IMG/VR virus record: IMGVR_UViG_2724679538_000004 | Location: 45,799-109,798 of that record | Direction: 5' to 3' (one strand) | DNA: 64,000 bases | From: a virus | Taxonomy: Duplodnaviria > Heunggongvirae > Uroviricota > Caudoviricetes | Shown here: one piece after another, positions 1 through 64,000 of the stretch | How positions within the stretch are numbered: position 1 is the first letter of the stretch | How the letters are laid out: each line of letters opens with the position of its first letter | Position numbers and translations under genes: made by a program | Notes under the pieces: model-generated | The model's input: the letters and a program-made list of their open reading frames with translations, nothing else | Databases searched by the model: none | What the model was told of the DNA's origin: nothing

Positions 1-1596
1 ATCATCCGCGGTGAAGACGGTGACATGACCAAAGGCAAGGACACGCTGACGCAGGAGTTCGTTGAACGTCTGATTGGTGCATCGAAAGAGGTGTTCATGG
101 CGTCTATCTACGCCAGTCAGGAAGCAATGCCAGATCTACCTGGGATGTCCGACAAAAACCTCAAAACCATCGTAGAAGAGGCCGCTGGTGTAGACAGACT
201 AACACGCGCTTACGCCATCGCTCGTGAACGTGCTAATGCAGCTGCCGCACGAATGGATGTTGTCAAAACCAAAATAGAGTCGGCCATTTCCACTATTGAG
301 TCCACACAGTCCGAAATTGATTCCGCAAAAGCCTCTTCTGAGTCATGGGAAAAAGAACGTTCTAAGCGCTATGACGATGCCCTGGCTGGGTTGGCCAGTG
401 CCGAGGTCGAATTAACGGAAGTCGAGCTTGAGATCCGCACTCTTCCCGAGCAAATCCGTGATACCGAGAAGGCAATCGAAAGTGAGCGCAATAAATTGGC
501 ATCAAAAGAAGAGCATGATGCTAAGTTGCTCAAAGTTCGAGGTGCGATAACTGACATTCGGTCCAGCATCAAAGCTACAGAAAGAAGCCAAAATGACGCG
601 ATGAATCGTGCCCGTAGTTTCAAAAACAAAGCGGAAGAGGTCAACACTAAAGTTGGCGCTCCATGCCCAACGTGTGGCAAAGCTTACTGCGAGGAAGATT
701 TGTCAACCGTGAAGGAAAGCTTCATCGAACAAGCGCGGCAGGAGATTGGGCAGGCGAAAACGCTGGCTGAGACTATGGCTAAGCACAAATCGCATCTTGA
801 GAAAGCATTAGGCATCGAAGCTGCTCTCGTCAAAGCCACACCTGATGTGAGCGCCATCATTACCAGAATCGAAGAGCTTACGAAGCAACTTTCTTCTCTA
901 CGCCATCGGGAGAAAGAGGTTGCTGCTATTGAGTCGCTTGTTGCTCGTGCTCGTGCTGATGTTGAGCGGATCACCAAAGAGATTAACCCGTTTATTGCTC
1001 TTATCGCGAGACACGAGGAAAGCCTTGCGACACGCAAATCAGCGTACAAGTCATTGAAAGACGAATTGAAGGCCATTCAGGAGCAATCATTGCTGTTAGA
1101 GAAAGCTCGTCAGGTTTATTCGCCAGCAGGGGTACGCTCTCACATTTTGACGTCAGTTACGCCCTTCCTTAATGCACGTACCGCTGAGTATCTCAATACG
1201 TTGTCTGACGGGAATATTACTGCTGAGTGGTCGACGATGGATGTCACTAAAAAAGGTGAGTATCGCGACAAATTCAACATTAGTGTGCAGAAGAAAGGTT
1301 CAAGTAAGTCGTTCCAGACCCTCTCTGGTGGTGAGAAGCGGAAGGTTCGCATTGCGTGTTCTTTGGCATTGCAAGATCTGGTCAGTAACCGGGCGAGTAA
1401 AAACATCGATTTGTTTATCGGCGACGAAATTGACGATGCACTCGATACAGCCGGTCTTGAGCGCCTCATGGGTATTCTGGAGTCCAAAGCTCGCGAGCGG
1501 GGTACTGTGCTGATTATCTCCCATAAAGAGATGAAGTCATGGTTCCGGGAAACGATCACTGTCGAAGTTAAAGAGGGGCGCAGCTATGTCGTTTAA
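1..1596 (+). CDS. sbcC: SbcC/Rad50-like recombination ATPase, 3' portion (5' end lies outside window)
   Basis: Frame is open to the window edge; CxxC zinc-hook (CPTC) within a long coiled-coil region; C-terminal ABC signature LSGGE, Walker B/D-loop GDEIDDALD, H-loop ISHK. Confidence 0.75.
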   Translation: MIRGEDGDMTKGKDTLTQEFVERLIGASKEVFMASIYASQEAMPDLPGMSDKNLKTIVEEAAGVDRLTRAYAIARERANAAAARMDVVKTKIESAISTIESTQSEIDSAKASSESWEKERSKRYDDALAGLASAEVELTEVELEIRTLPEQIRDTEKAIESERNKLASKEEHDAKLLKVRGAITDIRSSIKATERSQNDAMNRARSFKNKAEEVNTKVGAPCPTCGKAYCEEDLSTVKESFIEQARQEIGQAKTLAETMAKHKSHLEKALGIEAALVKATPDVSAIITRIEELTKQLSSLRHREKEVAAIESLVARARADVERITKEINPFIALIARHEESLATRKSAYKSLKDELKAIQEQSLLLEKARQVYSPAGVRSHILTSVTPFLNARTAEYLNTLSDGNITAEWSTMDVTKKGEYRDKFNISVQKKGSSKSFQTLSGGEKRKVRIACSLALQDLVSNRASKNIDLFIGDEIDDALDTAGLERLMGILESKARERGTVLIISHKEMKSWFRETITVEVKEGRSYVV

Positions 1597-2314
1597 ATTA
1601 AGCCGCTCGCAGTTTTTGCAGGTGTTTGCGGTGATGCAGTCAATAAAACTGATCAATGAACATACCTACAATGGTGCGGCACCAGGCATTATGTGGGGCA
1701 GCAATAATATCGACAAAGCGCAATTTGCTCAGTTGATTGGCCTAATATCCGAGACACCATTGATGCAAAGTTTGAAATCCCTGCCGTCTGGATGTACTGC
1801 CCCGATCTTGATCAATCCTTTTGTTGAAGGTGGATATATTCCCGACACCGGACCTGGGTTTATTGCAACCCATGAAAATGAAGGTCTTAACATTAAAAGC
1901 GACGCGTACTTTGGGGCAATGGATGCACATATCTGTATGGCTTTCACGAACCTTATTCGATTTGCCAATAAGCGAGCGGATAGTTTGGCATCGCCAGGTG
2001 ATGGTTTTACCGGTTTCCTTATCGAAAGAAGGGATAAAAAGTACAGTGCGGACAAACTACAGTTCATTGGGAAGTATGGAGAAAATGCAGAAATCGAACT
2101 ACAGCTACCTCATGTTTTAGCAAACAATAGCGCAGACAGTAGGCTGTTGATGGATATCATGCGTCATTTCATTCTGGAAAGCGTTAAACATGTCGACGAT
2201 AAGGCCGTCGCGCACAATACCGAATCTTTTGACTTCGCAACATTGCAAACGGCAACAGTGGTCAAATCGTTAGAGACGAGATTATTGGAAAACCCTGTAT
2301 GGGGAACATGGTAA
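1586..2314 (+). CDS. hypothetical protein
   Basis: 242-aa ORF with purine-rich RBS, overlaps the SbcC-like stop; no phosphoesterase (SbcD) motifs seen. Confidence 0.45.
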   Translation: MSFKLSRSQFLQVFAVMQSIKLINEHTYNGAAPGIMWGSNNIDKAQFAQLIGLISETPLMQSLKSLPSGCTAPILINPFVEGGYIPDTGPGFIATHENEGLNIKSDAYFGAMDAHICMAFTNLIRFANKRADSLASPGDGFTGFLIERRDKKYSADKLQFIGKYGENAEIELQLPHVLANNSADSRLLMDIMRHFILESVKHVDDKAVAHNTESFDFATLQTATVVKSLETRLLENPVWGTW

Positions 2315-2323
2315 GGAGGCCAT

Positions 2324-2893
2324 ATGAGTAAAAAAATCAGCGTAGTTGGTGTAGACCCTTCAATGAGCAACTTTGGGCTTGCTGTGGGCACTTTAGACCT
2401 TGAAACGGACGAACTTGAGATTCAAGGCCTTACTCTTGTGGAAACTAAAGCGGGAAGCAACAAAAAGACGGTCCGCGTAAACAGCGACGATCTGCGCCGC
2501 GCGAACGAAATCTGGCGTGCAGCCAAGCCCATAATCGAGAAGGCTCAGATGGTGTTTTGCGAATTGCCGGTTGGTAGCCAGTCCAGTCGTGCGCAAACTT
2601 CATACGGCATCTGCATTGGCGTACTAGCGTGTGTGGACAAGCCATTGATACAGGTCACACCAAACGAAATCAAACATTTTGTCGGTAACAAACTTACTAC
2701 GTCGAAAGAAGAAATTATCCAGTGGGCTACGAAAAAACACCCTAAAGCACCGTGGTTGCGTCGTAAGCAATCTGGACAGGATGTGCTCGTGAATAAAAAC
2801 GAACATTTGGCTGATGCTGTGGCAGCCATCCATACCGGTATGCAAACAGATCAGTTCCGTCAGGTACGTGAAATGCTCAAGTCACTTATATAA
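2324..2893 (+). CDS. RuvC-like Holliday-junction resolvase (putative)
   Basis: N-terminal VGVDPS and C-terminal EHLADAVAAIH resemble RuvC acidic catalytic motifs; AGGAGG RBS. Confidence 0.5.
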   Translation: MSKKISVVGVDPSMSNFGLAVGTLDLETDELEIQGLTLVETKAGSNKKTVRVNSDDLRRANEIWRAAKPIIEKAQMVFCELPVGSQSSRAQTSYGICIGVLACVDKPLIQVTPNEIKHFVGNKLTTSKEEIIQWATKKHPKAPWLRRKQSGQDVLVNKNEHLADAVAAIHTGMQTDQFRQVREMLKSLI

Positions 2894-2902
2894 ACCAGAT
2901 TG

Positions 2903-2922
2903 ATAGGTAAGTACTTATCTAT
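2903..2922. promoter_or_regulatory. copy of recurrent palindrome ATAGGTAAGTACTTAYCTAT
   Basis: Near-perfect inverted repeat directly after a stop codon; same motif recurs about 13 times in the window. Confidence 0.4.
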
Positions 2923-2928
2923 TAACAT

Positions 2929-2958
2929 GGGCCACTACATTTAGTGGCCCTTTTTATT
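2929..2958 (+). terminator. intrinsic terminator-like hairpin
   Basis: GGGCCACTACATTTAGTGGCCC stem-loop followed by a T-run. Confidence 0.55.
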
Positions 2959-2967
2959 TGGTGATAC

Positions 2968-5283
2968 ATGATAAGCATCGTAAAACGTAACGGCCAAACA
3001 GAGCCGTTATCCGAAGAAAAATACAACCGCGTCGTAATGTATGGCGTAGAAGGTATTCGTGGCGTAAGCGCATCAGCTGTAGCAATGGGAGCTGCGGCCA
3101 GTATTTTTGATGGGATGACCACCAGCCAGTTGCATGAGGCTTTGGTTAAATCTGCTGCGGACCTAATCTCTCCAGAGACACCAAACTACTCACAAGTAGC
3201 CGCACGTCTGAACATTTTCAAAATCCGCAAGCATGCATTCGGTCAATACGACTATCCGAATTTCTATCAACACATTGTTAAAAATGTCAACAAAGGCGTT
3301 TATGACGCAGATCTACTGAAATACTACTCGGTCGAAGAAATAGAGGAGCTTGGCATATACATTAAGCCTAAGCGTGATGAGCTTTTTGGTTATGCAGCTA
3401 CTGTTCAGCTACATAGCAAATACCTTGTCCAGAATCGTGTGACTGGAGAAATCTACGAGGGGCCACAACATATTTATATGCTGGTGGGCATGTGTCTGTT
3501 CCAGAATTGGGAAGACGACTGCGCTGGCAAAACTCGTATGGAGATGGTCAAAGGCTTCTATGACATCACCAGTACGTTCAAATTGTCCTTGCCGACCCCA
3601 ATCATGGCAGGCGTTCGTACTCCTACTCGCCAGTTCTCCAGTTGTGTGCTGATTGAGTCTGGGGATAGTCTGAAAGGGATTAGTGCAGCTTCAGCCGCAA
3701 TTATCGACTACGTTTCACGTCGTGCTGGAATTGGTATTGGTTTTGGCCGCATACGTGCGCTGGGAAGTGAGATCCGCAATGGTGAAGCCACCCATACCGG
3801 AGTTCTTCCATTCCTGAAGCATTTCCAGACTGCTGTTAAATCTTGCTCGCAAGGTGGTGTTCGTGGTGGAGCAGCAACAGCGTTTTACCCGATCTGGCAT
3901 CTTGAAGTTGAAAGTCTGCTGGTGGTGAAAAACAACCGAGGTATCGAGGAAAACCGTGTTCGCCATCTTGATTACGGAGTAATGATCAATCGCCTCATGT
4001 ATCGCCGACTTGTTCGAGGCGAGAACATTACTCTGTTCAGTCCGCATGATGTGCCTGATATGTACGAAGCCTTCTTTACAGATCAGGATCTGTTTGAAAA
4101 GCTGTACCATAAATACGAAGCCGATGATTCAATCCGCAAGAAGTCAGTACCTGCCGTTGAGCTGTTTTCATCTCTGATGCAGGAACGAGCGTCCACTGGC
4201 CGCATTTATATTGCGAACGTCGACCATATTAATGAGCATGGTGCTTTTATTCCTGCTCTTGCACCTGTTCGTCAGTCAAACCTGTGCATGGAGATCACCC
4301 TACCCACTCGTCCACTGACATTTACCGACGATCCGAACGGTGAGATCGCGCTGTGCACTTTATCAGCTTTTAACCTAGGAGCCATCCGTTCACTGGAGTC
4401 TCTTAAAGAGGTTGCGTTCTATGCCGTGGCTGCACTGGATTCGCTACTGGATTATCAAGACTATCCGATGGATGCAGCGAAAGTGCCTGCCAAAGCTCGT
4501 CGTAGCCTGGGGATTGGTGTAACCAACTTTGCTTATTACCTGGCAAAGAATGGCGTTCGTTATTCTGATACCGCTGGCAATAAACTGGTGCATGAAACGT
4601 TTGAAGCTATCCAGTATTACCTTCTTGATGCCAGTTGCCGACTTGCGGAAGCAAAAGGTGAATGTGACTGGTTTGAGCAGACCAGGTACGCAATTGGCCA
4701 GTTGCCGATCGACCACTACCGTTCTTCATTAGACGAAAGTGACGAAACTAACTTTGAATTAAAGATGCCGTGGGAAGAACTGCGTGAACGAATTGCAAAA
4801 CACGGCCTTCGCAATTCCACGCTGACGGCACAAATGCCATGTGAGACTTCCAGCCAGATCACTAACTCCACCAACGGCATTGAACCGCCTCGTGGCCCGG
4901 TGTCAGTGAAATCTTCTAAGGACGGCATCGTCAAGATGGTCGTGCCTGAGTTTGAAAAATTGAAGGAACAGTATGAATACCTGTGGGATATGCCGGACAA
5001 CCGCGGCTATCTGACAAAGGTGGCGATCATCCAGAAGTTCTTCGACCAGGCTATTTCAGCCAATACCAACTATGACCCTTCTCGCTTTGAAGGCGATAAA
5101 GTTCCAATGATGACGCTACTGTCAGATTTGCTTCTTGCCTACAAGATGGGAGTTAAAACGCTTTACTACCACAACACCAGAGATGGTGCAGGAAAGCGTG
5201 ATGACGACGAACCGCAGAATCCACTGGCGCAAGCTGTAGCCGTCGAGCCAGAAGATGAGTGCGACGGAGCCTGCAAAATCTGA
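2968..5283 (+). CDS. nrdA: ribonucleoside-diphosphate reductase alpha subunit (class Ia)
   Basis: 771 aa; N-terminal ATP-cone-like region; catalytic SNLCMEI motif; overall resemblance to E. coli NrdA. Confidence 0.9.
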   Translation: MISIVKRNGQTEPLSEEKYNRVVMYGVEGIRGVSASAVAMGAAASIFDGMTTSQLHEALVKSAADLISPETPNYSQVAARLNIFKIRKHAFGQYDYPNFYQHIVKNVNKGVYDADLLKYYSVEEIEELGIYIKPKRDELFGYAATVQLHSKYLVQNRVTGEIYEGPQHIYMLVGMCLFQNWEDDCAGKTRMEMVKGFYDITSTFKLSLPTPIMAGVRTPTRQFSSCVLIESGDSLKGISAASAAIIDYVSRRAGIGIGFGRIRALGSEIRNGEATHTGVLPFLKHFQTAVKSCSQGGVRGGAATAFYPIWHLEVESLLVVKNNRGIEENRVRHLDYGVMINRLMYRRLVRGENITLFSPHDVPDMYEAFFTDQDLFEKLYHKYEADDSIRKKSVPAVELFSSLMQERASTGRIYIANVDHINEHGAFIPALAPVRQSNLCMEITLPTRPLTFTDDPNGEIALCTLSAFNLGAIRSLESLKEVAFYAVAALDSLLDYQDYPMDAAKVPAKARRSLGIGVTNFAYYLAKNGVRYSDTAGNKLVHETFEAIQYYLLDASCRLAEAKGECDWFEQTRYAIGQLPIDHYRSSLDESDETNFELKMPWEELRERIAKHGLRNSTLTAQMPCETSSQITNSTNGIEPPRGPVSVKSSKDGIVKMVVPEFEKLKEQYEYLWDMPDNRGYLTKVAIIQKFFDQAISANTNYDPSRFEGDKVPMMTLLSDLLLAYKMGVKTLYYHNTRDGAGKRDDDEPQNPLAQAVAVEPEDECDGACKI

Positions 5284-5287
5284 CATA

Positions 5288-5320
5288 TGGTGGGGGATAT
5301 CCCCACCTTCTCTTTGATTT
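5288..5320 (+). terminator. terminator-like hairpin
   Basis: GGTGGGGGATATCCCCACC hairpin followed by a T-rich stretch. Confidence 0.45.
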
Positions 5321-5344
5321 GTAAGCCTTGTTTAAACACATAAG

Positions 5345-5364
5345 ATAACAACTTGTTTAAACAC
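5345..5364 (+). promoter_or_regulatory. promoter/operator family motif (AACAACTTGTTTAA)
   Basis: Near-palindrome AAACAA-N-TTGTTT about 25 nt upstream of the nrdB start. Confidence 0.4.
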
Positions 5365-5388
5365 ACCAAAAAGCAAAAGGAAAAACAC

Positions 5389-6531
5389 ATGTCATATTCA
5401 ACGTTCCGTTTGGGTGCTAATGATGCAACCAAAGAGCCTATGTTCCTCGGACAATCTGTCAACGTGGCACGTTACGATCAGCAAAAGTACCGTGATTTTG
5501 AAAAGTTGATTGAACGTCAATTGTCTTTCTTCTGGCGGCCAGAAGAAGTTGATATTTCAAGCGATCGCATCGACTTCAATACGAAGCTGCGGGACCACGA
5601 ACGTCACATTTTCCTGAGTAATCTCCGTTATCAAACGTTACTCGATTCAGTTCAGGGACGTAGCCCAAATGCAACGCTGCTGCCGCTTATCTCTATCCCT
5701 GAACTGGAAACGTGGATTGAAACGTGGTCTTTCTCTGAGACTATCCATAGCCGCAGCTACACCCACATTATTCGTGGCATGGTGGATGACCCTAGCATTG
5801 TTTTTGACGGTATTGTTACGGATGAAGAAATCATCAACCGAGCGATCAGTATCTCTGCTGAATATGACAGGCTTTATGGGATGACCTGCGATCGCCAGTC
5901 GTTAGGTGAGAAGGAATTTGAGCGTCTGTACGTAAATGAATATGGCTGGGAGCCATACCCTTTGCAACGTCAGCTTTTCCGCACGTTGGTGTCTATTAAT
6001 GCGCTTGAGGCGATCCGTTTCTACGTAAGTTTTGCATGTACGTTTGCCTTTGGCGAACGGAAGTTGCTTGAGGGTAACACCAAAATTATGCGCTTTATTG
6101 CCCGTGATGAAGCTCTGCATTGCGAGGGAACAGAACGTATGATCCGCTTCATGCGTACAGGTCGCGAAGGTTTATTGTGGAAAGAGATTGCTGCTGATGA
6201 AGAAAATGTCATTTACGACACCATGAAATCAGTCGCCGAACAAGAAATGAACTGGGCAGACTATCTCTTCAAAGATGGCTCAATGATTGGTTTAAACGCA
6301 GAGATTCTCAAAAGCTACGTAAAGTACCGCACCAATCTGGCTATGAATCGTCTTGGCCTTAAGGCGTTATTCCCAGAAGTTACCAGTGATCCGCTGGTCT
6401 GGATGAATAAGTGGCTATTGACCGACACACTGCAAATCGCACCACAAGAGGCAGAGCAAAGCACATATCTGGTAGGTCAGATCGATTCTACCGTAGACAA
6501 AGCCTCACTGAGTCAGTTCGCGGACCTGTAA
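5389..6531 (+). CDS. nrdB: ribonucleoside-diphosphate reductase beta subunit
   Basis: Strong resemblance to E. coli NrdB over the whole length; ATG at 5389 with AAGGA RBS preferred over the upstream TTG at 5353. Confidence 0.9.
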
Positions 6532-6609
6532 GCCTATAAATTGCGTTATGTGGCCTGGTAACGCTGGGCCACAATGGAGCACAAGTTCTAATAAAGGAAA
6601 GAAAACGAT

Positions 6610-7485
6610 ATGAATTTTACCAAACTGAAAGACCACCTAAAGATTGCCACGGATCGTCTCGTTGGTTTCAAGGCTGAACCATATGAAATCAATGAAGGTC
6701 ACGTTATGGCGACGGAAGCTATTTACCAAATGGTCGATCAGTTTCATGAACTCTTTCAACACCCGCGTCGTGTGGTGCCAACACCGGAATTACTTCGTCT
6801 CCGTGCCAGATTGATTCATGAGGAAGCTGTAATAGAAGGCATCCCAGCCGCACAAAAAGGAGACATTGAGCAGCTGCTGGATGCAATGGCTGATTTTCTC
6901 TATGTAGGTGTAGGCACAATGGTCGCAGTTAAAGGTGGTATTTCTACAGGTATGACTTACTACACGCAGGAACAAAGCATTGATCGCTTTATTGAGACAT
7001 TCTTTGTGCCTCAGAATACTGTGTTCGATGACATGGCTATTCCATTCAAAGAAGCTCAGCAGGCGGCTGTGATGCTTGAAGAGTTGGCTGACAAACTTGA
7101 AAAGAAAACCATGAGAGATCCTGAACTGATTCAGGAGCTACGCCGTGTAATGAATAAAATTTACGTCGCGTGCATGATGACATATCGACTCGCTGATTTC
7201 TTGGGTGTCGATGTTGTTGAGCTGGTACGTGAGATTCATCGTTCCAACATGACTAAATTATGGCCTGCGGATATGGAAGAGCGCCAAAAGGCTGTAGAGA
7301 ACTGCAAATACGACAAACACGATCTAAGTTTTCGCCATGCGGACGGGACAGACATGATGATAGGCTTTCGTGTTTCAGATGGAAAAATACTCAAATCGCC
7401 AACATACAGTGACGTTGATCTTACTGCGTTTGTAGCGCAGGCGAAGTCTTCTGCAATATATGATGAAGTTAAAAAATTATTGTAG
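6610..7485 (+). CDS. all-alpha NTP pyrophosphohydrolase-like protein (MazG/HisE/dimeric-dUTPase superfamily), putative
   Basis: EExxE...D...D pattern (IHEEAVIEG...LLDAMADFLY) typical of the superfamily; sits in the nucleotide-metabolism cluster. Confidence 0.4.
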   Translation: MNFTKLKDHLKIATDRLVGFKAEPYEINEGHVMATEAIYQMVDQFHELFQHPRRVVPTPELLRLRARLIHEEAVIEGIPAAQKGDIEQLLDAMADFLYVGVGTMVAVKGGISTGMTYYTQEQSIDRFIETFFVPQNTVFDDMAIPFKEAQQAAVMLEELADKLEKKTMRDPELIQELRRVMNKIYVACMMTYRLADFLGVDVVELVREIHRSNMTKLWPADMEERQKAVENCKYDKHDLSFRHADGTDMMIGFRVSDGKILKSPTYSDVDLTAFVAQAKSSAIYDEVKKLL

Positions 7486-7629
7486 GTAGTTACTTATGTG
7501 TGTATATTAATTTTGTGTACTAACTACACCTGGTAAGAGAATCTTCGTATATTTTGGTGGCCATGTGCCACCATTTTTTTTGTCATCTGGTCTTGCCTGG
7601 TTTTCGCGTGTAAACTCTCACTTATGAAT

Positions 7630-7650
7630 AATAGGTATGTACTTATCTAT
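7630..7650. promoter_or_regulatory. copy of recurrent palindrome (AATAGGTATGTACTTATCTAT)
   Basis: Inverted repeat 18 nt upstream of the thyA-like start. Confidence 0.4.
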
Positions 7651-7667
7651 CTTTTTGTGGGGTTTAT

Positions 7668-8771
7668 GTGTCTCTTCTATTGAATGGTGAGCATACGAAT
7701 GGCCAGGTGGCTAATACATCGTATGCAAAAGTAATTGAAACGGTACTTAAATCAGGCGTGAAAGCAGGAGATCGGACTGGTACTGGCACTACGAGTGTTT
7801 CTTACGTTCCATCCTACTACTTACTGACTGGCGGCTCTGTTCCGTTGATTTCAGGGAAGGCTGTGAATTTAAAACCGCTTCTGGTTGAGCTGGAGTGGTA
7901 TCTCAAAGGAACAGGCAACATCCAGTTCCTGAAAGACAATGGCGTCAAAATTTGGGATGCCTGGGCTGATGAAAATGGCGATTTAGGACCGGTTTATGGC
8001 AAGCAATGGCGTCGGTGGGAAGACACCCGCATCGTTAGCAATAGTGAGTATTTAAAAAAAATCGACACGTTGCGTGAGCGCGGATACAAGGTCGAGGGGT
8101 ATCTGGGCATAAGTGAAGATCGCGTTGTGTTGTCCCGTGAAATCGACCAGCTACAGCGTATCGTCGACACACTGCGTACCAATCCTACCGATCGTCGTAT
8201 TCTGCTTAATGCGTGGAATGTTGGCGAGTTGGAAGATATGAAGTTGCCACCTTGTCACTTTGTCTTTTCTCTGTGGAGTCGTGAGCTGGACTTTAAGACC
8301 CGGCTGACGATGGCCACCGACATAGGCATCCAACACAATCGCTACGGCCACGAATCCATTTACACCCAGATGCTGTGTCTTCTGGAACGTGATGGAGGTA
8401 TTACAGAGAACATGCTGGACGAGCTGGGCATCCCGAAACGTATTCTGAACTCCTGTCTTGTGCAGCGTAGCGTCGATACTTTCGTTGGTATGCCTTTCAA
8501 TATCGCTGGTTATGGCATTCTCACTCACTTCCTCGCAAAGATCACCGGCCATATGGCTGGCGCATTCGTACATTTTGGTTTTGACGTTCATTTATACGAC
8601 AACCATATGGAAGGCGTTGAGGAACTGCTGAATCGCGAACCGCCAAAAGAGTCCGACCCTGTTGTCATCTTCCCGCATGAGTGGGCTGAGTTAGATGACT
8701 TCAAGTGGGAAGGTGTTCAGATTCTTGGCTATTCACCACTTCCGTGGATCAAGGTTCCAGTGGCGGTGTGA
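7668..8771 (+). CDS. thyA: thymidylate synthase family protein (ThyA homolog with two in-frame insertions)
   Basis: DRTGTGT, WADENGDLGPVYGKQWR, catalytic PCH, QRSxD and PFNIA motifs align with E. coli ThyA; GTG start assumed. Confidence 0.8.
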   Translation: MSLLLNGEHTNGQVANTSYAKVIETVLKSGVKAGDRTGTGTTSVSYVPSYYLLTGGSVPLISGKAVNLKPLLVELEWYLKGTGNIQFLKDNGVKIWDAWADENGDLGPVYGKQWRRWEDTRIVSNSEYLKKIDTLRERGYKVEGYLGISEDRVVLSREIDQLQRIVDTLRTNPTDRRILLNAWNVGELEDMKLPPCHFVFSLWSRELDFKTRLTMATDIGIQHNRYGHESIYTQMLCLLERDGGITENMLDELGIPKRILNSCLVQRSVDTFVGMPFNIAGYGILTHFLAKITGHMAGAFVHFGFDVHLYDNHMEGVEELLNREPPKESDPVVIFPHEWAELDDFKWEGVQILGYSPLPWIKVPVAV

Positions 8772-8772
8772 T

Positions 8773-9186
8773 ATGGCCAGAGGGATGTATGTACTGTGTG
8801 AAATCGATGATGTGCTGGCGAACGTCAGCCATCGTAAGTCGGTGCCTGAATCTGATGCAGGGGCTTTTATTGCAGGTGATGAACTCATCTTTCCAACCAG
8901 CCGCATGTTGCGTGGTTTTGCTCGCTCTGGTGCTGAGATCGTGCTTATCAGCCGTCGCTCCGAGTCTCTTGAAGGCCAGACAAAACGCTGGTTGAAAGAC
9001 TTTGGTGTTGATTACGACTGGCTTCACCTTGTTCCTGATGGTGTCAGTTTTGAAAAGCACATCAAACGCACGCTTGCTGAGCACAAGGGTGAGTTGCTGA
9101 TAGCTGCGCTGATCCACGATCCGCGATTGCGATCGACTTTAGCCAATTATCACCAACGCCCCATTATTTATGAGGTAAGCCAATGA
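8773..9186 (+). CDS. HAD-family 5'(3')-deoxyribonucleotidase-like protein (putative)
   Basis: N-terminal MYVLCEIDDVLA resembles the D-x-D-x-V/L HAD motif of NT5C-type nucleotidases; ATG at 8773 chosen because the upstream part of the tracked ORF overlaps thyA. Confidence 0.4.
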   Translation: MARGMYVLCEIDDVLANVSHRKSVPESDAGAFIAGDELIFPTSRMLRGFARSGAEIVLISRRSESLEGQTKRWLKDFGVDYDWLHLVPDGVSFEKHIKRTLAEHKGELLIAALIHDPRLRSTLANYHQRPIIYEVSQ

Positions 9187-9659
9187 GGATGATTGCAGCT
9201 GTAGGACGCAACTATGAAATTGGCATAGGAAACGTACTCCCCTGGCGTTGCCCAACAGACATGAAATTGTTCAAGCGGCTAACTCAAAACGCAAGTGTAG
9301 TGATGGGGCGTAAGACGATGGAAAGTCTGAAACGCCCACTGCCTGAGCGCCACAACCTTGTATTAACGCGCTCACAAGGTCATATGCCGAATGGGTTTTA
9401 CTCTGCTTGCGTGGAAGACGTGCTAAAGCTTCCAGAGCCTATCTGGGTAATTGGAGGCGGGCAGATTTATTCAACTCTTATGCCTTACGTAGAAGAAATA
9501 TGGCTTTCACATATAGGTGTTGATGTGCCAAACGCAGATGCATTCTTCCCTGTAGAGCTGATGCGCACATTGGGATTTGCTCCAGTGGAGACGGCATATA
9601 CGCAACGACAGAGTGAGGAAGAACCTGGATTTTTGCAGATTGTATACAGAAGGGCGTAA
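9183..9659 (+). CDS. folA: dihydrofolate reductase
   Basis: MRMIAAVGRNYEIG...LPW...VMGRKTMESL...LVLTR matches the DHFR N-terminal signature; ATGA overlap with upstream gene. Confidence 0.8.
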   Translation: MRMIAAVGRNYEIGIGNVLPWRCPTDMKLFKRLTQNASVVMGRKTMESLKRPLPERHNLVLTRSQGHMPNGFYSACVEDVLKLPEPIWVIGGGQIYSTLMPYVEEIWLSHIGVDVPNADAFFPVELMRTLGFAPVETAYTQRQSEEEPGFLQIVYRRA

Positions 9660-10303
9660 TGGATTACCGAATTGGGATCACTGGTGTACAGGGCAGTGGT
9701 AAAACAACCCTGGCAAAATACATCGACAAACACTTTGGCATTCCGTATGTGGATGCCGGGGTTGGCAGACTTATGAGTAGCTTAGGTGTGAAGGTTGGCG
9801 CAAAAATGCCGCTTTACGAGCGTCTTCAAATTCAGATGGAGATTGCAAAGCACATCGAAGTGATTACCCGTGGGGTTGAAGGCTTTGTGATTGATCGAAC
9901 TCCTGCTGATGTTATGGCTTACACGCTAGATCTTGTTGGGCAAACCAATGAAGAGAGGTGTATCGAGTTAGCAATCGACATTGAAAGGTTTTGCCACGAT
10001 ACGGCAATTTCAAATTTCAATGCCATAGCTGGTTTACGCCCGGGAGTCACATTGACCGACGACGACTTCAAACGTGAACAGAGAGGTTCTCTTGATCGTC
10101 TCTATGTTGCTCGTATAGACGCTCTTATGTGTGGGGAATTAACCAAAATCCACCTGCATCCGCAGAGGGGAGATCTGCAAACATTTATTATTTCAGAGCG
10201 GTATCGAACAGTCGAAGCAAGAGCCAGATCCGTGTTCAGGATGATTGATAACGCCGTTGAAAAAATTGAAAAAAGATTCAGTGGCCGCGTGACCGTTCAT
10301 TGA
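9659..10303 (+). CDS. P-loop nucleotide kinase-like protein (possible dNMP kinase)
   Basis: Walker A GVQGSGKTT near the N-terminus; TAATG coupling to DHFR; context among nucleotide-metabolism genes. Confidence 0.45.
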   Translation: MDYRIGITGVQGSGKTTLAKYIDKHFGIPYVDAGVGRLMSSLGVKVGAKMPLYERLQIQMEIAKHIEVITRGVEGFVIDRTPADVMAYTLDLVGQTNEERCIELAIDIERFCHDTAISNFNAIAGLRPGVTLTDDDFKREQRGSLDRLYVARIDALMCGELTKIHLHPQRGDLQTFIISERYRTVEARARSVFRMIDNAVEKIEKRFSGRVTVH

Positions 10304-10364
10304 AAATTGTTCGCCTCTCCAATATTGCAACAATAGAACTCTCAAAATGGATTAAGGATAAAAA

Positions 10365-10784
10365 ATGTTTACTGAAACGCTGCTGGAAGATGAGCTTGAT
10401 CGGAAAACGACAGAGGCTCTTATTCGCGTGGCAGACGAACATTCCAGGTCGCTTCTAAGTGATCGAGAGGCTCGTTTGGTAATTCGCGCCATATTTGAAA
10501 CGGTGCAAGGACTTGTTGGAGCGCAAGTTGGTGAAGCCGTTAATTTTGCAATGAATCAATTCAGTGGCGAAGCCAAGAAGCCACTGTTCCCTATGCATCT
10601 GAAGCTCGCGAATGGAACGGTGTTGTATGTTTCTGTTTGTCTTGATAATAACCAAATAAACGTACTCAATGTGACATCTGGCGAATGGCGCGATCCGGTT
10701 GTTTGCGAAAGTGGTGAAGAAGCATTGAAGAAAGCAGCTCAGTTTGTGCGTAGCGCATTGCTGAAAGGCGCGAAGAAGTTGTAA
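10365..10784 (+). CDS. hypothetical protein
   Basis: 139-aa ORF with RBS. Confidence 0.4.
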   Translation: MFTETLLEDELDRKTTEALIRVADEHSRSLLSDREARLVIRAIFETVQGLVGAQVGEAVNFAMNQFSGEAKKPLFPMHLKLANGTVLYVSVCLDNNQINVLNVTSGEWRDPVVCESGEEALKKAAQFVRSALLKGAKKL

Positions 10785-10793
10785 GGAGTATTA

Positions 10794-11351
10794 ATGGCTA
10801 CGTTAGTCGCTGGTATCGATATTGAGTCTACAGGGCTGGATTTCAGATCTGGTCATAAAATCATTGAAATTGCCATTACTCGTTATGAACTGGAGTCGCA
10901 ATCACACATCGATAACCTTGTAATGCGTTTTAATCCGCGTCGCAGCATTGATCCAAAAGCCCAGGCGGTTCATGGCATTTCTCTCGAAGATCTGGCAACC
11001 GAACCGTTGCTGTCTGACCATGCAAAAAAGATTGCCGATTACATGGGTACATGTAGTGCATGGGTTGCGCATAACGGCGAAGCGTTTGACATTCCATTCA
11101 TTCGTCACGAGTTTTCAGGGTATGGGATTGTATTATCGGACATACCACTAATAGACACTATGCTATCAGGTTTATGGGCTACCGAAGATGGCAAGCGTCC
11201 TCGTCTGGAAGAATTGGCGTTTTCACTTGGTTTTATTTATGACCATAAAAAGGCACACAGTGCATTGTATGACACTGATCTGATGATGAAGTGTTTCTTT
11301 AAGGCAAGAGATAAATACGGTTTTTTCAAACTGCCTTTTGAATCAGTATAA
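10794..11351 (+). CDS. DnaQ-like 3'-5' exonuclease (DEDDh family)
   Basis: Exo I GIDIESTGL, Exo II HNGEAFDIPF, Exo III HSALYDTD; AAGGAG RBS. Confidence 0.75.
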   Translation: MATLVAGIDIESTGLDFRSGHKIIEIAITRYELESQSHIDNLVMRFNPRRSIDPKAQAVHGISLEDLATEPLLSDHAKKIADYMGTCSAWVAHNGEAFDIPFIRHEFSGYGIVLSDIPLIDTMLSGLWATEDGKRPRLEELAFSLGFIYDHKKAHSALYDTDLMMKCFFKARDKYGFFKLPFESV

Positions 11352-11359
11352 CTTTAAAC

Positions 11360-11390
11360 AAAGCCTACTTTTTACGGAGTAGGCTTTGTC
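11360..11390 (+). terminator. terminator-like hairpin
   Basis: AAAGCCTACT...AGTAGGCTTT inverted repeat directly after the exonuclease stop. Confidence 0.45.
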
Positions 11391-11663
11391 AATACTAAAA
11401 GTATGCAACAAACAGCCTGGCGTATTCTACAACTGCAACAACACATTTAATTATAAAACTGCCTATGTTACCTTTTTGCGACGGGATTCCAAAAATACAG
11501 TTCTTGTGGGCCTGATGGTATATTTACAAGCCAAAAATTGCGAACAGGACCAACAATGCGCCTTCTATTTATTTCCTGCCTGTAATTAACACTTTTCCGC
11601 CTGATAGGTTTCATCAAAATATACACAGTGACGAAACAACTTAACAACTGACAGGAGCACGAA

Positions 11664-12455
11664 ATGAGTGTCGTTGAAAATGCAGTATTGAAAGATGACC
11701 TTGATGAACTGACAGCAATGCTTCAAGCGCTTGATGAACCAGTGCAAAAGGCGTCGCGGGTAGAAAATACAGATGAAATTGACAACTTACTTGAAGGACT
11801 GGATTCAGGTATTGCAGTAAGTTCCGATGACATTGTAGGGGAAGTGATAGACGCTGAGGTCTCTGGTGATTTTAGCTTTGCGTTAAATGAGTTAGAAATT
11901 GAACATGAGTCATTAAATGTAAACGATAAAGAAGAAGAGGAAAAAATTGAGTCTGATATATCTCAAAATAAAATAATTTCTGTTTCAGAGGAACAAATTA
12001 GCAGGTCAGATAAAGGAAAAAATAACAACAAAAAAATCCGTTCCACAAGAGGTCCACGCTTTACACTGGACGACAAAGAACAGTCATTTTTTGAAAATGC
12101 AGGCCTCGATAAAGAATCATTCCTTGCAGCTTATGAAAAAGCACCAGTTAAGGCAAAGGATAAGGTTTTGAATTTATTAAACTGGTTTAGTGGTGGTCCA
12201 GATATTAGTGTTTATACAGTAATATCATTGCGTCACATTATTGAGGCTAATGTGGCTACAAGTAACAGTATTAAAATTGCTTTGATGAGCAATCCTGAAA
12301 AACCTTATCCACTCAACACAGCATCAACGCAGGCCGGTCAGATGATGGCTGTTTTTCCTGCTACTGGAGTCGCTTTACGAGAAGGTGGAAATCTTACACT
12401 GAATGTGGAGTCGCCGATCATTAAGAAGTTTAAAGCGGAGTACACTATTGGATGA
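11664..12455 (+). CDS. hypothetical protein with strongly acidic N-terminal half
   Basis: 263-aa ORF with GGAG RBS; D/E-rich first ~100 residues. Confidence 0.5.
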   Translation: MSVVENAVLKDDLDELTAMLQALDEPVQKASRVENTDEIDNLLEGLDSGIAVSSDDIVGEVIDAEVSGDFSFALNELEIEHESLNVNDKEEEEKIESDISQNKIISVSEEQISRSDKGKNNNKKIRSTRGPRFTLDDKEQSFFENAGLDKESFLAAYEKAPVKAKDKVLNLLNWFSGGPDISVYTVISLRHIIEANVATSNSIKIALMSNPEKPYPLNTASTQAGQMMAVFPATGVALREGGNLTLNVESPIIKKFKAEYTIG

Positions 12456-12529
12456 AGTTCCCCTACTCAAAATAAAGCCCATAGAGAGCATTTTGTTGCT
12501 GGGTAAGCCAATCGCATACCCAGCACTAA

Positions 12530-12577
12530 AAAAACGCGTCAGAAAGCTTCTCGTGCACGTTCTGACGCGTTTTTTAT
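12530..12577. terminator. intrinsic terminator (A-run, hairpin, T-run)
   Basis: AAAAAACGCGTCAGAA...TTCTGACGCGTTTTTT. Confidence 0.6.
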
Positions 12578-12606
12578 TGGTTGATATGCATTTGAGGAAA
12601 TGAAAA

Positions 12607-12628
12607 AATAGGTAAGTAGTTACCTATA
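12607..12628. promoter_or_regulatory. copy of recurrent palindrome (AATAGGTAAGTAGTTACCTATA)
   Basis: Inverted repeat 13 nt upstream of the Dam-like start. Confidence 0.4.
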
Positions 12629-12640
12629 CGGAGTGATTCA

Positions 12641-13234
12641 ATGATAGCGGCTGAGAAAATTAAAAAACGAGAGCGTGACCCTTCTCTTAGAGATCTATGG
12701 CGCACACCTCAATGGTTGTTTAACGCTATCCAGAAATACTTAGGTGTTCAATTCGATGTGGACGTTGCCTGCAACAAAGACAACGCTCTTCTTGCAAATT
12801 ACATAGGCGTGGAGCGTGATGCTTTGAAAAGCAACTGGGGAGAACCGGGCACTATAGCATTCCTAAACCCGCCCTACTCGAAAATTTCCCCGTGGATCGA
12901 GGCCGCAATACGCGAACAAGCACGAGGTGTCACTACAGTTATGCTTATACCACAATCCCTTGATACAAAATGGTATGAGCGGGCCACTGAGCACGCAAAC
13001 GAAACGGTTATTCTGTCTGGAGGTCGTGTGGCTTTCGTGGAACCAGACGTTAATTTGGGATTTGTGGAGGTAAACATTAACCCTGGTGGAAGTATGCTTC
13101 TGATTTTTAGAGGCTTTTGTCAGGGAGCTGGACACACGATTAGAAAAATTCCTCTGGCGGTGTTGAAACAGCTGGGGGGTTATGATCCTGCCAATGTTTC
13201 CAGAAAGAAAAGAACATACAAGAAGGCAGCTTAA
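12641..13234 (+). CDS. phage Dam-family DNA N6-adenine methyltransferase
   Basis: DLWRTPQWLF and NPPYS motifs typical of phage Dam-type methyltransferases. Confidence 0.7.
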   Translation: MIAAEKIKKRERDPSLRDLWRTPQWLFNAIQKYLGVQFDVDVACNKDNALLANYIGVERDALKSNWGEPGTIAFLNPPYSKISPWIEAAIREQARGVTTVMLIPQSLDTKWYERATEHANETVILSGGRVAFVEPDVNLGFVEVNINPGGSMLLIFRGFCQGAGHTIRKIPLAVLKQLGGYDPANVSRKKRTYKKAA

Positions 13235-13236
13235 GT

Positions 13237-13335
13237 TCTGTCTGGGAGTGTTCTTGGACCTGCTTCTGTATAAATAAATACATACTAATATATTAATATA
13301 CAGATGCAGGTTTTTTGTAGCAAACGTGCCAGACC
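13237..13335. repeat. nested-hairpin element (outer GTCTGGG/CCAGAC, inner AT-rich CCTGCTTCTGTATA/TATACAGATGCAGG, T-run)
   Basis: Read directly; a paralogous element lies at 42805-42903. Confidence 0.5.
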
Positions 13336-13416
13336 TTGACAACATCCCAGAACCCACTAGAAACCCTCCCCAGACGCTCTAGAATCAATTTTGAGTAGCA
13401 AAGTAAGGAAACACAC

Positions 13417-13647
13417 ATGGTCTATCAAACAAACGTTGTAGCGCTCGTTGAGAGCGATTTTCTAGCCCAGGCGCGTGAAATGCTTAAAGATCGCGAGCGG
13501 GCGTTTAATTTGTATGAATGGGCACTCAAATGCCTACATCTTGGCGAGCATAAAGAACTTGTTGAACAGCTGTTAGGTGAGTTGATTAATGAGGTGTTTG
13601 CCTTAAACGTCCAGCTACATGGGCGAGAAAGTAACCAACCCCAATAA
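13417..13647 (+). CDS. hypothetical small protein
   Basis: 76-aa ORF with AAGGAA RBS. Confidence 0.35.
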   Translation: MVYQTNVVALVESDFLAQAREMLKDRERAFNLYEWALKCLHLGEHKELVEQLLGELINEVFALNVQLHGRESNQPQ

Positions 13648-14183
13648 TAGATAAGTACCTACTATTCATATTATTTATCTTAAGTGATAGGATACTATAG
13701 TTTTCAGTCCATGTACTGGAGACTCGACCTGATGGGTGGAGGGTAGCGTCACTGGCGTCAGGTTTAAAAAAAAGCTCACTACCAGCGTAGAACCGGTGCC
13801 GTTTAGGCGCTGGGGAAGGGGGAACCAGAGTGAGCAGAGACAAGGGTCACTTTATGATTGTCGAGTCTGGGAAGTTCGAGAGGTTGAATCCAGTACTCCC
13901 CTTCATAAAGTGTGGGAAGATCTCGGTTCTGGGATGCTGTCATCCATAACTTCCCAAGCTTAAGCTGGCAGTAGACTTAAGCCATAACTTTTCAGGTTAT
14001 GAAACGACCAGGTTGGTGAGGAACTTTTGTACTCACCTCCCTGGGAGGATATTACCTGAAAAGACAACCTCTCACTTCGTTCGAGGTGAACTTCACTCAC
14101 TTCGTTCGTTCAGTTCAGATTAATTAAAAACCTCTTCTGGGAAGTAAGGTTTTAAAAAATAAATTTATTATTAATAAGTTATA

Positions 14184-14208
14184 ACACGCACGCGTGTGCG
14201 CACGCGCG
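14184..14208. other. 25-nt perfectly alternating purine/pyrimidine GC-rich tract (ACACGCACGCGTGTGCGCACGCGCG)
   Basis: Read directly; about 40 nt upstream of the RNase HI start. Confidence 0.5.
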
Positions 14209-14246
14209 AGGAAAAAATCGGCGCGGCGCTTGATTCAGGAGTTTAT

Positions 14247-14843
14247 ATGACGACGAAGACACCAGCCCGATCGCAAGCAAAAACTCTCAAAAAAGCCAAA
14301 AACAAAAATTCTCCCCGCACCAATCACACAACGCCTGTCGTAGAGTTCAATCCCCAGCTTAAAACCGTGAAAATCTTTAGTGATGGCTCTTGCCTTAAAA
14401 ATCCGGGTGGTCCTGGCGGTTACGGTATCGTTCTCCAGTATCGTGGTGAGGAACGCGAGTTCTCAGATGGTTTTCATAGCACCACTAATAACCGCATGGA
14501 GATGATGGGCGCACTCATCGGGCTGGAGCGTTTGAAATATCCATGCAACGTTATTTTGTACTCTGATAGCCAGTATCTGAAAAACGGCATGACACAGTGG
14601 ATGAAATGGTGGAAACGAAATGGATGGATGACTTCTGATAAAAAACCGGTAAAGAATGTTGATCTGTGGAAGCGTCTGGATGAGGCCGCAAGTCGACATA
14701 ATGTTCGCTGGAAGTGGGTTAAAGGCCATGCGGGACATCGTGAAAACGAGATCTGTGATCGTCTTGCTAAGATTGCAGCATTCACTGCCGCTGATACTCC
14801 ATTTAAAAAAGATTTAGGTTTTTTGAATCAAAATAGTAAGTAA
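14247..14843 (+). CDS. rnhA: ribonuclease HI with basic N-terminal extension
   Basis: [45 protein letters not shown] align with E. coli RNase HI; ATG 14247 preceded by CAGGAG. Confidence 0.85.
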
Positions 14844-14985
14844 GTATTTACCTATTATTTAGATTAAGGTATTCTGATCACCGTCAGGATGACAATGTGT
14901 CGGTGAGACACAGTTCCAGGATGGAACGGGAAAGGCGGCTGGTTAATGCCAGCCGCAACTCTTTCTGACACTGGATGGAGTCCTA

Positions 14986-15483
14986 ATGGCACGTCAAACC
15001 TATTTCACTTCTGCAACTAAAAGCAAACGCCCACGCTCTTTACGTCAAATTTTGGCCGAGCTATTTAGCGGTCGCGCTTTGTCACGCCTTGATGAACTGG
15101 AGTCTACCGTTCAGTTGCTGACGAAACGTTTAGATGATCAAGCATCAGTCGTTGCGAATATGGGGGCGATTGTTACCTCTCGTTCTTCACGCGAGGCGAA
15201 AAAAGTACGTCCTTTAGTGAAGGAGAAAAATAACAAGGACAGTTCGAATGGAAAATTTTCAAAGAAAGAGGCTGAAACCAATGGCCTACGCTCTCATTTT
15301 GCTTTCACTGGCGACGGTAGCCGTCCCAGCAGGCCAGAGCCTTTTGATGCAGGATTCTTCCACCACACGTCAGCCGACGACAATTTCCACCGCTCCAGTG
15401 GAGCGTCCTGTCTCTCTGGATGGGATGTCGGTGGATGCGATACCTCAAGTTCATCCAGTTACTCTGGATCATGCTGCGATTAA
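14986..15483 (+). CDS. hypothetical protein (Ser-rich C-terminus)
   Basis: 165-aa ORF with GGAG RBS. Confidence 0.4.
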   Translation: MARQTYFTSATKSKRPRSLRQILAELFSGRALSRLDELESTVQLLTKRLDDQASVVANMGAIVTSRSSREAKKVRPLVKEKNNKDSSNGKFSKKEAETNGLRSHFAFTGDGSRPSRPEPFDAGFFHHTSADDNFHRSSGASCLSGWDVGGCDTSSSSSYSGSCCD

Positions 15484-15492
15484 GGCTGTTGC

Positions 15493-15681
15493 ATGAACTG
15501 GCTTTCAAATCACTTTGGAAAAATTTGGCTGGTTATTGTGGCTCTCATGGCCGCAGGTTGGGTGTCAAACATTGTAAAACTCGTTTGCTCTGGGGATCTC
15601 CAGTTTCAGGCTGGAATGACTCTGGCTCGTGTAGTTGGGATTTTTATGTTTCCAGTCGGTTCGGTGCTTGGCTATTTCTAA
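15493..15681 (+). CDS. small hydrophobic (membrane) protein
   Basis: 62-aa ORF with two hydrophobic segments. Confidence 0.4.
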   Translation: MNWLSNHFGKIWLVIVALMAAGWVSNIVKLVCSGDLQFQAGMTLARVVGIFMFPVGSVLGYF

Positions 15682-15740
15682 TGCGTGTCGGAGTTGAGGC
15701 TTTAGAAGCCATAGTTCATGTAATTCTGTTTACTTCACTT

Positions 15741-15760
15741 AGAAAACAACTTGTTTTGAC
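15741..15760 (+). promoter_or_regulatory. promoter/operator family motif (AGAAAACAACTTGTTTTGAC)
   Basis: Near-palindrome upstream of the TerB-like gene. Confidence 0.4.
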
Positions 15761-15782
15761 AAATAACATATAGGAAAAACAC

Positions 15783-16208
15783 ATGTTAGGTTTCTTTAAA
15801 AAGAAAACTCGTAAAGCTGTTATCGAAGTCAAAAAAATGGAGAACCGTGATGCGGTTGAAGCCACTGTGTGGGGCGCGTATATGATCTCCTATTCCGATG
15901 GCACATGCGATGCAAAAGAAATTTCCATTCTTGAGAAAACAATTGCAGCTCTGCCTGCGTTTTCTCCGTTTGCTGCTGAGATAGCCCAGATGAGTGCCAA
16001 TATCCGCGCTCAATACGAAGCCTCACCACGCCGAGCTAATGCTCAAGCTTTACGTGAACTGGCTGATGTGGCCGGGACTAATGATGCAGTAGATGTTCTG
16101 TGTCTGTGTATTGATATTGCCGATCAGGACGGTATTGGCGAGGAGGAAGAGTTGGTGTTGAAAAAAATCGCTCAGGCGCTCCAGCTTTCACTGGATGCTT
16201 ATCTCTAA
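15783..16208 (+). CDS. TerB-like domain protein
   Basis: Two repeated segments (ISYSDGTCDAKE... and IDIADQDGIGEEEE...IAQALQL) resembling the TerB tellurite-resistance fold. Confidence 0.55.
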   Translation: MLGFFKKKTRKAVIEVKKMENRDAVEATVWGAYMISYSDGTCDAKEISILEKTIAALPAFSPFAAEIAQMSANIRAQYEASPRRANAQALRELADVAGTNDAVDVLCLCIDIADQDGIGEEEELVLKKIAQALQLSLDAYL

Positions 16209-16366
16209 TGCTTGAGAGATTCCGGCTTGTGATCGTCATTGCTCTTTTGGTGATGGCGGTGCTGGTGGATTTTACGGGAAAGATCATGTCTGTCATTTCT
16301 GATGGCGTTCTTGTTGGTCTGGCGATCTACTTCGCTCGCCCTCTAATCCGTAATGCAAAGTGTTAA
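16208..16366 (+). CDS. small hydrophobic protein (52 aa)
   Basis: TAATG-coupled to the TerB-like gene; mostly hydrophobic; below the ORF-track size cutoff. Confidence 0.35.
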   Translation: MLERFRLVIVIALLVMAVLVDFTGKIMSVISDGVLVGLAIYFARPLIRNAKC

Positions 16367-16371
16367 TAACA

Positions 16372-16397
16372 AGGGCCGACTATGGCCCTTTTGTTTC
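16372..16397 (+). terminator. intrinsic terminator
   Basis: AGGGCCGACTATGGCCCT hairpin plus T-run. Confidence 0.5.
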
Positions 16398-16408
16398 ATG
16401 GAGCGCGT

Positions 16409-17224
16409 ATGTTTGAGATTTCAACACTCACTTCTACTACCAAAGGTTTTCACGATAAGCCTTCAATGACCAGTCAGGAGATTGCCGAGTTGGTTGGCAG
16501 TCGTCACGACAGCGTTAAACGCACCATAGAACGGCTGGTAAAAACTGGCGTCATTACTTTTCCACCAATGGTGGAAAAGCCCACCGCAGGTCGCCCTTCG
16601 ACGATGTACCTGTTTGAAGGCGATCAGGGCAAACGAGACAGCATTGTCGTAGTTGCGCAGCTGTCGCCGGAATTTACGGCACGTTTAGTTGATCGCTGGA
16701 GAGAGTTGGAGTCCATATATGGCGCAGCTGTGACTCCAGCGATACCTCGTACCTACAAAGAAGCTCTTGTTCATTTGCTTCATCAGGTTGAAGAAAACGA
16801 GCGCCTTGAAAAGAAAAATGAGGCTTTGGAAGTAGCGCTGTCAAATGCAAAGCCAAAAGCCATTCTGATGGATACGATTTGCGGAACCGCAAATGAACTT
16901 TACGGGCTTAATGAAGCTGGGCGCATTCTCGGTACATCTGGTGTTGTTATGGGGGAATTTCTGGATTCTCTTGGCGACGTTTATGTAAAGCGCAAATACA
17001 CAACTATCAATCGTCAGTTCTTGAAGGCTTTCATTGACCGTGGCTATGGGAAAAATGTCGTGATCGGAACTGGACGTAACCAGGCAAAATTCACCTTTAA
17101 GGGGCTTTGCTTTGCGGCTGTGAAGCTGATTGCCGCAGGAAAAATAACCGTCAACTCCATCGAATATGAACCGTGCCGGGAACATGTTGAGCGTGAATTG
17201 AAGGGCGCAAAAAGTCTTCATTGA
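16409..17224 (+). CDS. Rha-family phage regulatory protein (antirepressor-like)
   Basis: MTSQEIAELVGSRHDSVKRTIERLV matches the Rha N-terminal signature; ATG 16409 with GGAG RBS. Confidence 0.55.
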   Translation: MFEISTLTSTTKGFHDKPSMTSQEIAELVGSRHDSVKRTIERLVKTGVITFPPMVEKPTAGRPSTMYLFEGDQGKRDSIVVVAQLSPEFTARLVDRWRELESIYGAAVTPAIPRTYKEALVHLLHQVEENERLEKKNEALEVALSNAKPKAILMDTICGTANELYGLNEAGRILGTSGVVMGEFLDSLGDVYVKRKYTTINRQFLKAFIDRGYGKNVVIGTGRNQAKFTFKGLCFAAVKLIAAGKITVNSIEYEPCREHVERELKGAKSLH

Positions 17225-17295
17225 TTTTCAACGTGGACACTCACCTTTTCATTGCGATTGTTCCCCTCTCCTAATCAGACACAATAAAGCCAATA

Positions 17296-17316
17296 AGAAA
17301 ACAACTTGTTTAATCA
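17296..17316 (+). promoter_or_regulatory. promoter/operator family motif (AAGAAAACAACTTGTTTAATC)
   Basis: Directly upstream of the RBS of the 17331 gene. Confidence 0.4.
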
Positions 17317-17330
17317 TCAAGGAAAAACAC

Positions 17331-17900
17331 ATGTGCGAGAAATGCAAAGCGATAGCTGATGAACAAAATGCCCTATTTGAAGAAATGGGTGCTAATGAGC
17401 TGGTAAAAATGTTAGCCATTCTTCGGGGAATAGAAGACGTTTCCATATTTGAGAGAGTGCTAACAGCACATAGTTTTAAGTCTACCTTTGAAGAGCCAAT
17501 TCAGGTTGTCGCTTTGGCGCACCATTTTGGTGTTCATTATCTTGCTGAAAAAGAGCGAGCTAAAAAGTTGCAGGCGACTTTGGATATGGTGAGCGAGCCT
17601 CAACGAACTCATGACGATAACAAGAGTGAGACGATTATTGCTGACAAAGATCGTGAAATTGCCGGACTCAAATCCTCTCTAACAATGTTGATGTCCGCAA
17701 TGAACCTGGTGTCATCTCAGGCTGGCTTAAAAATGCCATCACTAAATAGCTATGATCCGATGGCAGTGCGCCAGCTGCTTGGTGCAATGGCTGATCAGCT
17801 TGACGACACGAAAAATCGTATTGAAGATATGATGCGGGAACTTAGTCATCGTCATAATCTGACAACTCAGCCACATAAAGCTTTTCAAGTATCACATTAA
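17331..17900 (+). CDS. hypothetical protein
   Basis: 189-aa ORF with AAGGAAA RBS. Confidence 0.45.
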   Translation: MCEKCKAIADEQNALFEEMGANELVKMLAILRGIEDVSIFERVLTAHSFKSTFEEPIQVVALAHHFGVHYLAEKERAKKLQATLDMVSEPQRTHDDNKSETIIADKDREIAGLKSSLTMLMSAMNLVSSQAGLKMPSLNSYDPMAVRQLLGAMADQLDDTKNRIEDMMRELSHRHNLTTQPHKAFQVSH

Positions 17901-17902
17901 TA

Positions 17903-17927
17903 AAAGGGGATTCGTCCCCTTTTTCCT
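17903..17927 (+). terminator. intrinsic terminator
   Basis: AAGGGGATTCGTCCCCTT hairpin plus T-run. Confidence 0.6.
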
Positions 17928-17970
17928 TACCTAAGTGAAATTTTAAAAATATTATTCTTTTTATATTATT

Positions 17971-18414
17971 TTAAATACCAGGATTAGATAAATTGTCTAT
18001 GAATGTGCGGGTGGTATTGACAAATCCAGACCCAGAAAAGCGCATAATGAAGCCGTTTTCATCAAAAGTTACGCTCTTTTTATTCATAAATTCATTAAAA
18101 ATATGATTTGTGCCTGCTCTTGTTGAGGGATACCAATATATTCCCATATCACTGTCGCAGTCCTGATGCATGCGAACCTTTACACCGTTTATTTGCATGG
18201 GGACTGACTCGCCTGTTGTAGTGCATTTTTGTGATCTGTATGGTGTTAAGTATAAACCAGGTTCATTACCCTTTGATCTGGCAATAAAAATATACCAATT
18301 GCCGTCATCTGACAGTACTGCCGGAAGACTGTTCTTGGCTATATACCATCCTTCGGCGTTTGCCACAGATATTGAGCCGAATGTCAGAAGCATTGCGGCG
18401 ATAAATTTATGCAT
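17971..18414 (-). CDS. secreted protein of unknown function (moron-like, opposite strand)
   Basis: N-terminal signal peptide MHKFIAAMLLTFGSISVANA; flanked by AT-rich DNA. Confidence 0.55.
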   Translation of the reverse strand: MHKFIAAMLLTFGSISVANAEGWYIAKNSLPAVLSDDGNWYIFIARSKGNEPGLYLTPYRSQKCTTTGESVPMQINGVKVRMHQDCDSDMGIYWYPSTRAGTNHIFNEFMNKKSVTFDENGFIMRFSGSGFVNTTRTFIDNLSNPGI

Positions 18415-18635
18415 CGTTTTACCTCTTTAAAGAAAGGCTATTAATTTAATGGTTAAGGTGCAGTCACAGGCATTCAATTGAAGTGTAGAAAAAATTGAAG
18501 GCGCTAAGCGATAAGCGCTAATCAATGTAGCATAATACGTTGTTGTTGTAACAATAAAACAACATGTAATTTTGACGTCCATCGCCTTAATAACATCTTT
18601 ATCCCCTTTTTAACTTATTCATAATTAAACCAATT

Positions 18636-18654
18636 AGAAAATAATTTGTTTACT
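18636..18654 (+). promoter_or_regulatory. promoter/operator family motif (AGAAAATAATTTGTTTACT)
   Basis: Upstream of the methyltransferase-fusion gene. Confidence 0.35.
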
Positions 18655-18663
18655 GGTTTGATT

Positions 18664-20349
18664 ATGACAACTGCCCTTTCAATCACTGACACCTTCAAAA
18701 CAAGTTCAGAAGTTGACTATCGAAAAGAGCTTAACCTCATCCATAAAATCGTTGCAGAGTGCGAACGCGAGATCGCTTTCATGCGCCAGGTACATGATTA
18801 CGTATATGGCGATGAACGCCATAAGATGATTAATCGTTTGTTACGACTTAACTACCGTCCAGATGATGAGAACGCTCGTTTTAATAACATTGTACTGGAC
18901 AAGGCTGATCTCGAATGGGTGAAGCAGAACATCTGGGCTGAATACTGGAAAAAGGTCACTGATATGACTAACGTTCTGCTGATCATGCCAGCTTCCCGTC
19001 GCGAGGAGTGGCGTGAGCAATTTATCGAGGGCAAGCAGGAAATCACCAAAACTGACAGAACTGGCTACCAGATGAAGGTTAAGGAGTTCGTTGGAGTACC
19101 CGAGTTCAAGGTAGAAACTGTCATACCAACGATGATTAGCCTTCTAAATGACAGACATAAATATCTTTCTGAGCGCGTGTACGGTTTGTTTAAGGTGCTG
19201 AGTCCTGCACATAAGACCAACAAAACGAACGGCTTTAGCGAACGTTTGATCATTGCCAATTGCATTACTGATTTTTGGCGGGATAGCGTAAGTGTTAATT
19301 ATAAGCTTGAGGACTACATTGACGATCTGCGGGTATTGCTGCATTTCTTCGCGCACAAAGAGTTCATTACTATTAATCGCAGTTCGCAGATGCTATCCCT
19401 GGCATACAGAGCTAATGGCTGCAACACCGGTGAGTGGGTGAGCGTCGACGGCAATTTAATGCGTGTGAAGATGTTCAAGAACGGTAACGTTCACTTCGAA
19501 ATCCACCCTGACGTGGCCTGGAAGTTGAATGAAGTTCTGGCGCACAGTATGCCATCAGCCATACCTGCACCATGTCGTACCGCGCCAAAAACGCGAGCGC
19601 CAAAAGAGTTTGGCACTATTCATAAGATTATTTCAGACCCTGTACGAATCGCTTTGCGAGACGGACGACGTACCCGTAATCAAGAAGCCTGGTACTTTTC
19701 TGATTCATGTTTGCAGAAAAATCAGGTGGAAGAGTTGGAGCGTACATTAAGTTTTATTGGAGGAGTACGGGAGAACAGTCAGTGGACGTTCCCCTATGAT
19801 GCGACACAAACAATAAACAGTATCGTTGATACGGGGCTAGTTCCAGAAGCGAAATCACACCAGTTCTATCCAACACCGCATGTAATCGCTGAGTATGTGG
19901 CGAGAGCGATCGATCATAAGCCTGGAGAAACTCTTTTGGAACCGGAAGCCGGGCGTGGTGATTTGTTGTCCTGTATTGACGCTAACCGGGAAGATATTAC
20001 CTGCATAGAATTAGCTCCCCTTTTTGCGGATATCCTCCGTTCAAAGGGGTACGCGAATACGATTTGTTGCGACTTCTTGAAATGGTCAGAGAGTAATGCA
20101 GGCTATCAATTCGACAAAATCGTTATGAATCCCCCCTACTCTTTTAATCGCTATAAAGAGCACACGCTATCTGCTCTTGGGCATCTGAAAGTTGGAGGCA
20201 GGCTGGTGGCCGTGTTGCCGGGAAACTCGCCTTCGCTTAATTGGATGACTTTGGATAATTACGTTTATGCAAAGGGGAAATCTTTCACTGGTGAGTTCGC
20301 TGATACGGGGGTTACTGTCAGCGTGTATGTCTTCAAACGCGTAAAATAA
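18664..20349 (+). CDS. DNA methyltransferase with a ~400-aa N-terminal domain of unknown function
   Basis: C-terminal ~160 aa carries FYPTP, LEPEAGRGDL (SAM-binding) and NPPY motifs; ATG 18664. Confidence 0.65.
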   Translation: MTTALSITDTFKTSSEVDYRKELNLIHKIVAECEREIAFMRQVHDYVYGDERHKMINRLLRLNYRPDDENARFNNIVLDKADLEWVKQNIWAEYWKKVTDMTNVLLIMPASRREEWREQFIEGKQEITKTDRTGYQMKVKEFVGVPEFKVETVIPTMISLLNDRHKYLSERVYGLFKVLSPAHKTNKTNGFSERLIIANCITDFWRDSVSVNYKLEDYIDDLRVLLHFFAHKEFITINRSSQMLSLAYRANGCNTGEWVSVDGNLMRVKMFKNGNVHFEIHPDVAWKLNEVLAHSMPSAIPAPCRTAPKTRAPKEFGTIHKIISDPVRIALRDGRRTRNQEAWYFSDSCLQKNQVEELERTLSFIGGVRENSQWTFPYDATQTINSIVDTGLVPEAKSHQFYPTPHVIAEYVARAIDHKPGETLLEPEAGRGDLLSCIDANREDITCIELAPLFADILRSKGYANTICCDFLKWSESNAGYQFDKIVMNPPYSFNRYKEHTLSALGHLKVGGRLVAVLPGNSPSLNWMTLDNYVYAKGKSFTGEFADTGVTVSVYVFKRVK

Positions 20350-20369
20350 TAGGTAAATACTTACTTAAA
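20346..20369. promoter_or_regulatory. copy of recurrent palindrome (AATAATAGGTAAATACTTACTTAA)
   Basis: Overlaps the stop codon of the methyltransferase gene. Confidence 0.35.
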
Positions 20370-20410
20370 ATATGTAAGAATGTAGTTAGTTGAAGACGAG
20401 AGAAAAGCAC

Positions 20411-21106
20411 ATGACAAATTACAGATTTACGGCATGGGATGATTCACGGCCCCCCTTCAAATTCTGTATGAGAGGAGAACTTGATCAGCCTGCTGGAGCA
20501 ATCATCATCGATAAAGATGTTGTTAAGTTTGAGGGTGACTTTGATACATCAGCAAAGCTTTTCGTTGAACATGTTGCCAAACGCTGGAGTAAGCAGTGGA
20601 AAAGCCTTGAAAAACGCGCTCTTGGATTTGATGTATTTATGGCTGGCATTGATACAGCAAAAAAGGCTCTGGCTGCCGGAAATCCATTAGATCTTGAATC
20701 ACTTTTCAAAGGTGAAATGGCCTCAGCCATGTTCGCCACTATGTTCGCGGGTGAGTTCGTCCGTAGCGGTGCCAGAAACTATCTGGAGCTGTTGTACAAC
20801 GTTCCTGAAATGGGTGATTTTACCGTCACTATTCAACGCAAAGAAGGTAAGACTCCAGGCGAACGTATCGCTGAACTTGAGGCTGTGGTGGACCAGCGTA
20901 ACGGAGAATGTGATCGTTTGGTCAACGAACTTAATGCTCTCCGGGAAGAAAAAATTGGAACGGGTAGCAATACACGCAATGCTGCGGATATCTACTTCCA
21001 GTTAGTCGAGGAATGCCAGATTCCACCAGGCGGATCTCTTGTCGATTACGTCAGACATTTAATGGAGCAAGTGGATTCCAAAGATAAAGATAGTGAGGGA
21101 CGCTAA
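20411..21106 (+). CDS. hypothetical protein
   Basis: ATG 20411 with GAGAG RBS; the tracked ORF begins at an upstream TTG. Confidence 0.45.
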   Translation: MTNYRFTAWDDSRPPFKFCMRGELDQPAGAIIIDKDVVKFEGDFDTSAKLFVEHVAKRWSKQWKSLEKRALGFDVFMAGIDTAKKALAAGNPLDLESLFKGEMASAMFATMFAGEFVRSGARNYLELLYNVPEMGDFTVTIQRKEGKTPGERIAELEAVVDQRNGECDRLVNELNALREEKIGTGSNTRNAADIYFQLVEECQIPPGGSLVDYVRHLMEQVDSKDKDSEGR

Positions 21107-21384
21107 TGTTTGGCGTTGATGCAGGTCGTATTGCTGCTTTTGTACAAAAGCCACTTGAAAACCCACTGTCTCGCAGTGAGCAAATGGAACTTGCAAGGCT
21201 GTTTCTGCATATCAAGGAACAGATGGATTCCTTCAACAGTCTTCCAGAACGGCCTATTTCTGACGTTCATGTTCAGATGGTCATTGATAGCCACGAAAAG
21301 GGTTGGGCGACGATTGTTCCCTGCAAAATCACTTATGAACTTGCAAAAGAAGTAAAGGAATTACGAGGTAGTAAAAATGACTGA
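21106..21384 (+). CDS. hypothetical protein
   Basis: 92-aa ORF overlapping the upstream stop. Confidence 0.4.
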   Translation: MFGVDAGRIAAFVQKPLENPLSRSEQMELARLFLHIKEQMDSFNSLPERPISDVHVQMVIDSHEKGWATIVPCKITYELAKEVKELRGSKND

Positions 21385-21697
21385 TCGAAAACGATTTGAG
21401 GCATGGTGTTGTAAGAATTTAAGGAAGTGCAATCTTTTAAAAATTGGCGGATCAAATGGTGAGTACATTTCGCCAACAATGCAGGCTCGTTGGGAGATTT
21501 GGAAGGCAGCCTCGCAGGAAATGCGTCGAGTAGCCTCCGCATTCAAAACAGGTGAAGCTGTGTCCGCTAAAGCTGCAATAGATACGCTTGATCGCATGGG
21601 GTTTACGTGGGAAGGGGGTGTCTACTGGAAGCCTCCGGTTGGATTAATTCCCTCATATCTCATCCAGCAGCTTAATGCCGAGCACAACCCATCGTAA
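21377..21697 (+). CDS. hypothetical protein
   Basis: 106-aa ORF overlapping the upstream gene by 8 nt. Confidence 0.4.
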   Translation: MTDRKRFEAWCCKNLRKCNLLKIGGSNGEYISPTMQARWEIWKAASQEMRRVASAFKTGEAVSAKAAIDTLDRMGFTWEGGVYWKPPVGLIPSYLIQQLNAEHNPS

Positions 21698-21704
21698 ATA
21701 AATA

Positions 21705-21725
21705 AAGGCCATAAGTTATGGCCTT
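21705..21725. terminator. hairpin (AAGGCCATAAGTTATGGCCTT)
   Basis: Inverted repeat after the stop codon; no clean T-run. Confidence 0.4.
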
Positions 21726-21726
21726 A

Positions 21727-21785
21727 AATAAATTGTTTTCTACCTTTTCTTATTTGTGAAAATAACCACAACTAGAAAACAATGG
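21727..21785 (+). promoter_or_regulatory. sigma70-like promoter (TTGTTTTC ... TGTGAAAAT) plus operator half-site
   Basis: Nearly identical to the promoter at 27652-27718. Confidence 0.45.
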
Positions 21786-21793
21786 AGTTAAGA

Positions 21794-22435
21794 ATGTCTC
21801 GCATTTCCGAAGCACACATGTTCGCCGCTGGCGCTCATGGTGGCGTTGGCCAGAAAAGAAAATATACCGGTGAAGATTATATCAATCACCCGGTTGCTGT
21901 CCGAGAGATTGTTGCATTGCATGACGGAACCGTGGAGATGCAGATCGCGGCGCTTCTGCATGATGTGGTCGAAGACACCAATGTAACCACAGAGATGGTA
22001 CGTGATCACTTCGGTGAGCGCGTAGCTGAAATGGTTCAGGCTCTGACCAATATTGCAAGGCCAGAAGACGGCAATCGAATACAGCGTTTCATCATCAATG
22101 TCCGGGAGCTGGAGCAAAATCTCGACATGCAGACGCGCATGATCAAGCTGGCTGACCTGCTCGACAATACCTCTTCTATCGTGAGTCGCGATCCTGAGTT
22201 TTCAGCTATCTACCTTGCAGAGAAAGAGCTGATGCTGGACGTACTTTTTAACGGGAAGGAGATTGGTACCAACGCTGATGTTGTCGAGTACATGGAGAGG
22301 ATAGGTATAGAACACCCGTTGCTATTAAGCGCAATGGCGAAAGTCACTGAAGGTATTGCGCTTCTGAAACCGGTACTCATCAAACGTTATGAAAAACACA
22401 AATCGCTGATCTGGAGCGCGTGGGAGGCTGCATGA
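21794..22435 (+). CDS. HD-domain small alarmone hydrolase, (p)ppGpp-hydrolase-like (SpoT/Mesh1 family)
   Basis: HGGVGQKRKYTGEDYINHPVAV and AALLHDVVEDT match the RelA/SpoT HD hydrolase signature; GGAG RBS before ATG 21794. Confidence 0.75.
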   Translation: MSRISEAHMFAAGAHGGVGQKRKYTGEDYINHPVAVREIVALHDGTVEMQIAALLHDVVEDTNVTTEMVRDHFGERVAEMVQALTNIARPEDGNRIQRFIINVRELEQNLDMQTRMIKLADLLDNTSSIVSRDPEFSAIYLAEKELMLDVLFNGKEIGTNADVVEYMERIGIEHPLLLSAMAKVTEGIALLKPVLIKRYEKHKSLIWSAWEAA

Positions 22436-22974
22436 AGGTCGAAAAAATAGATGTTCTTTCCTTTGTGTTGACAGATCTGGAACGTCTCGATCCGGTTCGA
22501 GTGATGATTGAAAACTACGAATCTGGTAAGGGAAGAATCACCATCACCTGCTACGGAAAAGCGTGGACTGCGGCTTGGTTTGCTATGGGCGGTGATGATG
22601 TGCAGACGTTCATCAAGCGAGTCAGCAACGACTATCTAATCGACAATTTCGACCCTCAACTGCCAAGAACGGTCGACGATGACAACGATGCAAATCTGCT
22701 TTTCGTGAAGTCAGAAATAATAAAGTTACGAAGAGAGAGAGAAATCGACGCCGTACTGGCTCGTGAAATGTGGGACGAGGCGGAAAACGCCGATGACGTA
22801 AAAGAAAGCTGCTGTTGTTTCGGCGTCGGTAACAAACTGCTGAATCTCTTTGGCGATGATCCGTGGTATGCCTCCTGGCCAACGATACCAAACCCGAAAT
22901 ACCAGTATCTTGAACGCATTGTGAACGCGGTACGTGAAGGGTTGAAAGAGTTAGACAAGTTAGAGGCATCGTAA
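22432..22974 (+). CDS. hypothetical protein
   Basis: ATG 22432 with GGGAGG RBS. Confidence 0.45.
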   Translation: MKVEKIDVLSFVLTDLERLDPVRVMIENYESGKGRITITCYGKAWTAAWFAMGGDDVQTFIKRVSNDYLIDNFDPQLPRTVDDDNDANLLFVKSEIIKLRREREIDAVLAREMWDEAENADDVKESCCCFGVGNKLLNLFGDDPWYASWPTIPNPKYQYLERIVNAVREGLKELDKLEAS

Positions 22975-23468
22975 TGAGAGAGAAAATCAAGAACCCGGTC
23001 GTCGTATTGTATAAACGGGAAAACAGCGATTCTTATGCGGTATCCATCACTGATGGAAGCCAGAACATGCACGATGGCCTGCTAATGGCCTCAGTGTCTC
23101 CTGATGAGTCGGACTATCCCTTCGCCACCTTCGCTATGGTTGGTTACTACATGGCTGCCGAAATTGAGAAGTTACGGGCGCAGAGAGACGCATTGGCGGC
23201 GGAGAATGTGGCATTGAGGTCTAAGGCTGAGGAACTGGCAAATGAAGCGTCAAAAATTTACTCGGCATACAACGCCACTATCACAGAGCCTGACGGGGAT
23301 TTTATAGACATGCAGACACTGCATGAAATGCAGTGCATAGAAACTCCAGCTACCGACGCTTTCCTAGTTGAAGTACGAGCGCAGGGCGTAGAGGTGTTTG
23401 CTGAGTGCGCATACACACTTGAACATCATGATCACGCAGTGGCCTTCGCATCAAAGGAGAGTGAGTGA
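22974..23468 (+). CDS. hypothetical protein
   Basis: 164-aa ORF, TAATG coupling. Confidence 0.45.
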   Translation: MREKIKNPVVVLYKRENSDSYAVSITDGSQNMHDGLLMASVSPDESDYPFATFAMVGYYMAAEIEKLRAQRDALAAENVALRSKAEELANEASKIYSAYNATITEPDGDFIDMQTLHEMQCIETPATDAFLVEVRAQGVEVFAECAYTLEHHDHAVAFASKESE

Positions 23469-23469
23469 T

Positions 23470-23667
23470 ATGGATAAAAATACCCCTGCTTACTGGAGTC
23501 TATCACTTGATACCGAATGCCCGAAATGCGGTATCAATTTCGATCTACTTTGTGATGCTGATTTCTGGGAGTTTTCTGGAGCAAAACAGGCATGTGAAGA
23601 AATAACAGGTTACGAAACATGCTGTCCAGAATGCAACCATGAATTTAAAACAGATTTTGTGTATTGA
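23470..23667 (+). CDS. small zinc-ribbon protein
   Basis: CPKCG ... CCPECNH cysteine pairs. Confidence 0.4.
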   Translation: MDKNTPAYWSLSLDTECPKCGINFDLLCDADFWEFSGAKQACEEITGYETCCPECNHEFKTDFVY

Positions 23668-23677
23668 AGCATAGCAA

Positions 23678-24307
23678 ATGACCACCTTTACTAAAGAACA
23701 ACTAATTGATCATATTAATGATCGCAAAGATGTCCGTCAGAGAATGTTGGAAACTGCGACGATTTCTTCTGGATTCAGAGAATATCTTGAAAGAGAGCTT
23801 GCCACCGATCGGATTGCCCTGGCGTCGCTGGAAGCAAAACCAATAGGTGCATTCCACATTGCAGAACAGCAAGTTGAAGGCACAAGTGACTATCTCAAGG
23901 ATGGAGAATGGCCTATTGATAATGGAATTATTGAGGTCTACGCCGCTCCACCCGTTCCAGTAGTACCGGAAGAAAAACCAATGCCTAATCCTCTTAGCAT
24001 GTACGCGGTTGATGCTGTTGCCGCTATTGCAGAGGTGAGAGGATGGAACGCCTGCCGCGCAGCCATACTTCAGAGTCAAGATAGGGGCATTAAGGATGCA
24101 TGGATAAGCTGTAGTGAGCGAATGCCAGATGATGGTCAGCACGTAATTATTTTATGTGATGGCGCATTTGTTCTTTATGCGCAATATCGAGACGGTGAGT
24201 TTTTTGATGTCGTCCGTGATGGTGATGAATTTTTCGAAACGCAGAGCCGCAACGTCACACACTGGATGCAGCTACCAGAACCGCCGCAGGAGTCGAAGAG
24301 TGAATAA
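23678..24307 (+). CDS. DUF551-like domain protein
   Basis: C-terminal WISCSERMPDDGQHVIILCDG ... VTHWMQLPEPP resembles the DUF551 signature seen in enterobacterial prophages. Confidence 0.5.
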   Translation: MTTFTKEQLIDHINDRKDVRQRMLETATISSGFREYLERELATDRIALASLEAKPIGAFHIAEQQVEGTSDYLKDGEWPIDNGIIEVYAAPPVPVVPEEKPMPNPLSMYAVDAVAAIAEVRGWNACRAAILQSQDRGIKDAWISCSERMPDDGQHVIILCDGAFVLYAQYRDGEFFDVVRDGDEFFETQSRNVTHWMQLPEPPQESKSE

Positions 24308-24521
24308 AGCAGAGTTATTTCAGAAAATATCGGCTCTCGCGGCTGAATGCCACGCTATAGCATCTGAGCTTGATGTTGGCGACGAACGAACCGAGATGTT
24401 CGAAATATACAGTGTACTGCGCAATCTCTCTCGGCGTGGCTACGCCATTCAGGTAGGGCGAGTGACTAATCCACTACTCACATCATGTGATGAGGATGAC
24501 CCGGATGAGGATGACGAATGA
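24300..24521 (+). CDS. hypothetical small protein with acidic C-terminal tail
   Basis: GTG start preceded by AGGAG. Confidence 0.35.
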   Translation: MNKAELFQKISALAAECHAIASELDVGDERTEMFEIYSVLRNLSRRGYAIQVGRVTNPLLTSCDEDDPDEDDE

Positions 24522-24901
24522 TGAATAAATCAGTAGCCGGTGAGTTTCAGAAGGAAGTCGATAATACCACTGTTCTATTGGACGATATTTTAAGCATTCT
24601 CGCGCTGCTTGAGGCTGGAGAATGGTCAGAACATTGCACCAAAACAGAGCTAGGCGGTCGGCTTGAAAGAGAGATTACACGGCTGATTAGCGATGCCCAA
24701 AATTATTTGTCACCTGAGAACCTCCCTTGCGATGTAGTCCTTGTGCCAGGGATGAGGATACACGAAGGTGTCAGAACGAAAACATTATTGACCGCATTAC
24801 AGAGAAGAGCCGAATTAAAGTCGCGGGTTAAGTTGATGCCATCGAAAATGCTTGATGCCATCAAATTTACGCAATCGCAACATACTGAGAGAGATAAATG
24901 A
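24518..24901 (+). CDS. hypothetical protein
   Basis: 127-aa ORF, ATGA coupling. Confidence 0.4.
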   Translation: MMNKSVAGEFQKEVDNTTVLLDDILSILALLEAGEWSEHCTKTELGGRLEREITRLISDAQNYLSPENLPCDVVLVPGMRIHEGVRTKTLLTALQRRAELKSRVKLMPSKMLDAIKFTQSQHTERDK

Positions 24902-25527
24902 GCACGGTAGCGAAAGATCTCACAGAAGATATTCTCAATGAAATTATTGCTGGCGCGAATACCTCGCTTGAACAATATCTTGCGTTGGCGCTAAGAGCCG
25001 AACGTCGAGACAGAAAGCATTTTTATGAGCGATTACCAGGGAAGCGACCAGATAGATCAGATGAAGAAGGTAGCGATATAGACTACATGGAACCTTTAGA
25101 TGTTTATCAACTTGGTAAAGATGATGGCTGGAACGCTTATCACGATGCTGTGTTGAAGTTGGATGAAAAAGTGAAACCTCTTTCGCGACCAGTAGATCAC
25201 GGTTTTCGCGATAACTGCGAGTGCTCTAGTTGTCAGATCACGGCTCGTATTTGTTCCGAATTAACAGATAAGTCCACCCTAATCTACGAAGTTAATGTAG
25301 GCGGTAATACATGGGTCGAATGCACAAGAGCTGCATACGTAAGAGCAAAAGACAACGGCGAATTGACCAGAGTTGTTACCCATCACCCAAATAATGTGCT
25401 TAAAGATCACCAGATTCGAGAACTAGTGAATGAATTGCGGGATATTGCGGTTACGTATCACGGAACGCAGCAATTGCGGGAGAAGATTGCCAGAGCAGTG
25501 AACAACTCAATCCGTCCAGAAAAATAA
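24898..25527 (+). CDS. hypothetical protein
   Basis: 209-aa ORF, ATGA coupling. Confidence 0.45.
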   Translation: MSTVAKDLTEDILNEIIAGANTSLEQYLALALRAERRDRKHFYERLPGKRPDRSDEEGSDIDYMEPLDVYQLGKDDGWNAYHDAVLKLDEKVKPLSRPVDHGFRDNCECSSCQITARICSELTDKSTLIYEVNVGGNTWVECTRAAYVRAKDNGELTRVVTHHPNNVLKDHQIRELVNELRDIAVTYHGTQQLREKIARAVNNSIRPEK

Positions 25528-25544
25528 GTAATAGTACGATAAAG

Positions 25545-25569
25545 AGGCCCCATGCTCTTGATGGGGCCT
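25545..25569 (+). terminator. hairpin after gene end
   Basis: AGGCCCCATGCTCTTGATGGGGCCT. Confidence 0.4.
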
Positions 25570-25736
25570 GTAGCAACAAGCGTTATGGACGTTGGTTTAC
25601 GTACTCAATGATCGCTTTGATAATCGCGAACATCGGCGGCACGATTTTGAAAAGTAAGTTAAGCATAACAGGCCTCACTTAGTTTTATCGCGCCTAGCTG
25701 CAAATACCTTTGAGCTTGCCTTTGCAGTTGCAATAT

Positions 25737-25933
25737 CTGTAGTCGCCAGATACTTACGGCACGATTTCGAGTTAAGGTAAGGTTTGAGAGTCACCAAAAA
25801 CCTGGACTTAAATCTTCTTTGAGAACAATGATGTTTAGTAAATGGTCATTGTTACTAGGTATGACCACTCTACGTTTCTTGATGAATCCAGTACATTCGG
25901 TTAATCTTAACTCAGTCGCCAGATACTTATGGC
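25737..25933. repeat. two direct repeats AGTCGCCAGATACTTA(C/T)GGC about 174 bp apart in an 800-bp noncoding gap
   Basis: Read directly. Confidence 0.5.
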
Positions 25934-25970
25934 TCAGGAACAGAGACGCAAACTCCGTTTCCTTTTAAAA

Positions 25971-25998
25971 AGCCCGGTCTAGTCAACTGGGCTTTTTA
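25971..25998 (+). terminator. terminator-like hairpin
   Basis: AGCCCGGTCTAGTCAACTGGGCT plus T-run. Confidence 0.45.
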
Positions 25999-26292
25999 AT
26001 GTCTGCTTTTTAACCAAACATACCCTCAATACTGCAACATCAGTGTCTTGCGAATCAAGATAGTGTGTATAGATTTTTCATGCAAGTGCATAAGTCTGTG
26101 GATAACTCAGGAAGGAAAAAGTGACTTCCGCGCACTTTAGGCCGGACAAGGCCTTCGAAAAAGTCAATGGGAAGAAAAAATTTGTTAAAAATAACGTTTG
26201 TTTGAATTGTATATTTTATACCTGTCAATAGTTAGCATCTTATTAACATCTTTTTTAAGAGACAGAGTTTAAAAACATGTCGCTCCAACATA

Positions 26293-26312
26293 TACTGTAT
26301 GTACATACAGTA
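26293..26312. promoter_or_regulatory. LexA (SOS) box
   Basis: Perfect 20-bp palindrome TACTGTATGTACATACAGTA (CTGT-N8-ACAG) about 15 nt upstream of the UmuD'-like start. Confidence 0.8.
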
Positions 26313-26328
26313 TTAAGAGGCGAGTATT

Positions 26329-26718
26329 ATGGGATTCCCATCTCCTGCAGCGGATTATGTTGAAAGCCGTATTTCTCTTGATCGGCAGATAATTAGACAT
26401 CCTTCAGCGACCTACTTCCTGCGAGCGGCTGATAGCCATCACCGCGAAGGAATATTGCAGGGGGCGCTGCTGGTGGTCGATTCTTCACTAACTCCGGTTG
26501 ATGGTTCACTGCTTGTATGTGCTATTGATGGGGAATTTCGTGTAAAAAAATACCGTAAGTATCCGCGTCAGTACCTGGAGGATTTAAGAACTGGCAAGAA
26601 GGAAGCATTGCCAAAGGATGACGATGGATGCACTGGCAGTACTGCCGTGTTTGGTGTCATCACTCACATTATCAACGACGCAAGAAGTGGCGAATTTGAT
26701 GATTGTCCTGTGATGTAG
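26329..26718 (+). CDS. umuD: UmuD'-like protein (pre-processed form, HumD-like)
   Basis: Begins MGFPSPAADYVE, i.e. at the position of the UmuD Cys24/Gly25 self-cleavage site as I recall it; Ser/Lys dyad positions and GEFxVKK, VFGV(I/V)xH(I/V) conserved; AAGAGG RBS. Confidence 0.8.
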   Translation: MGFPSPAADYVESRISLDRQIIRHPSATYFLRAADSHHREGILQGALLVVDSSLTPVDGSLLVCAIDGEFRVKKYRKYPRQYLEDLRTGKKEALPKDDDGCTGSTAVFGVITHIINDARSGEFDDCPVM

Positions 26719-26723
26719 ATAGA

Positions 26724-26747
26724 AAGCCCTCGTTTGTATGAGGGCTT
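26724..26747. terminator. bidirectional terminator between convergent genes
   Basis: AAGCCCTCGTTTGTATGAGGGCTT. Confidence 0.5.
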
Positions 26748-26762
26748 CTAGGTAAACACAAA

Positions 26763-27506
26763 TCACTGCATGTTGCCGAATTTTTTGTTAAGGCTTTTTC
26801 GTATTGTCTCTATGGTTTTCTCCCTATCTGAATATAGTTCGCTAACTACATAGTCCATAATCTCAAAAGCACCTTCGATATCTTTGATCCGAACTTCATC
26901 AAACGTATGACTGCCTGCATTCCCCAAGAACTTTATCGCCAAAAGATTTTGAGCAAGTTTGCTGCCCTCTTCCGGGATTTTTTCGATACGATGGTGCAAT
27001 CGGATTGTCTTACCTTTATCATTTTGCGTAGGTATCCCCATAGAGGTAAGGATATTTTCTACAGCGATTCTGATTAGGTTTGCTGCGGCACCTTGCTGCA
27101 TTAAAAAAATGGAAAAAGCAGCTTTCAGGGGGCCACTTACTTCATCCGGGCAGTTCTCTGGAATTTGAAAAACATTCAAGGAAGGAACAAAGCAAAGAGG
27201 TTTGTACCATTGATAATATTCGTCTGCCATTTCCTCTGGTTGGTAATCTCTATCCCATCCTGCCTTTCCTACGCAGGCAACCGCTTCGCCACATTTTGCT
27301 CGTGAACATTTGGCCATACAGCTGAAATAGGACTCAGACATATCGTAATCAAACCAATCTTCATTTTGTGCTTTCCTGGTACCTAAAGACTCCTCTTCAA
27401 CAAAACTATCTTGCATGATTTCCAGAGTCTTTTGTCCGCAGACCGGACAAGGCCAGTCCACATGTTTATCGCTGTAAAATCGATGGGAAATTTTATGAAT
27501 AGCCAT
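26763..27506 (-). CDS. zinc-ribbon protein; C-terminal region resembles DUF4145-type module (tentative)
   Basis: N-terminal CPVCG ... C..C; C-terminal LAIKFLGNAGSHTFDE; opposite strand to all neighbours. Confidence 0.5.
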   Translation of the reverse strand: MAIHKISHRFYSDKHVDWPCPVCGQKTLEIMQDSFVEEESLGTRKAQNEDWFDYDMSESYFSCMAKCSRAKCGEAVACVGKAGWDRDYQPEEMADEYYQWYKPLCFVPSLNVFQIPENCPDEVSGPLKAAFSIFLMQQGAAANLIRIAVENILTSMGIPTQNDKGKTIRLHHRIEKIPEEGSKLAQNLLAIKFLGNAGSHTFDEVRIKDIEGAFEIMDYVVSELYSDREKTIETIRKSLNKKFGNMQ

Positions 27507-27651
27507 TTATTTCGCTCCATGCATATTGGCCGAAATGAGTTCAAACGATACCAATATGAATAATAGATGCGTTACTTTAAGACACTGTGGATTAAATACA
27601 AAGCATGGCTACCAACAGAAGGAACAAAAGATACTGGTTACAAATACCCGT

Positions 27652-27718
27652 AAATAAATTGTTTTCTACCTTTTCTTAATTGTGATAATAAACCACACAA
27701 GAAAACAAATTGTTTAGG
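27652..27718 (+). promoter_or_regulatory. sigma70-like promoter (TTGTTTTC, extended -10 TGTGATAAT) followed by operator CAAGAAAACAAATTGTTTAGG
   Basis: Read directly; same architecture at 21727-21785. Confidence 0.5.
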
Positions 27719-27728
27719 AGTGGCAAAA

Positions 27729-28028
27729 ATGCTGAACATTACCCAAGCCTACCAGGTGGCATTGATTAGTGCATCTCATACATCAGAGGAAGATGCTCGC
27801 CGATTCATGATCGCAAGCAATGAGCTGGATTGGGTTTCACAAATTGACGGCGGTTGTATTGTCCACGCCTGGTTACAGGATGATGTCTGGAAAGACAACT
27901 TGCGTCGATATGGTATATCCGAAGGCGCAATTGCTAACATTCAGAAAGTACTTGATGTAGGCTTTGACTCTGTACATTTCGATTGTGGCGCACCGGTCGT
28001 TGAAGGGCTTGAGTGCTGGAACTGGTAA
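27729..28028 (+). CDS. hypothetical protein
   Basis: ATG 27729 with AGGAG RBS. Confidence 0.45.
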   Translation: MLNITQAYQVALISASHTSEEDARRFMIASNELDWVSQIDGGCIVHAWLQDDVWKDNLRRYGISEGAIANIQKVLDVGFDSVHFDCGAPVVEGLECWNW

Positions 28029-28064
28029 TCCGGCAAACGTTCCATACTATGTAACGGAGAATTT

Positions 28065-28250
28065 ATGCTTAAAGAGGACTCATATCTACTAAAGGCGCTT
28101 GAAATGCGTGGCGTTGAACCTACAGTGAAAAACGCTCACGATATCTACCTTCAGTTTTCACCGGAGCTGAAACGGCTCATAAATCAATACGGGGTTAATG
28201 ACTCAAGTGTTAAAGCAATGATAGATGATGAATTAGACCATCTCATCTAA
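28065..28250 (+). CDS. hypothetical small protein
   Basis: 61-aa ORF with GGAG RBS. Confidence 0.35.
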   Translation: MLKEDSYLLKALEMRGVEPTVKNAHDIYLQFSPELKRLINQYGVNDSSVKAMIDDELDHLI

Positions 28251-28402
28251 TCGTTTCCTATGATAATGGTTTTCACTTTGAGATTGTTATTTTTCATAGC
28301 CAAAGCTGATGTTTGTGGAAGGTGGATTGATAAACGGATGCGTATTTAGGTTATACAAGTGAGAAAATTGATAATATATAAACGCGATTTTTATGTGATG
28401 GA

Positions 28403-28972
28403 ATGGATGTAATGGAAACCCAGAACCAACAAACAAAACCTCTGAATAACATTTATGCGTGGATTCTAGCGTTCATGCCTTTCTTCTTTGCAGTATCGCC
28501 GGAAGAGTATACCAATTACGCTATTATAATTGGGGGTGTAACTACCATCGGTTTGTTAGTAGCTGACAGAATGGCTCTATCGGAGTCTGGCTGTGAACCA
28601 CCTTCAATTCTATGGGGGGTATTCCTCCTGCCTGTCTATCTCTGGAAGCGCGCGACTATTACAAAAGGCAGCAGAGTGCCATTTATCATAATCGTTGCGT
28701 CGCTGGCTTGGGTTATCTTCATCGGCATCCCACACAAGGACGAGGTTGCTCTTGAAGAAGCAGCCTGCCCTCTCGTGACAACTATTCTGAAAGAGAATAA
28801 CGGTTCGACTGCACCAAAATGTATGAAGGTGACAATAGAGGACAAGGTGACGGATAAGTTCTATAGAGCAACGGCTACACTAGACAATGGTAATGACATT
28901 AACATTACTCTGGAACTTACCGGCGACAGGAACTTCTACGTCCGTGTTCCAAATGTTTATCTGAACAACTAA
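28403..28972 (+). CDS. membrane protein (multiple hydrophobic segments)
   Basis: Several predicted transmembrane stretches. Confidence 0.45.
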   Translation: MDVMETQNQQTKPLNNIYAWILAFMPFFFAVSPEEYTNYAIIIGGVTTIGLLVADRMALSESGCEPPSILWGVFLLPVYLWKRATITKGSRVPFIIIVASLAWVIFIGIPHKDEVALEEAACPLVTTILKENNGSTAPKCMKVTIEDKVTDKFYRATATLDNGNDINITLELTGDRNFYVRVPNVYLNN

Positions 28973-29100
28973 CGGTTGCAACTTATTGATAATGGCGGTC
29001 ACAATTTGATTCTTTTCTATAAGAATCCGTTGATCGCCACTACTCCCCTTCCATACCTGCAACCACATCCTTAAATATCAATTAGTTATAGTTGTTTATA

Positions 29101-29124
29101 CCAATAAGAAAACAACTAAATAAC
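29101..29124 (+). promoter_or_regulatory. promoter/operator family motif (variant)
   Basis: CCAATAAGAAAACAACTAAATAAC; no convincing gene downstream. Confidence 0.3.
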
Positions 29125-29313
29125 AGATCAACGAAATGTCAATGCTTTCGCCCGATTTGGTCTATAAAATTGACGTTTTCACACATCACTTCTTATACCC
29201 GCAATCCTACGCAGCAGACAGCGCCACAGCGTCCAATTTTCACCACAGATGACCCAACAACTACCAATAAAAACACACGCTCAAAATCGCTCCCGTTGCG
29301 TTACACAACCATA

Positions 29314-29356
29314 TAAACAACTTGTTTTCAGGCATAACAAAACAACTAAATAACAC
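29314..29356 (+). promoter_or_regulatory. promoter/operator family motifs (TAAACAACTTGTTTTCAGG and CATAACAAAACAACTAAATAACAC)
   Basis: Immediately upstream of the A/C-rich noncoding tract. Confidence 0.35.
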
Positions 29357-29900
29357 ATATGCCATTCCCCAAAACAACCAACCTCTTTATGGCAGGCTAC
29401 CGAAAAGACCCACCTCTTCTTCCCAGGCTACCGGACAACCAACCTAACTTTCACAGGCAATTCGAAACCTCCATACGCGCGATACCCACGACACGCCATT
29501 CCCCAAATAGCGAAGAACCACCGAAACCCCAACGAAGCTTGTAACCGCAAGGATTTCCTCAATCCCAAAAGACACGAAACAGAACATTCGAGGGAAACGC
29601 CATTACCCAATACACGAATAACTACAAAAGCCTTTCACGCACTCCATACAAGCAACTCAAACACAATAACGAAAGGAATCGCCCACCTGCCATTACTCCA
29701 TACACGGAGAAGAACAATCACCAAAACGTCGAGAACAACCCAGAGAAGAACCACCGCAAAACGAACGAAACCATATAAACCGACAGAGAGAACTACACAC
29801 CCAATTCACCAACAGAAATAGTCGCCGTATAGAACGTTCAGGGAGGAGTGAGTATTAACGCCTATAGAGAGCTTGAGACAGATAAAACACGAAGAAAACA
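29357..29900 (+). other. A/C-rich, G-poor noncoding tract with dispersed GCCATT(A/C)C(C/T)C...ACACG repeats (candidate untranslated transcript)
   Basis: No credible ORF on either strand; composition skew visible by eye; bounded by promoter-like motifs upstream and a hairpin/T-run downstream. Confidence 0.35.
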
Positions 29901-29946
29901 CAACATGTATAACGGAGAAGCCAGGTATGTATAAGTGGGGAGTGGA

Positions 29947-29968
29947 GGAGGGGTGTCGCCTCCTTTTT
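29947..29968 (+). terminator. terminator-like hairpin plus T-run
   Basis: GGAGG-GGTGTCG-CCTCC then TTTTT. Confidence 0.45.
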
Positions 29969-30032
29969 CGTATTTATTCAACTCCTGATTTTATCCCCCC
30001 GTAAAACCCCTACGGTCAGCCTTCGGTCCATA

Positions 30033-30173
30033 CAGGGAAAAGGTTGCATCCCGCTACAGAAACGGCTGGGTTGCCTTCGGGGAACGGCTGGAGGTTTTCA
30101 GGGAAACGGTCGAGTTGCCTGTGTGGGTTTCGGGAAAAGGCTCGATGCCGGTTCAGGAACGGTGGCGTACCGG
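30033..30173. repeat. about six tandem imperfect ~22-bp repeats of (C)AGGGAAA(A/C)GG type (iteron-like)
   Basis: CAGGGAAAAGG, CGGGGAACGG, CAGGGAAACGG, CGGGAAAAGG, CAGGAACGG read in series. Confidence 0.55.
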
Positions 30174-30475
30174 TATAGCGAGAGGGAGAGTTGCGGCTAC
30201 CCACCTGTAATGTGCGGGAAGAAGGGAGACTCTCACGTATAGGCGAACCTACTTCCCGCTGGATTCCCTCTGAATGCCCAGCTACAGCGTAATTGTGCCA
30301 GACAGTCCGCGGGTCACAATCGATTTCAGTAGGTTTTCGGGGAGAGGATTATTCTGCCCACCAGCTCCCTGCGGCCAGTAAATCAGAATAATGTAAAAAG
30401 TGCCCACGGTACTGAACCTGAAAAGTCACTACTAAAACTGCATTTACCGGAATAAAACTCTTTTTCACCTATGTG

Positions 30476-30518
30476 TTATTGCGATAATAACACCAACGAG
30501 AAAACAAGTTGTTTACGG
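30476..30518 (+). promoter_or_regulatory. promoter (-10-like GCGATAAT) plus operator CGAGAAAACAAGTTGTTTACGG
   Basis: Read directly. Confidence 0.45.
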
Positions 30519-30525
30519 AGTGGTA

Positions 30526-30837
30526 ATGAATACCTCATTGGTTCTTGGTCTTGCAGAAGGTCAGGACAGAAAAGAAAAGCCAACTTTGATGGGACACCTC
30601 ACATTGTTGGATATCGTAGCGAACGGAACTTCTATTCGACTGTTTCGTGAAAAAGCTATTACCTTCGACAAAGTGAATTTAACGCGCTATGTGATGGTTG
30701 TTCGTCGCCAGCGAGGAAGAGGGTGGATGTCAGTTCAGAAAATGTGGCCAGAGGACCAGCTTGAACTGGCACTGATGGAAGTGAACCGCGTAGCCCAGCA
30801 AGAAATCCAACGAGCTTCTGTTCAGGCAGTGGCTTAA
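30526..30837 (+). CDS. hypothetical protein
   Basis: ATG 30526 with ACGGAG RBS. Confidence 0.45.
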   Translation: MNTSLVLGLAEGQDRKEKPTLMGHLTLLDIVANGTSIRLFREKAITFDKVNLTRYVMVVRRQRGRGWMSVQKMWPEDQLELALMEVNRVAQQEIQRASVQAVA

Positions 30838-30871
30838 GCATGTGCAAGCAGTAGTTAGTCGAGTGTACGAC

Positions 30872-30900
30872 AGCCCTGATTCCTTACAGGGCTTTTTTGT
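30872..30900 (+). terminator. intrinsic terminator
   Basis: AGCCCTGATTCCTTACAGGGCT plus TTTTTT. Confidence 0.6.
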
Positions 30901-30924
30901 ATTGTAAGTAACTACTTACAATAA
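30901..30924. promoter_or_regulatory. copy of recurrent palindrome (ATTGTAAGTAACTACTTACAATAA)
   Basis: Inverted repeat about 40 nt upstream of the next start. Confidence 0.35.
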
Positions 30925-30963
30925 TAGAATTACCTCGTTCGTTAACTTACATACAGGGAGAGT

Positions 30964-31362
30964 ATGATGAGCGTAAAACGCGAAAACCTGACAATCGATA
31001 TGTACTATGCCTCTGAAAAAGCAGAAGACGAAGCGGTTGCAAAAATTACCGTGATGATTCGTGACAATGAATCTGGTGCAGAGGTACAAACAAGCACTCT
31101 TGTACGCACAGGAACAGGCGAAGAGGCGACTTATGCCGTCGGCTATCAGAATATCAACGATGCCACGGACCCGCTGTTACTTAAACTGGAAAACCACTTC
31201 CGCAGTGTCGATAAGGTGCTTTTTGAGAAGCTGATGGAAGCCGTGGATGAGGTGTATACCTCAAACCTCAACAGCAATACTACCTGGATGGGACAGTATG
31301 GCCTGCGAATTACCACCGGCGCTCAAGTAGAAACCGTCATCCCCGAAAGCGTATTCGCTTAA
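30964..31362 (+). CDS. hypothetical protein
   Basis: 132-aa ORF with GGGAGAG RBS. Confidence 0.45.
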   Translation: MMSVKRENLTIDMYYASEKAEDEAVAKITVMIRDNESGAEVQTSTLVRTGTGEEATYAVGYQNINDATDPLLLKLENHFRSVDKVLFEKLMEAVDEVYTSNLNSNTTWMGQYGLRITTGAQVETVIPESVFA

Positions 31363-31372
31363 TCCTCTTTGA

Positions 31373-31399
31373 ATGGCGCGTAAACCGCGCCATTTTCTT
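31373..31399 (+). terminator. intrinsic terminator
   Basis: ATGGCGCGTAAACCGCGCCAT plus T-rich run. Confidence 0.55.
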
Positions 31400-31405
31400 A
31401 TGCCC

Positions 31406-31424
31406 GATAACAATTTGTTTTCTG
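31406..31424 (+). promoter_or_regulatory. promoter/operator family motif (GATAACAATTTGTTTTCTG)
   Basis: Read directly. Confidence 0.4.
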
Positions 31425-31443
31425 CCTTATCTGATTTGTGAAA

Positions 31444-31854
31444 ATGATTTCACTGAAGCAACTTAATAAGGAAACCATCATGGAACTTGATATCTATATC
31501 GAGACGCAGCCTAAAAACGATCTGAATAACGAGGAATCCAGAAGACAGGTTGCTTACTTCCGCAAGTTCAATGCGCTCGTTGGGTGGATGGAGCGCAACG
31601 TAGGTGAAGTCGAAAATTGTGAGCTTTTAGAATTAACGATGAATGACATTTGTTTTCTGAAAGCTCATTTGATGCACATAAACGAAAGTAATTGCGAAGA
31701 GTACTTACCTACACAGGAAGGGTTTTTCTTCGGCAGTCAGGAGTACGATGAAGGTTACTGGCATGACGTGGATAAGCTGAAAAAACTGGTGGAAGACCTG
31801 ATTAGGAACCACGACTTCCACAATAACAGACTGACATTTTGCGCCTGGTGGTAA
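31444..31854 (+). CDS. hypothetical protein (start uncertain; an ATG at 31480 has the better RBS)
   Basis: ORF in the expected cassette position. Confidence 0.4.
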   Translation: MISLKQLNKETIMELDIYIETQPKNDLNNEESRRQVAYFRKFNALVGWMERNVGEVENCELLELTMNDICFLKAHLMHINESNCEEYLPTQEGFFFGSQEYDEGYWHDVDKLKKLVEDLIRNHDFHNNRLTFCAWW

Positions 31855-32136
31855 ATATGGGGGATTTTAGAAAGCGTCTTAAGGAAAGAACTGAGCAGGC
31901 CAGGAGGCAAAACGCGTTTTCTGTTATCCGGTACGCGAAACAATTCAGTCGGAACAACAAGTCAGTTGAGGAAAAGATCCTCAGCGTAATAGGACGATAA
32001 TTATTGAGGCTACCAGCATGGATAGCCTCACTGACTTTTCTTATAACCGAAGGTTAGTTTTGAAACCTGGCTAATGACTTCCAGTACCTGTCTTGATAAT
32101 TCAGCCTGCATTAACTTCTTTTCTGCCTTATCTACA

Positions 32137-32175
32137 CTGCGATAATTACACCAACAAGAAAACAACATGTTTACG
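32137..32175 (+). promoter_or_regulatory. promoter (-10-like TGCGATAAT) plus operator CAAGAAAACAACATGTTTACGC
   Basis: Read directly. Confidence 0.45.
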
Positions 32176-32185
32176 CAGTGAGGAT

Positions 32186-32473
32186 ATGCACATGACTGAT
32201 TTCACCATTACTACCAAAGCACAAAATGTATTCCTTGAATCATGGCTGGACTTGCCGGAAACAGAACAGCAAGAAATGGATCATGTGGAATATGACGAGC
32301 AGGTAAGCACGCGATTCTTCCACTTTGAGGGCTGCGTTTACGATATTGCCGACTTCATGCGAGATGACCGCTTCCCTGAATGGCACGCAAGCTATCCACT
32401 TAACGCCTTCGCCATGCTGATGATCCGTGTGGATGACTCAGGGGATACCATCGATGTCGGTTTGCTCCACTAA
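32186..32473 (+). CDS. hypothetical protein
   Basis: ATG 32186 with GAGGAT RBS. Confidence 0.4.
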   Translation: MHMTDFTITTKAQNVFLESWLDLPETEQQEMDHVEYDEQVSTRFFHFEGCVYDIADFMRDDRFPEWHASYPLNAFAMLMIRVDDSGDTIDVGLLH

Positions 32474-32503
32474 ATAATAAGGGACCACCAGCATTGGTGG
32501 CTC

Positions 32504-32776
32504 TTATATCATTTTTGCGAGCTTATTCATTTTGGTGAAGTCAATTGGCAATTCGGCCAAAGGTATCAAATAGTCTTTTTGTGCCCAGAAGTTTGGAGAT
32601 CTGCCCACTACATACGAAAGCCGATAAGCGTCTTCATCGGTAATCGGCTTTCTTTGTTCTAGTATAGCTTCAGCATAGTCGATACTAACCGCCATGCTGC
32701 GAGCCAATAATTCAACCCCAATACCGTAATCGTCATAAATGGCATCAAGAAATTTTTTCACATCAAGTTGGGACAT
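32504..32776 (-). CDS. XRE-type helix-turn-helix DNA-binding protein (putative regulator)
   Basis: LARSMAVSIDYAEAILEQRKP resembles an HTH motif; lone minus-strand gene among plus-strand cassettes. Confidence 0.45.
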   Translation of the reverse strand: MSQLDVKKFLDAIYDDYGIGVELLARSMAVSIDYAEAILEQRKPITDEDAYRLSYVVGRSPNFWAQKDYLIPLAELPIDFTKMNKLAKMI

Positions 32777-32861
32777 ATGATTATCTCCTCAAATAAGCCA
32801 AGTTTTTATTATATAACGATATTTTTCGATTGTGGGTAATATGATTACACCCGCAGGCTAA

Positions 32862-32945
32862 AAACACCAACCTCTTACCTCCAGGCTACCGATTAACCCA
32901 CCTGTTCCCGTCCGGCTACCGCAACTTTCCACTTTGACGCCTTAT
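32862..32945. repeat. paralog of the 29375-29465 element (contains two CAGGCTACCG-type direct repeats)
   Basis: Aligns by eye with 29375-29465. Confidence 0.5.
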
Positions 32946-32953
32946 TCGTACAA

Positions 32954-32992
32954 CGATAATTAACACCAACAAGAAAACAATTTGTTATTTAC
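32954..32992 (+). promoter_or_regulatory. promoter (-10-like CGATAAT) plus operator CAAGAAAACAATTTGTTATTTACG
   Basis: Read directly. Confidence 0.45.
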
Positions 32993-33007
32993 GATAAGGA
33001 ATTAATC

Positions 33008-33490
33008 ATGAATTTTATCGTTACTGTAAACGCACCCGCACATGGCAATATCGCTGTAACGTTCTCTGACATTGAAAAACGAGTACTTGGTGCATGGCGC
33101 GACAATGAGACGGTAGAACTGTCAGCACAAGAAAAATGCATTATTGCACGCGACATCATTGGTAATCGTCGTTACTCGCGGGTATTTGAGAAAGCGTATG
33201 TGGTAAATTCTGGATTCGGAACGTTCGTCTTTCCGGTGCGCTCCGGGCGATTCTGCCAGTCCAAGCTGATTGAGTTCGCTACGCAGATTTCTGTCTGGAT
33301 TAAAACTCAATCGTCGTTCAAATTTTCCGACGATGAAGCAGTATCGCAGGGGATGCGGATCGCCAACAATGCGATAAAATGCAAAAACATTACGTATGCC
33401 GCTGGCGTTGACACATGGAAACTGTTTTGCGCTAACTTTATGCTGAATGTATACGCAAGCAACCGCATCCACATCCTTGATGGCGTGTAA
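33008..33490 (+). CDS. hypothetical protein
   Basis: 160-aa ORF with AAGGAA RBS. Confidence 0.45.
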   Translation: MNFIVTVNAPAHGNIAVTFSDIEKRVLGAWRDNETVELSAQEKCIIARDIIGNRRYSRVFEKAYVVNSGFGTFVFPVRSGRFCQSKLIEFATQISVWIKTQSSFKFSDDEAVSQGMRIANNAIKCKNITYAAGVDTWKLFCANFMLNVYASNRIHILDGV

Positions 33491-33539
33491 CTGAGAAGAG
33501 GGCCAGAAACGGCCCTTTCTCTATAGCCACCAGCTGCCG

Positions 33540-33657
33540 CAGGGAAATTTTCAGAAACGGCGAGGAACGCATTCATGAACCGACGGGAAACGGCCAAGAT
33601 TTTTTCGGGAAACGGCTGCATTCGCCTTTATGTAGAAAAACATCGGGAAGCTGGTGG
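33540..33657. repeat. second array of GGGAAACGG-type repeats, flanked by CCACCAGCT / AGCTGGTGG inverted repeat
   Basis: CAGGGAAA, CGACGGGAAACGGCC, CGGGAAACGGCTG, CGGGAAGCTGG read in series. Confidence 0.5.
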
Positions 33658-34082
33658 AATCCAACCAGCGGTTGTCGGACAGGTGAGCGCGGAAAATAAT
33701 GATGACTTTCGTCGCCTGAGACATACAGATTTCTTTCATAGCGTAATCACATACGTGATTAAGTAGTGTGATTATGTGAAAAATCACGCGCACATAATAC
33801 GCGAGCGGATAAAGAACAACACAAAATGCCGATCCGCGCCGACAAATAAACGCGGATCACATAGCAAGACTAATAACCAATGATTAGCCATACATTATAA
33901 CGCAATATAACGCGATTTAAGCGCGTTAATGTGTTAAGTAATGGGTATGTACTGGTAAGGATGTAAAAGCGCGTCTATGGTGTTATTTTGGCGCTTATTT
34001 TTATGTTGTTGGAGTGAGTCAAAGACAATAAAAAAACGCGCCATTGATGGCGCGTTATTGTGGAAGTATTGGAAACGAAAAA

Positions 34083-34101
34083 AGCGCCCATAGTGGGCGC
34101 T
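34083..34101 (-). terminator. terminator for minus-strand gene
   Basis: Hairpin AGCGCCCATAGTGGGCGCT preceded on the plus strand by an A-run; an identical hairpin lies at 34354-34370. Confidence 0.5.
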
Positions 34102-34105
34102 CGAT

Positions 34106-34336
34106 TTATTTATGTAAACTGATTTCAAATCCCATTTCTACAAACGCTTTCAGCATTAAAAATATATCAGCGTCGTTCACCTCAGCTTTTTTGCGCTCCT
34201 GGTCGCTCAATAAGTCAATTTTGCGCGTCGTTTCATCTATAAGCTCGACTGCGCGCCCAGCGTAACCAGCGATCCCAGCGATCCGATTTACATAATATTC
34301 ATTGTGGACGTTAACGCCAGCGATAAGAATAAACAT
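34106..34336 (-). CDS. hypothetical small protein
   Basis: 76-aa ORF flanked by the duplicated hairpins. Confidence 0.4.
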   Translation of the reverse strand: MFILIAGVNVHNEYYVNRIAGIAGYAGRAVELIDETTRKIDLLSDQERKKAEVNDADIFLMLKAFVEMGFEISLHK

Positions 34337-34353
34337 GATTAAGCTCCTTAAAA

Positions 34354-34370
34354 GCGCCCATAGTGGGCGC
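34354..34370 (-). terminator. terminator for minus-strand gene (duplicate hairpin)
   Basis: GCGCCCATAGTGGGCGC. Confidence 0.45.
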
Positions 34371-34383
34371 CAGATTCCATTAA

Positions 34384-35034
34384 TTACGCTTTGAAAGCAT
34401 CAGCCAGATAGTTATAGAAATCATTTTTAATAAAGCGATATTGCTGCGTACCAGCTTTTGCGCTTCCCATTCCTTTGACTTTCTCAACAAGTCCAAGACG
34501 TTCACAAAGATTAATTAGCTGATTAGCTTGAGTATAGCCAGCGTCAAGTTTAATCTCACACGCTTTTTTAGCTTCATTCATTAAATCGAAAACAGCGCCA
34601 TTTGTGAACGTCTCGATCTCGTCGTTAATCATATCGATTAAAGCGAATACACGAGATCCTGACATATCAGCGACGGAATATACACATGTTCCAGCTTTAA
34701 TAGATTTAACAAGATAAACCAGCTTTTCCAGTGAATAACTATTAGTCATAGCGTCACGGAAAAATACTTCTGGGGCTTGTTTACTTGCTTTAATCGCATA
34801 GTAGAAAACAGAACATAATTTATCGTCTTCTACTGCGTTAACCACGTTGTTGATGAAGTAAGCAAGCTTAGTGGTCGCAGCTTGCATATTTGCTTTGTCT
34901 GCTTTAGTGTGCGTACCATTTTTATAATGTTCGTTATATGTTTGAGTTGCCAGATCTGCTTTTTCGCGCAGCTCATCGGATACAATGGAAGCAGCTTCAA
35001 TGATGGATTTTTTAGAAATGATAATGTTAGCCAT
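34384..35034 (-). CDS. hypothetical protein
   Basis: 216-aa ORF. Confidence 0.5.
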   Translation of the reverse strand: MANIIISKKSIIEAASIVSDELREKADLATQTYNEHYKNGTHTKADKANMQAATTKLAYFINNVVNAVEDDKLCSVFYYAIKASKQAPEVFFRDAMTNSYSLEKLVYLVKSIKAGTCVYSVADMSGSRVFALIDMINDEIETFTNGAVFDLMNEAKKACEIKLDAGYTQANQLINLCERLGLVEKVKGMGSAKAGTQQYRFIKNDFYNYLADAFKA

Positions 35035-35317
35035 GATAATTTTCCTTATGTAAATTTAAAATTTATTGTCGTTAGCGTCTTCGCTTTCGACGAGTTCAAT
35101 TATCGATACGCGAAAAAAGATTTCAAGTGTTTTTTTAAATTTTTTTGCAGGGACGAAAGTCCTAGAAATAAAAGCGAGATCGTCGAAGGTGTTCCCTAAA
35201 TAAATAATCGATTCCGGCTTTTGACCTTATATATATTTAGGTTATTTAATTTATAGAATATAAAGAAGTGACATGAAAAATAATAACCGGACTTAGCCGG
35301 TTATTAACCTTATAGAT

Positions 35318-35626
35318 TTATTGGACAGACTCTACAGCCTTACGATTGGTGTCAAATAGCGCATCAACGAACTGTGCCGATGACTCGCTAGATTCGCAAT
35401 CCAACATTGCCCGTTCTTCATTTGCCACTTTCTTACACAGTTCCACATTCTCACCTATCGCTTTTCCTGCTTTTACGGCTGCCGAAAATTGATACATGCA
35501 AACTGATACATTCTGAGACGTTGAGCACACGTCATTCATCAGCGACTGAATGACAGGCTTATAGTCCATTGCATTTGCCGCAACTGAGCAAAGTAAAAAT
35601 AATGGTGGTAACAATATCGATTTCAT
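35318..35626 (-). CDS. small exported (periplasmic) protein
   Basis: Signal peptide MKSILLPPLFLLCSVAANA. Confidence 0.5.
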   Translation of the reverse strand: MKSILLPPLFLLCSVAANAMDYKPVIQSLMNDVCSTSQNVSVCMYQFSAAVKAGKAIGENVELCKKVANEERAMLDCESSESSAQFVDALFDTNRKAVESVQ

Positions 35627-35629
35627 AAC

Positions 35630-36226
35630 TCAAAAAGGCAAAATTCGTTCAACCCAATCGAACAAAACAACTATTTTTCTACCGTTCTCGACACGTAGTG
35701 TAACCTGACAAGCATCTGCGCCTGCTGACACCCCCTCAATTTCACGGCCATCCGCCATGTACACCCTTATAGATTTGTTTGCTTTATGGGCCTGGTTGCA
35801 AATTGCAAAAAAATCACGGCGTGATGGCCGATTGTCAACATAATCAGGGTGAACTGTTAATCGACCTTTGAAATCGTGAGCGATACCGTCAACCACACCT
35901 GATTCAATTGTACTAATGCGTTCAAGTGGAAGCCTTATACGATTTTCTTTGTCAAAAGGGGCTGGGCAAAGATCAACTTTGTTACGAGATGGCATGAGAC
36001 CATAAACGTACATGCAAAACGCCTGGCCATCTTCGAGAGTGGCCCTTACAGGAATTTGTTCTCTGCGCCAGAACATCAGGAGGTTTTCAATATTCTTATA
36101 ATCTCGCGGCCAGACCTCCGCTGGCACGCCGTAGGTGATGTCTTTAGTCGTCATGTCATTATAAAGTTGTTGGCAATATATCCATTGTACCATCCCAGGT
36201 TGTGAAGACCCGATATGTTTTAGCAT
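35630..36226 (-). CDS. hypothetical protein (start uncertain because it overlaps the upstream gene)
   Basis: 198-aa ORF. Confidence 0.45.
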   Translation of the reverse strand: MLKHIGSSQPGMVQWIYCQQLYNDMTTKDITYGVPAEVWPRDYKNIENLLMFWRREQIPVRATLEDGQAFCMYVYGLMPSRNKVDLCPAPFDKENRIRLPLERISTIESGVVDGIAHDFKGRLTVHPDYVDNRPSRRDFFAICNQAHKANKSIRVYMADGREIEGVSAGADACQVTLRVENGRKIVVLFDWVERILPF

Positions 36227-36578
36227 CGTTTTGTTTTAGCCTTATTTCTCGCTCCATCCGAGAAGGGTTAAATGCGCAAAGCCCTGAGCTTTCAATTGAT
36301 GTGCCAACTATCCACTCACCTTCATTAAGAAAGAAGGTGACTTTTTCTCCTGGTTTCAACTTGGCGGATGTCTCACCATTGATAAAAATGGAGGCATAAC
36401 AGCCTGAGCCTACAAGACCTTTGTCTCGAACAATCGTTAATGTTGATACATTTGGCGTCTGGTATTTGAAGATTCTTTCTTGAGGCGCAACTTTCGCTTT
36501 TGAAACTGAGATAGAGGAGGATGAACACCCAATTAGAGAGGCCCCAAACATTAAAATAATGAATTTTGTAGCTTTCAT
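36159..36578 (-). CDS. lipoprotein (putative)
   Basis: MKATKFIILMFGASLIGCSSS signal with L-I-G-C lipobox. Confidence 0.55.
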   Translation of the reverse strand: MKATKFIILMFGASLIGCSSSSISVSKAKVAPQERIFKYQTPNVSTLTIVRDKGLVGSGCYASIFINGETSAKLKPGEKVTFFLNEGEWIVGTSIESSGLCAFNPSRMEREIRLKQNDAKTYRVFTTWDGTMDILPTTL

Positions 36579-36602
36579 AGTACCTAACATATTAATTCAT
36601 CG

Positions 36603-37145
36603 TTATTTATTGATTAGTGTTCTCTTGTAAATATCTACCAGAAGATCGTCTCTTTTAATATCGGTGCAGATATCATCGAATGTCAATGTTTTCGATAATA
36701 TGCTTGCATTGTACTTTTCTATGAAACATTTTAGCGCCAGGTGGTCCTTGAAAATGAATGAAAAACCATATGATGAATCGCTATCATCTATGTATCTTTT
36801 GGCTTTAGGATAACCGTATAAATTTGAATGTAATTCTAATTTACCAGGCGACACACCATCACATGAATTCATAATCGAGAACAAACACGATAAATTGTAT
36901 GGGTAAAATACAATACCGCAATTGGTTTTTACCCCCTCAATATCTTTAACATATATATAGTGTTCATAATCGTCTTTATATGAAGCCTTAAGCTTATATC
37001 TGATTAGTTTATGTTCGCCATTTTGTATTGGAGATAGATATGCCTGTTTTGCTAAACAAGATTTTTTTGACTTATAATATGTATGAATGCATTCTTTAAT
37101 CTGCCTTGCACTCAAATAGTTATTGTCAATATTTAGCTTTCCCAT
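36603..37145 (-). CDS. hypothetical protein in an AT-rich segment
   Basis: 180-aa ORF; local base composition visibly more AT-rich than surrounding genes. Confidence 0.45.
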   Translation of the reverse strand: MGKLNIDNNYLSARQIKECIHTYYKSKKSCLAKQAYLSPIQNGEHKLIRYKLKASYKDDYEHYIYVKDIEGVKTNCGIVFYPYNLSCLFSIMNSCDGVSPGKLELHSNLYGYPKAKRYIDDSDSSYGFSFIFKDHLALKCFIEKYNASILSKTLTFDDICTDIKRDDLLVDIYKRTLINK

Positions 37146-37464
37146 ATAGCTCTATAAACTGAAACCAAAACGCTTGTTAATAGCCTACAAACCTCGTTCA
37201 GCCAATCAAGTTTTTTTCTCAGCCGGAGGCTTGCGCTTATAAAAATGTGATCAATATCACGCATTGTCGCTCACTACATACACGTGAACTCTCACAATCT
37301 TCTAGTTACGCCTGATTGATTTATAGCCTTTTTGGTGAAAACAAGAGCAAATTGTGAATTTTATTTAATATCAGAGGATAATTACTTCAACAACATCATT
37401 GATGTGCCTCTTTTGACAAGTAAGCACATCATAATCTTAGTAATTAGAGGAAGAAGATAGAACG

Positions 37465-37761
37465 TTACGGTAGCCTGCTAAGGATTTCGTCCAGATCTTC
37501 CTTAGTCAAATTTGAGTTTTCATAAATCTGCATAATCCTTTCGCGAGCTTTAGCAGAAGCTTTTGCAGTTGCGCCCAAAGAAGAAGCAATTTTGTCAAAC
37601 TCGGCCATCGGCATCTTTTCAAGTACAACATTGATGATTTCAGACTTTGACAGTTTTAGGTTTTTGTCTTTCAGTTTGGCTTTAAATTTTGTTAGTTTGT
37701 TGTTCGCCTGTTCAGTTAATGCGACCTGACAATACGTTGTTTTTTTCTCGCTCATAGTCAA
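37465..37761 (-). CDS. small DNA-binding-like protein (possible ribbon-helix-helix)
   Basis: N-terminal strand-then-helix pattern (TTYCQVALTEQANNKL); ATGA-coupled to the helicase gene. Confidence 0.35.
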   Translation of the reverse strand: MTMSEKKTTYCQVALTEQANNKLTKFKAKLKDKNLKLSKSEIINVVLEKMPMAEFDKIASSLGATAKASAKARERIMQIYENSNLTKEDLDEILSRLP

Positions 37762-39317
37762 TCTCGTTTCAAAATCCCAAAATCAAAAGTACCACCTACT
37801 GGCAAAACGCCTTCCGCAAAACCTGGTGTTGTATCGATAATATGCTTCCGTTCGTAAGAATGAGACAGTAAGTATTTATTACTAACGTCAATAAAATCAC
37901 TGATAAAGCACACATTGGCTTGATTTTTCTTGGCTCGAAGGCCGCGACCAACACGTTGCCTCATCTCAACTTCGGCCTTTCCACCACCAGCCAGAATCAC
38001 TGCCCCAACACTCGGTACATCAACACCAACATCCAGAATAGTCGACCCTATTAAAACATCTATTTCGCCGGACGCTAAACTATTCAATTTTGCTTGCCTT
38101 GTCGATTGGTTGGACTCGCCATAAATGAAGTCAACTTTCAGACCGGACTCCTTCATCATTTCCATTAAGATCTGCCCGTGGCGCTTAAGGCGAACTAGAG
38201 TCATACAGTTCAGAGAATGCTTTTTATACATTAACGCTTCTCGAACTATGGCCTCGTTACGACTTAGATTATATACGATCCCCAACTGATAAGCCTTTTG
38301 GTAGGCGGTACTCATGCCAACCCTAAAATTTAGATGCTTATTAGCGAGTTCAGCCTTGATTCGTGCCTCGTCTGGAATGTAGGCAATTTTATGATAGAGG
38401 AAGTATGGTTTGGCCAAAATACCTTTATCAATTAGATATTTTTCTGTGACCTTGATTTCTATGCGACCAGCCACGGCCATCAGGCGCATGTTGGCTTCGG
38501 TAGAGTCCTTCATGAAAGGGGTTGCAGTCAGCGCAAGACGATAATCTGCGTTCACACAAAGACGGGCGATATCATAGAAGTTGGAGCCGGAAGACTCATG
38601 GGCTTCTTCAAGAATGAGAAGAGAAACGCTAGAAAGAAAGCGCTTTACCAAATCTCGGCGTTTTAGATGGTAGTTTTTCTTATCTGCCGATGCGTCTCGT
38701 GGCGGCTCTTCAAGGAAGCTTGCCAATGTCTGTACCGTGGCGACGTTGATATGACGTGAAACCTGAAACTCACCAGATCCAATTACTCCAACTTTCTGAC
38801 CTTTTAGCCATGATTCGCCATTTTCTGCACGGTAATCGATAGATTTCTGAAAGTTTTCTGCCATTTGATACATCAGAACAGAACGAGTGGTTAAAAATAG
38901 CGTCATGCGGCCAATTCTTGCAGCTGCTTTACATGCAACGTTAGATTTCCCGCCACCAGTTGCGATCTGCGCAATCATCATCCCTTCTCGTACTAGAGTT
39001 TCTACCGTCTGATCCTGATATGCATAATCTGGGTTATATGGGAAAGGGTTAACAACTGGGTTTGGTTTCCCAAGTGCAGGGGCTTTGTCCTTTCGAATAT
39101 GTAAGCATTTGATGCCTGCTTTATTCAGATTCGAGGCTACAGGCTTCGCGAATCCAGCGGGGAACGAGTTTTTGCTCCAGTTGAACATGGTGCTTGTGCC
39201 TTTCCAATCACCAGCTTCAACTTCATAGCTCAGCATCTCTTGCACGAGTCGTTTTACATTGTCATCAGCGCCAGAAATCAGTGCGTTTACAGCATTAGAT
39301 ACAATCCGAACTGTCAT
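37758..39317 (-). CDS. superfamily-2 DEAD/DEAH-type helicase
   Basis: Motif I ATGGGKS, motif II LEEAHE, motif III TATP, motif VI QRVGRGLR. Confidence 0.8.
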   Translation of the reverse strand: MTVRIVSNAVNALISGADDNVKRLVQEMLSYEVEAGDWKGTSTMFNWSKNSFPAGFAKPVASNLNKAGIKCLHIRKDKAPALGKPNPVVNPFPYNPDYAYQDQTVETLVREGMMIAQIATGGGKSNVACKAAARIGRMTLFLTTRSVLMYQMAENFQKSIDYRAENGESWLKGQKVGVIGSGEFQVSRHINVATVQTLASFLEEPPRDASADKKNYHLKRRDLVKRFLSSVSLLILEEAHESSGSNFYDIARLCVNADYRLALTATPFMKDSTEANMRLMAVAGRIEIKVTEKYLIDKGILAKPYFLYHKIAYIPDEARIKAELANKHLNFRVGMSTAYQKAYQLGIVYNLSRNEAIVREALMYKKHSLNCMTLVRLKRHGQILMEMMKESGLKVDFIYGESNQSTRQAKLNSLASGEIDVLIGSTILDVGVDVPSVGAVILAGGGKAEVEMRQRVGRGLRAKKNQANVCFISDFIDVSNKYLLSHSYERKHIIDTTPGFAEGVLPVGGTFDFGILKRD

Positions 39318-39361
39318 AAATCTCTTTCCTTCGTGCCTTTTGTGTGTTATTTGGCTATCAT

Positions 39362-39385
39362 AATAAGTAAGTGCTTATCTAATGG
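39362..39385. promoter_or_regulatory. copy of recurrent palindrome in a divergent intergenic region (AATAAGTAAGTGCTTATCTAATGG)
   Basis: Lies between the minus-strand helicase and the plus-strand ParB-like gene. Confidence 0.35.
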
Positions 39386-40080
39386 ATTGTATCAGCAAAA
39401 TGGATGTGAAAATCACGATTTTGCAGGTTGAAGTGGCCAACCTGCGTCCAAATTCATGGAACACCAACTCAGTAGGTGCTCAAAACTTCGAAAAACTGAA
39501 AGGATCTATCGAAAAATTGGGCTTTTTTAAGCCTATTTTGGCGCGTGAGCTTAATGACGGCATTTATGAAATCCTCGGCGGCGAACATCGCTGGCGTGCG
39601 GCCATTGAACAAGGAATTTCAACGGTTCCAGTGCTATCGGTTGGCAAAATTAGCGACTTAGTAGCGAAACAGATGTCACTCGTGGACAACGAACGCTACG
39701 GCGAAGACGATCAGATTGCTTTGCAGCGCTTTATTGAAGAAATTCAGTCTGAACTCGATTACCAGTTGTCAGAAATTGCCCCTTATGACGATGAAATTTC
39801 TATGGTTCTTGCAAAAGAGGCTGCAATTGACCTCGAAGCTCTTGAGGCACTGTCGCGTGGGGAGGATGAGCCTGTAGATACTGACAAGCGTGAAAAAATC
39901 GAACGCGCCGGAACAGATCATCAGACCATGCGTTTCAAAGTTACCTTTGATGCGTCAGATCGTGTTGCCGACACAATAAAAAACATCATCAAAGAACAAG
40001 CAATTAACACTGGCAATGAAATGGAGAACGCTGGTGAGGCTTTGGTGTGGCTGGTCGACTACTACAAGGAGCGTATGTAA
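39382..40080 (+). CDS. ParB-like nuclease-domain protein 1
   Basis: ILGGEHRWRAA matches the ParB/Srx box (GxxRxxA). Confidence 0.65.
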   Translation: MDCISKMDVKITILQVEVANLRPNSWNTNSVGAQNFEKLKGSIEKLGFFKPILARELNDGIYEILGGEHRWRAAIEQGISTVPVLSVGKISDLVAKQMSLVDNERYGEDDQIALQRFIEEIQSELDYQLSEIAPYDDEISMVLAKEAAIDLEALEALSRGEDEPVDTDKREKIERAGTDHQTMRFKVTFDASDRVADTIKNIIKEQAINTGNEMENAGEALVWLVDYYKERM

Positions 40081-40748
40081 TGACCAAAAAGTTTGAAATC
40101 GTATATCGCAATCCGGCAGATCTCATTCCTTACGAGATGAATGCCAAAAAGCATGATGAACAGCAGATCCGAGATCTGGCCGCAGCCATTAAAAAGCGCG
40201 GATTTGACCAGCCAATTACGGTCGATAAGAACGACGTAATTATTACTGGCCACGGCCGCCGTGAGGCTGCAATTTTTGCTGGGCTTGAGCGCGTACCAGT
40301 TATTGTTCGCGATGATCTGAGTGATGACGAGGTTCGTGCGAAGCGCCTTGAAGATAACCGACTCGCCAGCATTGATTACGATGCAATTAAGCTACAGAAA
40401 GAGCTTGAGTCGCTTGTTCTGGACGATATCGAGGTTTTCGGCTTTGAAGAGCGAGAGTTGAATGTTCTCGTTGGCAGCATGACTGAGGAAATGGATACCG
40501 ACTCGTTAGTTATCGATCTGGGCGAAGAAACCAAACGACAGAAGGATGAGCACACCGAAATCAGTCGTGAAGTTGCAGCGGAAGAAGTGCGCGTTGTCGA
40601 CGTATTGGGCTTTAAAACGCTCCCTGCTGGCTCTGCCATTGTTGTTGGTGATTTGCTTGCCCACATGGAAGAAATGACTGGAGAAAGCGGGGTAGACGCA
40701 TTTGTGGCATATGCGGAGAAGATCTCTTCCGGGGAGATGACTGCATGA
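40080..40748 (+). CDS. ParB-like nuclease-domain protein 2
   Basis: ITGHGRREAAIFAG ParB box; TAATG coupling with AAGGAG RBS. Confidence 0.65.
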   Translation: MTKKFEIVYRNPADLIPYEMNAKKHDEQQIRDLAAAIKKRGFDQPITVDKNDVIITGHGRREAAIFAGLERVPVIVRDDLSDDEVRAKRLEDNRLASIDYDAIKLQKELESLVLDDIEVFGFEERELNVLVGSMTEEMDTDSLVIDLGEETKRQKDEHTEISREVAAEEVRVVDVLGFKTLPAGSAIVVGDLLAHMEEMTGESGVDAFVAYAEKISSGEMTA

Positions 40749-41383
40749 GCAAATACATCATCAACGTATCGTTTCAGACTCGCGTAAATAAAACCACGCG
40801 CACGTTGGAAATCGCCGAGTCGTTCGGGCTTGGCCTTGACGAAAAAGAGTGGACGCTTTACGACAATCTGGAGCTGGAAGTTAAGCAGGGCGATGTAGTG
40901 TACATCACCGGCCAATCCGGTTCAGGCAAATCAGTTGTGCTGCGCGAACTGCAACGCCAGATGAAAGATGAAGGGCTTTCTGTGGCCTCCATCGATGATT
41001 TTACATTCGACAATGATGTTAACGTCATCGACCAGCTAGGGAAAACAACCAGCGAAGCGCTGGGGCTGCTGTCTATGGCCGGATTGAATGACGCCTATCT
41101 CTTTGTGCGCAAACCTTCCGAAATGTCTGACGGTCAGAAATATCGTCTCAAGATCGCCAAGCTAATTGAGTCAGGCGCAAAAGTGTGGGCTGCGGACGAG
41201 TTCGGTGCTGTTCTTGATCGTGTAACGGCGCAGGTCGTGGCGTCCAATCTACAGCGTGCAGCCCGTAAAGTTGGGGCGACGGTGATGGTTGCGACAACTC
41301 ATGAGGACCTTAAAAACGCTCTTCGTCCTGATATGCAGATCACTAAGCACTATAAAGAGCGAGTGAAGGTGGAATATGCCTGA
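40745..41383 (+). CDS. small ABC-type ATPase
   Basis: Walker A GQSGSGKS, signature-like SDGQKYR, Walker B AADEFG, H-loop TTHE; ATGA coupling. Confidence 0.6.
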   Translation: MSKYIINVSFQTRVNKTTRTLEIAESFGLGLDEKEWTLYDNLELEVKQGDVVYITGQSGSGKSVVLRELQRQMKDEGLSVASIDDFTFDNDVNVIDQLGKTTSEALGLLSMAGLNDAYLFVRKPSEMSDGQKYRLKIAKLIESGAKVWAADEFGAVLDRVTAQVVASNLQRAARKVGATVMVATTHEDLKNALRPDMQITKHYKERVKVEYA

Positions 41384-41630
41384 TTTGAAGATTGTAGAGC
41401 TGAAGCCATCGAAAGAGGATGACAATAACAATGTTGAGGTCATCCGCTTGCTGGAAGAAGCACTCCAGTACGCCAGAGAAGGCAAATCCCAGAGTCTGGC
41501 GCTGCTGATGATCAATAACGACGGCAGTGTCATGGATTGCTGGCATAACGGTGGGCGTCCTTACGTCATGGTTGGGGCGATGGAATCGCTTCGCCTGGAC
41601 TTCATCAATGCCAATATAGAGCGCAGGTGA
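41376..41630 (+). CDS. hypothetical small protein
   Basis: 84-aa ORF overlapping the ATPase gene. Confidence 0.4.
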   Translation: MPDLKIVELKPSKEDDNNNVEVIRLLEEALQYAREGKSQSLALLMINNDGSVMDCWHNGGRPYVMVGAMESLRLDFINANIERR

Positions 41631-41635
41631 TCGAC

Positions 41636-42526
41636 ATGACAGACATCATCATCAAACGCTACCGCCTTGAAGAGTTTCCGCGTCATCTGGACTTTCTGGA
41701 GCGAATGACTGTCACAAAGGGGACTGTAGAGGACTGGCACGCTCTTAAGTCGCTTCACTACAAAACTGACGGCAAACCTTTCGCACCAACTTATTATCGC
41801 TGCGAACTGGATGGCCGTCTGGTGGGCGTCGTGGTAATGGCTTACCCGAAACTTTTGCTGGCACCTCGCCATCGCATGTTTCCTAAGTTGAAACCAACCA
41901 CTAACACCACCGTGGCGAACCAGTACTGGGGGCGATACGTGAATAACAACTTTGCGGTGATCAGTCGCTCAGTTGTGGATACTCAGTACCGTGGCGTTGG
42001 CGTCTCTTATCGAATGATTAACCTGGTTAGCAGGATGCATGATCGGCCAATAATTGAGATCCAGTCCTCAATGAGCAAATACAATCCCTTCGCCATGAAA
42101 GCAGGGTTCAAGTTCATCCGCCCTGAGCGACCGAAGAGCTATGAAAGTGCACTGCGTGTGTTCCAGCGCCATTTCCGCTCCGACCCGGGAGATAACGAGG
42201 CGATCGTCAAAGAGTTGTTCGCAATGAGCGAGTCCCGTCGTCGCCGTGCACTGCGTGATCTGGTGGCGGACTACCACAAGAACAGTTCCCTGGCAAAAGC
42301 TGGGCGGAATCGTGGCACGACGATTCAGGACATTGCCGACAGTCTCGTGGACGAGGCCAGCATAGTGAAGCTGCTCAAGGACATTCACAACCTGAGCTTT
42401 ACGTCTCCGTTGTATGGTGTGTACCGAAACCCTGACTTTGGCCGTCGACTGCCTGATTCGCTGCCACTGCTGGCATTCGACAAACAACCTTTGGATAAAC
42501 CGTTAGAAATTGCTTTACCGGCATAA
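41636..42526 (+). CDS. GNAT-like acyltransferase-fold protein (putative)
   Basis: VVDTQYRGVGVSYRMINLV resembles GNAT motif A (Q/R-x-x-G-x-G/A). Confidence 0.45.
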   Translation: MTDIIIKRYRLEEFPRHLDFLERMTVTKGTVEDWHALKSLHYKTDGKPFAPTYYRCELDGRLVGVVVMAYPKLLLAPRHRMFPKLKPTTNTTVANQYWGRYVNNNFAVISRSVVDTQYRGVGVSYRMINLVSRMHDRPIIEIQSSMSKYNPFAMKAGFKFIRPERPKSYESALRVFQRHFRSDPGDNEAIVKELFAMSESRRRRALRDLVADYHKNSSLAKAGRNRGTTIQDIADSLVDEASIVKLLKDIHNLSFTSPLYGVYRNPDFGRRLPDSLPLLAFDKQPLDKPLEIALPA

Positions 42527-42535
42527 GGATTTGCC

Positions 42536-42802
42536 ATGACGTTAACCGATAAACAAAAGGACATTATCAAAACGCTCAATCTCGGTTATGAACGAGGACA
42601 TCTACTTGATCTGGACGAATTGCTTGAAGTTTTGCCCTACAAAACATCTAAGCAAAGTATCCAGTTCTCTATTCGCGCACTGATCAAAAAAGGGCTGGTG
42701 GAGAAAGGAAACACTCGCCAGCGCAGTGATACTCGATATCACCGTCGTACTCTTGGGTTAACTACTTTAGGTCGAGCACGAGCCAAATTACTGGTGATGT
42801 AA
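42536..42802 (+). CDS. small basic protein, possible winged-helix DNA-binding
   Basis: 88-aa basic ORF. Confidence 0.35.
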   Translation: MTLTDKQKDIIKTLNLGYERGHLLDLDELLEVLPYKTSKQSIQFSIRALIKKGLVEKGNTRQRSDTRYHRRTLGLTTLGRARAKLLVM

Positions 42803-42804
42803 TA

Positions 42805-42903
42805 GGTCTGGGGTGCTTATTTAAAGCCTGCGTCTGTATATATAAATAATAAATAACTTATTAAATATATACGGAAGCAGGTTCAATAAGACACGCCCAG
42901 ACC
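42805..42903. repeat. nested-hairpin element paralogous to 13237-13335
   Basis: Outer GGTCTGGGG/CCCAGACC, inner CCTGCGTCTGTATATATA/TATATACGGAAGCAGG. Confidence 0.5.
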
Positions 42904-42917
42904 TAATTTGACACCCC

Positions 42918-42964
42918 AGAAAACAAGTTGGTTAGTGAATGCAATAAACAAGTTGTTTTAGAGC
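42918..42964 (+). promoter_or_regulatory. two copies of the promoter/operator family motif
   Basis: CAGAAAACAAGTTGGTTAG and AATAAACAAGTTGTTTTAGAG. Confidence 0.4.
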
Positions 42965-42998
42965 GCATGGACGCGCTCTGTGTGTTTTAGAGGGATCT

Positions 42999-43631
42999 AT
43001 GACTGTCGAAAAAGACGAGGGAAAAACTCGCCTGACACCAGCGGAGTGGGCCGAAGCAGAAGCCAAATGGACGTCAGGCGAATATACACTCTCAAAGCTG
43101 GAGGAAGAGTACGGCATTCGCCGTGAAACACTCTCCAGACATTTCAAAAAGCGAGGATTGGAGAAAGGCGCAGACTCTGTTGGGAAGATGGTTCGCGAGT
43201 CTCTCAAATCTGACGCAGAGCTTCGTGCTAAAGCCCGTGCAGAAAAGATAGAAGAACGTCGTACACGTTATGACGGCTGGGCATATGCCTTGGGGCAGAT
43301 GGTGATGGTCGAAGTCACTACTGCTAAACGTGAGGGAAAACCTTTAGGGGGGATTGAGGATTCTCTTAAGAGCTTACAGAGAGCAAGTAATACCCTTGCA
43401 AAATGCTTTGAAATTTCGTCCAAAGCGTTGGGCATGGATCATGCGGAAAATGACGAGGAAGAAATTCCTAACCTGGTATTTGGCGAACTTACGCCTTCTC
43501 AGGTGGCGAAATTACGTCAGGAAGACGATGAGCCTGAAATCATCGATGACGAATTGCTTGAGGCACTAGAGGAAGAAGCTCTTAGCGAACTGGACGCCAG
43601 TGAGGAGGAGAGCGAAGGGGGAGATAAGTAA
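42999..43631 (+). CDS. terminase small subunit (putative)
   Basis: Immediately upstream of and coupled to the large terminase; acidic C-terminus. Confidence 0.5.
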   Translation: MTVEKDEGKTRLTPAEWAEAEAKWTSGEYTLSKLEEEYGIRRETLSRHFKKRGLEKGADSVGKMVRESLKSDAELRAKARAEKIEERRTRYDGWAYALGQMVMVEVTTAKREGKPLGGIEDSLKSLQRASNTLAKCFEISSKALGMDHAENDEEEIPNLVFGELTPSQVAKLRQEDDEPEIIDDELLEALEEEALSELDASEEESEGGDK

Positions 43632-44887
43632 TGTCGATCCCGTCTTCTCTGAGTCTTGTGCAGCTGCATTCTGGGCAGATGAAGGTGTTCCAGTCGCCAC
43701 ATCGATTTAAGGTGGTATGCGCAGGTCGTCGCTGGGGTAAGTCCAGGTTGTCGATCTCAACCATAATTCGTGCGGCAGCAAAGAGCAAAAAGCAAAGAGT
43801 CTGGTACGTAGCGCCGACCTATCAAATGGCACGCCAGATTCTGTGGGATGACCTACAGGAAGTTCTGCCTCGCAAGTGGGTTCGTAAAAAGAACGACACC
43901 ACGATGACAATCGTGTTGAAGAACGGTTCTGAGATCGCCCTCAAAGGTGCTGATAAACCTGACACTCTGCGCGGCGTAGCGTTGCATTTTGTAGTGCTTG
44001 ATGAATTTCAGGATATGAAGGCTGATACCTGGTACAAGGTATTACGACCTACTCTTTCATCGACACGAGGCGGTGCACTGATCATTGGTACGCCAAAAGG
44101 ATTCTCGGAATTTCACAAACTGTGGACCATCGGCCAGAACATTGAGCTGCAAAGAAAAGGACAGTGGAAGAGTTGGCAGTTTGTTACCGCTGATTCTCCG
44201 TTTGTGCCTACTGCCGAAATCGAAGCGGCAAAGAACGATATGGACCCGAAGTCCTTTGCGCAGGAATACCTGGCCAGCTTCGAAAACATGTCAGGTCGTG
44301 TTTATTACCCGTTTGATCGTAACGTGCATGTGAAGCCACTCCAGTTCAATCCGAAACTACCTATTTGGGTTGGGCAGGATTTCAACATAGACCCGATGTC
44401 TTCTGTAATTTTGCAACCACAGCCAAACGGTGAACTATGGGCAGTTGATGAGTTGGTACTCTTCTCATCAAACACGGCAGAAGTGTGTGACGAACTGGAA
44501 CGACGCTATTGGCGATGGAAATCGCAGGTGACGATTTTTCCTGACCCCGCTGGGGCATATCGTCAGCACGCGCGAGGTGAATCAGATGTCGATATCTTTA
44601 AAGAAAAGGGATTCTTACGTGTTGACTATTCGAAGAAGCACCCGCCGATTGCAGATCGTGTGAATGCTGTAAACCGTATGCTGATGAGCGCATCAGGTGA
44701 AGTTCGTCTCTATGTCGATCCTAAGTGCAAGCACCTCATAGATTCTCTTGAAAAGGTTATCTACAAGCCCGGATCTCGTGACATGGATAAGTCAGGTGGG
44801 GTTGAGCACAGCGCAGACGCATTGGGCTACCCAGTTCATCGTAGGTATCCGGTGAAAAATCGTGTTATTCTTGGTGGATCTAGATAG
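43631..44887 (+). CDS. terminase large subunit
   Basis: Walker A VVCAGRRWGKSRL, Walker B FVVLDEFQD; followed by the portal gene. Confidence 0.75.
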   Translation: MSIPSSLSLVQLHSGQMKVFQSPHRFKVVCAGRRWGKSRLSISTIIRAAAKSKKQRVWYVAPTYQMARQILWDDLQEVLPRKWVRKKNDTTMTIVLKNGSEIALKGADKPDTLRGVALHFVVLDEFQDMKADTWYKVLRPTLSSTRGGALIIGTPKGFSEFHKLWTIGQNIELQRKGQWKSWQFVTADSPFVPTAEIEAAKNDMDPKSFAQEYLASFENMSGRVYYPFDRNVHVKPLQFNPKLPIWVGQDFNIDPMSSVILQPQPNGELWAVDELVLFSSNTAEVCDELERRYWRWKSQVTIFPDPAGAYRQHARGESDVDIFKEKGFLRVDYSKKHPPIADRVNAVNRMLMSASGEVRLYVDPKCKHLIDSLEKVIYKPGSRDMDKSGGVEHSADALGYPVHRRYPVKNRVILGGSR

Positions 44888-44903
44888 GTAAGTACTTACC
44901 TAT
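44884..44903. promoter_or_regulatory. copy of recurrent palindrome (ATAGGTAAGTACTTACCTAT)
   Basis: Perfect copy overlapping the TerL stop codon, 19 nt before the portal start. Confidence 0.4.
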
Positions 44904-44921
44904 GAATATGGAGAAATTCAA

Positions 44922-46496
44922 ATGGAATTGGATGACAAACAAATTAAAGATTTAGTGGCAAGACGCCACCCTGAATACGAAAAGAAAAAGACACATTGGG
45001 ACTTCCTCGCCAGCACTTACGCTGGTGGGCGTGGTTGGTTCGCTGACAACATCTTTCGTTATTTCAAAGAAGGCGATCAGGAGTTTAAGGAACGTCTTGA
45101 GCGTGCTTACCGCTTCAATCACACCCGTGAAGTAGTAAACCTCATTAATAAATACCTGTTTAAAGAAGATATCCATCGAAACACAGAGGAAGCGCCTGAG
45201 CAGATCCGTAACTTCTGGAAAAGAGCGACACGCCAGAATGCATCTATCGACTCATTTATGGCTGCTATCGATTTGCAATCGTCAATCTATGGCCGTATTT
45301 GGGTTGTTGTAGATAGCACAATGAATGGTGATGTGGAGTCAGTCGCTGATGAGAAGAGGAAGAATGCACGTGCCTATGCCTACTGGATTTCCCCTCAACA
45401 AATGCTGGATGTGGCATGGGATGATGACGGCAATATGTTATGGGCGTTAATTGTGGAAGTTGCTCGTGATGATGCAGATCCATTTACTTCAACCGGTCAG
45501 GAATACCAACGTTATCGTCTGTGGACACAAAACGAGTGGTATCTGTTCCGTGAAGAAGTTAAGAAGAGCGCTGGCGGAGCCGGTCGCCGTCAGGCAAAAG
45601 TTATTTTAGAGGATAGCGGTGAACATAATCTCGGCGTAGTTCCCGTGTTTCCTGTTGATTGTATTGGAGAAAGCGAATCACCGTATTTCAGTCCATCGTT
45701 AATCGATGACATCGCATATCTTGATCGTGCTGTAGCCAACTATTTGTCTAACCTTGATGCCATTATTCAGGATCAAACTTTCAGTCAGTTGGCTATCCCC
45801 GTGCAGTCGATGATGCCTGGTGATGAAAGCCATAGCAAGGTGCTGGAAATGGGCACAAAACGAGTTTTCACCTACGATTCTGAAGGTGGAAACCAGCCGT
45901 TTTATCTTTCTCCAGATCCAAAACAAGCTCAGATGATCATCACTACGATTAAGACGGTGATTAATGAAATCTACCATTCAGTTGGTGTTGCTGGCGAACG
46001 AACGAAGCAGGATAACGCACAGGGAATCGATAACTCTTCTGGTGCCGCTAAGATGTATGACTTCCAGCGAGTTAACAGTCTGCTGGTCACAAAAGCAGAG
46101 CGTCTTGAAAGGGCAGAGCGACAAATTATGCAACTTGTCGCTAAATGGATGGGAGTCGAGCTGGATGAAGACCATTCTCTAATTGCTTACCCTGAGAGTT
46201 TTGATATTCGCGGTCTTACTGACGAATTTGCTGTTGCTGAGAAGCTGTCAATGCTTCAAGCGCCTGATTCTGTACGTCGTCGTCAGATGGAAATGCTCAT
46301 CGAGAAGATTTTCCCGAATATCACTGAGGCGATGAAAAAGGAATTTGATAAAGATCTCTTGAATTTTCCGCCAAAAAATGATCTAAATACCCTTGAAAAT
46401 AAGTCAGTACTTACTTATCATCGAGATACAGCTCAAGAAACCGAGCAAGATCAACCCCGAGGGAGTGGGGACTCATCTACTCAAGAAACCGAGTGA
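44922..46496 (+). CDS. portal protein (putative)
   Basis: 524 aa; position between terminase and scaffold. Confidence 0.6.
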   Translation: MELDDKQIKDLVARRHPEYEKKKTHWDFLASTYAGGRGWFADNIFRYFKEGDQEFKERLERAYRFNHTREVVNLINKYLFKEDIHRNTEEAPEQIRNFWKRATRQNASIDSFMAAIDLQSSIYGRIWVVVDSTMNGDVESVADEKRKNARAYAYWISPQQMLDVAWDDDGNMLWALIVEVARDDADPFTSTGQEYQRYRLWTQNEWYLFREEVKKSAGGAGRRQAKVILEDSGEHNLGVVPVFPVDCIGESESPYFSPSLIDDIAYLDRAVANYLSNLDAIIQDQTFSQLAIPVQSMMPGDESHSKVLEMGTKRVFTYDSEGGNQPFYLSPDPKQAQMIITTIKTVINEIYHSVGVAGERTKQDNAQGIDNSSGAAKMYDFQRVNSLLVTKAERLERAERQIMQLVAKWMGVELDEDHSLIAYPESFDIRGLTDEFAVAEKLSMLQAPDSVRRRQMEMLIEKIFPNITEAMKKEFDKDLLNFPPKNDLNTLENKSVLTYHRDTAQETEQDQPRGSGDSSTQETE

Positions 46497-46518
46497 TAAG
46501 TAACTGAAAGGAATTTTT

Positions 46519-47406
46519 ATGTATCTGTGGCAAATGCTTATGGCCCAACGTGGGCTTATGAATGTGGCCGAAGCGCATGAGCGTGGAGGTGCAGGCGTTG
46601 CTCCTGCTGAGAATGATCAGGGTGCACAAGTCCTTGACAATCAGAATGAGCAAAAAGAGCAGCCGAAGGGCGATGACGAGTTTGCTGGCATGACTCAGGA
46701 AGAGTTGGTGGCCGAGCTTCGTAAGTCCAAAAAAGCTGGTGCTGAACTACTGAAAGAGAACATGAAGCGCAAAGAGAAAGAGCGCACATTGGCCGATCAG
46801 CTTGCTCAGTACGGCGATATTGATCCGGCGCGTGCTCGTCAGCTTTTAGAAGCTGAACAGGCCGCAGAAAACGCACGTCGTGAGGCGGAGCAGGCTGAGC
46901 TTGAGCGTCGTGGTGAGTTCGATGCTGTTAAGAAGCAGATGATCGAAGCACATCAGGCAGAGCTGGCACAACGTGACGAACGCTATGCCGCACTGGAGAG
47001 TGAGAACACCGCACTGAAATCTCAATTAGTTGAGATGACAATAGGCGCTTCTTTCAGCAACTCAACATTCCTACGTGACAAAGTTCTGATGACTCCGGCA
47101 AAAGCTCGCGTTGTCTACGGTTCTCATTTCGAAGTTGGTGAAGACGGTAGTGTTGTGGGCTATGACAAACCGGCAGGTCATAAGGAACGAACTGTTCTGG
47201 TTGACGGTGAAGGTAAACCGTTGCCGTTTGAATCCGCGATTGAACGCATTGTGCGGGCAGATCCGGAAGCTGACGCATTGATGCGCAGCGAAGCCAAGCA
47301 GGGTGCTGGTTCTAATACTAAACCAACCCATAAAGTTACCCAGCCGAAGAATAAGTCAACTATGGATAAGTTGGCGTCAGGTCTGGGGAAAATCGGACTT
47401 AAGTAA
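46519..47406 (+). CDS. scaffolding protein (putative)
   Basis: Charged A/E/R/Q-rich coiled-coil-like sequence directly upstream of the capsid gene. Confidence 0.55.
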   Translation: MYLWQMLMAQRGLMNVAEAHERGGAGVAPAENDQGAQVLDNQNEQKEQPKGDDEFAGMTQEELVAELRKSKKAGAELLKENMKRKEKERTLADQLAQYGDIDPARARQLLEAEQAAENARREAEQAELERRGEFDAVKKQMIEAHQAELAQRDERYAALESENTALKSQLVEMTIGASFSNSTFLRDKVLMTPAKARVVYGSHFEVGEDGSVVGYDKPAGHKERTVLVDGEGKPLPFESAIERIVRADPEADALMRSEAKQGAGSNTKPTHKVTQPKNKSTMDKLASGLGKIGLK

Positions 47407-47431
47407 CATCTTAATCAAAGGGAATTGATAG

Positions 47432-48313
47432 ATGCCATTACTGCGTGAAGAAGCTGAAAAGCTGTCTAATAACGAACTTGAACAGGGCGTGATTGAAACC
47501 ATCATCGATCGCGATGACTTGTTCGCAATCCTGCCGTTCATGAAGATTAATTCCAAGGCGTACCTGTACAATCGTGAGGCTACCCTGAGCGAAGCAGAGT
47601 TCATCGACGTGAACGACACCATCACCGAAGGTGCAGCAACCTTCACTGAACATGTAGCGAAGCTGCGTATTCTGGCGGGTGATGTAGACGTCGACAAATT
47701 CCTGGCAACCACGATGGCAGATACCAACAACCAGCTGGCTATCCAGGTTCGTCAGAAAGTAAAAGGTCTGGCTCGCGCATTCCGTCGTAATCTGATTCTG
47801 GGGGACTCCAGTTCCAACAATAAGGCGTTTGATGGCATTCCTCGCCTGATGCACGCCGATCAGAAGATCGATATCGCAAAAGCCGCTATGACCTTCTCAA
47901 TGTTCGACGAACTGGTCGATGCGGTTAAAGATCTTGGTGCTGACTGCATCATGATGCGCTCAGAACATCTGCGTGCATATCGTGCACTGCTGCGTACCGT
48001 TAACGTTGGTCCGTCTGAAATTATGATGGAGAATTTCGGTCGTCCGATGCTGTGCCATAACGGTGTGCCGTTCATCGTAAACGACTTTATTCCGCTGACC
48101 ACCGAGAAGGATGCAGCAGACATCTACTGCCTGCACCTGTCGGAAGAAAATGGTGTAACTGGTCTGTATGGCGGCGACAACGCAGGTATTGTCGTAGAGA
48201 ATATTGGTACTGTTCAGAACAAAGACGCTACGCGTACTCGTGTGAAATGGTACTGCTCTCTGGCGAACAAGCACGACAAGGCTATCGCTGCGCTGACCAA
48301 TGTAAAAATTTAA
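47432..48313 (+). CDS. major capsid protein (putative)
   Basis: 293 aa; strong RBS; followed by palindrome and a strong terminator; assigned by position. Confidence 0.55.
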   Translation: MPLLREEAEKLSNNELEQGVIETIIDRDDLFAILPFMKINSKAYLYNREATLSEAEFIDVNDTITEGAATFTEHVAKLRILAGDVDVDKFLATTMADTNNQLAIQVRQKVKGLARAFRRNLILGDSSSNNKAFDGIPRLMHADQKIDIAKAAMTFSMFDELVDAVKDLGADCIMMRSEHLRAYRALLRTVNVGPSEIMMENFGRPMLCHNGVPFIVNDFIPLTTEKDAADIYCLHLSEENGVTGLYGGDNAGIVVENIGTVQNKDATRTRVKWYCSLANKHDKAIAALTNVKI

Positions 48314-48320
48314 CCTAAAT

Positions 48321-48342
48321 AATAGGTAAGCACTTACCTATG
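48321..48342. promoter_or_regulatory. copy of recurrent palindrome (AATAGGTAAGCACTTACCTATG)
   Basis: Directly after the capsid gene. Confidence 0.4.
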
Positions 48343-48350
48343 CTTTCAAG

Positions 48351-48377
48351 GGGTGGGCTTTGCGCCCACCTTTTTTC
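48351..48377 (+). terminator. intrinsic terminator
   Basis: GGTGGGCTTTGCGCCCACC plus TTTTTT. Confidence 0.65.
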
Positions 48378-48402
48378 AAGGTGGAAACGGAGAGAGCGAA
48401 CG

Positions 48403-48834
48403 ATGAAACCAGCGAAAATACGCCTAATTGAACCATCCTTCATCGGCTATACAGGTGTCTTATGTGGAGTGCAGTTCAAAGACGGTATTTCTGTAAAAGA
48501 TCTGCCTTTTATTGATCAGCAACGAATTTGCGCTTCAATGCGTGCCATGACCCTTGAAGGTGAGAACGCATCTCCCTCTGCTGCTTATGGTGCTCGTCAC
48601 ACATTATCTGCCGATAAAGTCGTTGAAAAAGAAGCCCCAGAAATTGTGCCGTTGAAGCGCGGTAAGTCAGAGGAAGAAAAGAAAGTTCAGCATTTTTCTC
48701 GTGAAGAATTGGAGTCAATTGCTGACAGTGAAGGAATTGCAGGTCTTCGTATCATTGGCAATCAGTTTGGCGTGAAAGCGAAAGGTATTGTTGAAATGAT
48801 CGAAGGAATCCTGAAAGCGCAAGGCGGTGAGTAA
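48403..48834 (+). CDS. hypothetical head-associated protein
   Basis: ATG 48403 with GGAGAG RBS. Confidence 0.4.
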   Translation: MKPAKIRLIEPSFIGYTGVLCGVQFKDGISVKDLPFIDQQRICASMRAMTLEGENASPSAAYGARHTLSADKVVEKEAPEIVPLKRGKSEEEKKVQHFSREELESIADSEGIAGLRIIGNQFGVKAKGIVEMIEGILKAQGGE

Positions 48835-49667
48835 TGGCGCAGATCGACACCTACCGAGGCGGGGAGACGGTTTCCCTGTCATTTGCATTTAATGTGCTGG
48901 ATATCCAGTCGGCCACATATACAGTTCGAGATGGAGCCGGGACTGCACTCGTTGAAGACGAGCCGATTGATATTACAGAAGGTCAGATGGCAATTCCGGT
49001 CGTCGTGTCGGCTGAACATAACCAACTTGCGGATAAAGAGCGCGATCTGCGTTACGTCATCGTCAAAGCGGTGGCATCAGGACTCACGCATGAAGAGCGT
49101 AGAATGTATGTTCTGCTAAACAGCTTTGAGCTGGCAATACCAGAACAATCATTTGCAACCATCGCTGATGCACAGATGCAGGCCATTGATATGTTGAATG
49201 GTGACACTTTGCTGGCAGATGGTGAAGGTTTGATGCGTAAACGTCTCATAGAAGCCACCAGACGAATAAAAACATTGCCATTCTCAGTTCGTAAAATTCT
49301 TCGAATCGACTTCGACAGATATGACCGTCCTCAGAACATGTTAAACGTGTACGACATCCCGTGGGGTGCTGATGGGGCATATCGACATGATTTGGTCGAT
49401 TGGGAGCAAATGACGCATGAGAAGTTTGAAGAATTTCCTGAATACTTCAAAGAAGCGTTAATGCTGGCCGTTATCAACGAAGCGTGCGAAATCGCTAATG
49501 GTAATGATGTAGCAGCAGCTCGCGAAGACGGTATTTTGTCTGAATCAATTGGTGAAACAACCAACATGTACCGAACAGGTAAAGCGGCAAATACCCATGT
49601 TGCTCGTAGCACCTGGAGGCTGCTAGTTAGTTATATCAACAATCGGATGATTATCCGTCGTGCGTAA
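48834..49667 (+). CDS. hypothetical structural protein
   Basis: 277-aa ORF in the head-tail joining region. Confidence 0.4.
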   Translation: MAQIDTYRGGETVSLSFAFNVLDIQSATYTVRDGAGTALVEDEPIDITEGQMAIPVVVSAEHNQLADKERDLRYVIVKAVASGLTHEERRMYVLLNSFELAIPEQSFATIADAQMQAIDMLNGDTLLADGEGLMRKRLIEATRRIKTLPFSVRKILRIDFDRYDRPQNMLNVYDIPWGADGAYRHDLVDWEQMTHEKFEEFPEYFKEALMLAVINEACEIANGNDVAAAREDGILSESIGETTNMYRTGKAANTHVARSTWRLLVSYINNRMIIRRA

Positions 49668-49764
49668 CTCTCGTCGCACCATTTACTTCTGGTCGAATGG
49701 CTTAAGACGTGAACACGCGCCTTCGCCTGGTAATGCGTGCGGCGATCTTCACGAGGGAGAGTGG

Positions 49765-50109
49765 ATGAACGTTTCATGGCAAACAGAAATTTCAATATAC
49801 CGTTTTGGCGTAAAAAACGTTTACGGTGAGGCTCAGCTGCAATTTGTCAGGAAGACAAATGTTGGTGTTGTTAAGTTCGAGCAGAGCAATGAAAAGTCTT
49901 CTGTTCGTGCAGATAGCTCTGGTAGCCGTGGTAAAGCCAATCTGGAGTTGTTTGACGCGGTATTAGTAATACCACTTGAAGCGGCGGTGCAGCTCGACGA
50001 TGTACTGATACTTGAAGGGCAGAAATTAAAAGTCTCAAGTGTGCATCGTAGATGGGGATTGCGTGGTCGACCTGGGCATCTTGAGGTTGGTGCAAATATA
50101 TGGGTCTGA
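49765..50109 (+). CDS. head-tail connector/adaptor-like protein (putative)
   Basis: ATG 49765 with GAGGGAGAG RBS; position. Confidence 0.35.
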   Translation: MNVSWQTEISIYRFGVKNVYGEAQLQFVRKTNVGVVKFEQSNEKSSVRADSSGSRGKANLELFDAVLVIPLEAAVQLDDVLILEGQKLKVSSVHRRWGLRGRPGHLEVGANIWV

Positions 50110-50573
50110 AATATGATGCGCACCAATTCAAACGTGCAGGAGAGAGACTTAACAACAGTCAGAAAGCCTTTAAGCGCTATCTCATCAGAGATATGGAAAG
50201 ACTGGCTCGTTTGGTTGAACGGCTAAGTCGAGCAATGGCCCCGCTGGAAACAGGCTCTCTGGAGACAGCCATCTTTGCCAGAGTGATTAAAGAAGGGTAT
50301 TCAGGGCTGCGCATTGAGCTTTCTGTGTCTGGCGCAAAACCACGTCAGGGGCATCCGGGTGTAGAAGTCGGTGACTATGCCAGGTATATGGAACTGGGTA
50401 AATATCGACTCGGTTATCTTTCTCGAATGAAGAACGTGACAAACCCACCAATTGCCGGTGTTAAACCTCGTGTTGGACCACACTTTCTGGAAAGAGCGGT
50501 GCAGATTAGCGAGAAGCAGTTCTCCGAATCGATTCTTGAGGCTGCCAGGAAAGCCGGATTTACGAGAGGTTAA
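50100..50573 (+). CDS. tail/neck component (putative)
   Basis: 157-aa ORF; position. Confidence 0.35.
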   Translation: MGLKYDAHQFKRAGERLNNSQKAFKRYLIRDMERLARLVERLSRAMAPLETGSLETAIFARVIKEGYSGLRIELSVSGAKPRQGHPGVEVGDYARYMELGKYRLGYLSRMKNVTNPPIAGVKPRVGPHFLERAVQISEKQFSESILEAARKAGFTRG

Positions 50574-50574
50574 C

Positions 50575-50958
50575 GTGTTTATTGAAGCATTTGCCAACTT
50601 AATGCAGAAGGCAAAGATTGGTACTGTAGGTACAGATATTTTCTGCCATTACATGCCAGCCGATGTTAAATCTGGCGTACTACTGATCAATCCGAATACC
50701 GGTATCAGTATTGATCACGAGTTACAGGGCTTTTATCACGAGTCGTTTACTATCATTGTCCGTGGCGCAACGATTACCAAAACAATCGAAAAGGCAAACA
50801 AGATAATTGATATGTTTCCTATTCAGGAAACAGAATCCAATGGCGTCTTTTTTCGTCTTGTGCGTCCTCTGTCAATGCCGATCACTTATCCAAAAAACGA
50901 CGGTGCATTAATTGAAGCAGGTATACCAATTGAATTTGCTGGCTATTTATTGAATTAA
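50575..50958 (+). CDS. tail completion-like protein (putative)
   Basis: GTG 50575 with GAGAGG RBS; position. Confidence 0.35.
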   Translation: MFIEAFANLMQKAKIGTVGTDIFCHYMPADVKSGVLLINPNTGISIDHELQGFYHESFTIIVRGATITKTIEKANKIIDMFPIQETESNGVFFRLVRPLSMPITYPKNDGALIEAGIPIEFAGYLLN

Positions 50959-50961
50959 ATT

Positions 50962-50985
50962 AATAGGTAAGTATATACTTACTAC
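50962..50985. promoter_or_regulatory. copy of recurrent palindrome (AATAGGTAAGTATATACTTACTAC)
   Basis: Upstream of the major tail gene. Confidence 0.35.
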
Positions 50986-51032
50986 ACGCGCAATGATTGT
51001 GCCGATTTAACGGAAAAAGGAGTTTTCCATCA

Positions 51033-51779
51033 ATGTCTAATACCCATGTAAAAAACATCAAACTCGGTGCCTGCAGGGTGTCATTTGGTGGTGTGGATCT
51101 GGGGTACACCAAAGGTGGTGTTCAGGTTGAAGTGGCAACTGAAACGCTGAAAGTCACCGTCGACCAGCACGGCCAGACAGTTATGTCCGAGCTGGTGCAG
51201 GGTCGTAACATTACCATTACTGCGCCGCTGGCCGAGTCTGTATTGAAGAATATGGTCGATCTGATGCCGGGGTCTACTCTGAACGAAGACGACAACGCTG
51301 TGACCATCACTTCCGCACAGGGTGTCAACCTGATCGACGTAGCCAAAGAGCTGGTTCTGACTCCGCAGGACACTACCGACTACGTTCTGACCATCCCGAA
51401 AGCTGCGACCGCTGGTAACTTCACCATGACCTACCAGTCTGATGATGTTCGTGTGTTCTCTGTTCAGTTCAGTGCGTACCCTGATGACGAAGGCGTTCTG
51501 GGTAGAATGAGCGGTCCTAAACCGGTAAAAACCGTGTCGATCTCACCGGATTCCCCCATTGTAAAGGTTGGAGAGACTGTGCAACTGACAGCTGAAATCA
51601 CGCCAGCTGACGCCGCAGACAAAACCGGTGTTTGGGAATCCGAAGATCTTGAAAAGGCCACGGTAGACCAAACAGGTCTTGTGCGTGGCGCGGGGCAGGG
51701 TTCCACAAACATCTCCTTCACCAGCAATAGCGGTGGTAAGAAGGCTACTAAATCAGTAACGATTAATCCCGCAGATTAA
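51033..51779 (+). CDS. major tail protein with C-terminal Ig-like (Big_2-type) domain
   Basis: C-terminal VSISPDSPIVKVGETVQLTAEITPADAADKTGVWESED...ATVD resembles Big_2 Ig-like domains as in lambda gpV; AAAAAGGAG RBS. Confidence 0.65.
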   Translation: MSNTHVKNIKLGACRVSFGGVDLGYTKGGVQVEVATETLKVTVDQHGQTVMSELVQGRNITITAPLAESVLKNMVDLMPGSTLNEDDNAVTITSAQGVNLIDVAKELVLTPQDTTDYVLTIPKAATAGNFTMTYQSDDVRVFSVQFSAYPDDEGVLGRMSGPKPVKTVSISPDSPIVKVGETVQLTAEITPADAADKTGVWESEDLEKATVDQTGLVRGAGQGSTNISFTSNSGGKKATKSVTINPAD

Positions 51780-51833
51780 TCAGTGACTAAGCAGAGGCTC
51801 AGGATGGGCCTCTCTTTTAAAAGGATTTAACCA

Positions 51834-52151
51834 ATGACCAAATTACTCGACCTCGATTCCATTCTGCCTCCGAAGAAAAGCATCAAATTTGGCGGTCAGG
51901 AATATCCCATCGTTGAAATGACGGTAGGTCTGTTCGTTTCCATCAAGCAGATGGAAGGTAAAGATCTCATGAACATGTCTCCTGTTGAGCAAGTGACAGC
52001 TTATGCAGATCTGGTTCGTAAGGTTATCCCTTCAGTGCCTGACGAAGTTCTTGAAAAACTGACTGTTCCGCAACTCCAGCAGATCTTCACCTTCGCTATG
52101 GAAGTGATTGATGAAGAAAACGAAAAAGCGGCTGGCGAAGGGGCAAAGTAA
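51834..52151 (+). CDS. tail assembly chaperone (gpG-like)
   Basis: Small acidic ORF between the major tail and tape-measure genes. Confidence 0.55.
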   Translation: MTKLLDLDSILPPKKSIKFGGQEYPIVEMTVGLFVSIKQMEGKDLMNMSPVEQVTAYADLVRKVIPSVPDEVLEKLTVPQLQQIFTFAMEVIDEENEKAAGEGAK

Positions 52152-52501
52152 TTTCCCGTGATGAATCCGGGATAAGGACCGTCTCAATAGATCTCGGATT
52201 CTATTTCAGTCGTGTAGTTGCTCACTACGCCGTGTCGCCATTAGAGCTACTGAACGTTCCTCTCACGATGTTCTGGATGCTCAGTCGCAATATAGACCGT
52301 CTGCGTGCGGAAGAGGATGTCCGCAACTTACAAGTCGCTCGTGCGTCCCAGGCGGATGGCGAGGCTGTGAAGGCGTTCATGGAGGGTTTGCAACTCAGGA
52401 TTGGAAGACCAGTCGTAACAGATAAAGTCTACGATCCAAGCCAGGATAAGGCAGACCCTGACGCCAAAGAGCAACTGATGCAAATATTTGGCAGAGGATG
52501 A
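52115..52501 (+). CDS. tail assembly chaperone frameshift extension (gpGT-like, -1 frame)
   Basis: The -1 frame is open from 52115, overlapping the last codons of the G-like ORF, with an A5 run at 52123-52127. Confidence 0.45.
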   Translation, partial: RKRKSGWRRGKVISRDESGIRTVSIDLGFYFSRVVAHYAVSPLELLNVPLTMFWMLSRNIDRLRAEEDVRNLQVARASQADGEAVKAFMEGLQLRIGRPVVTDKVYDPSQDKADPDAKEQLMQIFGRG

Positions 52502-52508
52502 CAAGGGA

Positions 52509-55500
52509 ATGTCACAAAACGTAGAGTTTATCCTGTCGCTGGAAGACAAACAGTTTACAGCGTCAATCGATCGTGCGGGGAAACTGCTTACTCGATTTGG
52601 TGAGCAGGTAACAAAGCCTGCTCAAAAAATCCAAACCTTTGAACGCTCTTTGGGTTCGGTCGCCCGTATCATTGGCGTTCTGGAAAGCAAGCTCGATTCT
52701 ACGGCAGATAAACTACAGGATGTAGCTGCTGGTTTTGAGCTTGCTTCAGATGCTACGCGTAAAATGCGTGGCAACATCACAAGCCTCAATTCTGGTCTTA
52801 AAGCCCTGATTGAGCGCGTCGATACGACAACTTCTTCAGTAGATAAACTCACCGCTTCATTACGTAAAGTGCAATTAGAGCTGAATGACTTCTCTGATTG
52901 GGCGACGTATGCGAGCAAAAGCGCAAGCCGTTTTGGTACGGAGGTCAAAGAAGCCTCTGCATCAGTCAGCGGAATGAACACGCGTCTAAATAGCACTGCA
53001 AAACGACTTAGCAATTGGGGGGTGACAACAAGCCAGGCTGCCGAGGGACTGAAAAAGGTTCGTGAGCAGATGGACGAAGTTATCGGACGTCAGCAACTGA
53101 TTAGCAAGCCGGTACGTGTTCGTACATCTGGAAGTGGCGATGGTGGTAGCGGGCGGCGTAGCGGCGCTTCTGGTCACAGCGGTAAAAATAACGAAGGAAG
53201 TATGTTCTCTGGTCTTCGTGGCAACATTTTCCTGCTTGGCGAGATCGGAGATGCAGCCAGAACGGTTACTGACATCATGTTTGGGTGGCAGAAGCCTATT
53301 GTTGAAGCTGCGGCCGAAATGGAACGTATGCGGGTGATGCTTCGTGGGTTGAATAAGGAGAAGTCAAACCCTGGCCAGGCTGCCGCCGATGATATGAAGT
53401 ACATCGTAGACATGGCTCAAAATGCGCCGTTTGCGATGCAGGCGTTAACAGATTCCTTCGTGAAGTTTCGTTCTGCTGGCTTAGATCCAACCGATGGTTC
53501 TCTAAAGGCGCTGGTGGACTCCGTTGCTCGTTTTGGTGGTGATAGTGAGCTGTTGAAACGTGCGGCTGTGGCCGTTCAGCAGATGTCAGGTAAGGGCGTA
53601 GTGTCTATGGAAGAGCTACGTCAGCAATTAGGCGAAGCAGTTCCTAACGCGATGCAGGCAATGGCAGACGCAGCTGGCATCACTATGGGTGAACTGACTA
53701 AAGCTGTTGCCAGTGGTACGGTTGAAGCAAAACAGGCGTTGTCTCTGATGTTTGTTGGTCTGCGTGCAGAAAATGAAAATGCCGCGAAGGACATGATGCA
53801 GACGTATACCGGTGCGCTGGCGCAGCTGCAAACCTCCTTCACGTTATTTGCTGATCGCGTTGGCCAGGCTGGATATCTGGACTCTCTGTCAAAGGGGATG
53901 AAAGAACTGGCTTCAATCATGAATAGCGCCGAAGGGATTTCGTTTGCCAATTCTTTAGGTTCGGGATTAACGACGGCAATCGATGGGTTGCGTCAGCTTG
54001 CTCAGTGGTTGGCAAAGAATCAGGAATTGGTAATTAATCTCGGTAAGGTCGTGGCCGCGATGGTTGCGTTCAAACTGATGCGCGCGGGGATCATGGGGGT
54101 AGTTGGTGCTGGCAGCCAGATGGTTAGCACCTTTACTACAATGGCTACCGCTATCCAGACGCCATTTAACCTGGGCGCTACAGCAGTAACTCGATTCAAT
54201 CGTGCAGCACGTATGGGGTTGGCTCCGATCCCCTCTCTTATTTTCGCCATCCGTGGGGCGATTACGGGGCTTAAAGGCGCTTTTGCTGGATTAACGGCGT
54301 TCATTGCGGCAAACCCTATAGGGGCAGCATTTACAGTTGCTACTGTAGCTGTTTCTGGCCTAATCACGTACATGACCATGCTTCGTAGCGAAACGTCAAA
54401 GGTCGTTGACGAGATTAGGAAAATCCCAGAGGCGATGACTGCGGCGAAACGAGCGCAGATGGCCGATCGAGCAGAAAAACTCGAAAAGCAGATTATTGCT
54501 GATCAACGAGCGTTAAAAACTGGTGAGGGTGTTAATTACGTATCCAACTCTGCTGGTGTTATTACTCATAAAGAGTCGAAGGCTGATATCGAAGCACGCC
54601 TGAAAAAAAATCAGGAAGAGTATCAAAAGATAACCGGCACGATAGCTCTTGGTGATGGCGCTGTAGCAAAGCGTTTGGCTAAAGAGGCTGCCGAATCTCA
54701 GATTGAGAAAATTCGAGCTGACAATCAGATTTTCGCTGCAACCTTCGTTAAAGCCCGTCAGGAGGCTCTGGAGAAGATCCAGAAAATCAATGATGACGGT
54801 TCGCTTTCAGATGACGAAAAGAACAAGCTATTGGCGCCGTTACGTGAAACGGTAAACAAAAGCTATCTGGAGCCAGCGCAAAAACTGGTTGATTCACTTT
54901 CTTCTCGTAAGAATGCGACTGAGAAGCAAATAGCGACTCTTAATGATCAGCTTGAAAAAGCCAAAAAAGATGGAAATACCGAGCAGATCCAGAAACTGCA
55001 AGGCAGTATTCGTGGTTATCAGGAGCATTTGGAAGCCGTTGCTCAGGAACTGACTCAGGCAGAGTTCGAGAGAGATAACGCGGCCAAAACTGGTAAGGGC
55101 GTAATGTCAAACCAGGGGACTGTTCTTGGGTTAGGTACAACTGATAAAGCGGCTAAGAAGGCGCTGGCGCAATATATGCGAAACCAGATGGATTCTGCGA
55201 CTTATCAGCGTACTTTGCCTGACGGCACTCCGATGATGGACTTCGAAGGTAAGCCGATTATTGGGCCTAAACAACTCAAGACGCAGCTTAATTTGCAGAA
55301 AGCATCCAGTGCCAGCTCTCTGGAGAAAATGAGCGATGAAGAGCGTGCCGCAGCCATTGCCGCACTGACTAAAGCTCGTGAACAGGATGCCGCAGCCGCC
55401 GAGAAAGCAGCCCAACGATCAGCTAATGCCTCACAGCGTGCGGCCAAGAAAGAACAGGCAGCGCAACAAAAACTGGCGGCCGGATACCAGAAGGCTCTGG

Positions 55501-57050
55501 ATAAAGCCGATCAGCTGATGGGGCAAATGGGTGAAAGCTCTAAGGCTACGGTATCGTTTGATCAGTCTCTACGCGATACAACGAAATCGCTGACAGATTT
55601 GGCTAATGCAGTTCCTACCGAGTTCATCACTCAAGAGATGATCGACAAGGCGAAAAAACGTCTTGAGGACCTCAAAAATGCGACACCTGAATATCGCGAG
55701 ATGTTCAATCGCCGCAATGTTGAGCAGATGATCTCCACTTGGGCACCGGATTCGGACTCCATTATCAGTGCTGGTTATACGCCGTCTCGTGAAGAGAAAG
55801 TTGCTGATTTTGAAGATACCTATAACCGCAATCTTAAGGCGTTGATAGAACTTCGTGATAAGGCGTCAGATCCTAAAGTCGTGGCGCTTTATACAAAGAA
55901 AATCAATCAGCTTATTGCCGCTGGCAATACCGCTCTCATTAAAGAGACGGGGACTGCAACGCAGAAGTTAGCATTGGAATACGAAAATCTGGCCGAGCAG
56001 ATCGAAAGCACCTGGACTGATTTATTTGGCGGCTTGACTGATGTGCTAACAGATTTCGTTATTAACGGGAAGATGAGCTTCTCCAGCCTGTCTCAGTCTA
56101 TTTTGAAAGATATCACCAATATGGTCGTGAAGTCGCAGATCACGCTGCCTCTAATGAACATGTTGGGGATGGGGACCACCGCAGTTGGTAGTTCACAGAG
56201 TGGTAATTTGCTCACCGGGGTCGCTTCCGCCGTTGCCAATCAAGGTGTGCGAATGGGCAACACTGTCAATGGCGACAAGTCAGTAGGCGAAGCGACGAAG
56301 GAGGCATCCAGCTCGGTAACAGGATTGGGGCAAACTACACAGCAGACCACCAGCGCAATTGGCACAGCAACAAATGCGATAGGTAGCTGGGTATCTGGGC
56401 TATTTGATAGCACCGAAGCCAAAGATGCCGAGACAAAAGCCGTGAAGGACTCCATCTTCTCGATGCAGAACCTCAGCTCTGTTACCGGTGCTTTGTCTGC
56501 TGCTTTTGCGATGCTTGGGGCGAATGCTTCTGGCTCGGGTAATAAGTGGTTGAGTTTCGGCGCAACAGTGGCATCTGGTTTGGTGTCTGCATGGGCTGGC
56601 GGTGCGTTCGACAGCACAAACACAGCTTCGGCTGGTGGGGTTGCTGATGGCACTAAAGGTATCCCTGATATTCCAAAGTTTGCTAATGGAGGGATTTTTG
56701 GGAAGGACGGTGTAATTCCACTTCGTGCGTATCAGAAAGGTGGAATTGCTAATTCGCCACAGTTGGCTCTGTTTGGTGAAGGCTCAATGAACGAGGCGTA
56801 TGTTCCCTTGCCTGATGGTCGAACTATCCCTGTTACATTGAATACCGATGGTGTCAGCGGAGGCGGGAATGTCGTTTCGCCTGTGTCTATTGAAATCAAT
56901 GTGCATAGTGATGGCAGCACTAAGGAGTCGGGTAACACAGAAAGTATCTGGAGTAATGCGGCTCAACGCATGAAGGCTATAGCTCTGGAGACCATCGCTC
57001 AGGAAAAACGGCCTGGCGGGTCACTCAACCCTAACACTAAACGCAACTAA
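52509..57050 (+). CDS. tail tape measure protein
   Basis: About 1510 aa; coiled-coil-rich N-terminal part, Ala/Gly-rich hydrophobic middle; position. Confidence 0.8.
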   Translation: MSQNVEFILSLEDKQFTASIDRAGKLLTRFGEQVTKPAQKIQTFERSLGSVARIIGVLESKLDSTADKLQDVAAGFELASDATRKMRGNITSLNSGLKALIERVDTTTSSVDKLTASLRKVQLELNDFSDWATYASKSASRFGTEVKEASASVSGMNTRLNSTAKRLSNWGVTTSQAAEGLKKVREQMDEVIGRQQLISKPVRVRTSGSGDGGSGRRSGASGHSGKNNEGSMFSGLRGNIFLLGEIGDAARTVTDIMFGWQKPIVEAAAEMERMRVMLRGLNKEKSNPGQAAADDMKYIVDMAQNAPFAMQALTDSFVKFRSAGLDPTDGSLKALVDSVARFGGDSELLKRAAVAVQQMSGKGVVSMEELRQQLGEAVPNAMQAMADAAGITMGELTKAVASGTVEAKQALSLMFVGLRAENENAAKDMMQTYTGALAQLQTSFTLFADRVGQAGYLDSLSKGMKELASIMNSAEGISFANSLGSGLTTAIDGLRQLAQWLAKNQELVINLGKVVAAMVAFKLMRAGIMGVVGAGSQMVSTFTTMATAIQTPFNLGATAVTRFNRAARMGLAPIPSLIFAIRGAITGLKGAFAGLTAFIAANPIGAAFTVATVAVSGLITYMTMLRSETSKVVDEIRKIPEAMTAAKRAQMADRAEKLEKQIIADQRALKTGEGVNYVSNSAGVITHKESKADIEARLKKNQEEYQKITGTIALGDGAVAKRLAKEAAESQIEKIRADNQIFAATFVKARQEALEKIQKINDDGSLSDDEKNKLLAPLRETVNKSYLEPAQKLVDSLSSRKNATEKQIATLNDQLEKAKKDGNTEQIQKLQGSIRGYQEHLEAVAQELTQAEFERDNAAKTGKGVMSNQGTVLGLGTTDKAAKKALAQYMRNQMDSATYQRTLPDGTPMMDFEGKPIIGPKQLKTQLNLQKASSASSLEKMSDEERAAAIAALTKAREQDAAAAEKAAQRSANASQRAAKKEQAAQQKLAAGYQKALDKADQLMGQMGESSKATVSFDQSLRDTTKSLTDLANAVPTEFITQEMIDKAKKRLEDLKNATPEYREMFNRRNVEQMISTWAPDSDSIISAGYTPSREEKVADFEDTYNRNLKALIELRDKASDPKVVALYTKKINQLIAAGNTALIKETGTATQKLALEYENLAEQIESTWTDLFGGLTDVLTDFVINGKMSFSSLSQSILKDITNMVVKSQITLPLMNMLGMGTTAVGSSQSGNLLTGVASAVANQGVRMGNTVNGDKSVGEATKEASSSVTGLGQTTQQTTSAIGTATNAIGSWVSGLFDSTEAKDAETKAVKDSIFSMQNLSSVTGALSAAFAMLGANASGSGNKWLSFGATVASGLVSAWAGGAFDSTNTASAGGVADGTKGIPDIPKFANGGIFGKDGVIPLRAYQKGGIANSPQLALFGEGSMNEAYVPLPDGRTIPVTLNTDGVSGGGNVVSPVSIEINVHSDGSTKESGNTESIWSNAAQRMKAIALETIAQEKRPGGSLNPNTKRN

Positions 57051-57092
57051 CAAACGGCTGCCCAGCATTGGGCAGTCTCACAAGGATGTGAA

Positions 57093-57428
57093 ATGGAAAG
57101 GAAAACATTTAACTGGTATCCAGATTACGAGTCTGAAAAGACGGTTAAACCTAATGTTACCGTTCTGAATTTTGGTGACGATTATGAGCAGCGTCAGTCT
57201 AATGGACTAAATCGCATCAAAGAAGAATGGTCACTGACCTTTACTCGAACGTGCGCTGAGATCAACGCTATTGATGACTTTTTGACTGAGCGTGCAGGTG
57301 TAGAGTCATTTTATTGGACGAATCCAAGAGGCAAGCAGATAGTCGTTGTGTGTGACACTCATACAGTGAAACGTTACAGAGGCTATTTCCTTCTGACCGC
57401 AACATTCCGACAAGTTTTTGAAGTTTAA
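57093..57428 (+). CDS. minor tail protein (lambda gpM-like position and size)
   Basis: 111-aa ORF directly after the tape-measure gene. Confidence 0.5.
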   Translation: MERKTFNWYPDYESEKTVKPNVTVLNFGDDYEQRQSNGLNRIKEEWSLTFTRTCAEINAIDDFLTERAGVESFYWTNPRGKQIVVVCDTHTVKRYRGYFLLTATFRQVFEV

Positions 57429-57438
57429 TCTACCCACT

Positions 57439-57464
57439 GGATAAGTAAGTACTTATTTACTATT
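57439..57464. promoter_or_regulatory. copy of recurrent palindrome (GGATAAGTAAGTACTTATTTACTATT)
   Basis: Read directly. Confidence 0.35.
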
Positions 57465-57470
57465 ATTAAC

Positions 57471-57503
57471 GGCGCTGACAGGAAGTTAGCGCCGTTTGTT
57501 TTT
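57471..57503 (+). terminator. intrinsic terminator
   Basis: GGCGCTGACAGGAAGTTAGCGCC plus T-run. Confidence 0.55.
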
Positions 57504-57516
57504 CAAGGATGAAATA

Positions 57517-58215
57517 ATGGGTATTAAAGCTGATATTCAAAGCTTATCACCCTCTGCGCTCATTGAATTGTTCGTACTTGATATGTCGAACACAAACTCT
57601 GGGGGTAAGCTGTATTTTCACGCTGGCACAAACGAACTGATGGAACCAGTCGTTTGGCAGGGTATTACTTACGAACCGTGGCCTATCAAGGCATCAGGCT
57701 TTGATAAGACTGGTCAGGGGACTTTGCCTCGTCCAAAAATTCAGGTTTCAAACTTTGCTGGAACGGTCTCTGCGGAATTGCAGGCGAACGACGATCTGGT
57801 TGGTTGCCGAATTATTCGCAAAATGACTCTGGCTCGTTTTCTTGATGCCGCAAACTTCAAAGACGGTAACCCAACAGCAGATCCAAACCAACATTTCCCT
57901 GATGAGATGTGGTTTATCGAACAGAAGACTCTCGAAACGCACGAAGTCGTCGAGTTTGAACTGTCGAGTGTGTTCGACTTAATGGGTGTGCAACTGCCGT
58001 ATCGCCAGATCATTAAAAACACTTGCCCCTGGAAATATCGTAGTCCTGAGTGTGGATACACAGGTCCATATTTCGACAAAAACAACCAGCAAACGACAAT
58101 ATCAGGAGCGGATTACTGCACGAAACGCTATGACGCCTGCAATGCCCGTCGTAATTACTTTGCTAATGGGGTTATCCACTTTGGCGGTTTCATCGGGGCA
58201 ACGCGCTATGGGTAA
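57517..58215 (+). CDS. minor tail protein (lambda gpL-like)
   Basis: C-terminal cysteine cluster CPWKYRSPECGY...YCTKRYDAC; AAGGATG RBS. Confidence 0.55.
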   Translation: MGIKADIQSLSPSALIELFVLDMSNTNSGGKLYFHAGTNELMEPVVWQGITYEPWPIKASGFDKTGQGTLPRPKIQVSNFAGTVSAELQANDDLVGCRIIRKMTLARFLDAANFKDGNPTADPNQHFPDEMWFIEQKTLETHEVVEFELSSVFDLMGVQLPYRQIIKNTCPWKYRSPECGYTGPYFDKNNQQTTISGADYCTKRYDACNARRNYFANGVIHFGGFIGATRYG

Positions 58216-59005
58216 TACAGTTATCCCTGAGCTTGGCTCGGACGTTATGCAGCAAATCTATCTTTGCGCAATCAATCGTTACCCTAACGAAGCATGTGGC
58301 TTTCTCGTGCGAACGAATGGCGACAAATATCGCTTTATGGAAGCGCGGAACGTATCGGAAAACCCGCAAAACACCTTCGTGATGCATGTGGACGACATTA
58401 TAGCAGCGGAGGACGAGGGGGAAGTCGTAGCCATATGGCATTCGCACACTGACGAGTCCGCAGAAGCCTCAGATGCTGATCGAGCTGGGTGTGAGGCGAC
58501 AGAAGTACCGTGGATGATTCTGGCAGTTCGTAAGAATGTGGAGGGAGAAGCGCCTTTTCATTTCAGCGAGATGAATGTGATCACTCCAAACGGCTTCGAA
58601 ATGCCATACCTGGGGCGACCATATGTGTTTGGCGTTTTCGACTGCTGGATGCTGTGCCGTGACTACTTAAAGCGCGAGTTTAACGTCGAACTAAACCCGA
58701 ATGCACATCTGCACATCCCATCATGGTACACGGGTGACAACGACATCCTCGATCAGAACTACCGCAACGAGGGATTGGTGCGTCTTGCTCCTGGGACGGA
58801 ACCCAAGCGTGGCGACATTTTCTTTATCCAGTACGGAAAAATGCCTGATCACTGTGCTGTGTATATCGGCGACGGAATGATTCTGCATCACCAGATCGAC
58901 CGGCTTAGTTGTCGTGCTTATTACGGCGGGATGTATCAGAAACATACGACGCATCACTTGCGTCACAGAGACTTACTCAAGGGAGATGAGACGTGTCTGA
59001 GTTAG
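58208..59005 (+). CDS. tail assembly protein (lambda gpK-like; JAB/MPN plus NlpC/P60-like)
   Basis: EACGFLV...IWHSHTDESAEASDAD (JAMM-like) then Cys/His pair (DCWMLC ... HCAVYIGDG). Confidence 0.6.
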   Translation: MGNTVIPELGSDVMQQIYLCAINRYPNEACGFLVRTNGDKYRFMEARNVSENPQNTFVMHVDDIIAAEDEGEVVAIWHSHTDESAEASDADRAGCEATEVPWMILAVRKNVEGEAPFHFSEMNVITPNGFEMPYLGRPYVFGVFDCWMLCRDYLKREFNVELNPNAHLHIPSWYTGDNDILDQNYRNEGLVRLAPGTEPKRGDIFFIQYGKMPDHCAVYIGDGMILHHQIDRLSCRAYYGGMYQKHTTHHLRHRDLLKGDETCLS

Positions 59006-59583
59006 TTCATGTTCAGCTTGGCGGCCCAATGGCTAAACATTTTGGTCGCCACTGGCATCTTAAGGTGCGCAATACAAAGCAGGCGATTGATTTAATCGAA
59101 GCGAATCGCCCCGGCCTCAAAGCATGGATGAAGCGCAACATCAAAACCTATGACAGCTACCACATCCAGATAACCAACAAGCAGGGCCACAAATGGTCAG
59201 TTGACGAGGGTGAGTATCAGATGATGGGGCAGTCGGACAACATCGCGAAGATTCGCATTACGCCTGTTCCTCGCGGTAGTGGCGGCTCTGCTTTTGGTTG
59301 GTTTCAGACTGTCGTTGGGGCGGCACTGTTGGTTGCATCCGCATGGATGCCAGCACTGGCCCCACTTGGCCTGACATTAATGATGGGTGGGATTTCGCAG
59401 ATTATTTCACCACAGGCAACCAATGAAAGTGTGAGACAGGCTGATAACTCAAATTCGTTTTACTTCGATGGGCCTCAAAACACCACAAACCAGGGTAACC
59501 CTGTACAGCTCATCTATGGAGAGGAAATTTTGGTTGGCTCACAGGTAGTGAGTTCTTCAATCACGATTGACCAGCTGATGTAA
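58993..59583 (+). CDS. tail assembly protein (lambda gpI-like)
   Basis: GTG start overlapping the K-like gene; C-terminal hydrophobic segment. Confidence 0.5.
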   Translation: MSELVHVQLGGPMAKHFGRHWHLKVRNTKQAIDLIEANRPGLKAWMKRNIKTYDSYHIQITNKQGHKWSVDEGEYQMMGQSDNIAKIRITPVPRGSGGSAFGWFQTVVGAALLVASAWMPALAPLGLTLMMGGISQIISPQATNESVRQADNSNSFYFDGPQNTTNQGNPVQLIYGEEILVGSQVVSSSITIDQLM

Positions 59584-59600
59584 ACAAGGATTTTTTGGAC

Positions 59601-62600
59601 ATGGAACAGTTCAAGAAAAAAAAACTCCCACTTTTTATTGCTGGTGCAGGGGGTAAGAAAAGTAGCTCCAGCCGCACGCCAGTTGAAGCTGATGATACCG
59701 TTAATTCTCGTGCGATGGCCTCTATCCTCGATCTGCTTGGGGAAGGGGTAATTGGCGGGTTGGTGGACGGTGCAAAGTCAATTTTCATCGACGATCTGCC
59801 GATTCTGAATGAAGACAACTCTTCAAATTTTAGCGGCATTACCTGGGATTTTCGTGATGGCTCGCAAGACCAGACTCCAATGGCTGGTTTTGATTTTGTA
59901 GAAACGCCTAAGTCAGTAAACATTCAATTGAAACGGTCTCACGATGTTACCGTTTCAATTGACAACGACGAGGCCGATCGAGTCCGCGTCATCATGAAGT
60001 TCCCGTCGCTGCGTAGTGTCGATAAAAAATCAGGCGATACAAACGGCACGACTGTTAAATACAAGTTCCAGATCGCAAATGGAGATAACTCATTTGTTGA
60101 TGTTATTGCTGAGGGTGAGAAGAGCGAAGAGATCACGCTTACAGCGAAAAAGACGGGGGTGTATTACCGCAGCTATGAACTCAAGCTGCCTAAGCCGGGT
60201 CGTGCCTATAAAGTACGAGTAATCCGTATTACCGAAGATAGTAATACGCAGTACATCTATAACGACACATGGGTGGATTCAATCGGCGAAATTGTTGATA
60301 CGCCTATGAACTACCCGAACTCCGTACTGGTGGGGTTGAAGGTTAATTCAGAACAGTTCGGCAGCACAATGCCTTCGCGATCTTATTTGGTTCGCGGTCT
60401 GAAAATACGAGTACCTTCTAACTACGAAGAAACTTCAAATACTTACGCTGGGGTCTGGGATGGCACTTTTAAACTTCTCTCATCTTCAAACCCTGCTTGG
60501 ATTTTATTCGATTTGCTGACAAACAAGCGATATGGCCTTGGGCAGTACGTCTCAGAGTCCATGATTGACCTTGGCCAGTTGTATCAAATCGGACGGTATT
60601 GCGACGAAGAAGTTGATGATGGTTTCGGCGGTAAAGAGAAGCGATTTGCAATTAATACCCAGATAACAAGTCGTCAGGATGCCTATCGTCTGGTTCAGGA
60701 TATCGCTGGTGCATTTCGCGGCATGGTTTTCTGGGCCGGTGGCATGGTAAACGTGATGCAGGACAGTCCGTCTGATCCGGTAATGATGTTTACCAATTCA
60801 AACGTCAAGGATGGTCTTTTTAGCCGAAAAGGTTCCGCACGTAAAGACCGTCCGTCTGTTGCGCTTGTGACCTACAACAACAAGGAAGACGGCTATAAGC
60901 AAAACATCGAGTACGTTGAAGATCAGGAGGCAATGCGTCGCTATGGTGAGCGTAAAACAGAAGTAGTTGCGTTTGGTTGCACCAGTCGCGGACAGGCTCA
61001 TCGTGTTGGTCTATGGCTACTGTATACCGCTCGTATGGAGTCTGACGTAATCACCTTTACAGCAGGCTTGGACGCCTCGTTTCTGATGCCTGGTGAGACC
61101 GTTCTTATTCAGGACAAATATCGAGCAGGTAAACGAAACTCTGGTCGTATTGTTGCTTTTACCAAAAATAGCATCACGCTTGATGCGCCTGTGTCATTGG
61201 CCAAGGGCGGCAGCTTTATTCGTGTGCTCAATCAGGAAGGTAAGATTGTCGAGCGCGACATTCTGGAGACTGGAGAAGGTATTACCAAAGTCACATTTTC
61301 AACATCACTGAGATCTGATGAATACCCGGTTTTGAATGGTGTCTGGTCAATTACGGAGCCAGATCTTGAGCCAATGCGCGTTCGCATTGTTGGAATAGCT
61401 CAGGGCGATACAGCGGGAAGTTTCAATATTACTGCGGTTGAGAACAACCCAACCAAGTATGAAGCTATTGATAACGGGGCAACGCTTATACCGCAGAATA
61501 CGACGGTATTGGACCCGACGTACTCTAAGCCATCGAATCTGCAAATTACTGAGGGAACATACATCTCTAGTCCTGGCAACCTGTCTGTGAAACTAACCGC
61601 CACATGGGAAGGTAAGTCTCCAGAGTACTGGATTAGCTGGCGGCGCTCTGACGAAAATAACGTATCGAACTGGCAATCGGCGCGTGTTACCGAAGAGCAG
61701 TTTGAAATCGTTAATGTTGCAGAGAATGGGCGATATGACTTTCAGCTTTATGCTGTCTCGTTTAGTGGGAAGAAAACAGAGATCGTAAGCACCGTGTATC
61801 AGGTTCAGGGAACAATGACTCCACCTGATGCACCTACTGCTTTAACGGCTGTTGGCGACTATCGCAACGTTATTCTGAATTGGGTAAACCCTGATTCAAT
61901 CGATCTCGACCACATTAATGTGTACGCCTCTCAGACCAACAATTTAGATACAGCGAAACTCATTGCCGAGTCTGCGAGCACCACTTTCACCCATGCGGGT
62001 CTTGGAGATAGCGAGACGTGGTTCTATTGGGTACGTGCGGCAAACAAACGCGGAATGTTGAGCCAACCTAACTCCAATTTAGGCACTGAGGCGATAACAC
62101 GCGATGTTTTATCGTTCCTGACGGGAAAGATTACCTCGTCAGAACTTGGGCAGGAGCTGCTTGAAGAAATTAACGATAAAGTCTCTCAGGAGGCTGTCGA
62201 AGAAATTTATAAACAAATGGATGACAGTCTGCAAAGTCTTGATGAAAGACTTACTGAGGCAGATAAGCGTCTGGAGGAAGCACAAAGTGACCTGCAGAAT
62301 GAAGTTTCAGGAACTGTAGACAAGGTTAACGATGCACTTAAGCAGGTTGCAGACTCTAACGCAGCTTTTGTGGAGTTGGAAAAGACCGTTTCTGAACAGG
62401 GTAAAGCGGTTGCCAGTGCTGTAGACGCGGCAAATGCTGCTCTTGATAACGCCTCTGCGTTGATTGCAGAAGAACGTGAAGCAAGAGTTGAAGGCGATCT
62501 TGCAAACGCCAAACAGATTGAAGCGATGAAGTCTTCTGTCGACGATAGCGTTGCCGCTGTTGAAGAAATGAAGAAAACAGTTGCTGAGGTTGAGCGTGCA

Positions 62601-64000
62601 AGCGCAGAGGTTTCGACAAATATCGAGGCGTTGGCAAAAACCAACATCGACCTCGCATTGAGGCAAGATGAAGACCAGCACAAACAGTTAGTTAACAATG
62701 CAAAGATTGCCACTACCCAAAAGACCTTTGCTGATGATATGTCAGCAATGGCGACAAAAGTGGAGGAGATCCGGGCTGAAATAGGGGAAAACATTAAAGC
62801 ATCAATCACCGCTGAAACTACAGCTCGTGTTGAGGCAGACAAAGCAATCGCTACTCAAATTACAGAGTTACAGGCAAAGGTTGAAGGTGATATCTCTGCG
62901 TCGATTATTGCCGAGCAGGAAGCAAGGGCAACCGCCGACGAGTCATTGTCACGTCAAATTCTAAGCCTGAAAGCTCAGACTGGTGAAGATATTAAGGCTG
63001 CTGTCGCTGAGGAAACAAAAGCACGTACAGATCAAGATAGTGCATTGGCTTCCCAGATAAGCACGCTGAAAGCTCAAACAGCGGAGGATATTAAGTCGGC
63101 AATAGCTACCGAGTCCAAAGCGCGAACCGATCAGGATGCGGCTTTGGCTACTCAGATTACTAATCTGACAGCGCAAACCAGTAAAGATATTGCCGCAGCT
63201 GTATCAACAGAAACATCGGCAAGAACAGAAGCTGATAAAGCATTGAGTGGGCGAATTGATACGCTTAAAGCGTCAGTAGACGGAAATACAGCAACAATTC
63301 AACAACAGGCCACAGCTATTGCTGATACCAACAAAAAAGTCTCAACCGCGTGGACCTTGAAAATGGAGACTTCAACAAGCGGGGGGCAGAAGTATGTTGC
63401 CGGTATTGCGCTTGGTATCGACACCACTGGTCTTTCTCAGTTTTTGGTGCAAGCAGATCGCTTTGGTCTGGTGAACTCGGTCAATGGGAAAATCACTACT
63501 CCCTTTGTTATTGAAAATAGTATTGCCTATATGAACGGTGCTTATATCAAAAACGGCACGATAGATAACACCAAAATCGGCAATTACATCCAGTCCAATA
63601 ACTTTGTGAGCGGCTCAAACGGTTGGCGTATCGATAAGGCAGGTAATGCAGAGTTTCACAATGCAACCTTCCGAGGCGTTATATACGGCACTGATGGCTA
63701 CTTTAATGGCACCGTTAAGGCTAACAAGATCCTCGGTGATATCGTCAAAGCGGTGGGAAAGGCTTTTCCACATGATCCGCGCGAATCAGAATTTAAACCG
63801 TGGCCGTCAGGGACAATTACAGTGGTGATAGATGACGATCAGCAATTCGATAGACAAGTCATGATTCCAGCTATTGCGTTTCGTGGGGCGAAGCACCGGC
63901 AGGCATCCACAAACAGTGAATATTATTCATCCTGTCGTCTTGTTGTAAAAAAGAATGGTTCTGTAATTTATGACAAATCGACCAACGATGTTACAGCCAT
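59601..64000 (+). CDS. central tail fibre / host specificity protein (lambda gpJ-like), 3' end outside window
   Basis: ORF stays open from ATG 59601 to the window end; long beta-rich protein with FN3-like segments and a tandem coiled-coil repeat region. Confidence 0.7.
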   Translation, partial: MEQFKKKKLPLFIAGAGGKKSSSSRTPVEADDTVNSRAMASILDLLGEGVIGGLVDGAKSIFIDDLPILNEDNSSNFSGITWDFRDGSQDQTPMAGFDFVETPKSVNIQLKRSHDVTVSIDNDEADRVRVIMKFPSLRSVDKKSGDTNGTTVKYKFQIANGDNSFVDVIAEGEKSEEITLTAKKTGVYYRSYELKLPKPGRAYKVRVIRITEDSNTQYIYNDTWVDSIGEIVDTPMNYPNSVLVGLKVNSEQFGSTMPSRSYLVRGLKIRVPSNYEETSNTYAGVWDGTFKLLSSSNPAWILFDLLTNKRYGLGQYVSESMIDLGQLYQIGRYCDEEVDDGFGGKEKRFAINTQITSRQDAYRLVQDIAGAFRGMVFWAGGMVNVMQDSPSDPVMMFTNSNVKDGLFSRKGSARKDRPSVALVTYNNKEDGYKQNIEYVEDQEAMRRYGERKTEVVAFGCTSRGQAHRVGLWLLYTARMESDVITFTAGLDASFLMPGETVLIQDKYRAGKRNSGRIVAFTKNSITLDAPVSLAKGGSFIRVLNQEGKIVERDILETGEGITKVTFSTSLRSDEYPVLNGVWSITEPDLEPMRVRIVGIAQGDTAGSFNITAVENNPTKYEAIDNGATLIPQNTTVLDPTYSKPSNLQITEGTYISSPGNLSVKLTATWEGKSPEYWISWRRSDENNVSNWQSARVTEEQFEIVNVAENGRYDFQLYAVSFSGKKTEIVSTVYQVQGTMTPPDAPTALTAVGDYRNVILNWVNPDSIDLDHINVYASQTNNLDTAKLIAESASTTFTHAGLGDSETWFYWVRAANKRGMLSQPNSNLGTEAITRDVLSFLTGKITSSELGQELLEEINDKVSQEAVEEIYKQMDDSLQSLDERLTEADKRLEEAQSDLQNEVSGTVDKVNDALKQVADSNAAFVELEKTVSEQGKAVASAVDAANAALDNASALIAEEREARVEGDLANAKQIEAMKSSVDDSVAAVEEMKKTVAEVERASAEVSTNIEALAKTNIDLALRQDEDQHKQLVNNAKIATTQKTFADDMSAMATKVEEIRAEIGENIKASITAETTARVEADKAIATQITELQAKVEGDISASIIAEQEARATADESLSRQILSLKAQTGEDIKAAVAEETKARTDQDSALASQISTLKAQTAEDIKSAIATESKARTDQDAALATQITNLTAQTSKDIAAAVSTETSARTEADKALSGRIDTLKASVDGNTATIQQQATAIADTNKKVSTAWTLKMETSTSGGQKYVAGIALGIDTTGLSQFLVQADRFGLVNSVNGKITTPFVIENSIAYMNGAYIKNGTIDNTKIGNYIQSNNFVSGSNGWRIDKAGNAEFHNATFRGVIYGTDGYFNGTVKANKILGDIVKAVGKAFPHDPRESEFKPWPSGTITVVIDDDQQFDRQVMIPAIAFRGAKHRQASTNSEYYSSCRLVVKKNGSVIYDKSTNDVTA

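Follow-up and report, generated by a model that had tools for sequence, protein, structure and literature searches.

The 64,000-nucleotide stretch of viral DNA analysed here (the window) belongs to a phage-plasmid of the SSU5/pHCM2/pLF82 type and carries two clusters of a short directly repeated motif with the core GGRAAMGG. Array 1 (30033..30173, + strand) consists of six units, with matches to G[AG]AA[AC]GG[CT] starting at 30037, 30059, 30081, 30103, 30134, and 30156, all on the + strand. The resulting unit spacing of 22, 22, 22, 31, and 22 bp corresponds to about two helical turns, as is usual for iterons. Array 2 (33540..33625, + strand) has units at 33554, 33587, and 33609 (spacing 33 and 22 bp), accompanied by degenerate copies such as CAGGGAAATTTT at 33540. 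An extra copy, GAAACGGC, is present at 33506 inside the loop of a hairpin 3′ of the upstream gene; with it, array 2 spans 33506-33609 and comprises three or four units. The two arrays lie at 30.0 and 33.5 kb, 3.4 kb apart, in the same orientation and with a similar tail, and have the doublet GGGAAACGGCC-N-TTTTCGGGAAACGGC in common. T-tracts separate the two best-conserved units in array 1 and likewise in array 2.

What sets the motif apart is its clustering; its total count is ordinary (11 occurrences of GGRAAMGG genome-wide vs 6.8 expected). Throughout the 64-kb window, G[AG]AA[AC]GG[CT] matches 24 times on the + strand and 9 times on the − strand, and 10 of the + strand matches fall in the two arrays. 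The largest same-strand cluster within 130 bp held two copies in 300 Markov simulations of the window, and 5000 simulations with the local G-rich composition gave a mean of 0.10 and a maximum of 3, compared with the six copies observed. Motif positions and simulations confirm that the repeats noticed in an earlier, sequence-only reading of this DNA are real and non-random. That reading called them tandem repeats; six copies at ~22 bp are indeed present, but they are phased copies of a motif, not tandem repeats proper. Neither array is detected by Tandem Repeats Finder because only ~9 of the 22 bases of a unit are conserved (8-10 per unit). In the 116-kb relative pCPF6, the extended motif GGGAAACGG does not occur outside the arrays, making this a local cis-element, unlike an operator scattered over the genome. 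A literature search with the motif as a string returned nothing relevant.

The region upstream of array 1 is dominated by an A/C-rich, G-poor tract (29330..29820, + strand), with a GC skew of −0.31 and an AT skew of +0.29 in 29001-30000. The tract is built of direct repeats, with 31-nt units at 29369, 29400, and 29430 and GCCATTACCCAATACACGGAGAAGAAC-type units at 29495, 29599, and 29689, and it is part of the conserved gene-free block that also holds array 1. The sequence-only reading placed the array directly downstream of the tract; the tract ends at ~29820, and the ~210 bases in between include a hairpin (29942..29971, + strand), detected by a terminator scan and by conservation, whose 5′ arm is rich in purines, whose 3′ arm is rich in pyrimidines, and in which some pairs are G.U. 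In the window this hairpin resembles a terminator; SSU5-type relatives have a weaker version. The G.U pairs would be workable only in + strand RNA. Just 5′ of array 1, a conserved block (29972..30032, + strand; ATTCAA..TTTT..CCCCCGTAA..CGGTCAGCCTTCGGTCC) shows invariant columns in alignments A1 and A2. The array ends in a conserved tail (30166..30190, + strand; CCGGTATAGCGAGAGGGAG) like the tail after array 2 in relatives, and downstream of it lies a hairpin (30214..30259, + strand; GCGGGAAGAAGG..CCTACTTCCCGC) whose stem, GCGGG..CCCGC, relatives retain. The A/C tract is complementary to the 31-nt spacer over 14 nt (93%), a match that is taken as chance because SSU5 does not keep it. A coding role of array 1 was also considered and rejected: Cyrano, PhiR41_1, and SSU5 have ORFs annotated there whose frame is not conserved, the indel of a 22-bp unit shifts the frame, the window holds just fragments of 43-44 aa, and RefSeq relatives carry no annotation at the array.

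The arrays bracket a small-gene operon (30520..33490, + strand) encoding proteins of 105, 132, 138, 126, and 160 aa. These proteins match PHROGs without an assigned function and no Pfam family; no recognisable DNA-binding domain is encoded between the arrays, and the 160-aa neighbour protein has no fold match. The control region of the operon (30473..30515, + strand) contains an extended −10 overlapped by the palindromic operator GTGTTATTGCGATAATAACAC, followed by a AAACAAGTTGTTT box just 5′ of the ribosome-binding site, with the ATG at 30526. Judged from this layout, array 1 would lie ~300 bp 5′ of the operon promoter and outside its short leader. A hairpin after the 160-aa gene (33494..33522, + strand; GGGCC-AGAAAC-GGCCC, then TTTCTCT), read from the sequence and not called by the terminator scan, carries a GAAACGG copy in its loop, and the loops of the counterpart hairpins in relatives likewise contain GGAAAC(G). 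The inverted repeat described around array 2 is present, with a left arm CCACCAGCT (33527..33535, − strand) and a right arm AGCTGGTGG (33649..33657, + strand). Each arm holds a Chi octamer as the core of the repeat, in the left arm on the bottom strand, facing RecBCD from the left, and in the right arm on the top strand, facing RecBCD from the right; the CCACCAGCT / AGCTGGTGG pair is kept in most relatives. Both arrays are positioned between transcription units, array 2 being flanked by convergent hairpins/terminators. The promoter scan found no promoter-like site in front of either array, and a tRNA search found none.

Both arrays, with the same motif and register, are present in relatives from E. 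coli, Salmonella, Citrobacter, Enterobacter, Klebsiella, and Cronobacter. The arrays are kept in 74 of 80 IMG/VR loci and in 13 annotated relatives, the loci in which array 1 is conserved being L001-L012, L138-L140, and IMG/VR loci. The sequence-only reading had staked its proposal on conservation of the repeats in related genomes, which is what is found. Motif, orientation, and register persist across lineages whose flanks are only ~67-72% identical, and the 35 distinct six-unit arrays align without gaps; this absence of indels is weakly significant, with ~2 gap openings expected in 141 columns at the rate of the flanks. Array 1 of PhiR41_1 lacks exactly one 22-bp unit, an example of copy number changing by whole units. 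The deepest lineages display off-phase unit spacings of 24, 28, and 36-37. Array 2 is kept in all relatives, including Yersinia pestis pMT1 and a distant K. michiganensis element, and pMT1 has neither array 1 nor the A/C tract. The non-coding array region matches 835 PLSDB plasmids. A degenerate three-unit pattern recovered only unrelated matches from many phyla in genome contigs, and the doublet pattern with an over-long gap recovered only divergent SSU5-like lineages in viral contigs (contigs of ~64-111 kb).

The plasmid replicon of the close relative pCPF6 lies outside the part that matches the window. It encodes a P1 RepA homologue (46% identity), and the flanks of this repA contain a DnaA box, a GATC cluster, and iterons of consensus TATGCTGTCAGCGGT. 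Of the iteron pattern pCPF6 has 14 matches, 12 of them downstream of repA and 2 upstream, and the window has 0. DnaA box, GATC cluster, and AT-rich element are all present at the pCPF6 oriR. A tblastn search with P1 RepA gave no match in the window, and the genes near the arrays lack Rep domains. Within 28900-30600 there is no DnaA box, and the only two GATC sites are ~900 bp upstream of array 1. Scans for DnaA sites, IHF sites, and AT content revealed nothing beside the arrays and no AT-rich unwinding element, the AT content adjoining array 1 being 38-62%. A cumulative GC-skew plot, suggested as a check on an origin, falls near-monotonically along all 116 kb of the relative and does not turn at the arrays; the supposedly origin-like composition switch is therefore just the local A/C-rich tract. 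GC skew itself is uninformative on the start of replication because it follows gene orientation. As pMT1 is a stable plasmid though it lacks array 1, this array is probably not needed for plasmid maintenance. The arrays are constant while plasmid replicon typing varies (IncFIB, rep_cluster_488, 763, and 711). In the LF82 study, virome coverage of Cyrano equalled the plasmid background, and a full-text literature search on SSU5 yielded no mention of iterons.

A conserved RNA fold at the arrays is not supported. RNAalifold on the arrays returns −16 kcal/mol with a covariation term of +0.23, no covariation and no conserved hairpins are seen, and MFE z-scores of −0.05, +0.25, and −0.73 indicate no excess folding energy. 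Rfam provides no relevant match at E <= 1 for 27-36 kb or at the gathering score for the whole window. In a column-pair covariation scan of the 35 distinct arrays, any two clade-specific columns appear to covary, and the scan is uninformative because the sequences split into two clades. A FljA-family gene (PF03614; 35630..36154, − strand) is located 2 kb from the arrays, and its product is 39% identical to chromosomal FljA. The protein has no HTH and two predicted Sm/Hfq-like domains in tandem, and were the arrays to act as RNA, it would be the candidate motif reader. In Salmonella, FljA prevents the translation of fliC mRNA (PMC2652032).

Several known systems can be compared with the arrays as DNA. 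The sequence-only reading pointed to iterons of a replication origin, which in this element would mean RepA-bound iterons of the plasmid-prophage origin or incA-like copy-control sites. Phage-plasmid P1 has same-strand direct repeats in two clusters that flank repA, as the arrays flank a gene cluster, and the spacing grammar is the same: annotated P1 iterons are 21-22 bp apart in oriR (22, 21, 21, 21) and 30-31 and 40-41 bp apart in incA, vs 22 and 31-34 bp here, again two and three helical turns. Even the 3′ half of the P1 iteron (..GGAGGGAAA(A/C)CG) resembles the array unit CAGGGAAACGG. However, 19 of 22 bp are conserved in P1 iterons and only 8-10 of 22 in array units, and the true iterons of the SSU5-type family, which go with a P1-like RepA of its own, are elsewhere and in pCPF6 differ from the array units in both sequence and location. 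The arrays have no RepA iteron sequence, and no rep gene, DnaA box, GATC cluster, or AT-rich unwinding region adjoins them; pMT1 replicates without array 1, and the arrays persist across different replicon types. An origin or copy-control role via RepA, contradicted already by the sequence, is scarcely credible. The centromere suggested alongside it drew on two ParB-like proteins, and ParB_N domains are encoded at 39382-40080 and 40047-40748. The arrays do form a cluster of repeated sites, as a centromere does, and centromere-like or loading sites for these two proteins (39382-40748) would be few, clustered, and conserved, as the arrays are. Both proteins are part of the conserved backbone and are encoded 6 kb downstream of array 2, and the dispersed N15 SopB / KorB sites that couple DNA organisation to silencing are a possible parallel. 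Annotated boxes read by P1-type ParB are non-palindromic; against this, the non-palindromic motif differs from the annotated P1 parS boxes, and to our knowledge it is unlike any other parS sites. The ParB_N genes adjoin ABC-type ATPase, terminase, and portal genes, so that another role is equally possible, and nothing ties either protein to the motif. The real partition operon of pCPF6, a type Ib parA with a 117-aa partner, is separated from the arrays by ~45 kb, and the box upstream of its parA, AAACAAnTTGTTT, is a different one. A centromere of the partition system is hence unlikely, and sites for the ParB_N proteins are improbable.

Other explanations place the motif in RNA. The many GGA motifs had been compared with sRNAs that titrate CsrA, and the likeness to CsrB/RsmZ is partial: most units contain GGA, preceded by CA or CG in five of the six units of array 1, they lie on one strand at 10-30-nt intervals, and the TTTCAGGGAAAGGC of CsrB itself is nearly identical to unit 4 of array 1 (TTTTCAGGGAAACGG). 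A spacing of 22 nt is within reach of a bridging CsrA dimer. CsrA sites are nonetheless unlikely because two conserved units, the second of array 1 and the first of array 2, read CAGAAACGG, in which GGA is missing. The AAMGG that follows GGA is conserved in place of the UG typical of CsrB and is unexplained by CsrA, the array units are outside hairpin loops, and the arrays show no promoter or terminator of their own, no evident discrete transcription unit, and no Rfam match to CsrB/CsrC/Rsm even at E <= 1. A sponge for host CsrA is accordingly very improbable. A serious rival, though somewhat unlikely, is that the arrays are rows of single-stranded RNA sites on rightward transcripts that run through the weak hairpins, read by the FljA-like tandem-Sm protein of the element. 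Array 1 would then reside on an A/C-rich non-coding RNA and array 2 on the 3′ end of the small-gene operon, where they may sequester the protein or set RNA stability or termination. The element encodes a true FljA homologue that has two Sm/Hfq-like domains and no HTH, and Salmonella FljA acts on fliC mRNA, to which, as Yamamoto and Kutsukake reportedly found in 2006, it binds directly. Two sequences in the E. coli fliC leader, GCCGACGGGUGGAAACCC and AGGAUAACGA, are GGAAAC- and GGAUAAC-type motifs and resemble the units ACCGACGGGAAACGGCC and CAGGAACGG. The units are co-oriented with flanking transcription, one of them in the loop of the operon-end hairpin, and the strand-specific composition of the upstream tract and the G.U hairpin are signs of selection at the RNA level. 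The FljA-like gene and the arrays always occur together, even in pMT1, but this is plain synteny within one family and hence no independent test. The resemblance to the leader is short (CCGACGGG..GGAAAC and AGGAUAACG), with a ~7% chance of GGAAAC in a 70-nt leader by our own calculation, and the target known for FljA is one mRNA leader and no array of repeats. The scan yielded no promoter for either array, a hairpin precedes array 2, neither of the two pMT1 sRNAs in the Y. pestis sRNA catalogue is at array 2, and the FljA-like gene is absent from the LF82-study list of Cyrano genes above local background in the lysogen. An extension of this proposal concerns the conserved gene-free block of 1.2-1.5 kb, ordered as promoter-like element, A/C-rich repeat tract, G.U hairpin, and GGRAAMGG array. 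The block might be one long non-coding RNA that serves as a modular sponge or scaffold, in which the G-rich array (and its post-operon copy) would bind the FljA-like protein and the A/C repeats another RNA-binding factor, for instance Hfq or Rho; we regard this as unlikely.

The favoured reading, held tentatively at a probability of about 0.42, is that the arrays are phased double-stranded DNA recognition-site clusters for one sequence-specific protein of the conserved backbone. It is suggested by clustering far beyond chance, by the retention of motif, orientation, and register across diverged lineages, and by changes of copy number in whole units. The spacing (22, 31, and 33-34 bp) matches the P1 iterons, whose annotation is experimental, T-tracts lie between the best-conserved units of both arrays, and the arrays sit between transcription units with no promoter found in front; the missing RNA structure signal and Rfam match point in the same direction. 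Also in its favour, the arrays are constant across replicon types, pMT1 does without array 1, and the extended motif is confined to the arrays in pCPF6. The putative reader would recognise the core GGRAAMGG, most strongly the doublet GAAACGG-N-TTTTCGGGAAACGG, with protomers side by side on the six sites of array 1, two or three helical turns apart. The same protein would also occupy the three to four sites of array 2, 3.4 kb away, and the two arrays may together constitute a two-part cis-element, comparable to P4 ori/crr or P1 oriR/incA. Its role would be outside plasmid replication and partition and on the phage side, either in the control or initiation of lytic replication or in looping and silencing of the bracketed small-gene operon.

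Two-part origins are found in other phages. The P4 ori and crr contain an octamer, TGTTCACC, that is bound by the alpha protein, and the oriL and oriR of SPP1 are a two-part phage origin. Like these, the arrays group co-oriented ~8-nt repeats at two sites separated by a few kb, in a phage with its own helicase and primase. Unlike these, the arrays have no unwinding element and no initiator tied to the motif, and the helicase, primase, and polymerase genes are tens of kb from the arrays in a relative. The lack of an AT-rich unwinding region, a DnaA box, or a skew change speaks against a lytic origin specifically. Further observations run counter to DNA sites in general. No DNA-binding domain is recognised in the proteins between the arrays, the absence of indels is of weak significance, and the deepest lineages are off-phase. 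All units, the one in the hairpin loop included, follow the direction of flanking transcription. The 500-nt A/C tract and the G.U hairpin argue for + strand RNA up to 60 nt before array 1, and a protein of the RNA-binding Sm fold is encoded 2 kb away.

Phage-plasmids of the SSU5/pHCM2/pMT1/pLF82 type are very common in clinical Enterobacteriaceae, and their biology past gene lists is almost unstudied. Two repeat systems can now be told apart in this family, the plasmid-origin iterons of the P1-like RepA and the array of the phage backbone, which is as conserved as those iterons. The 55-nt doublet module, present twice, provides a small and precise target in the search for a lytic origin or a new regulatory circuit. 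The adjacent ‘transcriptional regulator’ is flagged as a probable FljA-family tandem Sm/Hfq-like RNA binder, an assignment that would change the annotation of this protein in hundreds of plasmids. Should the arrays be ordinary operator or iteron sites, the outcome would be a useful annotation and no surprise. Should the gene-free block act as one long RNA, a mobile element would have its own counterpart of CsrB or CrcZ, by which a phage-plasmid could reprogramme the post-transcriptional control of its host, for instance that of flagellin.

The window carries two clusters of the + strand motif G[AG]AA[AC]GG[CT]. Array 1 (30033-30173) consists of six units, starting at 30037, 30059, 30081, 30103, 30134 and 30156, in a register of 22, 22, 22, 31 and 22 nt. 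Array 2 (33540-33625) has starts at 33554, 33587 and 33609, spaced by 33 and 22 nt, and an extra motif copy at 33506 lies inside the loop of the hairpin that terminates the upstream gene. Across 300 Markov-simulated windows, a same-strand cluster within 130 bp never exceeded two units, against the six observed, and 5000 trials at the local G-rich composition gave a mean of 0.10 and a maximum of 3. The motif occurs 24 times on the + strand and nine times on the - strand of the 64-kb window, and the overall count of GGRAAMGG is ordinary (11 versus 6.8 expected); what departs from chance is how the copies cluster and their register, not the motif total. The array of ~22-bp repeats that the sequence-only reading had placed at 30033-30173 is confirmed by these positions, register and simulations. 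Its term 'tandem repeats' does not strictly fit, the units being phased copies of a motif; Tandem Repeats Finder makes no call on the arrays, because only ∼9 of 22 positions per unit are conserved. The inverted repeat said to bracket array 2 is present (CCACCAGCT/AGCTGGTGG), with a Chi octamer as its core. The window contains 16 Chi octamers in its 64 kb, including those at 33527 (-), 33650 (+) and 30358 (-), and they are dense at ∼30-34 kb in the window and relatives alike. The two Chi sites flanking array 2 are oriented outward, so that whichever side RecBCD comes from, it encounters an active Chi just before reaching the array; this pair is kept in most lineages and absent in the Yersinia pestis plasmid pMT1.

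By its sequence, the element is a member of the SSU5/pHCM2 phage-plasmid family. Escherichia phages Cyrano (pLF82), CMS-2020a and PhiR41_1 share 87-93% identity with the segment 29300-30600, and Salmonella phage SSU5 resembles it distantly. The segment also matches 835 plasmids in PLSDB, from Klebsiella, Escherichia, Enterobacter, Salmonella, Citrobacter and Cronobacter; nearly all are non-mobilizable, and most among the matches listed are ∼105-115 kb in size. Across 16 annotated relatives that were fetched for comparison, the six units and the 22,22,22,31,22 register of array 1 are kept in elements of E. coli, E. fergusonii, Salmonella (SSU5, pHCM2), Citrobacter and Enterobacter. Klebsiella and Cronobacter elements have three to five units in 22-nt steps, and PhiR41_1 is missing exactly one 22-bp unit. 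The spacing of array 2 is 33/34,22 in nearly all relatives, and the deepest lineages show spacings of 24, 28 and 36-37. Both arrays are present in a distant Klebsiella michiganensis element, in which the 160-aa neighbour protein is 33% identical, and pMT1 retains array 2 without array 1 and the A/C-rich tract. In every lineage, the two arrays share a doublet and tail, GAAACGG-YMRGGRAAWTTTTC-GGGAAACGG-(8-12 nt)-CGGTATAG. Conservation in related genomes, on which the sequence-only reading had staked its proposal, is borne out: the arrays are seen in 74 of 80 IMG/VR loci collected via the neighbouring FljA-like gene, the remaining six being short or ending too early. The 35 distinct six-unit arrays align gap-free over 210 nt, with periodic conservation peaks at the units. 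When the window is aligned with SSU5, no gap opens in the 141 columns of the array (72% identity), compared with 12 openings in the 812 columns to its left; as about two would be expected, this is suggestive but weak.

Array 1 sits in a 1.2-1.5-kb block in which RefSeq annotates no gene in any relative. Coding across array 1 (CYRAN_104 at 6638-7042 of the Cyrano record, 6664-6933 of PhiR41_1, and SSU5_109 at 6070-6267 of SSU5) was rejected on the unconserved frame, and the genes annotated there in these three phage records are probably spurious. The layout of the block was derived from an alignment and a repeat search. It opens with a conserved promoter-like TTGACG-N17/18-TATACC (∼29168-29200), on which a consensus scan made no call, followed by AAGAAAACAA and AAACAAnTTGTTT boxes and, on the + strand, by an A/C-rich, G-poor tract (29330-29820). 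This tract is not simple sequence, being built from two kinds of direct repeat: 31-nt units at 29369, 29400 and 29430, and GCCATTACCCAATACACGGAGAAGAAC-type units at 29495, 29599 and 29689. It is ∼70% identical to its SSU5 counterpart, and the strand-specific composition hints at an unstructured non-coding RNA that might serve as a platform for Rho, Hfq or sRNA binding. A hairpin whose purine arm pairs with the pyrimidine arm via G.U pairs (29942-29971) and an invariant block, ATTCAA..TTTT..CCCCCGTAA, precede array 1. Downstream of array 1 and its tail come a GCGGG..CCCGC hairpin (30214-30259), a variable stretch where SSU5 and pHCM2 carry small extra genes, an operon promoter with the palindrome GTGTTATTGCGATAATAACAC (30473-30493), and a second AAACAAGTTGTTT box before the ATG at 30526. 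The palindrome overlaps an extended -10 (TGCGATAAT) directly before the small-gene operon; every lineage keeps it, and it is likely a repressor operator. Since this promoter lies downstream, array 1 is outside the operon's short leader. A 16-nt box (TAAACAACTTGTTTTC/GAAAACAAGTTGTTTA; core palindrome AAACAAnTTGTTT) marks both ends of the gene-free block (29314-29329 and 30500-30515) and, in the close relative pCPF6 (NZ_CP075739.1), recurs upstream of type Ib parA (41462-41480 of piece L014), which suggests that one regulator, perhaps a small ParB-like partner, links the block to the partition operon.

The operon (30520-33490) comprises five small genes with no Pfam family and PHROGs of unknown function. 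It terminates in a hairpin, after which array 2 occupies the gap preceding several - strand terminators of a convergent operon. The gap after array 2 (33700-34105) contains palindromes AATCACATACGTGATT and GTGTGATTATGTGAAAAATCAC and three or four serial - strand terminator-like hairpins; Rfam gave sub-threshold matches only (suhB/mmgR-like, E 0.29). The region could encode a small RNA on the - strand or serve to control the convergent operon. In Y. pestis 91001, the published sRNA sR083 (pMT1 105828-105915 +; 11829-11916 of the pMT1 piece L226) adjoins a DUF4145 gene whose homologue in the window lies at 26763-27506 (-), and a small RNA may accordingly also arise near 27550-27700.

The proposal that the arrays are origin iterons bound by RepA is not upheld and can practically be dismissed. 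The true plasmid replicon of the family, seen in the 116-kb pCPF6, has a P1 oriR/incA-like layout (L014 1-1700 and L016 9900-10265, outside the window). Its RepA homologue (positions 94-927), which is absent from the PLSDB gene table, is 46% identical to P1 RepA; a DnaA box, a GATC-site cluster and five iterons lie upstream of repA and at least 12 more downstream (consensus TATGCTGTCAGCGGT). This iteron pattern matches pCPF6 at 14 sites and the window at none, which places the complete replicon outside the matching part. The window has no P1 RepA homologue, no DnaA box or GATC cluster was found beside the arrays, domain searches of the neighbours and the P1 RepA search found no rep-like gene near them, and no stretch next to array 1 exceeds 62% AT. 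The likeness to P1 iterons lies in spacing grammar alone (21-22 bp in oriR, 30-31 or 40-41 bp in incA, from the P1 record). Cumulative GC skew, suggested as a check, falls near-monotonically over the whole 116-kb relative because most genes share one orientation, with no turn at the arrays. A centromere-like role is unlikely for the partition system, whose type Ib parA operon is ∼45 kb distant with a different box upstream. The arrays are unchanged across replicon types IncFIB, rep_cluster_488, 763 and 711, and pMT1 exists without array 1; together, these lines of evidence assign the arrays to the conserved phage backbone. Loading of ParB_N proteins onto the arrays is quite improbable. Two such proteins are encoded at 39382-43631 with an ABC-type ATPase and 299-, 88- and 210-aa proteins, directly upstream of the large terminase gene and beside a divergent DEAD-box helicase gene; this cluster is kept in pMT1 and distant lineages.

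Structured RNA is not supported, as the consensus that RNAalifold derives from 13 sequences is weak (-16 kcal/mol over 368 columns, covariation term +0.23), individual sequences fold no more stably than shuffled ones (z -0.05, +0.25, -0.73), and Rfam has no match for the arrays. A CsrB-like sponge titrating CsrA/RsmA, as had been suggested from the GGA motifs, is very improbable. GGA is present in five of six array 1 units and CsrB carries TTTCAGGGAAAGGC, but the form in which unit 2 of array 1 and the initial unit of array 2 are kept is CAGAAACGG, the bases kept after GGA are AAMGG, and the units are outside loops. The main rival, a linear RNA motif read by the FljA-like protein (35630-36154, -), is unlikely but deserves more weight. 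Every unit is co-oriented with flanking transcription, the A/C-rich tract and G.U hairpin argue for + strand RNA to within 60 nt of array 1, and one unit lies in a hairpin loop. FljA reportedly keeps fliC mRNA from being translated (PMC2652032). The E. coli fliC leader has GCCGACGGGUGGAAACCC and AGGAUAACGA, which recall ACCGACGGGAAACGGCC (array 2) and CAGGAACGG (array 1); this is a lead and not a test, as GGAAAC is expected in ∼7% of 70-nt leaders, and the co-occurrence of gene and arrays is plain synteny.

The preferred, still tentative, reading (probability ∼0.4) is that the arrays are putative phased protein-binding sites on DNA. It draws mainly on the usual workings of such arrays in phages and plasmids, on the register, which is iteron-like, on a position between genes with no promoter, and on the lack of an RNA-structure signal. 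A backbone protein would read the phased sites of both arrays on double-stranded DNA, and the two arrays would work together as a paired cis-element in phage function, which may be the control of lytic replication or the looping and silencing of the small-gene operon that they bracket.

Follow-up and report, generated by a model that had tools for sequence, protein, structure and literature searches.

Eight consecutive open reading frames on the minus strand, at positions 34106-39317, interrupt the mostly plus-strand genes of the 64,000-nucleotide stretch of viral DNA analysed here (the window), and the question raised by this locus is whether the block is foreign or native and what it does. 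An earlier reading of the letters alone (the sequence-only reading) had noted this run of genes, which was confirmed, and considered it an acquired island. Herein, we propose that the block is a leftward set of conserved genes native to a phage-plasmid of the SSU5 type, and not an acquired island, in which a backbone operon would carry a FljA-type translational repressor together with candidates for lysogenic conversion. We assign this reading as a whole a probability of roughly 0.6.

Identity of the element and features of the block

At the DNA level the window matches SSU5 and Cyrano, along with about 770 plasmids that are non-mobilizable and close to 110 kb in size. Judged by these matches, the window is an SSU5-like phage-plasmid, with SSU5, Cyrano/pLF82, pMT1 and pHCM2 as kin. 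No record more than ~89% identical across the region was found in the phage, plasmid and complete E. coli genome collections. The features of the block are listed in Table 1.

Table 1. Features of the leftward block, in the direction of transcription
Feature	Position	Strand	Remarks
H, 519-aa SF2 helicase, XPB/Rad25/UvsW type	37758..39317	-	Pfam and PDB matches
G, 96-aa protein	37465..37755	-	phrog_1466; junction with helicase TGA-CT-ATG
Spacer accompanying F	37146..37464	-	35.7% GC over 37150-37460; hairpin 37401-37430, palindrome GTGATATTGATCAC
F, 180-aa cytoplasmic ORFan	36603..37145	-	AT-rich, sporadic
E, 139-aa predicted outer-membrane lipoprotein	36159..36578	-	lipobox LIGC, Ser at +2, beta-sandwich domain
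D, 174-aa FljA-family (Flag1_repress) protein	35630..36154	-	PF03614; start 4 nt past lipoprotein stop
C, 102-aa Cys-rich secreted/periplasmic protein	35318..35626	-	signal peptide; phrog_9536
Intrinsic terminator closing H-to-C unit	35281..35306	-	10-bp stem then T-run, -12.1 kcal/mol
Regulatory spacer upstream of B	35035..35280	-	invariant boxes, promoter-like site, short leader hairpin
B, 216-aa backbone protein	34384..35034	-	phrog_1513 at E 1e-138; strong RBS
Hairpin repeat copy 2, 27 nt, between B and A	34350..34376	-	-14.1 kcal/mol; UUUU then AAGGAG RBS of A
A, 76-aa protein, small cassette gene flanked by hairpin repeat	34106..34336	-	phrog_1585
Hairpin repeat copy 1 (34080-34106, terminator) and second terminator (34035-34056)	34035..34106	-	T-runs

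Backbone and cargo

The genes for H, G, D and B occur in the same order in three phage-plasmid lineages and have co-diverged. Gene order and orientation are shared with SSU5 (SSU5_119-124), Cyrano/pLF82 (CYRAN_112-118), pMT1 and the S. Typhi pHCM2-type element, with identities to the window of 91-94% for H, 84-98% for B and 79-82% for D. The synteny extends to Klebsiella SSU5-type elements and to two further Klebsiella lineages (rep_cluster_2469 and 2470), in which all block genes are homologous at lower identity (H 67-72%, B 47-53%, G 36%, D 26-35%). In PLSDB, about 825 matches to the helicase at a threshold of at least 60% identity stand against 831 to the FljA-like gene, a nearly one-to-one relation with almost the same split among genera. 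Because the gene order is syntenic in three lineages, the block is backbone and not an acquired island. The sequence-only reading had itself named full conservation as core genes in all relatives, with normal composition, as a finding against its proposal, and the synteny comparison goes much of the way towards that.

Its suggestion of horizontally acquired modules holds for gene F, gene C and a 204-bp cassette bounded by a repeated hairpin, and fails for H, G, D and B. These three pieces are the only true insertions or deletions. The window differs from the block of SSU5, Cyrano, pMT1 and pHCM2 in its extra gene F with spacer, its extra gene C, the absence of the 204-bp cassette and its own allele of E. 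From F to C the genes are closely packed, with gaps or overlaps of 2-24 nt and a single terminator after C.

Gene F was rightly described as AT-rich; at 31.3% GC it is poorer in GC than any other 543-bp stretch of the window (mean 45.6%, sd 3.8%), and of about 830 related plasmids 24 carry it. Being both AT-rich and sporadic in these comparisons, it is classed as true cargo. In relatives lacking F, the distance from G to the lipoprotein gene is just 26-60 bp. The spacer that comes with F is AT-rich, as had been stated, whereas the other region put forward in the same terms (33780-34100, 41.4% GC) is not notably so, and the most AT-rich spacer is 35035-35317 (30.4% GC). Directly past the G stop, the hairpin at 37401-37430 (-16.1 kcal/mol) has no T-run. 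In the short palindrome of this spacer, GTGATATTGATCAC, the window has GTGAT/ATCAC where the aligned pEA11_2 and pMTY13926 have GTGAC/GTCAC, and therefore both arms have changed together. F had no Pfam match. YgaC (DUF2002, PDB 2g7j), which is itself functionally uncharacterised, is 16% identical to F and lacks its extra N- and C-terminal helices.

The helicase and its coupled protein

H opens the leftward operon, and the ParB-like genes from 39382 onward diverge from it. Its assignment as an SF2 helicase was borne out by ResIII (57.6 bits), DEAD (56.8 bits) and Helicase_C (50.7 bits), all above the thresholds set by Pfam; in the PDB, proteins of the XPB/Rad25 and UvsW kind come closest (XPBII, 2.4e-13; UvsW, 2.2e-8). 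The dN/dS of H is about 0.02, and its identity in pMT1, Klebsiella and SSU5-type elements falls within the narrow range given above. The small gene G is kept in all lineages (36-71% identity). Its junction with the helicase gene is not the ATGA described previously; it would read TTGA if the start is TTG. The label "RHH-like" for G was likewise unsupported, since no RHH family was found in Pfam at E<=10 and the hints are sub-threshold only, namely PDB TTHA0139 (E 0.11) and a pairwise comparison with a CopG sequence (E 0.07). G is a possible DNA-binding protein, with the RHH assignment unproven.

The FljA-family protein

D was treated as anonymous in the sequence-only reading, and its homology to FljA was missed, although it alters the most likely role of the module. 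D matches PF03614 over model positions 1-170 of 170 (E 1.6e-83, 279 bits), as did 16/16 diverse homologues scanned, and over its full length it is 37% identical to Salmonella FljA and 34% to an E. coli FljA that adjoins hin and a flagellin gene. The C-terminal half gave sub-threshold Hfq/LSM matches. D resembles Salmonella FljA (fljBA-hin) and the FljA of the E. coli flagellin island in its full-length domain, its size (174 versus 174-179 aa) and shared motifs, D-x-TYG-AE-WPR-Y at the N terminus followed by RDFF-IC, VYM-DGR-IEG and FDWV-RI. Unlike them, D has no upstream flagellin gene or invertase, is encoded together with a helicase and a lipoprotein in the operon of a phage-plasmid, and also occurs in non-flagellated hosts. 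Neither a flagellin or hin gene nor a fliC-leader-like sequence was found in the window. The records of SSU5 and pHCM2-type elements already carry the labels "repressor of phase 1 flagellin" or "repressor of fliC".

The FljA proteins characterised so far prevent translation of fliC (PMC2652032). A parallel in location is FljA(z66) of the linear plasmid pBSSB1 of S. Typhi, also a family member on an extrachromosomal element, which acts post-transcriptionally on chromosomal fliC; transfer of pBSSB1 rendered motile E. coli non-motile (PMC2652032). However, pBSSB1 pairs FljA(z66) with its own flagellin gene, fljB(z66), whereas D is an orphan from a different clade. By homology with FljA, D would bind the leader of an mRNA and block its translation; the contact would probably be made by Sm/Hfq-like domains. 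In flagellated hosts, host fliC mRNA may tentatively be named as the likeliest single target, at somewhat less than even odds. S. Typhi CT18 expresses H:d despite carrying pHCM2. Strain LF82, which carries Cyrano and transcribes the D homologue, is motile (PMC7460008). Because of these two observations, strong constitutive silencing of fliC by D homologues is unlikely, and repression would be partial or conditional and not an off-switch. Moreover, the FljA-like gene was found in 831 plasmids, including 341 from Klebsiella and 62 from Y. pestis with an intact gene; since it is retained in these hosts, a second or different target would have to exist.

The last point bears on an alternative in which flagellin is not the target and D controls the RNA of the phage-plasmid itself or a non-flagellar host RNA, as a post-transcriptional control or specificity determinant. 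Consistent with this view, D is a core gene in every lineage, including the Klebsiella-only lineages and pMT1 of Y. pestis, it shares an operon with the helicase, its carriers stay motile, and the FljA family is tiny and mostly borne by phage-plasmids. In addition, variation among D alleles far exceeds that of the flanking genes, even within one host genus (two Klebsiella plasmids have B 100% identical and D 74%), and allele classes are common to several genera, as in immunity-type modules. It is not obvious why a conserved host target should require such diversity within one genus, which counts against fliC. However, no candidate target was found for this alternative, variation in D is not matched by variation in the conserved boxes that precede B, and every characterised FljA family member acts on fliC. 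The dN/dS of D, which at 0.07-0.13 indicates purifying selection, rises to 0.33 in one Klebsiella-only lineage, versus 0.04-0.16 for neighbouring genes, which fits relaxed constraint where flagellin is lacking. We consider this alternative unlikely, although it is the most probable of those weighed against the main reading.

Exported proteins

The lipobox noted earlier in E was confirmed, and it is conserved among homologues along with two further Cys. The E family (415 tblastn matches, with a 32%-identical Klebsiella homologue on the opposite strand) is, by sequence comparison, old and fast-evolving. The signal peptide of C was also confirmed: MKSILLPPLFLLCSVAANA, ending in ANA, is followed by MDY, and the mature part contains four Cys. 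C sits between D and the terminator of D; in SSU5 and Cyrano it is missing and both flanks are directly joined. The gene was found in 259 plasmids, and its nucleotide identity to E. coli relatives is 99% compared with about 86% in the flanks, therefore pointing to recent exchange. From this arrangement, C is read as cargo inserted between D and its terminator.

These exported proteins had suggested superinfection exclusion, namely that an acquired island encodes a lipoprotein and a signal-peptide protein which mask or block the phage receptor. The export signals fit this proposal, with an outer-membrane-type +2 residue in E, and F and C are truly patchy. An exported protein adjoins the FljA-like gene in 6/8 relatives inspected while the gene itself varies; E ranges from 32 to 86% identity among relatives while the helicase exceeds 90%; and the slot of Cyrano holds a non-homologous lipoprotein gene, on the opposite strand, that is well transcribed in lysogens. 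Like E, the superinfection-exclusion lipoproteins T5 Llp and the Cor family are small, phage-encoded and predicted to reach the outer membrane, and homologues of E's part of the block are transcribed during lysogeny in Cyrano. Despite these parallels, E has neither sequence nor fold similarity to Llp or Cor, and receptor binding by E is putative; its fold is a generic transthyretin-like beta-sandwich, with no known exclusion lipoprotein among the structural matches, and its dN/dS of about 0.06-0.1 gives no sign of positive selection. The whole block is backbone in three lineages, and exclusion leaves the coupled FljA homologue without explanation. Receptor masking by an acquired island appears improbable, and under the preferred reading of a backbone operon the adjacent exported proteins are candidates for lysogenic conversion.

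Transcription in lysogens and proposed organisation

Transcription was taken from RNA-seq of uninduced lysogens of LF82/Cyrano, a relative with different slot cargo. The log2 values were 4.2 in overnight LB and 7-8.1 in other conditions for the FljA-like gene, 5-8.4 for the helicase and 6.3-9.9 for the G homologue. CYRAN_118 (H homologue) reached 46 versus a background of 9.8, and CYRAN_117 (G homologue) was 12x over background. Under most conditions the B and A homologues lay at the detection floor or close to it, and Cyrano induction is blocked in macrophages. Most likely, on this analysis, the block includes a lysogeny-expressed module around a translational repressor. That it is instead a lytic-phase DNA replication and repair module, with small genes as fillers lacking a role in the plasmid state, is very improbable. 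In its favour, a UvsW/XPB-like helicase adjoins ParB-like nuclease genes, and lysogens leave the homologues of B and A silent. Against it, the ParB-like genes are at floor in Cyrano lysogens while the helicase, G and FljA-like homologues are above background, and neither exported proteins nor an RNA-binding repressor would serve replication.

In the proposed organisation, unit 1 would begin at the divergent promoter region (about 39318-39381) and end with the terminator (35306-35281), in the order helicase, coupled 96-aa partner, cargo slot, FljA-family D and inserted periplasmic C. The slot between G and D would here hold the ORFan F, preceded by a spacer of its own, and the lipoprotein E, to which D may be translationally coupled. 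This organisation presupposes read-through of the 319-bp spacer that precedes F.

The second unit and the repeated hairpin

The terminator that separates the units is kept in 7/7 aligned elements. Unit 2, comprising B and A, would have its own conserved promoter region, in which the boxes at 35224-35233 and 35185-35204 do not vary among the three lineages (the latter occurring once in the window) and a promoter-like TTGAAA-16-GATAAT at 35126-35099 agrees with 10/12 consensus positions. B had no match in Pfam or PDB. The duplicated hairpin AGCGCCCATAGTGGGCGC, reported earlier, is indeed present in exactly two copies (34083-34100 and 34353-34370), within a 27-nt direct repeat, between and after the two genes; 0/100 shuffles gave at least 3 matches. 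The junction of B and A in pEA11_2, pMTY13926 and p788309_2 contains the 204-bp gene; A is present in Cyrano, pMT1 and E. coli relatives, and SSU5 has the 204-bp gene in its place. Small gene cassettes would be gained or lost at the repeated hairpin. The terminators at 34080-34106 and 34035-34056 have energies of -15.5 and -14.6 kcal/mol.

Results

The minus-strand block and its carriers

[quoted passage not shown] The identity across the region is at most about 89% in every phage or plasmid record; among complete E. coli genomes, about 2% of which carry the region, its variable middle reaches 85.6% at best. The element is thus a new variant within a well-populated group, whose members are common in E. 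coli, Salmonella (pHCM2), Klebsiella, Enterobacter and Y. pestis (pMT1).

The eight ORFs lie head to tail, and large ORFs elsewhere in the window are nearly all on the plus strand, as the sequence-only reading had noticed. The lipoprotein, the signal-peptide protein (with a classical signal peptide ending in ANA), the helicase and the duplicated hairpin, a 27-nt direct repeat, that it described are all present, and its AT-rich gene is the lowest 543-bp stretch of the 64 kb (31.3% GC; mean 45.6%, sd 3.8%). That reading was largely right in its observations, and its interpretation of the block as an acquired island is mostly wrong. Two details were also misread: the small gene G is not joined to the helicase gene by ATGA, the junction being TGA-CT-ATG, and the DNA at 33780-34100, considered AT-rich, has an unremarkable 41% GC.

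Features of the block and the neighbouring DNA, with the number of PLSDB plasmids matched by tblastn
Feature	Position (strand)	Content	Plasmids
A	34106-34336 (minus)	76-aa protein	
B	34384-35034 (minus)	216-aa protein	
C	35318-35626 (minus)	102-aa periplasmic protein	259
D	35630-36154 (minus)	174-aa FljA-like protein	831
E	36159-36578 (minus)	139-aa lipoprotein	415
F	36603-37145 (minus)	180-aa AT-rich ORFan	24
G	37465-37755 (minus)	96-aa protein	
H	37758-39317 (minus)	519-aa SF2 helicase	about 825 (identity >= 60%)
Hairpin repeat	34080-34106, 34350-34376	27-nt direct repeat	
Spacer upstream of B	35127-35280 (minus)	non-coding	
Boxes in this spacer	35224-35233; 35185-35204	ATATATAAGG; TTTATTTAGGnAACACCTTC	
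Palindrome upstream of F	37245-37258 (minus)	GTGAT-ATTG-ATCAC	
A+C-rich region	28973-30520	~1.5 kb without ORF >= 75 aa	
Short repeats	29360-29700	GCCATTCCCC and GGCTACCG	
Iteron-like units	30040-30170	GGRAACGG, ~20 bp apart	
HTH gene	32504-32776 (minus)	90-aa protein	
Gene-poor region	33491-34105	615 bp	
Hairpins in this region	33787-33803, 33830-33859, 34035-34056, 34082-34102 (minus)	at least four	
Divergent operon	39382-42526	ParB-like proteins and others	

A conserved backbone with patchy cargo

The same gene order recurs among relatives: ParB-like genes, then divergently the helicase gene, G, an optional slot for variable cargo, the FljA-like gene, a spacer of ~300 bp, B and small genes. 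This order was observed in Y. pestis pMT1, in Klebsiella SSU5-type plasmids and in two further Klebsiella lineages with different replicon clusters, where identities are 67-72% for the helicase, 47-53% for B, 36% for G and 26-35% for the FljA-like protein. Moreover, the PLSDB counts of the helicase and the FljA-like gene nearly match, also by genus (Klebsiella 346/341, Escherichia 228/229, Enterobacter 92/92, Yersinia 62/62). The synteny across lineages and these near-equal counts indicate that the block as a whole is, in terms of comparative genomics, backbone, and that only F and C are cargo, besides a 204-bp cassette indel. The suggested horizontal acquisition of modules therefore holds for F, C and the cassette, which are patchy; it fails for H, G, D and B, given their occurrence across three lineages and ~825-831 plasmids. 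Most of the block is conserved as core genes in relatives, largely the outcome that the sequence-only reading had named as counting against it.

Three true indels were identified. First, F with a 319-bp spacer is missing from SSU5, Cyrano and most E. coli relatives. F is the GC minimum of the window, and because the backbone gene B is likewise low (37.8% GC), low GC alone is no mark of acquisition. Second, C sits exactly between the stop codon of the FljA-like gene and the terminator, with 99% identity to E. coli relatives where its flanks have about 86%; the ORF is identical in relatives, where it is annotated with a shorter start. Third, in pEA11_2, pMTY13926 and p788309_2 two hairpin copies enclose a 204-bp gene that is absent from the window. 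Given this position, the duplicated hairpin, for which at least three matches were found in none of 100 shuffles, marks the boundary of a small gene cassette, and it is also a terminator or inter-cistronic stem.

The slot, between G and D, holds an E-type lipoprotein gene in the window, SSU5 and pMT1, a 32%-identical E homologue on the opposite strand in one Klebsiella plasmid, and in Cyrano an unrelated lipoprotein with Asp at +2 accompanied by a cytoplasmic ORF. Of the eight relatives inspected, six encode an exported protein next to the FljA-like gene. F was considered as a homologue of Cyrano CYRAN_116 and showed no similarity to it, yet the slot of another Klebsiella plasmid holds an F-like ORF and a CYRAN_116-like ORF, together with a 118-aa signal-peptide protein. 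At the sequence level F did not fall within YgaC/DUF2002, and no match to B, F or E was obtained in Pfam at E<=10, NCBIfam or PDB profiles. The palindrome upstream of F reads GTGAC-ATTT-GTCAC in pEA11_2 and pMTY13926; both arms have changed together, which suggests an operator or small hairpin travelling with F.

Exported proteins, helicase and its small partner

E starts with MKATKFIILMFGASLIGC, and its lipobox, which conforms to [LVI][ASTVI][GAS]C, follows a positive n-region and a hydrophobic h-region. Homologues have LTAC, ITAC, LSAC, LTGC or VAGC at this site, and the lipobox Cys and two more Cys are invariant in nine homologues. This Cys is followed by Ser-Ser in the window and by Gln, Ser or Phe in homologues; the +2 residue is never Asp, which, with lipidation, predicts sorting of E to the outer membrane. 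E was modelled by AF2 as a transthyretin-like beta-sandwich (pLDDT 72), and a fold search in BFVD retrieved DUF4352-like proteins. Neither structural match list includes a known exclusion lipoprotein, and E differs from the superinfection-exclusion lipoproteins (Llp, Cor) in having neither sequence nor fold similarity to a known member. An exclusion role of E and C is a guess.

The translation of H contains ATGGGKS (Walker A) and LEEAH (DExH-type motif II), the ResIII, DEAD and Helicase_C profiles all score above cut-off, and XPBII and UvsW were found in a PDB search. H is classed on these grounds as an SF2 helicase with two RecA-like domains, nearest to XPB/Rad25 and UvsW. The description of G as RHH-like was not supported: no RHH family was detected in Pfam at E<=10 in five orthologues scanned, nor any RHH protein by profile search of the PDB. 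The hints were sub-threshold, namely the N-terminal half of G against PDB TTHA0139 (E 0.11) and a pairwise comparison with an unreferenced CopG sequence (E 0.07). A defence function of the block was dismissed, as PADLOC returned generic helicase-domain matches for H (PbeA and others) and none for the other seven genes.

An orphan FljA homologue

The block is of most interest for an orphan FljA homologue, which the group as a whole conserves and which lysogens of a relative transcribe. This gene, D, overlooked in the sequence-only reading, starts 4 nt past the stop codon of the lipoprotein gene. Residues 5-171 of D align with positions 1-170 of the 170 of Pfam Flag1_repress (PF03614; E 1.6e-83, 279.1 bits, cut-off 24), and all 16 diverse D homologues scanned match this profile. 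D is 37% identical to Salmonella FljA (P0098) and 34% identical (E 4e-32) to an E. coli FljA encoded directly downstream of a Hin-type invertase and flagellin gene. By profile and pairwise alignment, D is a full-length member of the FljA family, and some records already label its homologues as such (SSU5_121, pHCM2-type proteins). The conserved motifs sit at both ends of the protein. The C-terminal half gave recurrent Hfq/LSM matches, all sub-threshold; this likeness, which is no proof, would fit an RNA-binding protein. A sequence search of the PDB found no FljA structure.

The canonical fljA gene follows directly on, and is co-transcribed with, an alternative (fljB-type) flagellin gene, with an invertible promoter or Hin-type invertase linked to it, whereas the upstream neighbour of D is a lipoprotein gene. 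No flagellin gene was found in the window by tblastn with a flagellin query, flagellin matches among phage genomes include no SSU5-like record, and the window has no Hin homologue (best tblastn match E 0.2). With neither a flagellin nor an invertase gene in the window, D is an orphan.

Transcription in a relative

The genes F to C are spaced by 2-24 nt and followed by a single conserved terminator, which points to one transcription unit. Expression data were taken from the supplementary RNA-seq of E. coli LF82, which covers Cyrano (PMC9928086, S1 Table). In overnight LB, against a local background of 9.8, the level was 114 for the G homologue (listed as a moron, at 12x background), 46 for the helicase, 29 for the slot lipoprotein and 18 for the FljA-like gene. 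Both in macrophages and in fresh medium the levels are higher, at log2 7-8.1 for the FljA-like gene and 9.4 for the lipoprotein. The ParB-like neighbours and the B and A homologues are at or near the detection floor in most conditions, and the lytic cycle of Cyrano is not induced in macrophages (PMC9928086). Therefore, judging from this relative, the plasmid state sees transcription of the right-hand unit but not of the left-hand one (B and A).

Discussion

Possible targets of the FljA homologue

Characterised FljA proteins block the translation of fliC, and a plasmid with fljA(z66) turns motile E. coli non-motile (PMC2652032). By homology, D would bind an mRNA leader and stop its translation, and the host fliC mRNA is the sole target known for the family. 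We estimate a probability of roughly 0.4 that fliC is a target of D in flagellated hosts, and consider it somewhat less likely that the main target is another one; these values are approximate and, together with a remainder assigned to neither, add up to one only loosely. An operator resembling the fliC leader was sought in the phage by blastn-short with the promoter, 5'UTR and start region of E. coli K-12 fliC, and chance 9-12-mers alone were obtained.

Several results weaken a simple "motility off" model. First, LF82 is motile (PMC7460008) although it carries Cyrano. Second, comparisons including pMT1 and Klebsiella show an intact D under purifying selection (dN/dS 0.07-0.13). Third, D is kept in Klebsiella-only lineages. 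Fourth, diversity is much greater among D alleles than in their flanks, and the same allele classes occur across genera; between the Klebsiella plasmids NZ_CP028997.1 and NZ_CP097705.1, B is 100% and D 74% identical. D behaves as a swapped, hypervariable allele within a near-identical backbone. Against these four objections, the dN/dS of D in the Klebsiella-only rep_cluster_2470 lineage is 0.33 compared with 0.04-0.16 for its neighbours (helicase 0.04, B 0.05), which looks like relaxed constraint where flagellin is absent.

If the D homologues tune flagellin translation, SSU5-type elements would alter host motility, flagellin-driven innate immune recognition via TLR5 and NLRC4, and sensitivity to flagellum-dependent phages; lysogenic conversion of this kind was not described in the literature found. 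If flagellin is not the target, a well-known family of flagellar regulators has its main home and function, so far unrecognised, in phage-plasmids. A literature search on SSU5, pHCM2 or pMT1 with FljA or flagellin found no paper, and none of the papers searched deals with the orphan homologue.

A profile search of 1.84 billion representatives for the FljA family gave 29 matches in about six full-length 50%-identity clusters (Salmonella FljA, one; SSU5 type, one; Klebsiella phage-plasmid types, two; metagenomic, two). At least three clusters are phage-plasmid lineages, and in a crude midpoint-rooted NJ tree canonical FljA forms a single clade among phage-plasmid clades, which allows, without proving, capture of the flagellar repressor from a phage-plasmid. 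On the strength of the few clusters, their phage-plasmid lineages and this single clade, a broader reading can be put forward, which we regard as improbable: the family originated as a core regulator acting post-transcriptionally in SSU5-related phage-plasmids, Salmonella and E. coli captured an offshoot of it as their flagellar phase-variation repressor, and the hypervariable D allele with the adjacent exported protein is a specificity module. Such a module would act on RNA targets besides or instead of fliC and could serve immunity, exclusion, or host-surface and motility control. Hin resembles phage invertases, a parallel for a captured regulator.

Regulatory and neighbouring DNA

The spacer upstream of B lies between the terminator past C and a promoter-like site of B. 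Its boxes ATATATAAGG and TTTATTTAGGnAACACCTTC are invariant in three phage-plasmid lineages with just 23-36% identity between their FljA-like proteins, and it has an AAGG/CCTT inverted repeat, ~35 nt apart. The spacer is probably a regulator-binding region. A consensus RNA structure comprises a terminator and a small leader hairpin only, with little covariation. TATAAGG was rejected as a phage-wide operator: three of its five window matches cluster at 35223-35773, but 12 of 100 shuffles were equally good.

The gene-poor region left of the block is downstream of both flanking genes and has at least four minus-strand hairpins. Its identity to E. coli and E. albertii relatives, 96%, exceeds the conservation of the adjacent genes, and one relative has an annotated 153-bp ORF there. 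Rfam gave no match at gathering score in the whole window, and its two sub-threshold matches fall on the tandem terminators of this region. Just left of the block, on the same strand and alone among plus-strand genes, is the gene for an HTH protein that corresponds to SSU5_116, annotated "putative repressor-like protein", with a weak PHROG match to an HTH antitoxin family.

The A+C-rich region, strongly so on the plus strand, has a GC skew down to -0.47 and an AT skew up to +0.57; it contains the short repeats GCCATTCCCC and GGCTACCG and five or six iteron-like units, and could be an iteron-type origin of replication or a region of non-coding RNA. The operon divergent from the helicase, which recurs in all lineages inspected and is silent in Cyrano lysogens, comprises two genes for proteins with ParB-like nuclease domains, one for an ABC-type ATPase, a small ORF and the gene for a 299-aa protein that the annotations of relatives describe as an ATPase-acetyltransferase fusion.

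What the first reader, a model, noticed from the sequence alone, without database searches (positions are those of the whole stretch)
39382..42903. Tandem ParB-like proteins, a small ABC-type ATPase, a GNAT-like protein and a small DNA-binding-like protein in one coupled cluster upstream of the terminase
Two paralogous ParB/Srx-domain proteins (boxes ILGGEHRWRAA and ITGHGRREAAIFAG) are followed by translationally coupled genes: a 212-aa soluble ABC-type ATPase (Walker A, signature-like SDGQKYR, Walker B, H-loop), an 84-aa protein, a GNAT-like protein (QYRGVGVS) and a small basic protein, ending in a structured element (42805-42903) just before the terminase promoter. I do not recognise this combination as a described module. 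ParB-like proteins in phages have been tied to partition, DNA modification pathways and packaging-associated nucleolysis; an ATPase plus acyltransferase partner would fit a DNA- or protein-modifying, or anti-defence, function. Its position next to the terminase suggests coupling to packaging.
Basis: partly seen in the sequence, partly recalled or inferred. Interest (0 to 1): 0.7.

Follow-up and report, generated by a model that had tools for sequence, protein, structure and literature searches.

The report
ParB–ABC–GNAT phage DNA-modification module
This is a conserved gene cluster of SSU5-type phage-plasmids that most likely attaches an acyl group to the phage's own DNA just before packaging; such a system was predicted by computer in 2013 but has never been tested, and these E. 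coli, Salmonella and Klebsiella phages would make it easy to test.

Summary
The window is an SSU5-like phage-plasmid, and 39382-42905 corresponds to SSU5 gp125-130: two paralogous ParB/Srx N-domain proteins, a soluble ABC ATPase, an 84-aa ORF, a GNAT-fold protein, a winged-helix protein and a 100-bp palindrome, all upstream of terS/terL. The combination is not new. The ATPase and the GNAT protein are the two halves of a very large family of fused ABC-ATPase+GNAT proteins (COG2401). Some members also carry a fused ParB domain. In unrelated bacterial and archaeal viruses the gene sits next to ParB genes and/or the large terminase gene. The Aravind group called these ParB–terminase loci and predicted that the GNAT–ABC enzyme puts an uncharacterised acyl modification on a DNA base during packaging. 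I found no experimental test of this. New here are the split form with an insertion hot spot (the 84-aa ORF is an accessory insert), two conserved ParB paralogues that lack a DNA-binding domain, a conserved wHTH plus long palindrome, and a recurrent pairing with PurN-like formyltransferases at the mom position of Mu-like phages. Verdict: a new member of a known but only predicted kind. Moderate interest.

The parts
37758..39317 (-). Divergently transcribed SF2 (DEAD/ResIII + Helicase_C) helicase. It is a conserved neighbour, but whether it belongs to the system is uncertain.
   Evidence: Pfam ResIII 1.9e-15, DEAD 2.9e-15, Helicase_C 2.5e-13. The same divergent position is seen in L083-L085, nickie, RHEph10 and BUCTxx99. 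An SF2 helicase also lies near ABC-GNAT in Tenacibaculum pT24 and Nonlabens P12024S.
39382..40080 (+). ParB1: an acidic (pI 4.55) ParB/Srx N-domain protein with the motif GGEHRWRAA, an acidic linker and a conserved C-terminal module of about 55 aa.
   Evidence: ParB_N 4.5e-14, phrog_723. Its ortholog profile matches solved Noc/ParB/Spo0J structures only over positions 4-97. Invariant G67, H69, D102, N103.
40080..40748 (+). ParB2: the paralogous ParB/Srx N-domain protein, with the motif GHGRR. It is closest to the ParB domains that are fused to phage DNA methyltransferases.
   Evidence: ParB_N 1.4e-08, phrog_930 7e-113, phrog_498 'DNA methyltransferase' 5.8e-32, PADLOC MTase_II 2.3e-17. The profile matches ParB structures only over positions 27-94. 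Invariant G57 H58 G59 R60 D92 N93.
40745..41383 (+). Soluble ABC-type ATPase with all catalytic motifs intact. It is the N-terminal half of the fused ABC+GNAT family.
   Evidence: ABC_tran 5.3e-13 and motif positions. The fused homolog P0157 aligns to the ATPase and GNAT genes in two pieces in SSU5 and relatives. No protein of the operon has a TM segment.
41376..41630 (+). 84-aa ORF (phrog_796). It is an accessory gene inserted at the split between the ABC and GNAT genes, not a core part.
   Evidence: Absent in Cyrano and PhiR41_1. In other lineages different small genes occupy this junction: gp49_66, RyR, DUF2829, or none.
41627..42526 (+). Basic (pI 9.8) protein with a GNAT-fold domain (about residues 30-165, motif A YRGVGVS) and a conserved C-terminal helical domain. 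It is the C-terminal half of the fused ABC+GNAT family. The start is GTG 41627 or ATG 41636.
42536..42802 (+). 88-aa basic winged-helix protein (phrog_900), conserved directly downstream of the GNAT gene throughout the SSU5/Nickievirus/RHEph10 lineage.
   Evidence: Weak Pfam LexA_DNA_bind hit and NCBIfam Lrs14/Sta1 hits. AF2 single-sequence pLDDT 70.7. Best PDB matches are the LexA, HrcA and DtxR winged-helix domains, prob 0.99. Orthologs were aligned.
42803..42905 (.). Nested palindrome of about 100 bp with GC-rich outer arms and an AT-rich centre (…CCTGCGTCTGTATATAT…TAAATAACTTA…ATATATACGGAAGCAGG…). It is a candidate protein-loading or cleavage site. Its function is unknown.
   Evidence: Fold z-scores of -11 and -9.7. 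The core is sequence-conserved and the outer arms covary across 35 distinct SSU5-like variants. Long inverted repeats of unrelated sequence lie at the same place in L083, L084, RHEph10 and BUCTxx99, and in L084 without a terminase downstream. The SSU5 and Cyrano linear records break inside its centre.
42921..42958 (+). Two copies of the dispersed motif AAACAAGTTG(G/T)TT between the palindrome and terS.
   Evidence: At least 10 copies in the window against 0.16 expected, almost all intergenic and just upstream of + strand genes.
42959..42990 (+). GC hairpin followed by a U-rich run (terminator-like), immediately before the terS ribosome-binding site.
   Evidence: Terminator scan. Conserved in all 35 intergenic variants.
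42999..44887 (+). Putative small terminase (210 aa, phrog_867) and large terminase (418 aa). These are the context that defines the locus type.
   Evidence: Terminase_6N 6.2e-09, Terminase_6C, phrog_10250 and phrog_2.

Best explanation
The core of the cluster is a two-gene (split) version of an ATP-gated acyltransferase that acts on the phage's own DNA.

**Proposed mechanism (inferred)**
1. The ABC ATPase dimerises on ATP, as all ABC modules do.
2. It carries or activates the GNAT subunit. This subunit binds an acyl-CoA, or another activated acyl or aminoacyl donor, through its R-x-x-G-x-G loop.
3. The GNAT subunit transfers the acyl group to an exocyclic amine of a base in double-stranded DNA, after replication.
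4. The two ParB/Srx paralogues have the NTP-binding N-domain and a C-terminal module but no recognisable DNA-binding domain. They act as activator or loader subunits that give the enzyme access to dsDNA.
5. The wHTH protein and/or the adjacent long palindrome provide site recognition or regulation.
6. The operon lies directly upstream of terS/terL, so the DNA would be modified shortly before or while it is packaged. The likely benefits are protection of incoming DNA from host nucleases and/or marking of DNA for the packaging machinery.

**Shown here:** domain identities, intact catalytic motifs, homology of the split pair to the fused family, ParB+ABC+GNAT fusions, and the conserved neighbourhoods.

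**Inferred:** the substrate (DNA base), the donor, the roles of ParB, wHTH and the palindrome, and the biological benefit.
For: 1. **Split of a fused family.** The GNAT protein aligns over its whole length to the post-ABC part of the fused ABC+GNAT proteins (hhalign 99.8%). The profile search found 950 relatives, many of 450-500 aa with ABC_tran at the N-terminus. More than 2000 relatives of one fused member exist in Firmicutes prophages, Bathyarchaeia/Thermoproteota and phages.
2. **Fusion evidence.** P0310, P0317, P0337 and P0367 fuse ParB_N+ABC+GNAT in one polypeptide.
3. **Recurrent neighbourhood in unrelated viruses.**
   - ParB, then ABC-GNAT, then TerL, in Gordonia Axumite, S. pyogenes 315.4 and Leptospira LE4.
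   - TerL a few genes downstream in Desulfofarcimen and Pelotomaculum prophages.
   - TerL ending less than 300 nt upstream in 43 of 68 Bathyarchaeia proviruses.
   - These TerLs are unrelated at BLAST level, so the linkage is not simple co-inheritance.
4. **Nucleic-acid-modification context.** An EVE-domain gene and an N6/N4 methyltransferase, or a type I R-M system, lie next to the archaeal triple fusions. An ASCH gene lies in 315.4 and near the Desulfofarcimen copy.
5. **Mom-like position.** ABC-GNAT plus a PurN-like formyltransferase sits after the tail genes at the right end of two unrelated Mu-like phage groups, where Mu carries mom. The same pair occurs in Gordonia.
7. **Precedents from papers.** A phage ParB lacking a DNA-binding domain is required by a T-dioxygenase specifically on dsDNA (PMC13229309). 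DpdB is a ParB-like ATPase working with DpdA (cited in PMC12839542).
Against: - There is no experimental evidence for a modified base in SSU5-like virion DNA. I found no paper that tests this.
- ParB genes are absent from most ABC-GNAT loci: only 3 of 80 archaeal loci have one, and none was found in phiE255, the Porphyromonas phages or pT24.
- The SSU5-type module has none of the auxiliary enzymes or reader domains seen elsewhere. I did not search the whole window systematically for ASCH or EVE.
- The module is a syntenic core of a broad phage lineage rather than a variable accessory gene. That is less typical of anti-restriction functions and could point to a role in packaging itself.
- The formyltransferase, amidoligase and GGACT partners would fit modification of a protein amine equally well.
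Confidence: 0.5

Rival explanations
1. The ABC+GNAT enzyme acylates a protein, not DNA. The target could be a packaging or virion protein (terminase, portal, capsid) or a host or defence protein. ParB and the wHTH would only tether it near the DNA being packaged.
Against: ParB fusions and the EVE, ASCH, methyltransferase and R-M neighbours point to nucleic acid. The position matches that of mom in Mu-like phages. No candidate protein substrate co-varies with the gene, because the neighbouring TerLs belong to unrelated families.
Confidence: 0.2
2. The ParB-like proteins are NTP-regulated nickases or nucleases that help the terminase at the cos/pac site (the palindrome) or degrade host DNA. The ABC+GNAT pair regulates them.
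For: The locus is adjacent to terS/terL. The palindrome lies where cos sites usually lie, and the SSU5 and Cyrano linear records break in its centre. Nicking and NTPase activities are reported for several ParB/Srx proteins (reviewed in PMC5512222).
Against: ABC-GNAT, not ParB, is the constant element across viruses. In L084 the module and its palindrome are present without a terminase downstream. No nuclease assay exists. The record ends may be arbitrary.
Confidence: 0.1
3. The enzyme acylates RNA (for example a tRNA base), like the ATPase+GNAT enzyme TmcA that makes N4-acetylcytidine.
For: It has the same logic of an NTPase module coupled to a GNAT. From my own knowledge of the family, ASCH domains, seen next to some family members, are linked to N4-acylcytosine chemistry and RNA. 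The SSU5 lineage encodes tRNAs.
Confidence: 0.07
4. The cluster is a partition or DNA-compaction system for the plasmid prophage, with ParB proteins plus an SMC-like ABC ATPase acting at a parS-like palindrome.
For: There are two ParB-family proteins, an ABC ATPase and a nearby palindrome. Database names such as 'chromosome partitioning protein ParB' follow this reading.
Against: SSU5 has a separate ParA locus. Similarity to ParB/Noc is confined to the N-domain, and no HTH or ParA partner was found. The ABC ATPase resembles transporter-type NBDs and has no coiled coil. The same genes occur in integrated proviruses and in phages not known to be plasmids.
Confidence: 0.03
5. The genes encode an ABC transporter, as annotated in most database records.
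For: Only the ABC_tran Pfam hit and inherited names.
Against: No protein of the operon has a membrane-spanning segment: the maximum Kyte-Doolittle value over 19 residues is 1.46. The second so-called ABC subunit is a GNAT-fold protein.
Confidence: 0.01

Closest known systems
GNAT–ABC ATPase system of phage 'ParB–terminase large subunit (Tls) loci'. This is a computational prediction by Iyer, Zhang, Burroughs and Aravind (NAR 2013, not readable here), restated in PMC4738411 sect. 8 and PMC7824862 sect. 3.4.7. It corresponds to COG2401, 'ABC-type ATPase fused to a predicted acetyltransferase domain'.
   Same: Same ATPase and GNAT families. ParB genes are adjacent and the large terminase lies next door. 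A fused family member also matches Tenacibaculum pT24, the example phage named in the review.
   Different: - Here the enzyme is split into two genes, and other small genes insert at the split.
- There are two distinct, separately conserved ParB paralogues.
- A wHTH gene and a long palindrome are constant extras.
- The kind itself has never been tested experimentally.
Mom of phage Mu, a GNAT-fold enzyme that makes N6-methylcarbamoyl-adenine in DNA (PDB 8bv8).
   Different: No sequence-level relationship was detected. Mom works without an ATPase or a ParB partner. The SSU5 protein has an extra conserved C-terminal domain.
ParB-dependent phage thymine dioxygenases (5mYOX176/ParB176; PMC13229309), and DpdA/DpdB of the 7-deazaguanine Dpd system.
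   Same: A ParB/Srx-family protein that lacks a recognisable DNA-binding domain is paired with a DNA-modifying enzyme. In the 5mYOX case it is needed only on dsDNA.
   Different: The catalytic partner differs: GNAT+ABC here, against a dioxygenase or a transglycosylase. Two ParB paralogues occur here. Nothing has been tested for this pair.
TmcA / NAT10, RNA cytidine acetyltransferases built from an ATPase plus a GNAT.
   Same: An NTP-hydrolysing module is coupled to a GNAT that acylates a nucleobase amine.
   Different: Those enzymes use a helicase-type ATPase and a tRNA-binding domain, and their substrate is RNA. No sequence similarity was found here.
Chromosomal and plasmid ParABS partition systems and Noc (CTP-dependent ParB clamps).
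   Same: The N-terminal ParB/Srx domain carries a GxxR and a (D/E)N motif. Solved Noc, ParB and Spo0J structures are the best sequence matches.
   Different: There is no HTH DNA-binding domain and no ParA partner in the operon. The plasmid's ParA locus lies elsewhere.

Membership tests
ABC-ATPase+GNAT family (COG2401) / ParB–terminase DNA-modification loci | ABC ATPase module with intact Walker A, signature, Walker B and H-loop | tested here: met
   ABC_tran 5.3e-13. GQSGSGKS 56-63, SDGQ 128-131, VWAADE 147-152, TTH 184-186. The same motifs are invariant in the fused family.
ABC-ATPase+GNAT family (COG2401) / ParB–terminase DNA-modification loci | GNAT domain plus C-terminal extension homologous to that of the fused proteins | tested here: met
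ABC-ATPase+GNAT family (COG2401) / ParB–terminase DNA-modification loci | ATPase and GNAT in one polypeptide | tested here: not met
   They are two genes, separated in this window by an 84-aa ORF. They are also separate genes (overlapping, with no intervening ORF) in Cyrano and PhiR41_1. This is a split variant.
ABC-ATPase+GNAT family (COG2401) / ParB–terminase DNA-modification loci | ParB/Srx gene adjacent and large terminase gene nearby | tested here: met
   Two ParB_N genes lie directly upstream, and terS/terL start 473 and 1105 nt after the GNAT gene's stop codon.
ABC-ATPase+GNAT family (COG2401) / ParB–terminase DNA-modification loci | Acyl modification of a DNA base (the predicted activity) | not testable with these tools
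   This needs nucleoside mass spectrometry or enzymology. No experimental report was found in four literature searches.
Mom family (phage Mu DNA methylcarbamoylase) | GNAT-like fold | tested here: met
Mom family (phage Mu DNA methylcarbamoylase) | Sequence-level membership in the family | tested here: not met
   No Pfam, NCBIfam or PDB sequence hit for the GNAT protein or its profile. Other GNATs score as high as Mom structurally.
ParABS partition ParB / Noc | ParB N-terminal NTP-binding domain | tested here: met
   PF02195 hits. Profile hits to 7ng0, 6t1f, 6sdk and 7bnr.
ParABS partition ParB / Noc | Central HTH DNA-binding domain that recognises parS | tested here: not met
   Profile alignments to solved ParB and Noc stop at about position 97. 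Nothing matches the HTH region. A fold-level test was not done.
ParABS partition ParB / Noc | Cognate ParA ATPase in the same operon | tested here: not met
   The operon has no ParA. The ParA-like gene of SSU5 (SSU5_033) lies about 30 kb from the terminase genes.
ABC transporter | Membrane-spanning partner or domain | tested here: not met
   Maximum hydropathy over 19 residues is 1.46 or less for all operon proteins.
TmcA-type RNA acetyltransferase | Helicase-type ATPase domain plus a tRNA-binding domain flanking the GNAT | tested here: not met

The most novel reading that the evidence does not exclude
The module could be a site-loaded, packaging-coupled DNA acylation machine.

- The two ParB/Srx paralogues would load at the conserved 100-bp palindrome next to the terminase genes.
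- They would recruit the ATP-gated ABC+GNAT enzyme.
- The genome would then be decorated with a so far unknown N-acyl or N-aminoacyl base (a glycinamide-type adduct, for example) as it is fed to the terminase. In other phages, PurN-like formyltransferases or amidoligases would elaborate that adduct.

If so, the roughly 110-kb phage-plasmids common in clinical Klebsiella, E. coli and Salmonella would carry a new kind of DNA base modification, made by a new enzyme class shared by bacterial and archaeal viruses.
Probability: 0.3. Interest if true: 0.75.

Novelty: new member of a known kind. Interest (0 to 1): 0.5.

Why it matters
The ABC-ATPase+GNAT family is very large, with thousands of proteins in tailed viruses of bacteria and archaea. 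It was predicted more than ten years ago to make a new acyl modification of DNA, yet its chemistry, substrate and purpose are still untested. Most members sit in uncultured or hard-to-handle hosts. The SSU5-type phage-plasmids carry a complete, well conserved version in E. coli, Salmonella and Klebsiella, where knock-outs, heterologous expression, nucleoside mass spectrometry and plating on defence-carrying strains are routine.

A positive result would:
- add a new DNA base modification and a new enzyme architecture;
- give ParB/Srx proteins a further role outside partition;
- bear on how widespread clinical phage-plasmids escape host defences.

A negative result (a protein target) would still explain a gene that is constantly linked to the terminase. 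In practice, hundreds of database records name these genes 'ABC transporter' and 'partition protein ParB', and those names are probably wrong.

Tried and rejected
- **ABC transporter annotation: rejected.** No membrane component exists, and the second 'ABC' gene is a GNAT.
- **Partition role: rejected as the main reading**.
- **Defence-system membership: not supported.** PADLOC gave only generic P-loop and ParB-MTase domain hits.
- **Sequence search of the GNAT profile against PDB:** nothing useful.
- **Rfam and tRNA scans of the window:** no hits, so the palindrome is not a known RNA family.
- **Simple terminator reading of the palindrome: unlikely.** In L084 a separate canonical terminator follows the palindrome, and in the window a separate GC hairpin plus U-run lies downstream.
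- **Co-inheritance of ABC-GNAT with one terminase clade: rejected.** The neighbouring TerLs are mostly unrelated by BLAST.
- **Literature:** searches for COG2401/MK0520, for SSU5 genome termini and for an experimentally found acylated phage DNA base returned nothing relevant. The 2013 source paper could not be read.
- **Tools and data limits:**
  - The afdb50 fold library was unavailable.
  - The viral-contig scans returned only close relatives of their seeds, so I sampled diversity by hand from annotated phage records.
  - The ParB1 homolog search returned only sequences at least 84% identical among the 120 listed, too shallow for a useful structure prediction.
  - I therefore spent the second prediction on the wHTH protein.

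Full report
**What the window is.** Region 39382-42903 is 91.5% identical to Escherichia phages CMS-2020a, PhiR41_1 and Cyrano. It is 85% identical to Salmonella phage SSU5, where it corresponds to gp125-gp130. The surrounding 20 kb matches 793 plasmid records, mostly non-mobilizable, of Klebsiella, Escherichia, Enterobacter, Yersinia and Salmonella; the best-matching ones are about 110 kb. The window is therefore an SSU5-type phage-plasmid.

| Gene | Coordinates | Key evidence |
|---|---|---|
| ParB1 | 39382-40080 | Pfam ParB_N; separate PHROG family (phrog_723) |
| ParB2 | 40080-40748 | Pfam ParB_N; phrog_930. ATG at 40080 is the likely start |
| ABC ATPase | 40745-41383 | Every ABC motif present |
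| 84-aa ORF | 41376-41630 | phrog_796 only |
| GNAT-like | 41627/41636-42526 | No sequence-family hit |
| wHTH | 42536-42802 | pI 10.3; best structural matches LexA/HrcA/DtxR |

- ParB1 and ParB2 are paralogues, 33% identical over 116 residues.
- For the 299-aa GNAT-like protein I built an AlphaFold model from 27 diverse homologs (pLDDT 83.7). It has a GNAT fold over about residues 30-165, followed by a conserved helical C-terminal domain.
- The invariant R122-x-x-G125 lies in the position of the acyl-CoA pyrophosphate-binding loop.
- Gene junctions overlap or are 9 nt apart.
- The 'structured element' is a nested palindrome of about 100 bp at 42803-42905. Its folding energy lies far outside the shuffled controls.

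**What belongs to the module.** I compared loci that are only 41-45% identical in the GNAT protein: Ectothiorhodospira, two metagenomic contigs, Pseudomonas phage nickie, Rhizobium phage RHEph10 and Stenotrophomonas phage BUCTxx99.
- All share the order: helicase (divergent) | ParB1 – ParB2 – ABC – GNAT – wHTH | terS – terL – portal.
- The 84-aa ORF is missing in Cyrano and PhiR41_1.
- In other lineages the ABC/GNAT junction, or the ParB junctions, hold different small genes: gp49_66, RyR, DUF2829, or none.
- The 84-aa ORF is therefore an accessory insert, and the junction is an insertion hot spot.
- ParB1 and ParB2 are separately conserved orthologous groups with different signature motifs, GGEHR and GHGRR.
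- Profiles of both match solved ParB, Noc and Spo0J structures only in the N-terminal NTP-binding domain. No HTH domain was detected.

**The key relationship.** A profile of the GNAT protein searched against 1.8 billion representatives found 950 relatives.
- Many are proteins of 450-500 aa in which the GNAT part occupies the C-terminal half.
- Pfam shows ABC_tran in their N-terminal half and weak Acetyltransf_1/7/10 hits in the C-terminal half.
- Profile-profile comparison aligns the SSU5-type protein with residues 201-461 of such a fused protein (99.8% probability).
- The fused protein aligns to the ATPase and GNAT genes of SSU5 in two pieces.
- The window therefore carries a split version of the family that sources label 'ABC-type ATPase with predicted acetyltransferase domain' (COG2401).
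- More than 2000 relatives of one fused member occur in Firmicutes, in Bathyarchaeia/Thermoproteota and in phages. Four listed members also carry a ParB_N domain in the same polypeptide.
- That fusion links ParB, ABC and GNAT functionally.

**Neighbourhoods elsewhere.**

| Virus or locus | Arrangement |
|---|---|
| Gordonia phage Axumite | ParB-like (gp1), ABC-GNAT (gp2), Formyl_trans_N protein (gp3), terminase (gp4) |
| S. pyogenes prophage 315.4 | ParB, ABC, ASCH, putative small terminase, TerL |
| Leptospira phage LE4 | ParB-like, ABC-GNAT, …, TerL |
| Desulfofarcimen and Pelotomaculum prophages | ABC-GNAT, Amidoligase_2, GGACT, …, TerL, portal |
| 80 loci, nearly all Bathyarchaeia | Tailed proviruses; TerL (Terminase_6N) ends within 300 nt upstream of ABC-GNAT in 43 of 68 loci with enough flank; often several copies per genome |
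| Archaeal triple fusions | Next to an EVE-domain gene plus an N6/N4 methyltransferase, or next to a type I R-M system |
| Burkholderia phiE255 and Porphyromonas phages (two unrelated Mu-like groups) | ABC-GNAT plus a PurN-like formyltransferase after the tail genes at the right end, where Mu has mom |
| Nonlabens phage P12024S and Tenacibaculum pT24 | Gene lies near an SF2 helicase, as in the SSU5 lineage |

The terminases next to the gene in these groups are mostly unrelated at BLAST level. The linkage to packaging genes and genome ends is therefore maintained independently.

**Published knowledge.**
[quoted passage not shown] It cites Iyer et al., NAR 2013, and names Tenacibaculum phage pT24 (PMC7824862, sect. 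3.4.7). A fused family member does match pT24.
- The 2013 paper itself could not be read.
- I found no experimental study of the family.
- Two experimentally grounded precedents for ParB-like partners of DNA-modifying enzymes exist:
  - phage thymine dioxygenases that need a ParB lacking a DNA-binding domain, and only on dsDNA (PMC13229309);
  - DpdB with DpdA (as cited in PMC12839542).

**Most likely mechanism (inference).** ATP-driven dimerisation of the ABC module positions or activates the GNAT subunit on dsDNA. The GNAT subunit transfers an acyl or aminoacyl group from an activated donor to a base amine. The ParB paralogues act as loader or activator subunits. The operon position upstream of terS/terL would time the reaction with packaging.
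- Supporting features are the basic GNAT protein (pI 9.8) next to acidic ParBs (pI 4.55). Mom is also the best viral structural match.
- The recurring PurN-like formyltransferase normally formylates the amine of a glycinamide (established biochemistry of PurN). The amidoligase and γ-glutamyl-cyclotransferase-type partners act on amines.
- Together these suggest that the primary adduct may carry a free amine. This is speculation.

I put this model at about 0.5. The main rival is a protein substrate, at about 0.2. It cannot be excluded, because the GNAT fold is uninformative about the acceptor and the link to terminase is stronger than the link to ParB.

**The palindrome and the intergenic region.**
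- In 35 distinct SSU5-like variants the inner arms and centre (CCTGCTTCCGTATATAT … TAAGTnACTTA … ATATATACGGAAGCAGG) are conserved in sequence.
- The outer arms change in a compensating way.
- Long inverted repeats of unrelated sequence, with GC-rich arms and AT-rich centres, follow the wHTH gene in L083, L084, RHEph10 and probably BUCTxx99.
- In L084 this holds although no terminase lies downstream.
- The SSU5 and Cyrano linear records both break inside the AT-rich centre. This may reflect a physical end or mere convention, and no data on termini were found.
- The element is thus a conserved DNA-level feature of the module. It could be a cos/pac site, a loading site for the ParB or wHTH proteins, or both. 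I could not decide among these.
- Downstream lie two copies of a dispersed motif and a terminator-like hairpin directly before terS.

**Verdict.** The cluster is a new (split, two-ParB, wHTH + palindrome) member of a kind that is known only from computational prediction. Its value is as an accessible experimental model for an old untested prediction, not as a new class.

Noticed in passing
window 5346, 15744, 17299, 27703, 29315, 30502, 31408, 32975, 42921, 42946 (13-nt sites): A dispersed near-palindromic motif, AAACAAnTTGTTT, often preceded by AGA. It has at least 10 copies against 0.16 expected. Almost all are intergenic and 5-50 nt upstream of + strand gene starts, and some abut the Shine-Dalgarno sequence. 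A similar ACAAGTTGT repeat lies before terS in Pseudomonas phage nickie. It is probably the operator or promoter element of a phage regulator.
   Followed up: partly
window 42803-42905; also 13259-13275 (-): The palindrome core is conserved in sequence while the outer arms covary. The SSU5 and Cyrano GenBank records start and end inside its centre, so it may be the cos/pac site. A third copy of the half-site, with 2 mismatches, lies at 13259-13275.
   Followed up: partly
window 41376-41630 and the equivalent junctions in L083, L085, L088, L089: The junction between the split ABC and GNAT genes, and the junctions around ParB2, are hot spots where different small genes are inserted in different lineages: phrog_796, Phage_gp49_66, RyR, DUF2829.
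   Followed up: partly
L259 4426-6158 (phiE255 gp29-gp30); L261 4393-5996 (Porphyromonas phage); L095 603-2452 (Gordonia Axumite gp2-gp3): ABC-GNAT is paired with a PurN-like formyltransferase (Formyl_trans_N) in three unrelated phage groups. In the two Mu-like groups the pair sits after the tail genes, where Mu carries mom. Axumite gp3 is annotated 'tRNA-methyltransferase', which looks wrong.
   Followed up: partly
L091 10542-12328; L092 10522-12344: In Desulfofarcimen and Pelotomaculum prophages the fused ABC-GNAT gene is followed by Amidoligase_2 and GGACT/AIG2 genes, upstream of TerL and portal. This suggests further processing of an amine-bearing adduct.
   Followed up: no
L099-L178 and L179-L258 (mostly Bathyarchaeia): Bathyarchaeia genomes carry many copies of tailed proviruses in which ABC-GNAT is the last gene after TerL. 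In viral contigs the gene very often lies within a few hundred nt of the contig end.
   Followed up: partly
proteins P0164, P0179, P0191, P0154: Unusual family members: an intein with a LAGLIDADG domain inserted in the ABC module (P0164), N-terminal family-B DNA polymerase fusions (P0179, P0191) and a C-terminal TFIIB repeat (P0154). These may be real fusions or gene-calling artefacts.
   Followed up: no
L093 11023-11871; L096 5981-6358: PUA-like 'reader' domains lie next to family members: an EVE-domain protein follows the archaeal ParB-ABC-GNAT fusion, and an ASCH protein lies in S. pyogenes prophage 315.4.
   Followed up: no
window 42959-42990: A GC hairpin plus U-run lies immediately upstream of the terS ribosome-binding site and is conserved in all SSU5-like variants. 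It may be a regulated terminator controlling late-gene read-through.
   Followed up: no
window 37758-39317 (-): The SF2 helicase (annotated 'UvsW helicase' in Cyrano) is divergently paired with the module throughout the lineage. SF2 helicases also lie near ABC-GNAT in pT24 and Nonlabens P12024S, so it may be a functional partner.
   Followed up: no
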